This document shows positions 1 through 64,000 of a stretch of 64,000 nucleotides of DNA, in pieces. Source of the DNA: Magallana gigas (lineage: Eukaryota). Made by a program: the position numbers and the translations under genes. The stretch spans positions 38,936,001-39,000,000 of the forward strand of contig NC_088856.1 in NCBI RefSeq assembly GCF_963853765.1, read 5' to 3'. Positions within the stretch are counted from its first letter, which is position 1. The number at the start of each line of letters is the position of its first letter. Below the pieces are notes generated by a model. That model did not search any database. It was not told the DNA's origin and was given only the letters and a program-made list of their open reading frames with translations.

Positions 1-89
1 AGCAACTATTATTGATTTTGAAAAGGACATGTCGTTAAACTAAAGTATACATGTTTTCGTCATAAAAAAATCGCCGATATTTTTATTGG

Positions 90-330
90 CCGGCTTAAAG
101 GTGGCTTAAATAAGTTTGGACAATAAGTTGCTCTTAAATGTGGCTTAAGGTCGCTTAAATATTGTCTTCAAGCAGCCTTAACACACCTTTAAGCCATCCT
201 TACGCTTTCTTTTAGATCCCTTTAAGCAGCTTATATACCTTTAAAGTGGCTTAAAGATCGTCTTTAAGCTACTTTTAACCACCTTTAAGCTATCTTTAAG
301 GAAAACTTAAAGATGGTCATTTATCCTGTG
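90..330. repeat. CTTAA/TTAAG-rich fold-back repeat, probably one end of a non-autonomous DNA transposon
   Basis: About 20 CTTAA/TTAAG motifs at ~11-bp spacing. GCTTAAAGGTGGCTTAAA (93-110) is the reverse complement of TTTTAACCACCTTTAAGC (273-290) with 1 mismatch. Confidence 0.5.
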
Positions 331-3300
331 AATGAAATAGACAACGTCAATGAATGCTTTCACAAGAACTATAAATATCACTGATCTCCCCCGGAACAAA
401 GCACAACCGTTCAACTTCTCAGTCCGGAAACATCATTTGTCCTAATGTTATCATTTCAGATAAAATATTTATTATAAATCGTCCTATTTTTACAGAATGT
501 CTTTGGTATACCAAAATCAAAGCAACTTTTTTGTCTAAATTGTACATGTATGAATGGGTAATTCTTAATGATTTTGAAGGACATTCTTAACAATTATGAC
601 ACCTTAAATAAGTTTTCTTTTGTCATTTACAGGTACAGTGGTAATAAGCGAGATCGTGCGCATGTCAGGAAAATTAGTTAACTTTGCGTTTTTTATCGTG
701 CGTAATCGTGTGCGGTTTTTTTGGGTAACTTTTTACAGAATATCAGGATTTATTCTAAAACAACGACGAGTAGTTTTTAAAACCATTTGACTTTAAAACC
801 TTTTATAGAAGACTATTGACAACTGTTTACCTTCATGTACATTTATCATGTCAGCGCTAATTTAAAGAAAAAATATTCTCTCTTTTGTCGTTGAATAGTG
901 AGTATTTCATCCAATCAAAGTTTTGCATGATTTTGAGAGCAGTCTTTATCAAACCTAATGTATTTTGACACATAAATTAAAATCATTTTTGTGTCAAGCA
1001 AGAGAAACATGCTGAATTAAAGTGGTCAAGCTTATGTATTCCTCGATTAAAATTAAACAATTATTTTCTTAGATTTCTTTCAAATGAATATATTTGTCGC
1101 TTTTTAAAAATACACGAGCATTGTTGAATGAACATTGTTTAAACAAGATTTTTTTTATAAATATTTAGCAATTAACTGTCGTTTGTCTAATAACTTTGAT
1201 GCTTTTTGATATATACATGTACGTTCACATAAATTTTATTGTAACGTAGGAACTCTTTTCATGTTTTAATAGTTTCATTATGTATGCCCAACGTTTAAAT
1301 TAAAAAAAAAAGTTAAATGATCCTTTGAGATTTTTCAAGAAGAATATCAAGAAAATAAACTTTATAAAATAAAAATAAATCTGTCAACATTACCTTTTTT
1401 ATAGAAACCATATCGCACTCCGATTTTTCCCTTTCCTCTACTCTACATGAAATAGGGCGACTTCAACGGAACGTTTAGTTCTTTTAATAATTATGTACCA
1501 ACAGTTTTTGATTTCACAAACCATGAATATATATGGGCTTTTAAATGCATCAAAACACGAAGTGAATCACGCAGTTGAGCAGGGTGTATGTTCAATATTA
1601 CTTGACTTATACAAAAATAGCACTCCGATGACAGAGATAGTAAACTTGATCAATAGAAACATCCAATTTGATTTTTTACTCTCCTCTTTGAGTAAATTTA
1701 TGTACCCTAACCTGTAATGCGCTTATAAATTTAAAAACATTCACTAATGTTTCAATGATTCCTAGAATGATTCAAACAAAGAATCAGACATTGGCGGCGA
1801 CAGGCGATTTTTAAAATACTTTTTAATCCCCAAACTATCAATAAAATGTTTCGTATAAATTTTGTTTTTTGAATCAAATGTGTGCCCGGATACGAAAACA
1901 TTAAAGGATTTTGCGCTTAGATATGCATCAGAATAAAAAAAAATTTCTGAACAGCAAATATTTTAAAGCTCTCGTTGGGTTGGGTTTGCTTTTCTTTAAT
2001 GATTTTTTTAAGTAATGGCGTAAAAGGAGGTTTACCTTTGACGTTTTCTAAACCAATCTCACAACACCGAACCTTTTATGTTGTTGTTTAGCCCCTTTGA
2101 AATCTAATGTATCAAATTGTTCATAGAGTTATGTTTGATATAATATTAAGACAATTAACGCATTTCTCATTATCAAAATAATCTTACATTACTTACGATT
2201 TCCTTATTTTGTTTTTCAAATTTTACATTGCTCACAAACTATAACTTGTTACACATAACCTGTTACACAAATCAACCAACCTATTTTGACTTACATGATT
2301 GTATGAATGAAAAACCTTATTTTAGATGTGAAGATCGAGGATAGTACCTCATAACAATGAAAACTGAACAAATTCAAATTCGACGTAGTGAAAAATTGAA
2401 TGATTAAAACACTTAACTTCAAAATTGAACTGAGTTGAAAAATGTTTGACTTTTACAAATATACAAAATAATTAGAGGTTCGAATTCAGTTAACAGTAAG
2501 TCATAAATTATTATCAGAGCAAATGATTCAACATCAACACTGCATGTTTTACAGAACCGACGATGAAAGCGGACCAATGACCAATGTAATCAATTGAAAA
2601 GGGCATGCATTCTGCTAAAAAATCATGCAAATCCTATTCTCTATACTTACAACACATGAGACGATTTGGCTACGTGAGTGAAAATAAAACCATTTACTCA
2701 GTAATGTGGCAGTTCTGCTTGTATGCTTTCAAGGAAGATGGGGATGCTATGGATTATACAGGTCTCGTGAGTGGGTAATTCATGTATGTATACGTAGAAG
2801 TCGTGCGAGGCAATTTACTTTGCGAGCATGACGTTAAACCCTTACCTTAAGCCTACCGGACATAAGAACTAAAATAGTACGACATTTTCTTTTGTGTTTT
2901 AAGATAAAGACTACAACAAAACCTAGATAGTTTAAGCGATCTATTTGCGATCTATTTGAGTCATTTCTCGATGAATTATTTTTTTTACTTTGTGATTTTG
3001 CTGCAGATTTACTCTTTAAAGCTCTTTTACTTGATTACAAAAAATGGGCTAGTTCAAAAACAGAAATGATTAGTTTTATAGAAATCAATTTGTGCTCCTA
3101 TATTTCAAATGACCTAATTTCCCTTAGCTAGCATATAAGAATACATGATAACAAAGAATTACTTAAAATATGTATAATTCCGTTAATAACGCTAAAATGA
3201 CCTACAAAAAATCCTTTTAAAGAGATTTTATATTTGCGACGGGGATTTATGCCTAAAAATTATTGTCATCCAGTGTTTAACACACTGTATAGGCAATATC

Positions 3301-3421
3301 TCTTATTAAAATGTGTGTTCTTCACTTACTTCCCTTTACTTCTCCGACATATTAGTTTTCAATTTCTATAGTAAAGTTTGCTAAACAACCCTGCATAACG
3401 GCGAACCCATTATCGATGTTT

Positions 3422-4360
3422 TACGCGGGGGTGTTAAGGAAGCTGAGTTGCATGTAATTCCGTGAAATCACAAATCTTAGTTATTATGTACATATTCAAA
3501 TATCTAAGCAACAAAACGTAGATCAAAAACAAATAAAAATACTGAAGACAATTTTTTATCCAGAAATTAGTTTGTGTTACGTAGATTTACACATTGATGA
3601 CGTCATGTCTGAAAGTTGAATGTCGTGTGAATTTGATCGGAAAGCATTGTAAACATATTCAAAATATAACTAATCTAAGAATTCAAATAAAGTATTGTGG
3701 TGTAAATTATTGAGAATTGAACATAAAAATACTGGGGGAGATGTTAGTTTTATCAATCATTCGCTAAAAGCCATGTAAATTTGCTTTTATTTCCCGGCCA
3801 GGCTTTTCTCTGTCGTTGTTTACGATGTGAAAACCCGACTAGAACAACACTAACCCGTATATATTGAACTTGGAATTTTATCGTTAGTTTGATAAATGCT
3901 TAAATTGAAAAGTGCTGCTAGATTCCCATGTTGTGTGTTGTTTTGATGCAATTTGCCGTTTTCCGTGCAAACTATATAAAAGTTGGGAAGGTTTTACTAG
4001 ATCGGATAAATAACTTTTTAATAAGGACAAACATAGGATTTTAGCAGCGGTTTTGATTAAACGGAGATGTTTTGCTTTTACTTGATATGCTTATTTTATT
4101 TTGGAAACCGCGGGGTAGTGTTGTTCTATCTTATTTTATGTTAAGGAATATTAATACGTAAGCTATTTATAGTTGTCACGTGATAATGTACCAATGTAGC
4201 AGTAATGTACTACCCGATTTTATTGCACTGACATCTATTGTAAAGGATAATACTAAGTTTTTGATCTCATTCAAAATAATTATTTAATTTCACGATTTTG
4301 AATATAACAGTCAAAATAAGACGCTAAATTGCCCATATGCTTCCTTAACACCTCCGCGTA
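3422..4360. mobile_element. MITE-like non-autonomous DNA transposon, ~940 bp, probable TA target-site duplication
   Basis: Terminal inverted repeats TACGCGGGGGTGTTAAGGAAGC (3422-3443) and GCTTCCTTAACACCTCCGCGTA (4339-4360), 21/22 match. No coding capacity seen. Confidence 0.75.
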
Positions 4361-4872
4361 GTTCATTCACTAAAACACATTACAGTGGATACAAAATTAG
4401 GACACACACGTTTTTAAGGAAAACATGACAATCCTTGCACTAAAAAGGAACATCACATGAAAGAGACTTAACAAAACATACTGCAATCCAGCTATAGTCG
4501 CACTTTCAAGATCTTTGATTGTTGCAAGAAAAGTCTCCGGTATTATACTAATTCTGTCATATCAACGCACATGTGCAAACTATAAACTGCAGTAGATCGG
4601 GTTGATGAAAGTATGAACTTCAGAAAACGGAATGTTTATATGTATAAACTGATGAAAAATTGACAAAACGATGTTATTATCTTGCAGTTATTATTGTTTA
4701 TGTAGTGTTGGGGAATAAAATATATGATGCAGACCTTATACCTTTCGTATGAACCACACACGTGTTTGATGTGCAGGCAAACAAAGATAGTGCTAATTGT
4801 GCTTAATAATTCGGATACCTTAATGAAAACATGACAATAATCTCAAAAATCCATAAAACGAAATACAAATTC

Positions 4873-4924
4873 AAAGCAGAGCAACACGGACCTCCAAACA
4901 GATAGAGGTAGGATCAGGTGCCTA
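4873..4924 (+). repeat. Fragment of a short interspersed repeat (SINE-like)
   Basis: CACGGACCTC...AGAGGTAGGATCAGGTGCCT matches the reverse complement of 32300-32345, so two dispersed copies occur in this window. Confidence 0.55.
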
Positions 4925-6425
4925 AACCGCTTTTTAAAAAATGCCCTATTTTTTCTATTGATAGCACTAAATCGCACGTGTGGTAGTGTCGATTTTGCGT
5001 GTGTTTGTATATTTGAATAAAAAGATCAATATGTATGTTTAAATAAAATAAAATATGTCTTCATGTTTATGTTGTTTTCATCAAATCATCATTTCATTCT
5101 ATATTCATCTTCTTCCATTGCATGTAACTATTAATAACTAAACAACCTAACCGACGAGACAGTTGTAAAAATATCAACGTATTTGATTGGCCTAGCCACT
5201 TTGGCTACAGGTTCTGAGAGTGACCAGACCAGTTACGACTCAGGGCGTAGGCAGAGCATATTCTAGCCACTTACGTATTACTAAATAGTTACATACAGAA
5301 CGCACAGTAAGTCGTTTTTATCTCCCACTAATATTTCCTCTTTTGAATGAGTGAATAAATGAATGTTTTTTTAGTCTGCTAGACGTATACATTAATTTAG
5401 TATTCTGATAATTTTACTTTATAAATAATGAAAACGTAATGTTGAAGCTTACTTGTAACGCTGTATTCTATCCTCTAATATTTCATGTACTTTTTAATTG
5501 AAATACAGCACTGTTCCAGGTATATGTGACAGCTACATTGCCCAGATATAGTTAGCATTAGACTCTGCTCGATTCCATAAATCGGTACGATATTCTTAAA
5601 TATGCACATTATTACATTGATATTATATGTAATTCTAGACTACTACATGTATTTGATAGCCAACTATAACAAGTAACTGAGTATATAGTTGCTGATATCC
5701 ATTTTAAATTATCAAGTTCAATAACATAAACGTAATTATTTCATTGCCAATGTTAGAGGCTATGGGACTGTGTGTTTTATTTATATAGCAAATACATGTG
5801 AGCGTGCAAATGACATTATTATTTGTCATATTGTATATTAATATTTATGTTGATTATTGTAGGGCTGATCCCATAAATACTATAGTCCTTGGGTCAGGCA
5901 ATAAAGTGAGAATAACCCACAACCGGACTTGTTTTTCTTAATAAAACACCGGCTACACATGTTTCATGCATTTAGAAGTCCATACAACCCAAAAGCCTCG
6001 ATTGGAGGGCAACCATACAAACTAAATCTCTCGACCAACAGTCGAAAATAATATGGTGCCCAAACTGTCGTCAGCTTTAAGGTCAGCTTTCATTCATCTT
6101 AAATTATAACATACAATCATATTTTCGTCTTAAACGTATGTAGATTATGACAAATCTTAATTAAATTTATTCATTATTATTACTTATCATATTTTGTGTT
6201 TCAACACATACATGTATACTGTAGTCATACAGTTAATCTCCCGTGAACAATCTAATCCTATCAACAACAACCCTTTCACTGTGTCAATTTTCCTATGCCT
6301 CAATCCCTGAAGTTTACTAATATACAGTTCAAAATCATTTACAGCAGGTACATTTACTCCAAAAATGCCCGTTAGTATCTCGATGTATACATGTAATGCG
6401 TAATGCGTAAACATGAAATTTGTTA

Positions 6426-7051
6426 TACCGTATATCAGGTTTTTTCCGCGTCATGTTTTTTTAGCGATTTAGAACCTAGAACGGTATATAAAATTTACGC
6501 GAATCAAATTTTCACTATTTCAAAGTCATAGTTAAAATATAATTTAAGATTGTTTAACCCTGTGAAGTAAGAGGGTAAAAGTATCTAAATTGCCGCTCTT
6601 TATAATTAAAAATTCGGACAAACCATTTACATGTACACGATTTCTTTAATGTTAAATAATTACCAATAATTATGTCCAGAGACGCAAACAGTCATAGATA
6701 AATAGATCATGTACCGTTACATATACCAGTAGCTCAGTTATGATTAGACATTGGTTTACGCAAGAAAAGCGACCGTTTTAATTAGCTTGTCAATGGATTA
6801 TTAAATAAAGTACGAGGCTTACAAACCTATTATCTTGTGCTTGCTTCCGATCCCGCAATTTCTACTCTAAACTTACTGAACACAATTCATTGTACTTTTA
6901 CATACCTGTTTTCTTCATAAGGATAGAGAGAACTATATTTTAAGAACAACACTTTGTATCAAATTTACGCTGATATATTTTCCGCGATTCAGAAATTGTC
7001 GCGAACAAAGCGGAAATTGGATACACGCGGAAAAAAAACTGATATACGGTA
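6426..7051. mobile_element. MITE, ~626 bp, with TACCGTA...TACGGTA termini
   Basis: Left TACCGTATATCAGGTTTTTTCCGCGT versus right ACGCGGAAAAAAAACTGATATACGGTA, ~26-bp TIR. TSD is either TA or the flanking TGTTA direct repeat (6421-6425, 7052-7056). Confidence 0.8.
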
Positions 7052-8624
7052 TGTTATAGTGTAAATGTTAAAGTAAATCAATAACTTCACATGTCGGCTC
7101 GAACGCATTCCAGGTTGGTATTCCAACGCAACGGGATATAACCCTAACTGACATGTTAAGCACCACGACATTGTCAGCATTAAGATATCTTCGTTAATAT
7201 TCTCCGTCATATACAGCATACATGTACAATTTCTGTTTCTAAAGATTGGTTTTCCATGCTTGTTTTTGTCCATATTCTATAGGATATTTTTACGTGAAAA
7301 CGAATGACTTTCTTTTTTCGACTATGAGATATAAACCAACGAAGATGCTTCCTGATCTTTTATAAACCAATCTGTTTGATGTATTTTTCCGTGTCTGACT
7401 GTTACCTCTTCGTCTGTTACAGTCACTGTTGATCAGTTTTCCTTGACTTGTCACTGTGATATCATAAGGCCCAAAATGATATATAGTTGTTGGAGACCAT
7501 TTTATTTACAAACCCATGTTTATCAATAAATATATAAATATTTCCTCTTCACGGTCTGTTGTGAAAGTGAGTGAAATTTTAATTTTTGACAGTGAAAAAT
7601 GTAATTTTTTTATATGCCGCCCCCCCCCCATTATATTCGACTTTTCATGAACTTATGTGCTTGTGATAAAATGAGTGGTATCAAATCCGAATATATTTAC
7701 AGCATTTCGATTTAAAATTTTATCGTTTCTGTTTATAACAACTGTTGAAAGCATATTAGAATCAATTTACAAAATAAATTCTCCAAACAAAATTTAATTT
7801 GAATAGAATTATAATCATAGTATTTTTGAACAAATTAATATAAGTCCTCCGATTTTTTTATTTTTTTATTATTTTTTTTTTTTGGGGGGGGGGGGGGGTC
7901 TTATAGTATTATTTTTAGTGTATATACACATTAACACAAGGTTAAATAGAAACCAAAAAAAAAAATTTTTTGAAAGTATTATGATGCAATATACATTGCT
8001 GTAATGTGAAACCTAAAAACTGTGATTTTTTTTTGCCTGATAGATACGAAGAAAAAGTAGATAATGAGATTCAAAAATCATTCTTGAATCAAAATGATAA
8101 TCATTTGTATATTTATATTTTGCCCCCTAGAAATCCCCCAAAACACAGTATGTGTTATAATTTTTTTTTTTATTTCAACTCTTTTGGAAATATCAAAAAG
8201 AAATGTGTTCCAGTATACGATATTGAGGTAAGCTTTGTTGAATCTGTTTTTTAAAATTCAATTTCCTTCTATGTTATTTTCATTTCGAAATAGTTTTTGT
8301 TTTGCAATTAGTTCCAATTGTCTTTAACATTAGAATAGACTGACGTTAAATTTCACCTAATAATTTACAAATGACTAAGCGGAGAATGAAAGAAAGCTGA
8401 TATTCCCCTGATTGAACTTAGTTTCTTTACACTCAGACGGAAAACATCGATCATAGATAAATGTAACCAAACTTTTGTCAATAAACGTATTATATATGCA
8501 TTTTGTTATTACCTTAAACATTTTCTGATAAATGTTTTTTTTAGCCTATCTGATAATTAAGCACTAAACCAAATTTTACTTTTTTCCGCTGAGATTTCAA
8601 AAAGGCAAACCTCTCTCCAATGTG

Positions 8625-10473
8625 TTAAACTGCTATATTTGAGATCACTTCATAATGAACTGGTTCTGATAATCTGTCATTAGGACATTGATAACTATGC
8701 TTTTGAGAATGTCTTTTGTGTGTGATTTTGCGTACAAAAATAATTAAAAGTGCTATCAAAACTAAACCAACTATACAAATCATCGTTATGGACATGCTAT
8801 TTGAGTTAAACCAGGTTCTAAGCCGTTCCAGGAAAACATCATCACTAGATCCTTCTATATCAGGAGTCAGATTACCCATATTGTTCATCGTAATTGAAGA
8901 TGAGATGTCGTAAGGAGTATCTCTGTAGTCTTCACCTTTAGCGTAAACTTCATTTGTTGTTTCGTCTTCTATCCAAAAAAAAATATATAAAAACTTATTT
9001 TTTAAAAATATTAAGATATAATTTTTAGATAGCTAAAACCCAATAGAAAAAAAGGAAATGAATCATGTGGTAAGTAGAAAAAACAACCCTTTGATACTGT
9101 AAAAAGGGGGCGAAATTGATAAAACAAAAAATGGTAAAAAGTCTTTGCAAATCCTTTTTCGTACTTTTGCTTAATTAACTACATTCAGACTGATAATTGT
9201 AAACAAAAATTTAAAAAAAGTCTATAGGCCACATGGTTTACTCAAGCATTAAATTAAAAATTATCTATTAATAATCAATATTGGACTATTCTTTAGATAT
9301 GTCTTGGTTCAAACAAATGTAATTTATCGGCAAACACTTTAGCGCATGTAGGACTGCCTTATGACAGCTCATAGCTTTTAGATGAAATTCCAATGCATGC
9401 AGTTGACATACCTGAGATATAAAGAATCATTTTAATGAAATGATGTCATGATTTTCAAATAGTTAAGCGTTTAAAATAAATTATTAACTTAAATTAACAG
9501 CGCCAGACTGCACCTTCCTAATATCTCAGCAGTTTTCTGAGTACTTACCAGCTTATTAGTTGGTTTGTTAACTCAACATCCCTGCCGTTTCCTATTGGAT
9601 TCTTTAATTAACTTATTAACGCATGACATTCACAACTTATTCAATCATTGCCTACCTGTTTCCCCAACGTTTTCTTTAAAAACGAACTAAAATAGCCAAT
9701 GCAAACGAATTCGACCACTTTGAGTAAAGCAATTCGACACTGTACTCACTTGAACAACCTTTTGCAAAATCACATACTTCTTTAGAACATTGAGAACAAT
9801 TTTGTTGGCAACCAGAACCAAAACTAGGATATAAACAGGTTCTGTTACAATTGATTCCATAAAACCCTGGCTTACATCCTGAAATAGGAAACAATAAAAA
9901 AAGGAGGTTGAAACTTTGTTTAATGAACTTCTACAACCATCTGCATGGCTTTATACCCGTACTGTTTTTTTTTCATAGAGTACGAAAGTGTCAAAGGTAT
10001 TTAAAAATTGTGCATGGAATATGTTAGTTTAATTATGGAAATGGCACACTTTGTTTTAAAAAATAAGCTTACCTGTACAGTTTCCTAAAATTTCGTCCCA
10101 TTCATAGTCTGCACAACAGTTATTGTATCTGAAAAAAAATGTTTTTACTTATCTACAAAAAGACACTACATGTACCAAGCTAAAATGTACATTGAAATAT
10201 CTCTTTTGATCTAATTAATGTATCTAAAAGATCCCAAAGTTCAAAACCGTATAGTCTTTGTTTATTAATCGTTTGTCAATGGAAGATGATTGAAATTGAC
10301 AATCAACTTTTTAGCTATTAGAGATGTATATTACAAAGAGCCAAGCCCTAAAGTAAGTATGTGGCAATGCGTGTCACAGCAATGATGACGGAAGCACAAA
10401 ACAAAAAATCTTACCCTTTTTCTTGGCACTGAAAGGCACAGGTTTTAGCAACAAAAATCACGAAAATCAACAT
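8625..10473 (-). CDS. Gene A1: small type-I membrane receptor with one MEGF10/Draper/SCARF-like EGF module and a cytoplasmic ITIM-like motif (195 aa)
   Basis: Exons 10415-10473, 10073-10128, 9750-9878, 8625-8968, all GT-AG, phases 2/1/1, 588 nt, open. Protein: MLIFVIFVAKTCAFQCQEKG-YNNCCADYEWDEILGNCT-GCKPGFYGINCNRTCLYPSFGSGCQQNCSQCSKEVCDFAKGCS-KDETTNE...RTWFNSNSMSITMICIVGLVLIALLIIFVRK...EPVHYEVISNIAV*. Confidence 0.85.
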
Positions 10474-10571
10474 GACAATGTCAGGAGGAATAAAATATAC
10501 TATAGTTTCTATGATACTCTCCCAAAATAAATATATATTTCCTGTCGAACTCGCAATAAGAATTCAAAGTA

Positions 10572-10588
10572 AAATTATTTCCGTAAAC
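10572..10588. promoter_or_regulatory. Conserved upstream block AATTATTTCCGTAAAC, ~100 nt 5' of the A-type start codons
   Basis: 16 identical nt in A1 (10573-10588) and the divergent A3 (53813-53828); TTCCCTAAA in A2 (35967-35975). Contains TTCCGTAAA, which fits TTNCNNNAA (GAS/STAT-like). Function is inference. Confidence 0.35.
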
Positions 10589-13500
10589 ATTTTCCATAAG
10601 GAAACACTTTACATTTATAATTAAGGTTTGTATTGCGATCATTCCAGGGAGTGAATAATATAAATTAACCTAAGCGTACATGTAGTAACCAATCAAATAT
10701 AATTAGTTGCATGTACTATCCATAAATGCATTTTCAATAGACATTATATTGTAAGTTGACAAATTAACTTGTTAGGTTATCTTTACAAGTTTATACTTTA
10801 AAATACAACATGTGTTACATGTTCATTTAAAGTATTACCCGACAACATTTATTTTTTTGCGTTCACTCTTGGAACATTTTACATTATTTTGCGACTGTGG
10901 TTTAACCTCAAAGTGAAAGACTAATTCAGCTTAGGTACAGTAAACCTATGGTAACACTCCAATGAGTATAAGTTTGTTCGCCTTCGCATATACTTATAAT
11001 GATTAATAAAATGAAGTCAGTGACATTTTGTTGTTATTTATTATTTATAGCGATCAGAGTGTTACACAGAATGAAAAACTAAATAAAAACACAATATATT
11101 AGAATGTCAGAACGGTTACTACACATTATTAGAAATATTGGGTCAGCCAGTGCAAGTCAACTTTACCGCTTAAGTTTCGATCGATCAAGAAACAACATCA
11201 ATCACATTTCAAGCAGTTTTTAAAGAATAAAGGAATGCGATTATCATACACCGAAATTGTGTCACTGGATTGCGTAGACTACAGTCTAGTCCAGGCACGT
11301 AGCATCCTTTTTGAAAAGAAGAGCTGTCCTAACGTTAATTTTGTCAATTTCATAACAATTGCGTGTAGGGAGGGGGGGGGCTCCTTATAAATTTATAAGT
11401 TTATATTGTACTGCAAACTTAACCATGAGTAAGGCGACTTTCTATACTAGAATATCCAAAAGGGCAAACATGTTTATATTCGATTGTCATTATGGCATTT
11501 ACATGTACAACGGTTTTAATTTCTGTATTGCCGAAGATCTAATGTATTTCTATTTTATTACTGAATTTAATAACACACATCATTAAAATTAAACCAATTA
11601 GTATGCAATTGATCATAAGAGACATTATCCATACGTTAAATAAAGCTGTAAAATATTCCATTAAAGGATTTAAATCAACAGGTCTTAATTGGTGAAATTC
11701 ACGTCTAATGATTTTAGAAAAGTAGCAATAGCAAGAATTCTATACTATAATAGCAAAGTCTCAATTACTAGGAGAAAAGGTTAAATTATGATACATGTAT
11801 GTTTCAAGAAGTCCGGCTAAGTCAACGAATTAGTTTTTCTGCCTCCCTCGACAAAAGGAATCAATGAATGAAATCCACAAATTTTCAAATGCCCTGACCA
11901 TTGAAATGTCCTAACTCAACTTGATAAGCCAGAATTTACGCGTCCATATTAAGTGTTCCAGTTTTCTACAGATGAATGGTTAACAATTTTTATTCAATTT
12001 AAAGAATGTTAATGCCAATATCTGCTATAATGGGGGTGGGGGCTAGAAACCATTTGAATGAACTAATTGACATACTTTTGAAGTGAACTAATGATATTGA
12101 TAAAAGTCCCTATCTTTTAGAATAAAATGAGAAAAAAAGAAAAGGAATACAAACTACTTAAGGTTTTCAAAAGATGTGGAAAAATTTACTACAACACTAC
12201 ATGCACACCAGTAGAGAACTTTGCGTTTTTTATAATAAAAATTACAAAATTGATCAGATAATCAATTTGTCTTTCAACGAAATGTCTTATATGTATTAAA
12301 ATAACTTTCCATCTTCGAAGTTGAAATAGTAAATGTTAATTGTTCTTCGAGATTTTAAAATATTCCTTAAAATTCTCGGATGTATACATACTGTGTTTAT
12401 TTGAATTAGTTCTATACTTTATTGATCTATATCGGTGTACATATATTCAATATTTGATAAATAGTTAAAAGTATATACTAAATATTGGAGAATATTCTAC
12501 GTTTTAACATATGCACCTGATAAAATATTCTCAATCGCTTGAAGTGCATTTTAATATCATTGTACCAACACTCATTTGTCAATGAAAATGGCACAGAACT
12601 TTAGTTCCTCAAATATAAAACACTTTTCATTTACGATGCACAAATCCGTGCTCAATTTTGACTGATTAGTTTTAATTTTAACCCATTTTGTGGAAAAAAA
12701 CTTATTTATTTAACAATTTATTTTTTAATGTTGTAGCTTAACTAGCAACACATTTTCCCGACCTCAAACAGTGACAAATGATATTCCTGTGCAGATCAAG
12801 AGTAATGAGTTGTCATTTTTATATTTAAACAAATCATAACTCACTTAACGATGCTGATAATGGTGTTATAAAGAATTGCGGGTACAGATTATGAGAAACC
12901 TTCTGTAGTGAATTTAAAAGGAATGTTTTCATTACAAATTATATTGAACAAAATAAGTTGAGCCATGTCGGTAAATCAGTTCGAAACTAGCCCAGATTTT
13001 TGTAAGCTGCGAATTGCAAGGGTAATGTATTTCAAGCAATGTAGCTGTACATCTTGTTATCCCGAATTTTTTTCGCAAAGCTTTTAATCTGAAGATAGAT
13101 AAAATGAACTTCTTGACTTTGAACAGAACAACTTCGTCAAATTATGAAGCAAAGCTATATAATATGAAAGAACACAAAAATGCACTAACTCTGTATTTTA
13201 CCCAAATTTCGACTGCTTTAATTTACCGGAGTTTGTTGCCAAACATTTTTTATTTTTTTTTTTATTATCAATATTGGTAATTTTTCATTTCTACTCAATT
13301 GAACTCTATCATAGAATTGTCAATAAGCAACGAATGAGGTTTCGATGATCTGTAATAACTTGAAGAGTTTTTTACCAAACAATACTTCCCATGGTAATGG
13401 TGCAATTAGACTTTAAACAAAAACATATTAGGGAAATTAATTAAATCAACAGAAAGCACTTTAGAATATATACAAGGTGTATTATCAATTTTTATTAATT

Positions 13501-14348
13501 AATTGTGTGAGAGCATGTTCCATGTTGTTAACACTCATTCGAGTTAATGTTTAACATTAATAGTCCAAAGTATTCAAACCCACAATTTAGAAAACGTTTG
13601 GAAAGCGTTTATGAAGTGATACATGTGTCATGACAGATATTCTTTATTTTTAGCGGTCTTAAAACTTTCAATATTGGCTCAATTTACAGAAAATAGGTTA
13701 TTGAAACAAAATGATAGATGTAGAAATATCAAGTGTGGAATAACATATGTGTAATTCATCCAATACCTGTTATCTAGTACACACCAATAGCAGGACATAG
13801 CGAAGTTACGTAGGGTCCTCGCCAAAATTCTACATACATGGAACTTCTTATTCAAATGTTCGAAGTTCGGATATACATGTAATAACAAACCCACATTTTA
13901 GATACGTGTATGTACTTATCGTTTCTCTTATTAACCTAGACATGTAATTATTATACTGTAAATACTTTCTATAGATTGTCAATCGTTTATTTATAAATCT
14001 AAATTTATTTACACGTATATATTTTAAACATACACATTCATGTCATTACATACAAACATTGCAACTCTGAATCGTACAAAAACAGATTCAGACATTGTAA
14101 TGGAATAAGATCTCATCCTAGTTGTTAAAGAATTATATCCTAAGGGTTAAATACATGTTACCAATACACATATTGCATATTGGACCTCCAGTTTGATAAA
14201 GACATGTGCACGAAAGATTCAATTTAGGAGCAAACACTTAAGTATGTATATTACTGTCGTATGACATATCACGTTTTCATTAAAAGTCAACCAGAACAAT
14301 TATACATTTTTGTTATACTGAGTTGTGTATTTTACTATTATACAGTTG

Positions 14349-14479
14349 TTGACTGGGTTTAAGGGCAACTGTAGGCGAATAGTGGACTGGGTTGCCAACT
14401 GTTGCCGAAAGTCCAAAGTCCGCGGGAAAAGTTTGTGAGCCGGTATGACAGATCAAATGTTGCCCTCGAACACAGTCAA
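14349..14479. mobile_element. Short inverted-repeat (hairpin) interspersed element, also present in the duplicated unit at 39678-39807
   Basis: TTGACTGGGTTTAAGGGCAAC ... GTTGCCCTCGAACACAGTCAA, a 21-bp imperfect IR around a GC-richer core. Confidence 0.55.
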
Positions 14480-16066
14480 GAACTGTTTTTTTTATACCAC
14501 TACTAATTTAATGACTTTTAACAGTGACAATCAAACAATCTACATGCTGGACTTTTTTGTACATAGAAGGGTATAACAAGGGTATAACAAATTCCTCTAT
14601 TGAGAAACAATTATTCAAATTTTTACCTGTTGAAAGTATATTGACCAGTCAATATATTTGTTTAGTTTTGACCAGCTAGGAAAAGTATCCTATGGATGTC
14701 TCCACTTTTTCAGTAATTTCATTCTTATTTGTAGGTCCGTTGAATGAAACAAAAAAAAACCCGCTGCGATTCGAAAAAAGTGACGTTTTGGGGGCAAACA
14801 GTTAAGCTGGTAAGAAACAAAAAAAGTTGGTTATTTTTAACATGAGTATAAAGAGAAAGAAATTAATAACTTTTCACAAGTGTTAAATCTAATTTCAAAG
14901 CAGGTATTGAACGTTCTATTTATAGTTAATCAAAATATTTAGTCTATAAAAGTTGTTCAGTTATTGCATTTACTCAGGGATAAAAATATATATATATCTT
15001 TGCTGTCTTTATTAAGAGGCACAAGCTCAGCATTACAATGCTGCTTCCTCATTTTATGACAGTCCTTCTGAAAGGCATATCTCTTTTAAGTAATTAAAGA
15101 ATGATGGAATATTCTACAAAACAATATTAAAACATTTCACATTATTTTCAGAGATTTTATTAAAGTTGCAGTCAACATTTCCATTCAAATAATGTTAAAG
15201 TGGTCCATAAGTCAAGCATATTATTTAATATGATTGTGTATATTATATTTACATCATTCATTCTCTTGTTTAGCTGTTCTTTAAGCTGAAAAGGTAACAA
15301 GCAGGTTTAAACATTTAGTTGTTGAAGCTTTGTACATGAAAGAAGCCAACAACAATATGCTTCCATTGTATTTTGAATGACAAAAAATACTTACATTCCA
15401 TATGTTTTCAACATTGTCACATCAAAAAGCAAGTGTATAATATGTTTCGTTTGTTTACAATATACACCCTGACATTTTTTTTTCATACATACATTTTTAC
15501 ATAATGCATTATTTAAAAGCTTGTAACTGCTACTTGTTTATATTCAATATTTCTAATCATGCATTCATAAACATGTTTTTTTTCTAATGTTTCCCACCGT
15601 AAATTCCAAATCAATTACAGTCTTGATTTAAAACAGAGTGAACAGACACATTTTATATATCATTTAAAACATTTAAAACTAACTTATATGTTTAATTGAG
15701 ATGGTTTCATTTTCATGCAACGTGTTTTTTTTTTATTTCTGTGTTACATTTCTGCATTCACAATCACCAGTAATAACAGCTAAATAGTCATTACTACTAT
15801 CAACTTAACCCAAAAACCGTGTCATATAGATATTAGTTCATGTTTTCATTGATGTTCTTACCAAATCTCTAGTTAAATAGTTTAAAAAGCTATTATCATC
15901 AAGAAATTATTAGCCATATTCCACTGGATATGCATTCAATTAGGTTTTATAAAACTCGCCAAAATACACACTTGCACCATGTTACGTAAATAATTTCTTT
16001 TGAAGCTTTCAGTTTAAGCTGATGGCTTTTAAATTTATTCAAACATTTCCATTTTGTTAGTCATTG

Positions 16067-19000
16067 TCAGATTGATGAACCTTCTACCGTAGATAAAACT
16101 GTTATATTCAAAATTTCTTCATAATGTACTGGTTCTTGCATGCTGTCACCTGGAAGATTTTCTTTATTATGACAATTCAATATACACCTTTGTGAACATT
16201 TCTTACGTATCTGTTTATATGCAAAAACAATCATAAGTGTTATCAAAATCAAGCTAACTACAGAAACAACCATTATTGACATGCTATTTGTATTGAACAG
16301 TGTACCTAATATGCCATGGAGCAAGGTTTCTTTAGGTTTGCTTATCTCAACATTTTTATTTTCCATCTCAATAGTCTTATTATCCATCTCAGCAGTTTTA
16401 CTATCCATCTCAACAGTATTCTTCTCCATTTCAACAGTCTTATTATCCATTTCACCAGTCTTTTTATCCATCTCAACAGTATTATTATCAATCTCAACAG
16501 TCTTATTGTCCGTCCCTGACATGAGAACGGAAGTTATGACGTACATGGTCGTTGTCTTGTCTAAAAATAATTGAAACTTTTTAAATTAAAGACTGTATAC
16601 AGTATTACACTATGTTTTTTTCTTTTGCATACTAAAGGTTGTCAGTATAAAAGGCTATGTAAAAAAAAAAACCATTGCATTTGAAGTATTATCATAATGA
16701 ATATTTTTATGGGATTTTATGTTGTCGATTTTTTTTATCTTCATCAGCTTAAAAAGCATTTTATTTACTTTGATTATTTTTATATTATCTAAAAACAAAA
16801 GACTATATCTGTTGTATACGTATATGGGTGATAATCTATAACTACAAATATCCAACTTAGTTTGTGTGGAATTTTGTCTGATCTTGTAATAGCAAAAGAG
16901 TCGAACTGTATACTCTTAATTTATGAATACAATTATATATTTCCTTTTACAATGACATCAGACAAACCCACTTACTTGAACATCCAATCGCAATATCACA
17001 TTTTTCCAAAGGACAGTTGCACTTTTGCTGACAACCATTTCCAAAAAAAGGATACGTACAAGACTGACTGCAATTACCACCGAAATGCCCAGGCTTACAT
17101 CCTCAAAATATAACAAGATGAAAGCATATAATTTATGATATTAATACATGTTGGTAGGATGATATATTTGCTCCATATCATAGAATCATTAGGTAAATTT
17201 AAAAATGCCAATTGGTAATGTAAAACGTATTTTTATTAAGGGATATATTGGGGATGGCAACCGATTGCACAAGCTCTTAGATGTTAATTGCATTTCGTTC
17301 CAACTAATTAACCGTTTCTTGTATAAAAAAACATAGATTTTTGACATATGTGTACAATTACTTTAACTTATCTTAACAATGATCACTATACAAATAGTCA
17401 TTAAATATTTTTCCATGATTTTGTGGTCAGTTTAACTTCTTAAATTAAAAATATTCAAATTTTGTCCAAAACAAGGTTTACATTTGAATCTTCGTTTAAA
17501 ATAATATATATAGATAATATATTTGGATCTCATACATCATGCGCCTGTTCTAGTGAATTGCATTTTATGTAATGGATTAATGCCATGTTAAATGAAAACT
17601 TTAAGGTAAAATTAACACATTCAACGTACTAGTACCTGTAGCTGTAACGGACTCAACAGTGCTTGTTCCATTTGTTGACAATGAATGAAAAGTTAAGTAA
17701 AACAGGCAAGCACCTATTGTTGTTATAACATACAGGAACACCCATTACCTTCCACGATCTAAGCACTGGGACTTGAACAGTCTTTAATTTAACTTGATTA
17801 GAGAACAGCTTCGAAATTTAAAAATCAAAATTTCAATGAAATTGTGGTTAAAGGTATATCATTTTTATAGTATACGAGTAACCAATTACTATTTTTGTAA
17901 CCGGCTACTATCGTTCCAATCGAGTAATTGCTTGGTTCGAAATTGCCATCCCTAACATAATGTTTTATTAAGAAACTTACCTGAACAGTTTTTAGAGGTA
18001 CCGTAAAGGTTAAAAGCGGATTCCTGATAGCATTTTAGTGATGTTTTCCTGTGGATTAATGATTATTATTTTTAAAAAGAATAGATAGAATATAATAATG
18101 TATAAGTATAATATGATATGGGATTTCAGTAAAACGTTTCCATAAAAAAGTCGAGGTTATCAAAAATTATTTTAAAAAAAACCAATATGAAGAGAAATTG
18201 CGAGACTATCGGTGATATATTTTGCATAACACTGTCTTTAAAACGTTAGGTACATTGTTCCTGCGTTGTCAACAGAATTGTCATGAAAACAATATCTCAT
18301 TCAGTTTTATCATATTTCAAAAATCATGTTTGATATATCCCATTCAACAAACGAGGATAATACATGTTTTAATGATGACTATGCATGTTCCTTTTTTTTC
18401 AAGTACATGTATATCAACCAATACAATGTATTTTAATTAATTTTGTGTTTTTTCAAAGCGATGTTTTCATCCATATAATGTTGTTGAATTATGATCACAA
18501 AAAGGTGAACACATTCCAAGACCTGGATTAACGTTCAAGTTTTGGGTTTTTGATGTATTCAACGTATAAATATATTCGTAAAAGAGAAACACTAATATAG
18601 GTTTTCACACTGATTATCAACTGTTTTCAACTATTACACATAATGCAATTGGATACTGATATTTAGCATATAATTTGTATAAAATACAGGATTTTTGCAC
18701 CTCTGATATGAACACAGACAGGAGCTTTATCACACATCCTATATCATTACCTAATATTTCCCCCTTTATCACACCAAAAAGTTTCTTTCACATCCCTGGA
18801 ACACCTTTGCACTTTTCAATCGGAGTTCTTCTGATTTTTTTGGAAGCAGACGACGTCTTAAATTGTAAACAAATGCGATAGAGAAACGTTCTGCAAAAGA
18901 GTTCGAAATGGGAGAGATAACTTGAGAAATATTGGCTTGGAGAATCGGACGAAATAATAGGGTCAGAAAATTCTAGGGAAGACTATGTTATGAATATGCG

Positions 19001-22000
19001 AAATCCTATCACTTTTAAAAACACAATTACAGATGTAAACAAGGTTGTAAGCTGGCTGCAAAGTAAAAATGAAACTCGAAACTTTTGTGATATCCCTCCA
19101 GGGTAGATGAATGCCTACTTGGCCCAGTTTTTTTTAAGACTGCAAACAAACAGAATAGAGACCAGTATGAACCTGACACCCTTAAGTCAGTTCAATGCAG
19201 CATCAATCGTTCTTTGGATGAAAAGAGTTCGACTGTCAGTATAATTGAAGATAGGGGGTTCAAACATTCACGAGATGTGTTGCTGTCCACGAGCAGACCC
19301 CTTAACCCAACATGAAATTGACATTCTGTATTCCAAACATTTTCTCGGTGAAGGTATATAGGTTTATTTAAGGCATGCTAATTTTAGAATAGATAATCAC
19401 CTTCAAAGGGACATAAGTCATTTTTATGTGTTATTTACAGCAAATCCAAAGGCTTTAAGTAACACTGCCTGTCTAAAAAACTCAATGTACTTTGGTAAGC
19501 GTTCAAGAACTAAACATGTTATTCTTAGAACGAGAGACATTGAGCTGAAAGAAACATCAAAAGGTGACATATTCTTATAGTTGTATGAGAGAGCAACAAA
19601 AATACGCACGGAAGTGAAAGGGGACACTAGAACATTATTCCCTTAATGTTTTAAGACAAAGGTAAATATTTCGATAATTTTTATTTGCTCATCATTGTTA
19701 ATTTCAAATCTGAATTTGAACTGAAAGTATGAATTGTGTGTAGGTAACCCGATATGTCCGGTAGCGATGTACGTCTGATACAAATACAAAAGGCCCGATA
19801 AAATGCAAACCAAAGACTCGCCTTTCTATGTTGGAATAAACAGGAAACCGACGGGCAATTCGTGGTATCTGTCATAACATATGAGTAAAACCACACTAGG
19901 AAACATCATAAAGTTAATGTATGAATAAGCCTGTACACAAGGCCGAAAGGTTAACCATAGCATTAGAAAGACCGCCATTACAATTTTTGCACATGCAGAG
20001 ATTCCGTCAACTCTATTACATCAGCATTCTGGCCATAAAAACCCTTGCCTCGATTAACAATAACATTACTGCTTCTATCAATCAACAAAAAGGGATGCTA
20101 CTTAGCAGTTTTTCGGAAGGAGCCACAACAGAGGCATCAGAGAAAATCAACAACGATGTACACGAGGTGAACAATAATCTACCGGCGCTGAACAATGTTC
20201 TTTAAGAAATTGGGAACTACGAATTTCACAATGACTTTGTGAATAAACTTGTATGTCTCTGCATCGGTTTCACTTACCAAACTCTAAAGGTTATTTACCA
20301 GTGCAACGATTAATGGAAACGTAACAATCAATTTTGGGAAAGAATGAACCGTCGTAATAGGTAAGTGTTTTAGACAGTTTATTCTTGTTTTTACCTTTCT
20401 TCAAACTTGAATTTATTTAATGAAATAATTGTTACACTATAAATATATTATTTTTTTTAATTTGTGCTAGGCCCATGCCTCTTGGATAAATCAACAGCAA
20501 CAACAAAAGAGGATATTTAATAAAATAAGAATACACAAACATTTACACATTTTATTCAGATGAACATAATACCTATAGTGTCTTTAAACAAAAAGAAAGT
20601 TAATTTGCTTCCCTATTACATTTGTAGTTATTATTTCAATTATAAAATATAAAAAAAATTAATACATGAACATCTATATTACACTCCGTATCAACCCTCG
20701 ACCAATACCAGATGTTTGCATATCCCAGTTTATATCGAATAAGTTTAAGTGATTCTCCACCAAAACTATATTTCTAAATCACCATTTGAATTTCTTGTTT
20801 TTCTTTTTTTCAGATTTTAGCATAAATTATGTACTATATACTATAGATATTTTGTATTGATGCACAAAAGACGGTCAGCCAATATCTGTGTATATGCAAA
20901 AATGTATCAACCCTCGATCAATATCAGTCCTTGGGCTGATATTGGAGTCTCGAGGTAACATGTAATATTAGGTGTGATACAGATTTACCATTTATCATTC
21001 TCTAAATATTTTACGCTAATATTATTATTATATATATATATATATATTTAAGTATGCGCAATATGTTTTGGGCAACCCAAAGAATTTTACTCTTTTTTAA
21101 CATTACTGGGGACAATTTATATATTGTATAAGGAATCAAGCTTTATATGTCTTCGTGGAAGATAAAAGAGCCTCTTGCCAAATTGTTAACATGTGTTTGG
21201 CAAAATTTGCTCAAGAAAGTATAGCAATGCGTGTCCATATTCAGAGGAAAAGTTGAGGCTTTTTTATGCTAGACCATGCCAGCGTTAATTTGCAACATAA
21301 CCTCACAACTAAGTTGCTGATGGATGTATGAACCCCTTTAAAGCCGATAAACATCTTTGTCAATGTTGTTGAAGAGAAAATGTTCCCCTATAATAGAACT
21401 TTGAAATAGCATTTGGTTCATTTCATTCACTGATCGATATGGTGTGACACAAGTTCTTATTTTGTACAGCATATCGAGAAAATCGACATAATAAGTGAAC
21501 AGAAACAAGTATGAAAAGGGGAATTAACTGACCAGAAAATCAGAGTTCGAGAAGTTATTTAGTTATATGGATAACCAAGACATATTGCCCCATGACACAG
21601 TTTAATTTGCTTTCTTCCTAAAATCAAAGCCCGGGAATATGTGTCAATTTAGGATTAGCCTTACGCTGCTTATGAAAGAAACACACACCAAGGTAATGAT
21701 AGGGAGACATGCATATTTAAGCATGCCCATTTTACCATACACAGTCGAGATGGGATAAAATAAATCAAATGATGGTTGTTTGTTGCTGGAACTAATGACT
21801 TTACTTTAGTTCCAGCAACACCTTTGTATGTAAATGTAAACGTGCCTACTTCCCGGGTAAAGACATTTGCAAATTTCAAATCATAATCTTATCACTCAAA
21901 AAAGATTGTATAAATAACATATTATATACTGTAGCTTAATAAGGGAAAACAAATTTCCAAAAAAAAAAGCTGGTGGAGTTTTTTCTATTAATACAAGTGT

Positions 22001-24330
22001 TCAAATTGGATTCTCAGTTACATCATTAGTACTGAAATTATGATATTCAAACATTTTCCCCATTTAAGAGGCCTTTGGTTGTCTATATACAGAATAAAGA
22101 AATTTGGTTGTTAGTATACACCAATATGAAAGGCCATTTTGACAAAATTAACGTCATTTTCATGAAGACCAACACATTCCATCAAACTTAGCACAACCTA
22201 ATTATGATAGATATGTTTGCTAGACCAATTCGTTATTTTGTATTGTTATTTCTTTCCATCAAAGAGACTCTGAGACAAAAAATGATGAAATCTGGCTGTC
22301 CACCATCAATCTCTCACCAGAGGGCGAATTACGCTGCGCTACAACACCTCTGTAAACGTCTAAATGCCAAGGATCTTGACAAAACCCATTCTCAATCATG
22401 ATATTATAAATTATAGTTTTAAATGTATTCAGTCTACATTTCGATGTTAAAGCCTCGCTAAAACTATTGAAATAAAAAAATTTGTACCGGTAAATCACGG
22501 TAACAAACAAAGAACTATTTCTCGGAGTAATACTCCATTACCAATGTTTTCGTGGCACTACTTTTTAGACGTTAACAGAGGTACCGGTATAAGTGGAGCG
22601 AAGCAGGAACGATAACTCTGGGTAGAGATTGGTCCACCATTTTTAACTATTTATCGCGATCAACATTTTTTGTTTGACTCAGCACACTTTAGATAAAATG
22701 CTATGCTGAACGATTGTATAATCGTTTGTTGCCTTAATTTTTAAGACTTAAGAGAATTATAGAATTTGTCTGTCGACCAATTTGACCGCCATTTTGACCT
22801 AATAAACGCCATTTATGTCATAGTAAGCATATTTTTCAGACTAAGCACGCCTGAATTAATATGCAAAAATAATTTTGCTGGATTGAATTATTACTGTTTT
22901 TTATGCACGCGGGCATGTTAAAGTATGGATTTTACAGCGATGTGTAGAAAGTCACTTGTCACTACTTCATACGAAATGACGTCATAATTAACTTTGACGT
23001 CACGATCTGCATTCCTGTCGATAGTTCTTAGGGAATGTATCTTAACGCTAAAAGTGAATATTATATCAAAAATATAAATCCGCATGTTTCCTTTACGTAG
23101 GTGATGCCATTACATGTAATGCTAGACGTACAGAATTCATTCATATTAAAAATCAGTATCAAATAATCGGCAGTTTTAAAGCTTCGTTTTAAGTTTAAAG
23201 ACTATTTATAAACTATGGTTTGGAGACTCTCCCTGCTACGTGTAAACAACTGAATGAAGAAATTTTAATGCATGTAAAACCAGCTTGGCGCAGGTGAAAG
23301 ATCAACACAATTTTAGAATATTTTACGTAAAATTGGTAGAGAATATAAGTACCAATATGAATATTGCTTGTGAAACCTACGGATTTACATCGCTTTTGAT
23401 TAGTAAAAATGTGCATTATTTGATTGATTTTGTGGAATGTTCCAACAATATTTTCCATTAACGAAATATCTATTTCTTTCCCAAGCAAGAACTTCAGTGT
23501 ATATGAAATAACAAAGGATTTTTCTTAAAAATATGTATGATTTAATGCCATTTAATGTCATTAATCACCTGCGCCGATGCGATTTAAATAGATCATTTGC
23601 AAGGATTCGCCCGTCACGTGATTAAAAAGAACATATGACGTAACAAAAATGCATCAAATATAATTTAAACATCGGTGTCAATAAATGAAACATAGATTTT
23701 AAGAAATACCCTCGGTCAAAGTATTTTTGCGATGATTCAAATAATATCGTTTTCCAGCCGTAATTTAGCATCGTGACGCCTTAACATTGCTGCGCATATT
23801 CCCTAGTTTAAATTTTTGAAATTATAAAATATGGGTATTTGCCATTTTGTATCGCCATGTTTACCCAATTAACGCTTTTTTGGGAAGGCCAGCAAATTTT
23901 TTCAAACTTTGATATAGATATAATAAAATACTAAGCTGGATCATTTCATTATTGTTTGTCAATGATGAAAAAACTTTAAGAAAAAACTATAAAATTACGT
24001 TGTCCGCCATTTTGAATCGCCATTTTGAGCTACTTAACGTCATTTTCATGAAGGCCAGCATATTTTTTGGAATCAGCACACTTTAATTATGTTAAGAAAC
24101 CATGCTGGACCAAATAATAATTATTTGCCGTTAAAAGTTTGTTTTTCGACTAAATCGGACTAGACTATGATATATTGTTAAATAATGATTTACATGACGT
24201 AAGATTATTTAAAAAACTGAATTTAGTCTTACCCCTTTATGCTATTGCAGCAGGTTTCAGTCAATGCTAATGTCAGAATAATCAATATTGAAACATTTAT
24301 GGAAAACCAATTGTCCAAACGTACTCCCAT
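16067..24330 (-). CDS. Gene B1: EGF-module type-I membrane receptor with heptad-repeat stalk and ITIM-like motif (261 aa)
   Basis: Exons 24233-24330 (identical copy at 27955-28052), 17981-18048, 16976-17101, 16067-16560; GT-AG, phases 2/1/1, 786 nt, open. Protein: MGVRLDNWFSINVSILIILTLALTETCCNSIKG-KTSLKCYQESAFNLYGTSKNCS-GCKPGHFGGNCSQSCTYPFFGNGCQQKCNCPLEKCDIAIGCS-NKTTT...(DNKTVEM)x8...GTLFNTNSMSIMVVSVVSLILITLMIVFAYK...EPVHYEEILNITVLSTVEGSSI*. Confidence 0.8.
16343..16510 (-). repeat. Coding 21-bp tandem repeat x8 (heptad DNKTVEM) in the B1 stalk
   Basis: TCAACAGTCTTATTATCCATC-like units; translation DNKTVEI DNNTVEM DKKTGEM DNKTVEM EKNTVEM DSKTAEM DNKTIEM ENKNVEI. Confidence 0.9.
18944..20110 (+). 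pseudogene. Decayed Crypton-type tyrosine-recombinase transposon ORF (DUF3504/ZMYM-KCTD1-like), inside B1 intron 1, antisense to B1
   Basis: The + strand translates to NPITFKNT..WLQSKNETRNFCDIP..YLAQFFL..QYEPDTLKSVQCSINRSL..FKHSRDVL..ADPLTQHEIDILY..FLGE / MYFGKRS..LYERATKIR / CPVAMY..KRPD..DSPFYVGIN..WY..GRKVNHSIRKT..SGHKN.ASINN. It has several stops and frameshifts and two GT-AG introns (19354-19440, 19662-19743). Recognised from family motifs; no search was run. Confidence 0.8.
20689..20990. mobile_element. Probable terminal region of the Crypton-type element: hairpin plus direct repeat
   Basis: Hairpin CAATATCAGTCC-TT-GGGCTGATATTG (20919-20944) inside CCTCGA...TCGAGG; direct repeat TATCAACCCTCGA(C/T)CAATA at ~20689 and ~20905. 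Confidence 0.45.
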
Positions 24331-27300
24331 TGTGTTACAGTCACCTTACCTCTTCAAGTCTACTGCACTAGCACTATATTTTACATTTTGTTAATTAGAA
24401 ACAGGGAAAAATTAAATACGCAATAGCATAAAGACTTATCTACAAATCTACATGAATTTATTTCAGAATTTAGTCTAATACGCCCTACAAAAGTACAGGG
24501 AAATTATTTCAATCAGCAGGAAATGCTTTACAATTAATAAAACTTTGCATAATATTACAACATGTGTGTAGAGGGGAACAACACTGTTTTAATTCGAAGT
24601 TTTTGTTTGTTTGTTTTAATTTTCCTTTGGTATTTGTTGTTTTGGGTATTTGGTTTTTTTTTGGTTTTTTTTTTTTGGGGGGGGGGGGGGGTTGTTGTTT
24701 TTTTTTGCAACGTCAACAAACCTTTATATAAAAACAAATTACCGTTATTATATAACGGTTGCAAATGTTTTAAGTATGCGCAATATGTTTTGGGCAACCC
24801 AAAGAATTTTACTCTTTTTTAACATTACTGGGGACAATTTATATATTGTATAAGGAATCAAGCTTTATATGTCTTCGTGGAAGATAAAAGAGCCTCTTGC
24901 CAAATTGTTAACATGTGTTTGGCAAAATTTGCTCAAGAAAGTATAGCAATGCGTGTCCATATTCAGAGGAAAAGTTGAGGCTTTTTTATGCTAGACCATG
25001 CCAGCGTTAATTTGCAACATAACCTCACAACTAAGTTGCTGATGGATGTATGAACCCCTTTAAAGCCGATAAACATCTTTGTCAATGTTGTTGAAGAGAA
25101 AATGTTCCCCTATAATAGAACTTTGAAATAGCATTTGGTTCATTTCATTCACTGATCGATATGGTGTGACACAAGTTCTTATTTTGTACAGCATATCGAG
25201 AAAATCGACATAATAAGTGAACAGAAACAAGTATGAAAAGGGGAATTAACTGACCAGAAAATCAGAGTTCGAGAAGTTATTTAGTTATATGGATAACCAA
25301 GACATATTGCCCCATGACACAGTTTAATTTGCTTTCTTCCTAAAATCAAAGCCCGGGAATATGTGTCAATTTAGGATTAGCCTTACGCTGCTTATGAAAG
25401 AAACACACACCAAGGTAATGATAGGGAGACATGCATATTTAAGCATGCCCATTTTACCATACACAGTCGAGATGGGATAAAATAAATTAAATGATGGTTG
25501 TTTGTTGCTGGAACTAATGACTTTACTTTAGTTCCAGCAACACCTTTGTATGTAAATGTAAACGTGCCTACTTCCCGGGTAAAGACATTTGCAAATTTCA
25601 AATCATAATCTTATCACTCAAAAAAGATTGTATAAATAACATATTATATACTGTAGCTTAATAAGGGAAAACAAATTTCCAAAAAAAAAAGCTGGTGGAG
25701 TTTTTTCTATTAATACAAGTGTTCAAATTGGATTCTCAGTTACATCATTAGTACTGAAATTATGATATTCAAACATTTTCCCCATTTAAGAGGCCTTTGG
25801 TTGTCTATATACAGAATAAAGAAATTTGGTTGTTAGTATACACCAATATGAAAGGCCATTTTGACAAAATTAACGTCATTTTCATGAAGACCAACACATT
25901 CCATCAAACTTAGCACAACCTAATTATGATAGATATGTTTGCTAGACCAATTCGTTATTTTGTATTGTTATTTCTTTCCATCAAAGAGACTCTGAGACAA
26001 AAAATGATGAAATCTGGCTGTCCACCATCAATCTCTCACCAGAGGGCGAATTACGCTGCGCTACAACACCTCTGTAAACGTCTAAATGCCAAGGATCTTG
26101 ACAAAACCCATTCTCAATCATGATATTATAAATTATAGTTTTAAATGTATTCAGTCTACATTTCGATGTTAAAGCCTCGCTAAAACTATTGAAATAAAAA
26201 AATTTGTACCGGTAAATCACGGTAACAAACAAAGAACTATTTCTCGGAGTAATACTCCATTACCAATGTTTTCGTGGCACTACTTTTTAGACGTTAACAG
26301 AGGTACCGGTATAAGTGGAGCGAAGCAGGAACGATAACTCTGGGTAGAGATTGGTCCACCATTTTTAACTATTTATCGCGATCAACATTTTTTGTTTGAC
26401 TCAGCACACTTTAGATAAAATGCTATGCTGAACGATTGTATAATCGTTTGTTGCCTTAATTTTTAAGACTTAAGAGAATTATAGAATTTGTCTGTCGACC
26501 AATTTGACCGCCATTTTGACCTAATAAACGCCATTTATGTCATAGTAAGCATATTTTTCAGACTAAGCACGCCTGAATTAATATGCAAAAATAATTTTGC
26601 TGGATTGAATTATTACTGTTTTTTATGCACGCGGGCATGTTAAAGTATGGATTTTACAGCGATGTGTAGAAAGTCACTTGTCACTACTTCATACGAAATG
26701 ACGTCATAATTAACTTTGACGTCACGATCTGCATTCCTGTCGATAGTTCTTAGGGAATGTATCTTAACGCTAAAAGTGAATATTATATCAAAAATATAAA
26801 TCCGCATGTTTCCTTTACGTAGGTGATGCCATTACATGTAATGCTAGACGTACAGAATTCATTCATATTAAAAATCAGTATCAAATAATCGGCAGTTTTA
26901 AAGCTTCGTTTTAAGTTTAAAGACTATTTATAAACTATGGTTTGGAGACTCTCCCTGCTACGTGTAAACAACTGAATGAAGAAATTTTAATGCATGTAAA
27001 ACCAGCTTGGCGCAGGTGAAAGATCAACACAATTTTAGAATATTTTACGTAAAATTGGTAGAGAATATAAGTACCAATATGAATATTGCTTGTGAAACCT
27101 ACGGATTTACATCGCTTTTGATTAGTAAAAATGTGCATTATTTGATTGATTTTGTGGAATGTTCCAACAATATTTTCCATTAACGAAATATCTATTTCTT
27201 TCCCAAGCAAGAACTTCAGTGTATATGAAATAACAAAGGATTTTTCTTAAAAATATGTATGATTTAATGCCATTTAATGTCATTAATCACCTGCGCCGAT

Positions 27301-28492
27301 GCGATTTAAATAGATCATTTGCAAGGATTCGCCCGTCACGTGATTAAAAAGAACATATGACGTAACAAAAATGCATCAAATATAATTTAAACATCGGTGT
27401 CAATAAATGAAACATAGATTTTAAGAAATACCCTCGGTCAAAGTATTTTTGCGATGATTCAAATAATATCGTTTTCCAGCCGTAATTTAGCATCGTGACG
27501 CCTTAACATTGCTGCGCATATTCCCTAGTTTAAATTTTTGAAATTATAAAATATGGGTATTTGCCATTTTGTATCGCCATGTTTACCCAATTAACGCTTT
27601 TTTGGGAAGGCCAGCAAATTTTTTCAAACTTTGATATAGATATAATAAAATACTAAGCTGGATCATTTCATTATTGTTTGTCAATGATGAAAAAACTTTA
27701 AGAAAAAACTATAAAATTACGTTGTCCGCCATTTTGAATCGCCATTTTGAGCTACTTAACGTCATTTTCATGAAGGCCAGCATATTTTTTGGAATCAGCA
27801 CACTTTAATTATGTTAAGAAACCATGCTGGACCAAATAATAATTATTTGCCGTTAAAAGTTTGTTTTTCGACTAAATCGGACTAGACTATGATATATTGT
27901 TAAATAATGATTTACATGACGTAAGATTATTTAAAAAACTGAATTTAGTCTTACCCCTTTATGCTATTGCAGCAGGTTTCAGTCAATGCTAATGTCAGAA
28001 TAATCAATATTGAAACATTTATGGAAAACCAATTGTCCAAACGTACTCCCATTGTGTTACAGTCACCTTACCTCTTCAAGTCTACTGCACTAGCACTATA
28101 TTTTACATTTTGTTAATTAGAAACAGGGAAAAATTAAATACGCAATAGCATAAAGACTTATCTACAAATCTACATGAATTTATTTCAGAATTTAGTCTAA
28201 TACGCCCTACAAAAGTACAGGGAAATTATTTCAATCAGCAGGAAATGCTTTACAATTAATAAAACTTTGCATAATATTACAACATGTGTGTAGAGGGGAA
28301 CAACACTGTTTTAATTCGAAGTTTTTGTTTGTTTGTTTTAATTTTCCTTTGGTATTTGTTGTTTTGGGTATTTGGTTTTTTTTTGGTTTTTTTTTTTTTT
28401 GGGGGGGGGGGGGGTTGTTGTTTTTTTTTGCAACGTCAACAAACCTTTATATAAAAACAAATTACCGTTATTATATAACGGTTGCAAATGTT
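21047..28492. repeat. Near-identical tandem duplication, two units of ~3722 bp (about 21047-24769 and 24770-28492)
   Basis: ORF-track entries recur at an offset of 3722. By eye the units differ at one substitution (21766 C vs 25488 T) plus homopolymer lengths. The left edge abuts a short (TA)n run. Confidence 0.95.
27955..28052 (-). CDS. Second, identical copy of B1 exon 1 (signal peptide), alternative first exon
   Basis: ATG at 28050-28052, MGVRLDNWFSINVSILIILTLALTETCCNSIK-GG|GTAAG donor, phase 2, compatible with the acceptor at 18048. Confidence 0.7.
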
Positions 28493-31400
28493 CGGGCTGA
28501 TATAATCATTAATAGTTTCAAAAGTACTAAAACGATCATTACTTACTCAATACTCAGAAAATAAGTTTCTAATACACAATTATTCATGATTCACGATATC
28601 AAGTAATTTGGTATAAATGTGAATATTACTAATAAAAGTATCCAGTCCTAGTATTGAAGTTATAAGTACATATACCTGCAATACGAACAGTTTGACAGTA
28701 TATAAATATACTCTGCTTGCTCGTGCTTCCTTTTCATTCGCGTTGTAAAGAAAAGCAAAGAAATCAAAGACGTATTATAAATATAACATCAAATTGAACT
28801 CGTTATATTCCCGCGTTTAAATGCACAGGTGGATTAAGCATTGAAATGTTCCCTCTGATAAATGCATTACACTTTAAGTTACGTTCACAAGCACTACGCC
28901 GTTTAGTATAGACCGCGATTCCCACCCTATACATAGTTGTATGATTTATTTATGGTTCAGATAAGAGGATGATGAACATTTGCAATGTAAAGCTGTCATA
29001 TCTATTCAAACATACATTTCCATTGCAATATAGAACGGGATATACAAAGTGGGGAAAATAAAACATCGGCAGGAGTGAAGAATGGCCAAGAGAGACAATT
29101 TGTTATGCATTGAAATATTTTTGAGTCTTATGGACAATCGGAAGCAAATATCCAATTATTTTAGCTCACCTAATACCAATAATGCAGCATGTAACCAGGA
29201 CAACACATTTAAATATTCTTATGCAATGGGGTTTTACTTTTGTGATGCTTGTAAAAGGGTAGGAGGTTTTTGAAAACAAGAGTGTAACCCCTGGATTGGG
29301 TTAGAGATTATCCTTTTTAAAAAAGATATACTTCTATTTTGTAATTTTGACAAGATTAGTTGACAATGAAAACAATCATTTATAACTCATGCTGCGCTCA
29401 ATTAAAATATCACATAGTAAAGCATTTCATTAATGAAAGTTTCCGTTTTCAACGTAATATCTAATTGCTTTAGATTAAATTTCTCCATAACAGGAGGAAG
29501 TACGTATTGAGTGAGTATCATGTTGGTGTTTAGAATCAATAAGATCAGAAATCATAGTTGGTAAATAATTAATGAAAGTATTAGAGATGTTGCAATTTTT
29601 TTTTTTTTTTTAATTCAGGATATCAGCTTAAGGTTTCTTTAATATTTCATTCAAGTTTTTTAAGATATGCATACATGTGAAAATCTATGCTTATACATAC
29701 ATAACGATGGCCATCTATATAATACAGTTTTTTAAATTAAAAAAAAAGGTTGTTCATTTAAACAATGTAGTATGAAGTACAGTCGTTCTTTTGACGCTTT
29801 CAAAAGATTGTCCTTGACTTTTTTTCTCATTGAGATTTTTTATTTAAGAGATTGCAATTGTGCTAGATAACACCTTACGTGATTTACAGCTGAGGGCACT
29901 GACGTTCATTTGTTCATATTTTAATTTATATTTATTACATTTTCGCCTTTGTGATTATGTACAGATCTTTTCTTGGTATTCTTTCAGAATCATAAGGTAA
30001 AATATCATGAAGAAATAAAAAAAAAAACGACTTAAACCCATTTGTAGGAATTGTTACGTTCGAATTCTTAAAGCCCAGTGTTTATGCAAAACGTAAAATA
30101 ATTGCATGTGATCCGTGCAACATTTCGTACATGAACTAAAATTCTGCAAAATGAGATTTCAACCCCGAAAGGTTATTTGTATTGGACAACAGGTTCTATA
30201 AATGGCAGTCTTTTACGCACTTAATTAAACACCAGATGATTCAACAAAATCGAAATGTATAAATTACAGAAATACAACGACAATAGTATTATTATAATAA
30301 TTCACATTAAGTGTTAATATTGAATGCGTATTCTATTATTTCTAATCTGATGTATTTGTAAAATATTATTCAAACATTCAATAGATAATTTTTATGGGGA
30401 CTGTGATCATGTACGTAAAACCATCACGATATGAACGATTCCTGATTTAACTCTTTTGTAATTGCAAATCAAATGTTCGCTTTTTCAATAAACAGAACGT
30501 TTGATACATATTTGGTAATCTAAACTAATTTCCTGTTAATATCAATATGATCATTTTAAAGAGTAGAGCATTATTATTTCCGCAATTAATTTCAGTTGTA
30601 AACACTTTAGTTTTATAATTTAGGACAAAGTTTAACAAAGCGACCATTGTTAACCTAGTTAAGATATACAAATAAATAAAATGTTGAAACAAACATCGAT
30701 CTTTGTAACACAAAAAAATGTGCAGCATTAAATTTATGATGCACTGACATTTTTGACATTCAACTGTTTTTCTGCTTTAAAAAGGTAAATTGGAACCACT
30801 TTTTCCAGCGTTGGTACCAATGTGTTCAAACTTCTATTTTAATTTTAGATGAGTGAATTTGCTCCGTAAATTAGCATTTGATGAATTGTATTTTGGTACA
30901 AAACATGGTTTTGTTTGTTTGTTTGCCTTTTTTATTTTTTTTTTCTGTTTTCTGGTTTGTCCTTTTCAGGTTATCAAGCAGATGTATGAAAATTGTTTGA
31001 CACATGTTTGACACACTTAAAAACAAATACATACATTGCATATCTGAGACATGATGTAGCTTCTCTTGGGAAAGCACATTCTGTATTTCTAAGTGTCTGT
31101 AAGGGACGATGGAATGGGGAAAAAATGTTTATACAGATGAACAAAGACTGGCCTGGCAGCTGTTACTGAGCTGTTTGTCGGAAGTCACAGACGATAATAT
31201 TATGTGGAATTATTTATAGAATCTGACCTATTTCTCGTGCGATTTATATCTGTTGATATCAATTTCCGAAAACTTAGTGAATATTACCGTATCAAAAAAC
31301 ATGTTATGTTGTTGGCAATAACTCTAGATCTGTTAAATAGTTAACGTCAGTTTGTTCTGTCCTTTTTCCGACCTGTTTCCCACAAGTAGGGTTCTTTCAC

Positions 31401-32261
31401 ATATCAAATAACATAAAGATAGGGCAAGCTTATACAAACCATTCGATATATCTAATTCCGAACCTAATTTACTGTTGATGTCATAGTGCAAAACTCACTA
31501 ATTTTCGAAGACAAAATCATTTCCAGAAATAAAGTTAATGTAATATCCATGCGGAAACTTTTCATTAGAGTTACTGTTTACATCAGATATAGTAAAACAT
31601 CAAGAGTTGTGTGCAGTTTTGATGCTTTTTGGTTCTTCCTGGCTCTTTGGGTCAATATAATTAGTCATGAATAATCATATACTTATCTAGTATTATCAGT
31701 TTTAAGATGTGATTATCTGTTTTAAGAATCAATCTCTCTGCTTATTTTTAGAGGTGAACATTTCATTTTTAATCAAATCTTGAACACGTGTCCTTTTTCC
31801 CATGTCTCGAACAATTTTTCGCTTAAAAGATATGTCATATGATATTAAACTTTCAAGATTTGGAAGACCAAAATATTCCTCATTGTTTAAAAGGAATAAA
31901 TACGTGAATTGTAGAAAGGAAACACTTCAATTATTAGTTCAATTATGAATCACAAAACTACATCATTTTTAATGCTAGTCAGAATGGATTCTAAGTCCTT
32001 TTATTCCGACTCCTGATTAATAAATCTTCCCCTACATCATAATATAATAAACCACATTAATAAAAGTTGTCAGTTTTGAAATTCTTTTTTATAAAATTTT
32101 ATGAATATCAAATAAATCACTAGGATGATTACTAAAACGTGATGTAACAAAGAGAAACAGTAGAGTAATAGTATTATAGTTAAAATCTTTCGCATCGGAG
32201 GCCCATGGGCCACACTGTTCACCTGAACAATGCCCATATACCATGTTTATAAAATACACTA

Positions 32262-32346
32262 TATGGGTGTGACCGGTCAGCAGAGGATGTTCACTCCTCC
32301 GAGGCACCTGCTCCTGCCTCTGAGGCTTTCTAGAGGTCCGTGATTG
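32262..32346 (+). repeat. SINE-like short interspersed repeat fragment
   Basis: GGGTGTGACCGGTCAGCAGAGGATGTTCACTCCTCCGAGGCACCTG...GAGGTCCGTG; its 3' half matches 4873-4924 in the opposite orientation. Confidence 0.55.
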
Positions 32347-32602
32347 ATCTGCTCTAGATAATTAATTGAAAACCTAATTGTCCATGGATTTTTTTTCCGT
32401 TTTTTCCGAGTATGAAATTTTCTGCAAATGACAACATTTTCCCCGATATTGACTTTTTTTACCGATATTACATTGGGATTCAGATTGAGACATCATACTA
32501 TGTGATATTTAATCTGCAATTTTAATTTTGTCCAACCAAAATAGTTCAATTGTATAATTTCTGATTATTACTGGACTGGATCGGAGATCGATATCATATA
32601 AA

Positions 32603-33058
32603 TGGACTCCATTAGACGCATCGGAGGCATGTCCGTTATTCCCTCGACTGTGTGAGGATGAAATCCGGGAGCTGATTCTTGGTGTATACCAGTGTGAATT
32701 GGTCCGCCCTTACACCCAAGAACATTGTAGTCATGATTGAAGTTATGACATCCTTGTAAGCAATGACGTACCAATGATCCGTTCTGCAAAAATATAGAGT
32801 CGCCACATCTCTGCCTAACGCTACAAGCTTTGGATCAAGTACAGCGAAAGTATCTTTGAAGGGTGATATTGCACATGTAGTAACGGAAGTAGAGTGGTTG
32901 GCACGTGTGCTCACATTACAAGTGTGATATGGTGTCTTTCTTATATGCGACATGAAGCCAGCCCGCTCAAGGGCATTCCAAACTGGGCAGATACAATCGA
33001 GGATGCTTCAAGGATTCCAACAATTGACGAATCGGACAGTGATGAGCCAGAGGAATAA
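32603..33058 (+). pseudogene. C-terminal fragment of an ISL2EU-like transposase with a SWIM zinc finger
   Basis: One frame with 4 internal stops: FPRLCEDEIRELILGVYQ...YTQEH...AKI*SRHISA*RYKLWIKY...G*YCTCSNGSRVVGTCAHITSVIWCLSYMRH...DESDSDEPEE*. The CxC...CxH SWIM pattern is visible. Family assignment is from recalled motifs. Confidence 0.7.
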
Positions 33059-34079
33059 CAATTTTATTATGCATCCAATTATTTCTGCAACTTTGTTTTT
33101 AAATAAATTATTTTTATGATTATTTTTTTCAAGTATGTTTGCATTAATGCAATTTTTAATGCAATTTTTATTTATTGACATATACCATTGAACGTCAAAA
33201 AATTCATTTCTTGACTCCATTTTAGTGCATCTTTTAAATCATTACCTCATCATTTGAGACATCCCCTGTGAAACAGTGAAACGTTCCTTAGAACGAGTTG
33301 GGTCTGTTAAACATGAATGAATGTTAAAAATTTGTACATTTCTTAATTGGTTTTCTTAAATGTTTAGTGCTTTTAATCAATATTTTGCCCTAAAGAGGAT
33401 CATTTCTCATTTGCCTAATTGAGCATATTATCTTTTATAAAGATTGTATTAAAGTCCCCTTAAATTGTGTAAATTGAATTGTCTTTTTCTTGTAGGTGGG
33501 AGGGTCCGGCGGAGTTGAATATTATAAGATGCGAAACCATCTTCACTTTTAAAACACACATTCCAATAATAGATGAAGAGAAAAAAATATTAGATAGGAA
33601 AAAACAGCAAAGTAAACAAGCTATATATTTCATTACTAATAGTTTTAAAAAATTCTTTGCACGTATCGTTTTATTATATATCTATATATAAACAATACCT
33701 AAATTTATGCAAATAAAATTGAAGATGAAATTTAACAGAAACTAAATGAAATTAATAAAGAAGCCGATAATGATAATTGATGTTTTCCTTGAAGTCATTT
33801 ATGAATTTATGAATATTAATTCTGAACGTACGTCATAACGTCATCGAAATACTATAAACGACGCTATGTTTGAGGGACTACAAAATGAAAACGATAAAAG
33901 ATATTCACAAAAAACAAACTGTTTTACAACCAGCATATTGTCAAGGTATCCCATTTTAAATTTTATTAATTTTGGTTACAGGGCCGATTATGCGTCTTGC
34001 CGTGTCAATTCTTTAGCACTAAACCAAATTTTACCTTTTTTATGCTGAGAACTCAAAAAGGCAAATCACTTTCATTGCA

Positions 34080-35859
34080 TTAAACTACTATATTTGAGAT
34101 CACTTCATAATGAACTGGTTCAGATAATCTGTCATTTGGACATTGATAACTATGCTTTTGAGAATTACTTTTGTGTATCATTTTGAGTATAAAAATAATC
34201 AACAGTGCTGTCAAAACTAAAACAACTATGCATATCATTGTAATTGACATGCTTTTTGAGTTAAACCAGGTACTAAATTGTTACTCATATTGTCCATTGC
34301 AAATGCAGATATTATGTTGAAAGGAGTAGCTCTTTAGTCTCTCACATCATCTTTCGCGTAAACCTCATTTGTTGTTTCATCTTCTATTAAAAAGTGCGAA
34401 CATTATTAGCATCTTTTTAAAAAAAATCTGAAGATATATCTTTAGACAGCCTACAAAAAAAATGAAAATTTAGCAGGTGGTAAGTGACGACACAAGCCTC
34501 CTTTGATAGAGTTAAAAGGGGCAAAATTGGTAAAAATGTCTTTGCAATTTTTTTCAAAACTATCGCTTGATTAACTATACAGACTGACAATTGTGAAAAA
34601 ATCAAGAGGTGTATTGGCCACATGTTTTTCTAAAAACAAAAATTAAATGGTATCCCTTATTGATCAATTTTGGACTATTCCTCAGATATATAGGCAATCA
34701 CTTTGGTGCAGGTAGTACCATCTCATGACAGCTCATTACCTTTTTATGCAATTCCACTGCATGCATTTCACATACCAGAGATATAGAGAATCATTCTAAT
34801 GAAATGATATCATGATTTTTGACTATCATATCTAAACATTAAGAAGAAACATATTTATGTAAATTAACAGTATCAAACTGTACCTTCCTAATAGCTCAGC
34901 AAATTGCTGAGTACTTAAAAGCTAATTATTTGGTTTGTAAACTTAACATCCCGGCCGTTTTCTATTAAATTCTATAATTAACTTACTTATGTATGACATC
35001 TCAACTTATTCAATCATTTATTAATTGTATTCCCAATATTATCGTTAAATACAATCTAAAATATCCAATGCAAACACATTCGACCACTTTGAGTAAAGCA
35101 ATTCGACATTGTACTCACTTGAACAACCTTTGCAAAATCACATACTTCCTTAGAACAGTTACACATTTGTTGGCAACCATAACCAAACATAGGATATATA
35201 TAGGTTATGTTACAATTTATTCCATAAAACCCCGGCTTACATCCTGAAATAGAAAACAATAAGAAAGTAGGTTAAAACTTTGTTTAATGCTCTTATACAA
35301 TCATCTGCATGGCTTTATACCGTCCTGTTGTTTGTTTTTTTTATAGTACGAACGTGTCAAAGATATTTAAAAATTGTAAATGGAATATGTATGTTTTACT
35401 TAATAAAGAAACTGCACCCTGTGTTTTAAAAAATAAGCTTACTTGTACAGTGTCCTTGAATTTTGTCCCATTCATAGTTTGCACAACAGTTATTGAATCT
35501 GAAAAATGTTTTTACTTATTTACAAAGATACACTACATGTACCAAAGTTAAAATGTACATTGAAATATCTCTGTTGATCTGATTAATGTATCTGAAAGAT
35601 CTCAAAGTTCAAAACTGTATAGTCGTTGTTTATTCATCGTTTGTCAAAGGTAGATGATCGAAATTGACAATCAACTTCTCAGCTATTATAACAGATGTAT
35701 ATTTCAAAATGCAAAGCCTTAAAGTCAATATGAGACAATAATACGTATTACAGTAAGGATGACGATGATCATAGCACAAAACGAAAAATCTTATCCTTTT
35801 TCTTGGCACAGAGTGGCGTAGGTTTCAGCAACAAAAATCATGAAAATCAACATGACCAT
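34080..35859 (-). pseudogene. Gene A2: pseudogenised paralog of A1
   Basis: Exons 35795-35859, 35443-35498, 35119-35243, 34080-34383. Lesions: exon-1 donor GT>AT (35794), Cys>Tyr and a 1-nt deletion in exon 3 (125 nt), TAC>TAA at 34334-34336, and a ~46-nt frameshifting deletion at 34280/34281. The TM and EPVHYEVISNIVV* coding remain recognisable. Confidence 0.85.
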
Positions 35860-36019
35860 GTCAGGAGAAAGAAAATACCATATAAACTCTTCGTTACTTT
35901 TCCAAAATAAAAACAGTTTGTGTCGACATAACAATGAGAATTCAACACATTTCAAAGTGAAACTATTTCCCTAAACTTGTTTCATAGCGAAACACTGTAC
36001 ATTTATAATAATGGTTTTT

Positions 36020-36408
36020 ATTTTATGATATATTAATTTCAAGTTCTCTGATTGGCTCATATTTAACGTTGTAGTAAAAACAGAACTTAATACTCGTCTG
36101 CACGTGACCTGGGAGGTCAATATAACATTTGATGATTCTCTACATTGGACTGAAAATAGATCGTCCGATTTTTCGGTTATGGTTTTAAAGTAAAATCTTC
36201 GCTTTATAACACCCAGTTTTATATGAAAATATCAATTCGTCGCAAAATCATATGATAATATAATAATTGCTTGTTTTTTTTCGATCAATACGATTATTAA
36301 GTTACCTTCGAAGTAAGATATTAACCTCGCCCCCGGCATGGTGAATATTGTACTTCTCAGGTATCTAAACCATCGTATTGACCTTAAAAATAAGCAATAA
36401 TTGTATAA
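36020..36408. mobile_element. ~390-bp insertion upstream of A2, absent from the A1 copy, with a subterminal inverted repeat
   Basis: The A1 empty site reads GGTTTG-TATTGCGATC. The insert carries an IR, ATTGCTTGTTTT..GATCAATACGAT (36266-36294) / ATCGTATTGACC..AAATAAGCAAT (36372-36398). Confidence 0.65.
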
Positions 36409-39400
36409 TATTGCGATTATTCCAGGGAGTGAATAATATAAATTAACCTATGCATATTAACCCATCAAATATAATTAGTTACATATACTATCCCTGTATG
36501 CATTATTAATAGACACTGTATTGTAAGTTACACAAATAAACTTGTTAGGTTTTCTATACAAGTTTATACCTTAAAATACAACATGTGTTATATGTTCATA
36601 TAAAGTATTACCGGAAAACATTTAATGTTTTGACGTTCACTCTCGGAACATTTGACATTATCTCGCGATTGTGAAATTAACCTTGAAATCAAAGACAAAT
36701 ACAGCTTTAGTATGTGTAGAATTGAACACTTAATTTACAATGTATTCGAACTTTACAATGGTTACTACAAATTCTAAGAAGTCTTGGTCATCTCGTGTAA
36801 GCCCAGGAATTTGTGCTCACTTTAACGCTAAAGTTTCAATCGATCAAGAAATAACATCAATCACATTTCAAGCATATTTCATTTAAAGAATAAAGGAATG
36901 CAATTATCATACACCGACATTGTGTTACTGGATTGCGTAGATTACATTCTAGTCAAGGCACGTGGCACCCTTTTTGAAAAGAAGAGATGTCCTAAGGTTT
37001 ATTTTGTCAATTTCAAAACAATTGCGTGGGGGGGGGGGGGGGGACTCCTCATCAATTTAATTTTTTATATGTAAGTTTATAGTGTACTGAAAACTTTACC
37101 ATGAGTTAGGCGACTTTCTATACTGGAATATCCAAAAGGGCAAACATGTCTATATTTAATTTCCGTCTTGTCGAAGATCTAATGTATTTTATTTCACTAC
37201 TAAATTTAATAACATATTTTATTAAAATTAAACCAATTAGAATGCAATTGATCATAAGAGACATTTTCCATATGTTAAATAAAGCTGTAAATTATTCCAT
37301 TAAAGGATTTAAATCAACAGGTTAAAGTCTGTAAATTTCATGTCTTATCATTTTACAGAAGTAATAATAGCAATAATTTTATGCTATAATAGAAAAGTCT
37401 CAATTACTAGGAGAAAAGATTAAATTATGTCACGATTCAAGAATTCCGGGTACGTCAACGAATTAGTTTTTTGTGCCTCCCTAAACAAAAGGAATGAATG
37501 TAATATATAAATTTTCAAATGCCCTGACCATTAAAATGTGTTAATTCAAGTTGATAGGCCAGAATTTACGCGTCCATTCAAAGTGTTTCAGTTTTCTTCA
37601 GATGAATGGCAACTATTTTTATTCATTTTAAAGAATTTAAATTGAAATATCTTCTTAATTGGGACTCTGAACCATTTGAATAAAATAATTGACATAATTC
37701 TTAAGTGAACTAAGGTTATTGGTAAAAGTAAAAAAAAACCAAAAAACAAAATACAAATTATTTAAGGTCTGTCCATAGATGTGAAAAAAACTACAAAAAC
37801 ACTAAATGCACATCAACTGAGAACTTTGAGTTGTTTTTATAATAAAAATGATAAAATTGATCAGGTATTCGATTTGTATTTCAAGGAAATGTCTTCTATG
37901 TATTAAAATACCTTTCCATCTTCGAAGTTGAAATAGTAAATGTTAATTTCTCCTCGAAATTTTGAAATATTCCTCAAAATTCTTGGATGCATACATATTG
38001 TCTTTATATAAATTATTTCTATACTTTATTGATCTGTATCGCTGAACATATATTCAATATTTGATAAATAACTAAAACTATATATTGAATATTGGAGATA
38101 ATTCTATGTTTTAACATATGCACCTGATAAACTCTTCTTTAATATCATTTTTGCAACACTCATTTGTAAATGCAAATCGCACAGAACATTAGTTCCTCAA
38201 ATATAAAACACTTTTCATTTACATGATGCACAAATCAGTGCTCAATTGTGACTGATTACCTTTATTTTTAACCCATTTTGTGGAAAAACATGTACTTGTT
38301 CCCATAAAACTATCCTCACAATTTATTTGTAGTGTTTTTGCTTTACTAGCCAACACAATTCTCTTGAATACACAAACCGACCTTGGAAAGTGACAAATGA
38401 TATTTCTGTGCATATCAAGAGTTAAAAGTTATCATATGTACCTTTAAACAATCCGCCACTCACTTTACGCTGCCGATAATGGTGTTCAAAAGAACTCTGG
38501 GGACAAATTATTTGACGCCAATTGTAGTACATTAATTTTTCAAGGGAATGTTTTGCAAATTGTTTCTACGCATTGTATCTGTACATGTTTTATCCCGAAT
38601 TTTTTCGCAAAGCTTTTAATCTGCAGATATATAAAAATGAACTTATTGACTTCGAACAATACAACGTCGTCAAATTAGTATCAAAGCTATCACATGAAAG
38701 AACACAAAAATATACACTTGCAGTGTATCTTTCCCTAATTCTGACTGCTTTAATTTGCCGGAGTTTGAAGCCCAAAATTATGTTTTTATTATCAATATTG
38801 GTAATTTTTCATTTCTACTCAATTGAACTCTATCAAAGAAGTGTCAATAAGCAACGAATGATGTTTCGATCTGTAATAACTTGAAGAGTTTTTTTAACCT
38901 TACAATACTTCCCATGGTGATGGTGCAATTAGACACTAAACAAGAACATATTAGGGAAATTAATTAAATCAACAGAGAACATTTTAGAGTATATACCAGG
39001 TGTATAATCAATTGTACTTAATTAATTTTGTGAGAGCATGTTCCATGTTTTTAACACTCTTCTAGTTAATGTTTAACATTAATAGTCCAAAGTATTCAAA
39101 ACCCCAATTTCGAAAACGTTTGGAAAGAGATTACAAAGTGATACATGTGTCATGACAAATATTCTTTATTTTTAGCGGTCGTAAAACTTTCAATATTGGC
39201 TCAATTCACAGCAAATTGATTACTGAAACACAATGACCAATGTAGAAATATTAAGTGTGAAAAAACATATGTGTAAGTCATCCAATACTTATTATCTAGC
39301 ACACACCAGTAGCAATATATAGCGATTAAATAGGGCCCTCAGCAAAATTTTACATAACTTCTTATTCAAATGTCATTACATACAAACATTGCGACTCTAA

Positions 39401-40242
39401 ATCGTACAAAAACAGATTCTGACATTGTAATGGAATAAGATCTCATCCTGGTTGTTAAAGAATTATATCTTTAAGGTTAAATATATGTTCCAATACACAT
39501 ATTGCATATGGGGCCTCCAATTTGATAAAGACAGGTGCAAGAAAGATTCAATTTATGAGCAAACACTTAAGTATGTAAATTACTGTCGTATGACATATCA
39601 CATTTTCATTAAAAGTCAACCAGAAGAATTATGCATTTTTGTTATACTAAGTTGTATTTTTTACTATTATATAGTTGTTGACTGGGTTATATGGCAACTG
39701 CAGGCGACTGTTGGACCGGGTCGCCAACTGTTGCCCAAGGCCAAAGTCCGCGGGAAGAGTTTGTGAGCCGGTATGACAGATCAAATGTTGCCCTTGACCC
39801 CAGTCAAGAACTCTTTTGTTATATCGCTACTTATTTAGTGACTTTTTGAACAGTCGAATTTAACAGTTACAATCAAACAATCAATATATTGGACTTTTTG
39901 TATATGGAAGGATATACCAAGGGTATAGGAAAGGTATAACAAATTCATTTATTGAGAAACATTTATTCAAATTTTTACCTGGCCAGCGTATATTAACCAG
40001 TCAATATATTTGTTTAGTATTGACCAGATAGGAATAGTATCCTATGGATGTCTCCACTATTTCAGTAATTTTATTCTTATATGTAGGTCCGTTGACTGTA
40101 ACAAAGAAAACCGTCGCGAATCGAAAAAATTGACGTTTTTTAGGGAAACAGTAAAGCTGGTAAGAAAGGAAAAAAGTTAATTTTGTTTAACATGTGTATC
40201 AAGGGAAAGGAATTCTGTAATTACATAAAACTTCACAGGGTA

Positions 40243-40442
40243 CTGTGCTTTCATCAGTATTCGCTGATTACCAATTTTCGTGGACCTAGTTGTTAAGTTT
40301 ATCCATGAAATTAAATGTTCATTGAAGTGCAGTATTAATTTGTTCTGATGGGGTCATTGGCCACGAATTTACGTATCCTTGAAACTGTGATTTTCACTTT
40401 ATCCACGAAAATTGATACCCTTGAATATTAATGATACCACAG
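40243..40442. mobile_element. 200-bp MITE with TA TSD (Tc1/mariner-type ends), specific to unit 2
   Basis: TA|CTGTGCTTTCATCAGTATTC ... GAATATTAATGATACCACAG|TA; absent at the paralogous site near 14880. Confidence 0.75.
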
Positions 40443-41596
40443 TATTAAATCCAATTTGAAAACAGGTATTGAATGTTTTATTTATAGTTGATTATAATGT
40501 TTAGTTTATACAAGTTGTTCAGTTATTGTATAATAACTGAACAACTTGTATAAATTGAAATAGTGGATAAATAATTAAAAAAAAAAAGCTTTGTTGTTTT
40601 TTGGAGGCACATGCTCAGCATTACAGTGCTGCTTCTCCATTTTATGACTGTCCTACTAAAAGGCAGGTTTATTTAAAGTAATTAAAAAATAATGGAATAT
40701 TTTACAAAACGATAATAAAACATATCACATCATTTTCAGAGATTTCATTAAAGTTGCCATCAACATTTTCATTCTGAAACGTTGAACTGATCAGTAAATC
40801 AAGCTAATTATTTAACATTATTGCAAATACTATATTGAATTACATTTATTTTCTTCTTTAGCTGTTCTATAAGCTGAAAAGGTAACAAGCAGGTTTAAAC
40901 ATTTATTTGTTTTAGCTATGTACATAAAATACTTACTTACATTCCATATGTTTCAACATGGTCACATTCAAAAAGCAAGTGTATTACATTTTCCTTTTGT
41001 TCAATGTACATCCTGACATCCTTTTTTCAATTTTTCTGACACACATACATTTTTACATAACGCATTATTTAAAAGCTTGTAACTGCTACTTGTTTATATT
41101 CGATATTTCAAATCATGCATTCATAAACATGGTTTTTTTTCTAATGTTTCCCACCGTAAATTCCAAATCATTTACAGTCATGATTTAAAACAGAGTGAAA
41201 GGACAACATTTATATATCATTTAAAGCATTTAAAACTAACTAATATGTTTAATTGATGCAAAATGGGTTTTTTTAATTTCTGTGTTACAGTTCTGCATTC
41301 ACAATAACCAGGAATAACAGCTAAATAGTCATTACTGCTAACAACTTAACCCGAAAACCGTGTCATATAGATATTAGTTCATGTTTTCATTGATGCTTGT
41401 ACTAAATCTCTAGTTAAATAATTTAAAAGCTATTATCACCAAGAAATTCTTTGCCATATTCCACTGGATATGCATTCAATTAGGTTTTATAAAACTCGCC
41501 AAAATACACACTTGCACCATGTTATGTAAATAATTTCTTTTGAAGCTTTCTGTTTAAGCTGATGGCTTTTAAATTTATTCAAACATGTTCGTTTTA

Positions 41597-44500
41597 TTAG
41601 TCATTGTCAGATTGATTAACTGATTCATGACCTTCTACCGTAGATAAAACTGTTATATTCAAAATTTCTTCATAATGTACTGGTTCTTGCATGCTGTTAT
41701 CTGAAAGATTTTCTTTAGTATGACAATTCAATATACGCCTTTGTGAACATTTCTTTTGTATCAGTTTATACGCGAAAACAAACATCAGTGTTATCAAAAT
41801 CAAGCTAACTACAGAAACAACCATTATTGACATGTTATTTGTATTAAACAGTGTACCTAATGTGTCCTGGAACAAGGTTTCTTTAGATTGGCTTATCTCA
41901 ACAGTCTTATTATCCATTTCAACAGTCTTATTATCCATCTCAGCAGTTTTATTATCCATTTCAACAGTCTTTTTATCCATCTCAACAGTCTTATTAACCA
42001 TTTCACTAGTTTTGTTATCCATCTTAACAGTCTTATTATCCATTGCTGAAATGAGAACGGAAGTTATGACGTACATGGTCGTTGTCTTGTCTAAAAATGA
42101 TTGAAGCTGTTTAAAGTATGTATACCGTATTACACAATGTTTTGCTTTTGTGGTGTTGTGCACTAGACTAAAAGGTTATCAGTATAATAGGCTATGTAAA
42201 AAAAACCTTAAAACAGACAAAAAGTAAACGGTTACCTTTTGTTTACTTGCATATGACGTATTATGAGTATTTTGTTTTTTGCTTTGTTTTTTTTTTTTTG
42301 GGGGGGGGGGGGGCGGGGGGGTTATCTGCATCACCTTACAGAAATCATTTTCTAATAATTATTTCTATACTATCTAAAAACAAAAGACCATATCTGCAGT
42401 ATTTGTATATAGGTGATAATCTATAACTATCCAATAACTATCGAACTTAATTTGTATGGAATTTTATCTGATCTTGTAATAACAAGAGATTCGAAGTGTA
42501 TACTCTTAATTTATGAATACAATATCTTTCCTTTTACGTTGACATCAGACACACCCACTTACTTGAACATCCAATTGAAAAATCACATTCTTCCTCAAGA
42601 CAGATGCACATATGCTGACAACCAGCTCCAAAATAAGGATATTTACAAGGTTGACTGCAATTATTACCGTAAAACCCAGGCAAACAACCTAAAAAAAAAA
42701 ACAAAAACAAGATAAAAACATATAATTTATGATATTTATACATGTTGGTAGAATGATACAGTTGTTCCATATCATAGAATCATTGGGTCAATTTTAAAAT
42801 GACAATCGGTAATGTAAAACGTATTTTTATGAAGAGATATATTGGGGATTCCAACCGATTGCAGAATTTCTTTCATGTTATTCACAATTCGTTCCAATTA
42901 ATTAACCGTTTCTTGTATAAAAACAACATAAAGTTTTGAAAGATATGTAAAGTTACTTTTAAATGATTTTAACAGTGATCATAATAAAAACGATACGAAT
43001 ATTCTATGTATTTGTATATCAAAATTTTATAGAAAACTTTCATCCAATGATTGTTTTTCAAGAACATATCTACAACAACGAGCAAATAGTCAATATATAG
43101 TTTTCCACATGTCATGATTTTGTGCTCAGTTAAACTTCTTAACTAAAAAATATTCAAATTTTGTCCAAGACAAGGTTAACATGTAAATCTTCGTTTAAGA
43201 TAATATGTTTGGATTTCATACATCATGTGCCTGTTTTAGAAAATAGCATTATAATTTTATGTAATGGATTAATGCCATGTTAAATAAAAACTTTAAGGTA
43301 AAATAAACACAAATATACCCGTACCTATAGCTGTAACGGACTCATCAGTGCTTGTTCCATTCATTAACAATTATTGAAAAGTTAAGTATAGCAGGCAAGC
43401 AGTTATTGTTGTTGTTATAACATACAATAACACCTACAGACCCATTATTTTCCGTGATCTCAGCCCTGGGACCTAAACAGTCTCTTATTTAACTTGATTA
43501 AATAACAGCTTCGAAATTTAAAACTCAAAATTGAAATGAAATTGCGTTTAAATAATTATCATTTTCATTTTATCCGAGTAACCAATTACTATTTTTGTAA
43601 CCGGCTACCAACGATCTGATCGAGTAACCGATTAGAAATTGCCATCTCTAACATATATACAATATTTTTTTATTAAGAAACTTACCTGCACAGTTTTTAG
43701 AGGTTTCGTTCCAAACGGATTCCTGATGACATTTATGTGGCGTTTTTCTGTGGATTAATGAAATGAAGTTTCAAGCAAAATGAGCTTCAATTTTTATGCT
43801 GAAACCTTTTTTAGAATTTTTACTAAAATGACAAAACATGTCATGGTTTTTTAATTTCCGATAGCATTTTGGGGGAAAAGGCGTTCAGAAGCCTTAATTG
43901 AAGCAAGATTGAATTAATGTCGTCCTGTACAAAAATTAAATTGATATATATTACTTAGAAGAGAAATCTTTCTTCTGACAAAAATTAATGAATTTTTTAA
44001 AGGGGCATGGTCACGATTTTGATCGAAAATTATTTTTTCGATTTTAATGTTTACAATGCTTCAGTAAGGCATTTTTAATAGGCAACCAAAATTTGATTGT
44101 CATTTGTTGCGTTATAAGCGAGTTACAGAGCTTACAATTCTTCGCTATGTAAACAAAGCTTTTGTTTACATTTTGAATGTTGAAGTGAAAATTCAAGTTT
44201 TAGACCCCAAATGAATGTGTTAATCGTTAGTAACTGTTTATTTATGCTAAAAATGAATAAAAAGATAGACAAATCAGCTTGAAAAAGATTTTTTACTGGT
44301 ATATTGTACCTATGTAAACAAAAACAGGGCACGAGCCTTGTTTACATGACGAAGAATTGTGAGCCCTGTATCTTGCTTAAAACTCATTGACTGGCACCCA
44401 AATTTCATTTGATCATTACAAATGCATTCCTAAAGCATTGTAAATAATAAAAACAGAAAAATAAAATTTGACCAAAATCGTGACCATGCCCCTTTAAAAC

Positions 44501-47334
44501 TTTTTAATTATAAAAGTTGCAGTTATATGCAAACTTAGCATATTAGCAGGTTTTTACAAAAGAGTTATATATAAGTACAAGTTGCTGTCCTTTAAAAAAG
44601 GACTACAATACGTGGATCATTTACATGTGTTTCCAACGAAAACGTGATTTCAAGCCTTAAGATTATCAGAGATTCCACCGACTCTAGCCCTCAGCTTTTA
44701 ACCACTAAATTTGTACGTTGTATTACGTATACATGTATGTATAGCCCTGACTTTTTATCTCAGAATTTAAAAGATTCATACTTCTAAAATAATTATGATC
44801 TATCTATGAGTGAAGTTTGCATGTATAGTATCAGGCATTCGGTGAATTCTACTATTTGCGCACATGCACATAACGATTCGCACTACTTAGTTACAGCTTT
44901 GTGTAAATTAAAAATTTCATAATTTGTTGCATTTTTTTAGATTTAAACTTTTATAGTGACATAATTATTCAATCATACTTAAATGCTTTAAAAAATTTAA
45001 TCGGGAAGTTCTCTAGCCTCGCCTACTATAAATGTAAAGTTAAGTTACATGTGTATTCGGAAAACAACAGAACATTGCAAATTGTGCTATTTGATGCATA
45101 AAATTGACTTATTTCAAAATACTGATAGTTCATATCACATTGCAATCATTTTTTTAAAAGGAATACTTTGTTTCTGTACTGTTTACCGACAACTTTACAA
45201 TTACAGCGCCTTTGAACTTATGTGTGCATATGGCACGGAATCCCGATCCCGATTCAGATAAACGTGTGCTAGCCTGGTTCCCTGAGCTAACCATTACGCA
45301 CAGGAACCAGGCTAGCACATGCGCAGGCTGAAATTTCCCCATAGCATCCGGTTTAACCTCGCTTATATATTTTCTGCGTGGACCTCAGGGTCCACGCAAT
45401 AATATGATTTGAGCTTTCTGCAAACATTTCTCTAAAAAATCGAGGTAATAAAATTCATAAAAAACAACAGAAATCATAACTTTAAAGAGCGATTGTGAGA
45501 CTGTCGGGTATGTATTTTGCGTAACACTGCCTTGAAAACGTTCGTTATAAGTTCCTGTGCTGTTAGTAGAATTGTCATAAAAAATACATCCTTCAATTTT
45601 ATCATATTTCAAAAATCACGTTTGATATATTCTATTCAACAAACGAGGATAATAATGTTTGATGATGACAATGTATTTTCACAATTTTCTTAAATACCAG
45701 TATCTCAACCAATTTATAATTGATATTGCGTTTTTCTAAGTGAATTTTACATCCATATGTTGTTAAATTATAATCAGAAAAAGTTTACTAGATACCAAGA
45801 CTTGTTTTTACGTTGAGGCTATGGTTTTTTTATGTACTCATGTAAATCCCTGTTAATGATAAGCACTAATATAGGTCATCACACTTTTCAAATACTAGTT
45901 AATGCAGTTAGATACTGATATACATNNNNNNNNNNNNNNNNNNNNNNNNNNNNNNNNNNNNNNNNNNNNNNNNNNNNNNNNNNNNNNNNNNNNNNNNNNN
46001 NNNNNNNNNNNNNNNNNNNNNNNNNNNNNNNNNNNNNNNNNNNNNNNNNNNNNNNNNNNNNNNNNNNNNNNNNNNNNNNNNNNNNNNNNNNNNNNNNNNN
46101 NNNNNNNNNNNNNNNNNNNNNNNNNNNNNNNNNNNNNNNNNNNACTAGTATCCATTGGTTTTTTTTCAAAAGTTCTTCTTTACATCTCCATATTTTATTT
46201 TAAATATATGAACTTAATATATATTATCCATAAAAAAAACCAAAATGTTGGTTTAATTCTTTTATATTGCCGTTATATGTTTTCATTAAGGTATAGGAGG
46301 ATAACCAAAACATTTTGAGGAGACATCTTTTCAATAGTTCGCTATTAGCTCGAAACTCTCACCTTAACATATCAATTGCATTTTCTTTTAACAATGTTTA
46401 AAAAAAAAATAAAGGACAATAGTGCTTTTGAATGTGCTAAATAACAACCATTCCGTCTTAATAATTAATTGATAATAATTTTTGCAAATTCCTAACAGTG
46501 CATTTCTTTTCTTTATTCTTTGTCCTAGAAATCCACGTTTTTGCTCTTATGGATATACATTATTATAAAGACTATGGTTGAATTGACGATAAGCAAATTT
46601 CTCTTTTCAAAGTGTTTGTTGTGTAAACAAGGCATGGATTAGGGGAAAAATGTCATTTTCAGCAATTTGGATAGAAAAGAGAAGTGTGTGTAATGGAAAT
46701 TTAAGCTAATTGTTATATATACAAAAATCTAACAGCTCGGGGGGGGGGGGGGGGGGAATGTCGAAGAAATTCAAGTGATACTCCACCAATGCTGATATTT
46801 TTTAAACAATTTGAATTTTGTTTTTTATCATTTTGATCAGGTTTCAATAAATATGCTATAGACATTTCGTATTTAAACACGATGGACGGTCAGCTAATTT
46901 TCATTTACTAGAAATGACCATTAAAGTCTTGAGTAAAATACCCTGTTTCAAATAACGGCTTCTGTTCTTAAATATCCCTCGTAGCTTGTGAAAATATGAT
47001 TACATATATGTATCAGGCAATCAATCAACCAAGAAATTATTGAAACTTACTGCTATATGATATATGAATGAACTATCAACATGAAAAAACTTAAACAATT
47101 GTTCATGGTCATTTAACCATTTGAAGGTTGACAAATTATACATGAATGTCTACATATTTTTTTATATTGTTATATTATGATTTACATAACCTTTTAATTT
47201 AGAAACAATCAATAGCTGAACTGAATTAAATCTTACCCTATCTTGCTATCGCAGCTGGTTTCGGTCAATGCTAATGTCATAATAATAAATATTGAAACAA
47301 TTATGGAAAACCAATAGTCCAAACGTACTCCCAT
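41597..47334 (-). CDS. Gene B2: EGF-module type-I membrane receptor with heptad-repeat stalk and ITIM-like motif (259 aa)
   Basis: Exons 47237-47334, 43686-43747, 42563-42688, 41597-42090; GT-AG, phases 2/1/1, 780 nt, open. Protein: MGVRLDYWFSIIVSIFIIMTLALTETSCDSKIG-KTPHKCHQESVWNETSKNCA-GCLPGFYGNNCSQPCKYPYFGAGCQHMCICLEEECDFSIGCS-NKTTT...(DNKTVEM)x7...TM...EPVHYEEILNITVLSTVEGHESVNQSDND*. Intron 1 spans an N gap. Confidence 0.8.
41894..42040 (-). repeat. Coding 21-bp tandem repeat x7 in the B2 stalk
   Basis: DNKTVKM DNKTSEM VNKTVEM DKKTVEM DNKTAEM DNKTVEM DNKTVEI. Confidence 0.9.
44001..44493. mobile_element. 493-bp MITE with TTAA TSD and RR termini (Kolobok-type), in B2 intron 1
   Basis: TTAA|AGGGGCATGGTCACGATTTTGATC ... 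GACCAAAATCGTGACCATGCCCCT|TTAA, 23/24 TIR match; not seen in the B1 intron. Confidence 0.85.
45926..46143. other. Assembly gap (218 N)
   Basis: Run of N. Confidence 1.
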
Positions 47335-50300
47335 GGTGTTACAGTCACCTTTTTCTTCAAGTCTACTGCACTAGCACTATATTTTATATTTTGTTAATTA
47401 GAAACGGGAGAAAGTTAAATACGCAATAGCATAAATACTTATCTATAAATCTACATGAATTTATTTCAGAATCGAGTCTCTTGAGGCCAAAAATACGCCC
47501 TACAAAAGTACAGGGAAATTATTTCAATCAGCAGGAAATAATTTACAATTATTGAAACTTTGCATAATATTAAAACATGTGTGTAGAGAGGAAAACACTG
47601 TTTTAATATTTTTTGACTTTCGAACATTTTGTTTGTTTGCTTTGATTTTCCTTCGGTAATTGTTGGTTGTTTTTGTTTTGTTTTGTTTTGGGTTTTTTGT
47701 GGGTTTTTTTGCAACGTCAACAAACCTTCATATAAAAACAAATTACCGTATATTATATAACAGTTGCAAATGTTCGGGCTGATATAATTATTAATAGTTT
47801 CAATAGTTTTTAAACGATCATTACTTACTCAATTCTCAAAAAATAAGTTTCTAATACACAATGATTCATGATTCACGATATCAAGTAATTTGGCATAAAT
47901 GTCAATATTACTATAGTATCCAGTCCCAGTTTTAAAGTTATAAGTACATGTACCTTCAATAACAACAGTTTGACATTATATAAATATACTCTGCTTGCTC
48001 GTGCTTCCTTTTCATTCGCGTTGTAAAGAAAAGCAAAGAAATCAAAGACGTATTATAAATATAACATCAAATTGAACTCGTTATATTCCCGCGGATTAAA
48101 CATTGAAATGTTCCTTCTGATAAATGCATTACACTTTAAGTTACGTGCACAAGCACCTCACCGTTAAGTATAGACCGTGATTACTACGCGATACATACTA
48201 TTAGTTGTATGATTTATTTATGGTTCAGATAAGAGGATGATGAACATTTGCAATGTTAAGCTGTCATATCTATCCAATCAAACAGAGTTTCCGTTGTAAT
48301 GAGGAACGGGATACAAAGTGGGGAAAATCAAATATCGGCAGGAATGAAGAATGTCCAAAAGAGACAATTTGATATGCATTGAACTATCGTTGAGTCTTAT
48401 TGAAAATCGGAAGCAAATGTCCAAATGCAATTATTTCAGCTAACATAATACCAATAATGCAGCATGTTACCAGGACAGCACATTTATATATTCATATGCA
48501 ATTGGGTTTTACGTTGATTATGTTTGTAAAAGGGAAGGAGGTGGTTGGAAACAAAAGTGTAACCCCTGGATTGGGTTAGAGATTAACCTTTTTAAAAAAG
48601 ATATACTTCTTTTTTGGAATTTTGACAAGATTAGTTGACAATGAAAATAATCATTTATAGCTTATGCTGCGCTCAATTAAAATATCACATACATGTAGAA
48701 AAGCATTTCATTAATGAAAGTTTCCGTTTTCAACGTAATATCTAGTTGCTTTAGATTAGATTTCTCCATAACAGGAGGAAGTACGTATTGAGTGAGTATC
48801 ATGTTGGTGTTTAGAATCAATAAGATCAGAAATCATAGTTGGTAAATAATTAATGAAAGTATTATAGATGTTGCAATTTTGTTTTGTTTATTTTTTTAAT
48901 TCAGGATATCAGCTTAAGGTTTCTTTAATATTTCATTCAAGTTTTTTAAGATATGCATACATTTGAAAATCTATGCTTATACATACATAACGTTGGCCAT
49001 CTATATAATACAGTTTTTTTAATTTAAAAAAAGTTGTTCATTTAAACAATGTAGTATGAAGTACAGTCGTTCTTTTGACGCTTTCATAAGATTGTCCTTG
49101 ACTTTTTTTCTCATTGAGATTTTTTATTTAAGAGATTGCAATTGTGCTAGATAACACCTTACGTGATTTACAGCTGAGGGCACTGACGTTCATTTGTTCA
49201 TATTTTAATTTATATTTATTACATTTTCGCCTTTGTGATTATGTACAGATCTTTTCTTGGTATTCTTTCAGAATCATAAGGTAAAATATCATGAAGAAAT
49301 AAAAAAAAAAAGACCTAAAACCATTTGTAGGAATTGTTACGTTCGAATTCTGAAAGCCCAGTGTTTATGGAAAACGAAAAGTAATTACATGTGATCCGTG
49401 CAACATTTCGTACATAAACTAAAATTCCGCAAAATGAGATTTGAACCCCGAAAGGCTATTTGTATTGGACAACAGGTTCTATAAATGTCAGTCTTTTACG
49501 CACTTAATTAAACACCAGATGATTCAACAAAATCGAAATGTATAAATTACAGAAATACAACGACAATAGTATTATTATAATAATTCACATTAAGTGCTAA
49601 TATTGAATGCGTATTCTATTATTTCTAATCTGATATATTTGTAAAATATTATTCAAACATTCAATAGATAATTTTTATGGGGACTGTGATCATGTACGTA
49701 AAACCATCACGATATGAACGATTCCTGATTCTACTAGTTTGTAATTACAAACCAAATGTTCGCTTTTTCAATAAACAGAACGTTTGATACATATTTGGAA
49801 ATCTAAACTAATTTCCTGTTAATATCAATATGATCATTTTAAAGAGTGGAGCATTATTATTTCCGCAATTAATTTCAGTTGTAAACACTTTACTTTTAAA
49901 ATTTTGGACAAAGTTTAACAAAACGACCATTGTTAACAAAGTTAAGATATACAAATAAATAAAATGTTGAAACAAACATCGATCTTTGTAACACAGTAAA
50001 TGTGGAGCATTAAATTTATGATGCATTTACATTTCTAACATTAAAGAGGTGGTTTGCTTTATTAGAGTAAATTAAAACCACTTTTTTCTGCATTGGTACC
50101 AATGTGTTCGAATCTTCTCCTATTTCAATTTTAGATAAGTGAATTTGTTCTGTAAATTGCATTTGATTAATGATATTTTGGTTATTCTTTTTTTTCGTTT
50201 TTCTTGTGTTTGACACATGTTTGACACACTATACCTACACTGTATATCTGAGACATGGATGTAGCTTCTCGTGGGAAAGCAAATTATATATTTCCAAGTG

Positions 50301-62400: not shown

Positions 62401-64000
62401 TACATGAATGAAGTAATTGTTGATGTAAGAGCGATAATTTATATAATTATGAACATCGTGTAATTGTTGTGTATGAAATGTTAATATCATTATCATGTTA
62501 TGCATATTATAAGGCATTAGTATTGTTATTATTGGTACAACGCCCAATTGTAACACTACTTCATTAGCGCCCACGTTGAGACCCATCTATCGGTTTGCAC
62601 ACATTTGTTCATGACTGTTTTTAAGGAGCCATTTACCATTGTTTGATATTGCATAAGAATGTAGCGGCGTACATATGACACTGAGTACTGCACACAAACT
62701 TGTTCTAATAATTTAAATGTTATCTACAGCAACTTGACATGCATGCTGTCTTAAATTGTAACTTTGCATAGATCAGTCGGTGAACTCTATAATCTGTCGC
62801 CCCTCGTCTTTAATCTCTTGATGGTTGAATTTTGATAAGAAACAGAGAACAAGGGACACTAAAATATGAATTAAAGGAGGGGCAATGTAAAGATGGGCAC
62901 AATGGGTGGATAGAGTTTGTTACAAAAAGTGTTTAACACTATTTACTGGATAATCAGCAAATAATAAAGTTTCAGATTTTTACAGCGTAAAAAAACAAAA
63001 ACAAAAGCACTAGGTCGTACCTTGAAAGCATATAATATTGTTTATTAACGATGACAACAACTTAAAATGTTTAGTATCATGTTTACCTCTAATGTACAAA
63101 GAAATAGATAATTTATAAGAGCAAATCGAGAGGTTTGATAACGATAACAGTAACTTTAAGCCTGATATATTCATTGTACAATTCTAGAGGTGTCTGACTT
63201 TGACAGTTTAAGTTTACTTGAATAATTCATTGTTTAGTTGTTCATAATTCATATGCATAAATTTACATGCATGTATATATATTGCAGAGGCGGATCCAGC
63301 AATATGAAAAAGGGAGGGGGGGGGGTTCCATTTGATGAAAACCAATATGTGCAAAATTCATCATTTGTCAATAAACAAGGACTTCTTGAACGTTTTCCGT
63401 GCGTATACAACTGTATTTAATAAACATGTATCTCATCGCTATCTTTTTCACATCTATTTCAACAGCAGAGTGCACTGCATTATTGAGCGATTTGCCGTGT
63501 TGGTTTAGGTAAGGACAATTTGCATAATATCTAACCTCTAGAAACTCAAGTCTCCAACAATGAGAAAGTGCGTCTATGCTTGATAGAAAAGAAACACTAA
63601 GAAACAAAAATAACTCAGACTAATTACGACAAACTATTATAAAAATGGATGTTTTGGTAATTTTTTTATGTCTTTGATGTTTTTAAATGAATTCTGAACT
63701 ATTTATCAATTTTGATTTCTGAAATAAAGGTCTAAATGATAGGATATGACAAAAGAATGGGAATAATTTATTTGCTGAATACATGGTACGTGTGTAATAA
63801 GCAATAGTCGTCCCAGGGAACTTGATGTGACCTCTGTAATGGGTGTGCTACACCATCCGGCACTAGTACAAATGCGATCATATTTAGAAAAGTTTTGAAA
63901 AGTTGGGCATTTTCATAATGGTTTACATATAAACCCTTTACACGGTATTTTTGTAACAGAATTTCCAATTCTTGGAAACAAAACAAAAAAAATTCTTTTG

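What the first reader, a model, noticed from the sequence alone, without database searches (positions are those of the whole stretch)
8643..8660. EPVHYE[V/E]I is invariant in all five copies while the ectodomains diverge
Seen: EPVHYEVI in A1, A2 and A3 and EPVHYEEI in B1 and B2. Stalks, exon 2 and the surrounding tail residues differ widely. V-H-Y-E-(V/E)-I matches the ITIM consensus (S/I/V/L)xYxx(I/V/L). A fixed signalling motif with a variable recognition end is the pattern expected of a receptor repertoire with a shared output.
Basis: partly seen in the sequence, partly recalled or inferred. Interest (0 to 1): 0.7.

Follow-up and report, generated by a model that had tools for sequence, protein, structure and literature searches.

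The report
Conserved tyrosine motif in oyster receptors
Five neighbouring oyster genes for small single-pass membrane receptors (one now broken) all keep one short tyrosine motif, H-Y-E-x-I, in their inner tail while the rest of the protein drifts; it is a real, selected signalling or sorting site, but whether it is inhibitory (an ITIM) cannot be told from sequence.

Summary
EPVHYEVI (A1, A2, A3) and EPVHYEEI (B1, B2) lie on the minus strand in the last exon of five tandem genes. These are the only five such loci in the 564-Mb genome. RNA contigs show that A1 is spliced and encodes a type I membrane protein of about 195 aa. A2 is a probable pseudogene, so only four copies are informative.

The motif is the best-conserved 8-residue window of the protein. 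In codon tests, synonymous divergence is the same everywhere (pS about 0.5). Non-synonymous divergence falls from 0.28-0.39 in the flanks to 0.12 in the motif and 0.035 at H, Y, E and I. It is kept in Crassostrea, Saccostrea and Ostrea relatives.

The outgroup genes have long tails with three to four further tyrosine motifs. The window's genes are truncated versions that keep only the first one, and relics of the lost tail lie past the stop codons.

The ITIM label is only formal. The defining -2 position varies (V, I, A, N), while H(-1) and E(+1), which are not part of an ITIM, are the most constrained. The ancestral form is YEEI, the classic Src-family SH2 ligand. I read it as a phosphotyrosine docking site of unknown sign; a YxxPhi sorting signal stays open.

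The parts
8643..8666 (-). A1 motif EPVHYEVI. The finding's 8643-8660 is VHYEVI.
8625..8968 (-). A1 exon 4 coding part: stalk, membrane span ITMICIVGLVLIALLIIFV, tail RKITHKRH...SEPVHYEVISNIAV and the stop codon. The 3' UTR continues to at least 8300.
   Evidence: RNA contigs and splice joint 8968/9750; translation
9750..9878 (-). A1 exon 3: EGF-like Cys-rich unit CKPGFYGINCNRTC...GCS
   Evidence: splice joints; boundaries; translation
10073..10128 (-). A1 exon 2: YNNCCADYEWDEILGNCT
10415..10473 (-). A1 exon 1 coding part: signal peptide MLIFVIFVAKTCAFQCQEK. Transcript contigs reach at least 10501.
16112..16135 (-). B1 motif EPVHYEEI
16067..16560 (-). B1 exon 4: heptad NKT stalk (8 x 21 nt), membrane span, tail and stop codon. 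A 10-nt deletion relative to B2 changes the last residues to EGSSI.
16976..17101 (-). B1 exon 3 (EGF-like unit), placed by homology and canonical splice sites
17981..18048 (-). B1 exon 2 (KTSLKCYQESAFNLYGTSKNCS), by homology to C. gigas LOC117682126
24233..24330 (-). B1 exon 1 (MGVRLDNWFSINVSILIILTLALTETCCNSIK). An identical second copy lies at 27955-28052, inside a 3.7-kb tandem duplication.
15772..15792 (-). Relic NDYLAVI in the B1 3' UTR. It corresponds to the C-terminal NDYLTVI motif of long-tail relatives.
34083..35859 (-). A2, a probable pseudogene. Its motif at 34098-34121 is intact. Lesions: in-frame TAA at 34334-34336, a 46-nt deletion in the stalk, a 1-nt deletion near the end of exon 3, and a Cys-to-Tyr change in the EGF unit.
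41663..41686 (-). B2 motif EPVHYEEI
41597..42090 (-). B2 exon 4: 7 heptads, membrane span, and a tail ending ...STVEGHESVNQSDND. Upstream exons are 42563-42688, 43686-43747 and 47237-47334; intron 1 holds the N gap 45926-46143.
41313..41333 (-). Relic NDYLAVI in the B2 3' UTR
52456..52479 (-). A3 motif EPVHYEVI
52438..53730 (-). A3 gene: exons 53666-53730, 53292-53344, 53007-53132 and 52438-52778, placed by homology and canonical splice sites. The reading frame is intact.

Best explanation
**What it is.** The motif is the one surviving phosphotyrosine docking site in the cytoplasmic tail of an oyster-specific family of small type I membrane receptors. Each protein has a signal peptide, a CC..W..C segment, one MEGF10/PEAR1-like EGF unit, a glycosylated stalk, one membrane span and a short disordered tail.

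**How it arose.** The ancestral tail, still present in Saccostrea and Ostrea, carried four to five tyrosine motifs: HYEEI, YSPL, (YEN), GYQLP and DYLTV. In the Crassostrea lineage, nonsense and frameshift changes cut the tail. The five genes of this window keep only the first, membrane-proximal motif. Selection holds H-Y-E-x-I fixed while the ectodomain and the rest of the tail drift or diversify.

**Inferred mechanism.** On ligand binding or clustering, a Src-family-type kinase phosphorylates the tyrosine. pY-E-(E/V/M)-I then binds an SH2 protein. The invariant Glu at +1, Ile at +3 and the ancestral YEEI make a Src-family or Fes/Syk/Shc-type SH2 the more likely reader than SHP-1/2 or SHIP. 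The sign of the output is therefore open.

**Shown versus inferred.** Shown: gene structure, expression of A1, conservation, purifying selection and tail truncation. Inferred: phosphorylation, the reader protein and the output.
For: - **Gene model and expression.** Splice joints with GT..AG ends appear in RNA contigs of two runs (X1 and X4, one study). A run from a second study (X7) covers the last exon.
- **Topology.** The protein has an N-terminal signal peptide, NKT sequons in the stalk, one hydrophobic span and basic residues after it. AF2 models only the membrane helix with confidence and leaves the tail unstructured.
- **Copy number.** Only five loci in the genome carry the module.
- **Selection, A versus B.** In the motif, pS is 0.64 and pN is 0.05. 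In the tail before it, pN is about 0.45.
- **Selection, 14 intact sequences.** pS is 0.45-0.57 in all regions. pN is 0.12 in the motif and 0.035 at H, Y, E and I, against 0.28-0.39 in the flanks. Synonymous variants occur inside the motif (CCA/CCG, GTT/GTA, ATC/ATT/ATA), so the constraint acts on the protein and not on the DNA.
- **Family-wide pattern.** Y and E(+1) are present in 29 of 29 contexts, H(-1) in 27 and I(+3) in 27. The -2 position is V, I, A or N.
- **Long-tail relatives.** These are Saccostrea echinata LOC133187787 and Ostrea edulis LOC125654500.
- **Truncation.** The only matches of those relatives in this genome are these five loci. Similarity runs through the present stop codons. 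An NDYLAVI relic lies in both B 3' UTRs, at the distance expected from the long tails.
- **Literature.** pYEEI is the best-binding ligand of the Src SH2 domain, and SHP2 N-SH2 needs a hydrophobic pY-2 (PMC7337045). Megf10/Draper receptors signal through Src-family kinases and Syk/Shark (PMC8092387).
Against: - No phosphorylation or binding data exist for any family member.
- Most copies do satisfy the ITIM pattern, so an inhibitory reader is not excluded.
- The motif also satisfies YxxPhi.
- SH2 preferences come from vertebrate domains; the review cited (PMC7337045) itself stresses that such preferences are only 10- to 100-fold.
- The link to MEGF10/Draper rests on NCBI names and an Atlas feature score of 0.82-0.86, which is only a lead. 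No Pfam model reaches its threshold.
- Expression was checked for A1 only.
- Some relatives lost the motif (P0021, P0024) or have Thr at +3 (P0001), so it is not indispensable in every copy.
Confidence: 0.45

Rival explanations
1. It is a true ITIM. The phosphorylated V-x-Y-x-x-I recruits an SH2 phosphatase (a SHP-2/Corkscrew or SHIP homologue). The short-tail receptors then act as inhibitory partners, much as Draper-II relates to Draper-I.
For: All five window copies and 23 of 29 family contexts fit (S/I/V/L)xYxx(I/V/L). The motif is the sole retained tyrosine site after loss of the other, potentially activating ones. There is a precedent in the same receptor superfamily: Draper-II binds Corkscrew through an ITIM (PMC8092387). 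ITIM-SHIP signalling is reported in C. gigas for CgNCAM1 (PMC11841013).
Against: The -2 residue is Ala in C. gigas XP_034307242 and related sequences, and Asn in Ostrea edulis. SHP2 N-SH2 needs a hydrophobic pY-2 (PMC7337045). The invariant Glu at +1 and His at -1 are not ITIM features; from my own knowledge of characterised ITIMs, +1 is mostly A, S, T or V. There is no hydrophobic residue at +5. The motif pre-dates the truncation and sits in long tails next to several other tyrosine motifs, so it did not arise as an inhibitory switch.
Confidence: 0.2
2. It is a YxxPhi sorting signal. Unphosphorylated Y-E-x-I binds the mu subunit of AP-2 or AP-3 and drives endocytosis or lysosomal delivery of the receptor and its cargo.
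For: YE(V/E/M)I fits YxxPhi. Tyr and the +3 Ile are the two positions such signals need, and both are near-invariant. The tyrosine sits at a constant 24-34 residues from the membrane. From my own knowledge, acidic +1 residues occur in lysosomal GYxxPhi signals such as CD63 GYEVM. An uptake or scavenger role would suit a MEGF10/SCARF-like ectodomain.
Against: Invariance of H(-1) and E(+1), and the strong bias for E/D at -4, go beyond what mu-subunit binding is known to need. Lysosomal GYxxPhi signals usually lie 6-9 residues from the membrane, not 24-34 (own knowledge). This reading is not exclusive of phosphotyrosine docking.
Confidence: 0.2
3. There is no function. The identity is left over from recent duplication or gene conversion among tandem copies, or it reflects a constraint on the DNA or RNA near the stop codon.
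For: A1, A2 and A3 are identical in nucleotides over about 33 nt around the motif, with no synonymous difference. The pseudogene A2 keeps it too. Runs of 24 or more identical nt are expected by chance in the A1/A2 alignment at 85% identity.
Against: A and B copies differ at synonymous sites inside the motif at the background rate (pS 0.64), while non-synonymous change is about 9-fold lower than next door. The same holds over 14 sequences. The motif is kept in other genera in genes with quite different flanks and ectodomains, some of them mucin-like.
Confidence: 0.05

Closest known systems
Megf10 / Draper / CED-1 / PEAR1 engulfment-type receptors
   Same: They are single-pass type I proteins with an N-terminal Cys-rich segment, PEAR1-type EGF units, and a cytoplasmic tail whose output runs through tyrosine motifs read by SH2 or PTB proteins (PMC8092387). 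NCBI names two members 'MEGF10'. Atlas features place the family next to these (0.82-0.86). Draper has a long activating isoform and an ITIM-bearing isoform.
   Different: This family has only one EGF-like unit and about 195-330 aa, against 600-1100 aa. No Pfam EMI or EGF model reaches its threshold. The tail has no NPxY and no ITAM spacing. Tail motifs cannot be aligned to those of Draper or MEGF10. The short form arose by genomic truncation, not by splicing.
ITIM-bearing inhibitory receptors (KIR, Siglec, PECAM-1, and oyster CgNCAM1 in PMC11841013)
   Same: There is a formal match to (S/I/V/L)xYxx(I/V/L) in a cytoplasmic tail. Ectodomains vary while the tail motif is fixed. The genes form a clustered tandem family.
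   Different: The -2 position is not held (A or N in some members). +1 is invariably Glu and -1 is His. There is a single motif with no second ITIM or ITSM. No Ig domains are present. No binding data exist.
pYEEI-type Src-family SH2 ligands (hamster polyoma middle-T EPQpYEEI; transmembrane adaptors such as LIME and PAG)
   Same: The B copies and all outgroup relatives read YEEI, the best-binding Src SH2 sequence (PMC7337045). Acidic residues lie upstream. The long-tail relatives look like transmembrane adaptors with five tyrosine motifs (compare LIME, PMC2194117, abstract only).
   Different: The A copies read YEVI or YEMI. No palmitoylation-type CxxC lies next to the membrane. The ectodomain is a folded Cys-rich unit rather than a stub. 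Binding is untested.

Membership tests
ITIM (immunoreceptor tyrosine-based inhibitory motif) | Sequence (S/I/V/L)-x-Y-x-x-(I/V/L) | tested here: met
   All five window copies read V-H-Y-E-(V/E)-I. Across relatives only 23 of 29 distinct contexts fit: -2 is Ala in 5 and Asn in 1, and +3 is Thr in 1.
ITIM (immunoreceptor tyrosine-based inhibitory motif) | Lies in the cytoplasmic tail of a membrane receptor | tested here: met
   Signal peptide, glycosylation sequons before the span, basic residues after it, and tyrosine 26-32 residues after the span in the window copies. Topology is inferred, not measured.
ITIM (immunoreceptor tyrosine-based inhibitory motif) | The defining positions are the ones under selection | tested here: inconclusive
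   Y and +3 are constrained, but -2 is not strictly so. The strongest constraint includes the non-ITIM positions -1 (His) and +1 (Glu).
ITIM (immunoreceptor tyrosine-based inhibitory motif) | The phosphorylated motif recruits SHP-1/2 or SHIP and inhibits an activating signal | not testable with these tools
   Needs phosphopeptide pull-down and functional assays. The machinery is reported in C. gigas (PMC11841013).
pYEEI-class SH2 docking site | Y-E-E-I, or Y-(acidic/hydrophilic)-x-(I/V) | tested here: met
   B1, B2 and all Saccostrea/Ostrea and mucin-type relatives read YEEI. The A copies read YEVI or YEMI. E(+1) is present in 29 of 29 contexts. The preference is cited from PMC7337045.
pYEEI-class SH2 docking site | Tyrosine phosphorylated and bound by a Src-family (or similar) SH2 domain | not testable with these tools
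   No data.
YxxPhi adaptor-protein sorting signal | Y-x-x-(bulky hydrophobic) in a cytoplasmic tail, accessible and at least about 7 residues from the membrane | tested here: met
   YE(V/E/M)I lies 24-34 residues from the span in a tail modelled as disordered. Binding to mu subunits is not testable here.
Megf10/Draper/CED-1 family | EMI domain plus multiple EGF/NIM repeats recognised by family models | tested here: not met
   No Pfam model reaches its threshold on the exons or on full-length relatives. There is one EGF-like unit only. The PDB sequence search gives one weak hit, 6u11_A at E = 0.014. The Atlas score of 0.82-0.86 is only a lead. The family works like this one but is not shown to be a member.
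Megf10/Draper/CED-1 family | NPxY and/or ITAM in the tail | tested here: not met
   There is no NPxY. The second Tyr of A tails (SYQCP) has Pro at +3, so there is no YxxL/I-x(6-12)-YxxL/I.

The most novel reading that the evidence does not exclude
In Crassostrea, truncation of a multi-tyrosine, probably activating tail created a small cluster of single-motif receptors. These would act as inhibitory or decoy counterparts of an engulfment/recognition pathway. That would be a genomic version of the Draper-I/Draper-II switch, with ectodomains under diversifying selection (B1/B2 ectodomain dN/dS 1.45). The pair would be an invertebrate example of activating and inhibitory receptor evolution by tail loss.
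Probability: 0.12. Interest if true: 0.6.

Novelty: new member of a known kind. Interest (0 to 1): 0.38.

Why it matters
Bivalves have expanded hundreds of small MEGF10-like receptors whose signalling is almost unstudied. This locus gives a clean, testable case. It is a lineage-specific family with one short linear motif that is clearly under purifying selection. Its history is documented, from a multi-tyrosine tail cut down to a single site. The ectodomains evolve at or above the neutral rate. Identifying the SH2 or adaptor protein that reads pY-E-x-I would show whether such receptors activate or restrain oyster haemocyte responses. It would also help annotate many 'uncharacterized' or mis-named 'MEGF10' and 'Tie-1' proteins. 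It is not a new principle: conserved tyrosine motifs on variable receptors are well known.

Tried and rejected
- **Pfam.** Scans of each exon and of full-length relatives gave nothing above threshold.
- **PDB sequence search.** One weak EGF hit only.
- **Structure.** AlphaFold2 of the C. gigas A-type protein with an 11-row alignment gave mean pLDDT 42, with only the membrane helix modelled. I ran no fold search, because matches to such a model would be meaningless.
- **Literature.** A search for the three LOC identifiers found no paper. 'MEGF10 oyster tyrosine cytoplasmic' gave nothing specific.
- **EPVHYE elsewhere in the genome.** There are two other hits (L011, L017). They lie in unrelated open frames without a membrane span, so they are chance matches.
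- **Long-tail paralogues in this genome.** None found. The only hits were the five loci themselves.
- **ITAM reading** (SYQCP...HYEVI). Rejected, because +3 of the first tyrosine is Pro.
- **Gene conversion or DNA-level constraint.** Rejected on the synonymous-site evidence.
- **Source species of the Logan and ENA relatives.** Not resolved; only run or sample accessions were returned.
- **Joined spliced protein.** Exons were searched one by one by reference. Reading-frame continuity was checked from splice phases and from annotated relatives.
Full report
**1. The observation**

Reading 8400-8900 and translating the minus strand gives a membrane span followed by RKITHKRHSQKHSYQCPNDRLSEPVHYEVISNIAV and a stop. 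A six-frame scan finds EPVHYE five times, all on the minus strand. EPVHYEVI is at 8643-8666 (A1), 34098-34121 (A2) and 52456-52479 (A3). EPVHYEEI is at 16112-16135 (B1) and 41663-41686 (B2).

The ITIM pattern alone occurs 519 times in the window's six frames. The match to the pattern carries little weight; the conservation is what matters.

**2. The locus**

The window is AT-rich, with about 31% G+C. It holds a roughly 25.5-kb segmental duplication: 8557-18662 matches 34012-45921 at 77-86% identity. That gives the order A1-B1-A2-B2-A3.

Protein, profile and degenerate-DNA searches of the whole 564-Mb assembly find this membrane-span-plus-tail module only at these five loci. Two other EPVHYE strings elsewhere are chance matches.

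**3. Gene model and expression**

RNA contigs from two runs of one study show three GT..AG introns in A1. A run from a second study covers the last exon and the 3' UTR. After resolving the stated one-base ambiguity of the joints, the exons are 10415-10473 (coding part), 10073-10128, 9750-9878 and 8625-8968. Splice phases are consistent.

The product is about 195 aa. It consists of:
- a signal peptide;
- the segment YNNCCADYEWDEILGNCT;
- one eight-Cys EGF-like unit;
- a stalk of about 55 aa;
- one membrane span;
- a 35-aa tail.

A3, B1 and B2 have the same exon plan with canonical splice sites and open frames. These models were placed by homology to annotated Crassostrea proteins. B genes have a stalk of 7-8 heptads, (D/E)NKTVEM, and a first exon 6-10 kb upstream.

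Exons were searched by reference.

**4. A2 is probably dead**

Relative to A1 and to its intact C. angulata counterpart (P0008), A2 has four lesions:
- an in-frame TAA at 34334-34336;
- a 46-nt deletion in the stalk;
- a 1-nt deletion near the end of exon 3, which lies in an A run and could be an assembly error;
- a Cys-to-Tyr change.

A1 and A2 are as similar in introns (0.80-0.88) as in exons (0.82-0.90). Its intact motif is therefore not evidence of selection.

**5. Selection on the motif**

Among the four intact copies, EPVHYE(V/E)I is the best 8-residue window of the whole protein. It has 7 of 8 invariant columns, while the Cys scaffold reaches 5 of 8 (shuffle P = 0.033).

Nei-Gojobori counts between A and B give the following:

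| Region | pS | pN |
|---|---|---|
| Motif | 0.64 | 0.05 |
| Tail just before the motif | 0.44-0.53 | about 0.45 |
| Cys-rich exons | 0.41-0.72 | 0.27-0.34 |

I then fetched DNA for ten relatives and compared 14 intact sequences. Synonymous divergence is flat across regions, at 0.45-0.57:

| Region | pN | pN/pS |
|---|---|---|
| Motif (8 residues) | 0.12 | 0.26 |
| Core H, Y, E, I | 0.035 | 0.07 |
| Before the membrane span | 0.36 | 0.69 |
| Membrane span | 0.28 | 0.61 |
| Juxtamembrane tail | 0.39 | 0.68 |
| The four residues after the motif | 0.35 | 0.67 |

Synonymous variants occur inside the motif, so the constraint is on the protein. The young B1/B2 pair has dN/dS of 1.45 in the Cys-rich exons and 0.09 in the membrane span.

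**6. Relatives**

Word-based searches with the last exons found A-type and B-type proteins in C. gigas (LOC105338848, LOC117682126), in C. angulata ('MEGF10', LOC128161252) and in many transcript assemblies. Cluster look-up added C. gigas XP_034307242 'MEGF10 isoform X1', which reads SDSAHYEMISNIAV.

A profile search of 1.84 billion representatives found 19 proteins. They include Saccostrea echinata LOC133187787 (312 aa) and Ostrea edulis LOC125654500 (320/333 aa). These have the same CC..W..C-plus-EGF ectodomain; some unidentified relatives have a Thr-rich mucin-like one instead. They share the same membrane span and a tail of about 130 aa after the first tyrosine. That tail holds (E/S)(P/E/S)(V/I/N)HYEEIS, then YSPL, (YEN), EGYQ(L/I)P and (D/E/V)YLTV(I/L).

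Over 29 distinct contexts the motif reads:

| Position | Residues |
|---|---|
| -4 | E 24, D 4 |
| -3 | P 19, S 6 |
| -2 | V 17, I 6, A 5, N 1 |
| -1 | H 27 |
| 0 | Y 29 |
| +1 | E 29 |
| +2 | E, V, M, D |
| +3 | I 27, V 1, T 1 |
| +5 | N 21 |

**7. The short tails are truncations**

The long-tail proteins match nothing in this genome except these five loci. The alignments run through the present stop codons. In B tails, GHES(V/F)(N/H)QS(D/N)(N/I)D lines up with NRYSPLQQSNMD of the long tails, with the tyrosine lost.

About 350 nt after HYEEI, which is the spacing seen in Saccostrea, both B 3' UTRs still read SSNDYLAVI. This corresponds to the terminal NDYLTVI motif. In A genes the stop falls eight residues after the tyrosine, and GERF(A/V) follows where the long tails have NRYSPL.

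The motif of the finding is therefore the only tyrosine site that selection kept.

**8. What it most likely does**

A linear motif in a disordered tail with an invariant tyrosine is best read as a phosphotyrosine docking site. However, the pattern of constraint is H-Y-E-x-I, with a loosely held -2.

SHP2 N-SH2 needs a hydrophobic pY-2, whereas pYEEI is the best ligand of the Src SH2 domain (PMC7337045). Receptors of the Megf10/Draper kind are phosphorylated by Src-family kinases and read by Syk/Shark. An ITIM-bearing Draper-II isoform recruits Corkscrew (PMC8092387), so both signs have precedent. ITIM-SHIP signalling is reported in C. gigas (PMC11841013).

A YxxPhi sorting role fits Y and I but does not explain H and E. 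I give these weights:
- 0.45 to SH2 docking of unknown sign, leaning to a Src/Fes/Syk/Shc-type reader;
- 0.20 to a true ITIM;
- 0.20 to a sorting signal;
- 0.05 to no function;
- the remaining 0.10 stays unassigned.

The first three are not mutually exclusive.

**9. Comparison and novelty**

The family has no Pfam model, no paper and inconsistent database names: 'MEGF10', 'Tie-1', 'uncharacterized'. Atlas features put it among mollusc-only clusters (0.95) and near MEGF10/PEAR1/Draper (0.82-0.86, a lead only).

It works like a small Draper/MEGF10-type receptor but fails that family's membership tests: no EMI or EGF model hit, no NPxY and no ITAM. A conserved tyrosine motif on a variable receptor is a known kind of thing, and this is a new, uncharacterised member.

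That agrees with the general picture. I did not test that locus, and my own-genome searches did not link it to this family.

**10. Limits**

The closest annotated proteins are from C. gigas and C. angulata at 65-94% identity per exon. I call it a Crassostrea (Magallana) oyster.
- Expression was verified for A1 only.
- Pairwise codon counts ignore phylogeny.
- All statements about kinases and SH2 readers are inference.

Noticed in passing
21047-24769 and 24769-28492: A head-to-tail 3.7-kb tandem duplication at 99.92% identity. It duplicates the first exon of B1 (24233-24330 and 27955-28052) and its upstream region. It is either a very recent duplication or an assembly artefact. A related copy at 89% identity lies at 47163-50182, upstream of B2.
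   Followed up: partly
34083-35859 (A2): A2 carries a nonsense codon (TAA at 34334-34336, where relatives have Tyr), a 46-nt deletion, a 1-nt deletion in an A run and a Cys-to-Tyr change. Its C. angulata counterpart (P0008) has an intact ectodomain, so A2 is a young pseudogene or a null allele.
   Followed up: yes
15772-15792 and 41313-41333: NDYLAVI is still readable in the 3' UTRs of B1 and B2, about 350 nt after the HYEEI motif. It matches the C-terminal NDYLTVI motif of Saccostrea and Ostrea long-tail relatives. It could be a relic, or part of an unrecognised alternative last exon.
   Followed up: partly
16977-17099 vs 42564-42686 and 17982-18035 vs 43687-43734: The Cys-rich exons of the young B1/B2 pair have 27.5 non-synonymous against 4.5 synonymous differences (dN/dS 1.45). 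The juxtamembrane tail has 7.5 against 0.5. Their membrane spans are almost identical. This suggests diversifying or relaxed selection on the ectodomain.
   Followed up: partly
16070-16100 vs 41600-41640: B1 has a 10-nt deletion relative to B2 just after the motif. Its C-terminus is therefore ...STVEGSSI instead of ...STVEGHESVNQSDND, the form shared by B2 and most relatives.
   Followed up: no
16344-16511 and 41895-42044: The 21-nt (heptad) stalk repeat has 8.0 copies in B1 and 7.0 in B2. Relatives range from about 2 to 9 copies. This is the subject of another first-stage note (s1-399463).
   Followed up: no
P0021, P0024, P0001 (relatives, not in the window): Some transcript-derived relatives have lost the motif: P0021 fuses MQE to 3' UTR-like sequence, and P0024 reads IPKTGSL in its place. 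P0001 has Thr at +3. The motif is therefore dispensable in some copies or alleles.
   Followed up: no
45926-46143: An assembly gap (218 N) lies inside intron 1 of B2. It was left untouched.
   Followed up: no
56442-56528: A perfect (TA)43 microsatellite.
   Followed up: no
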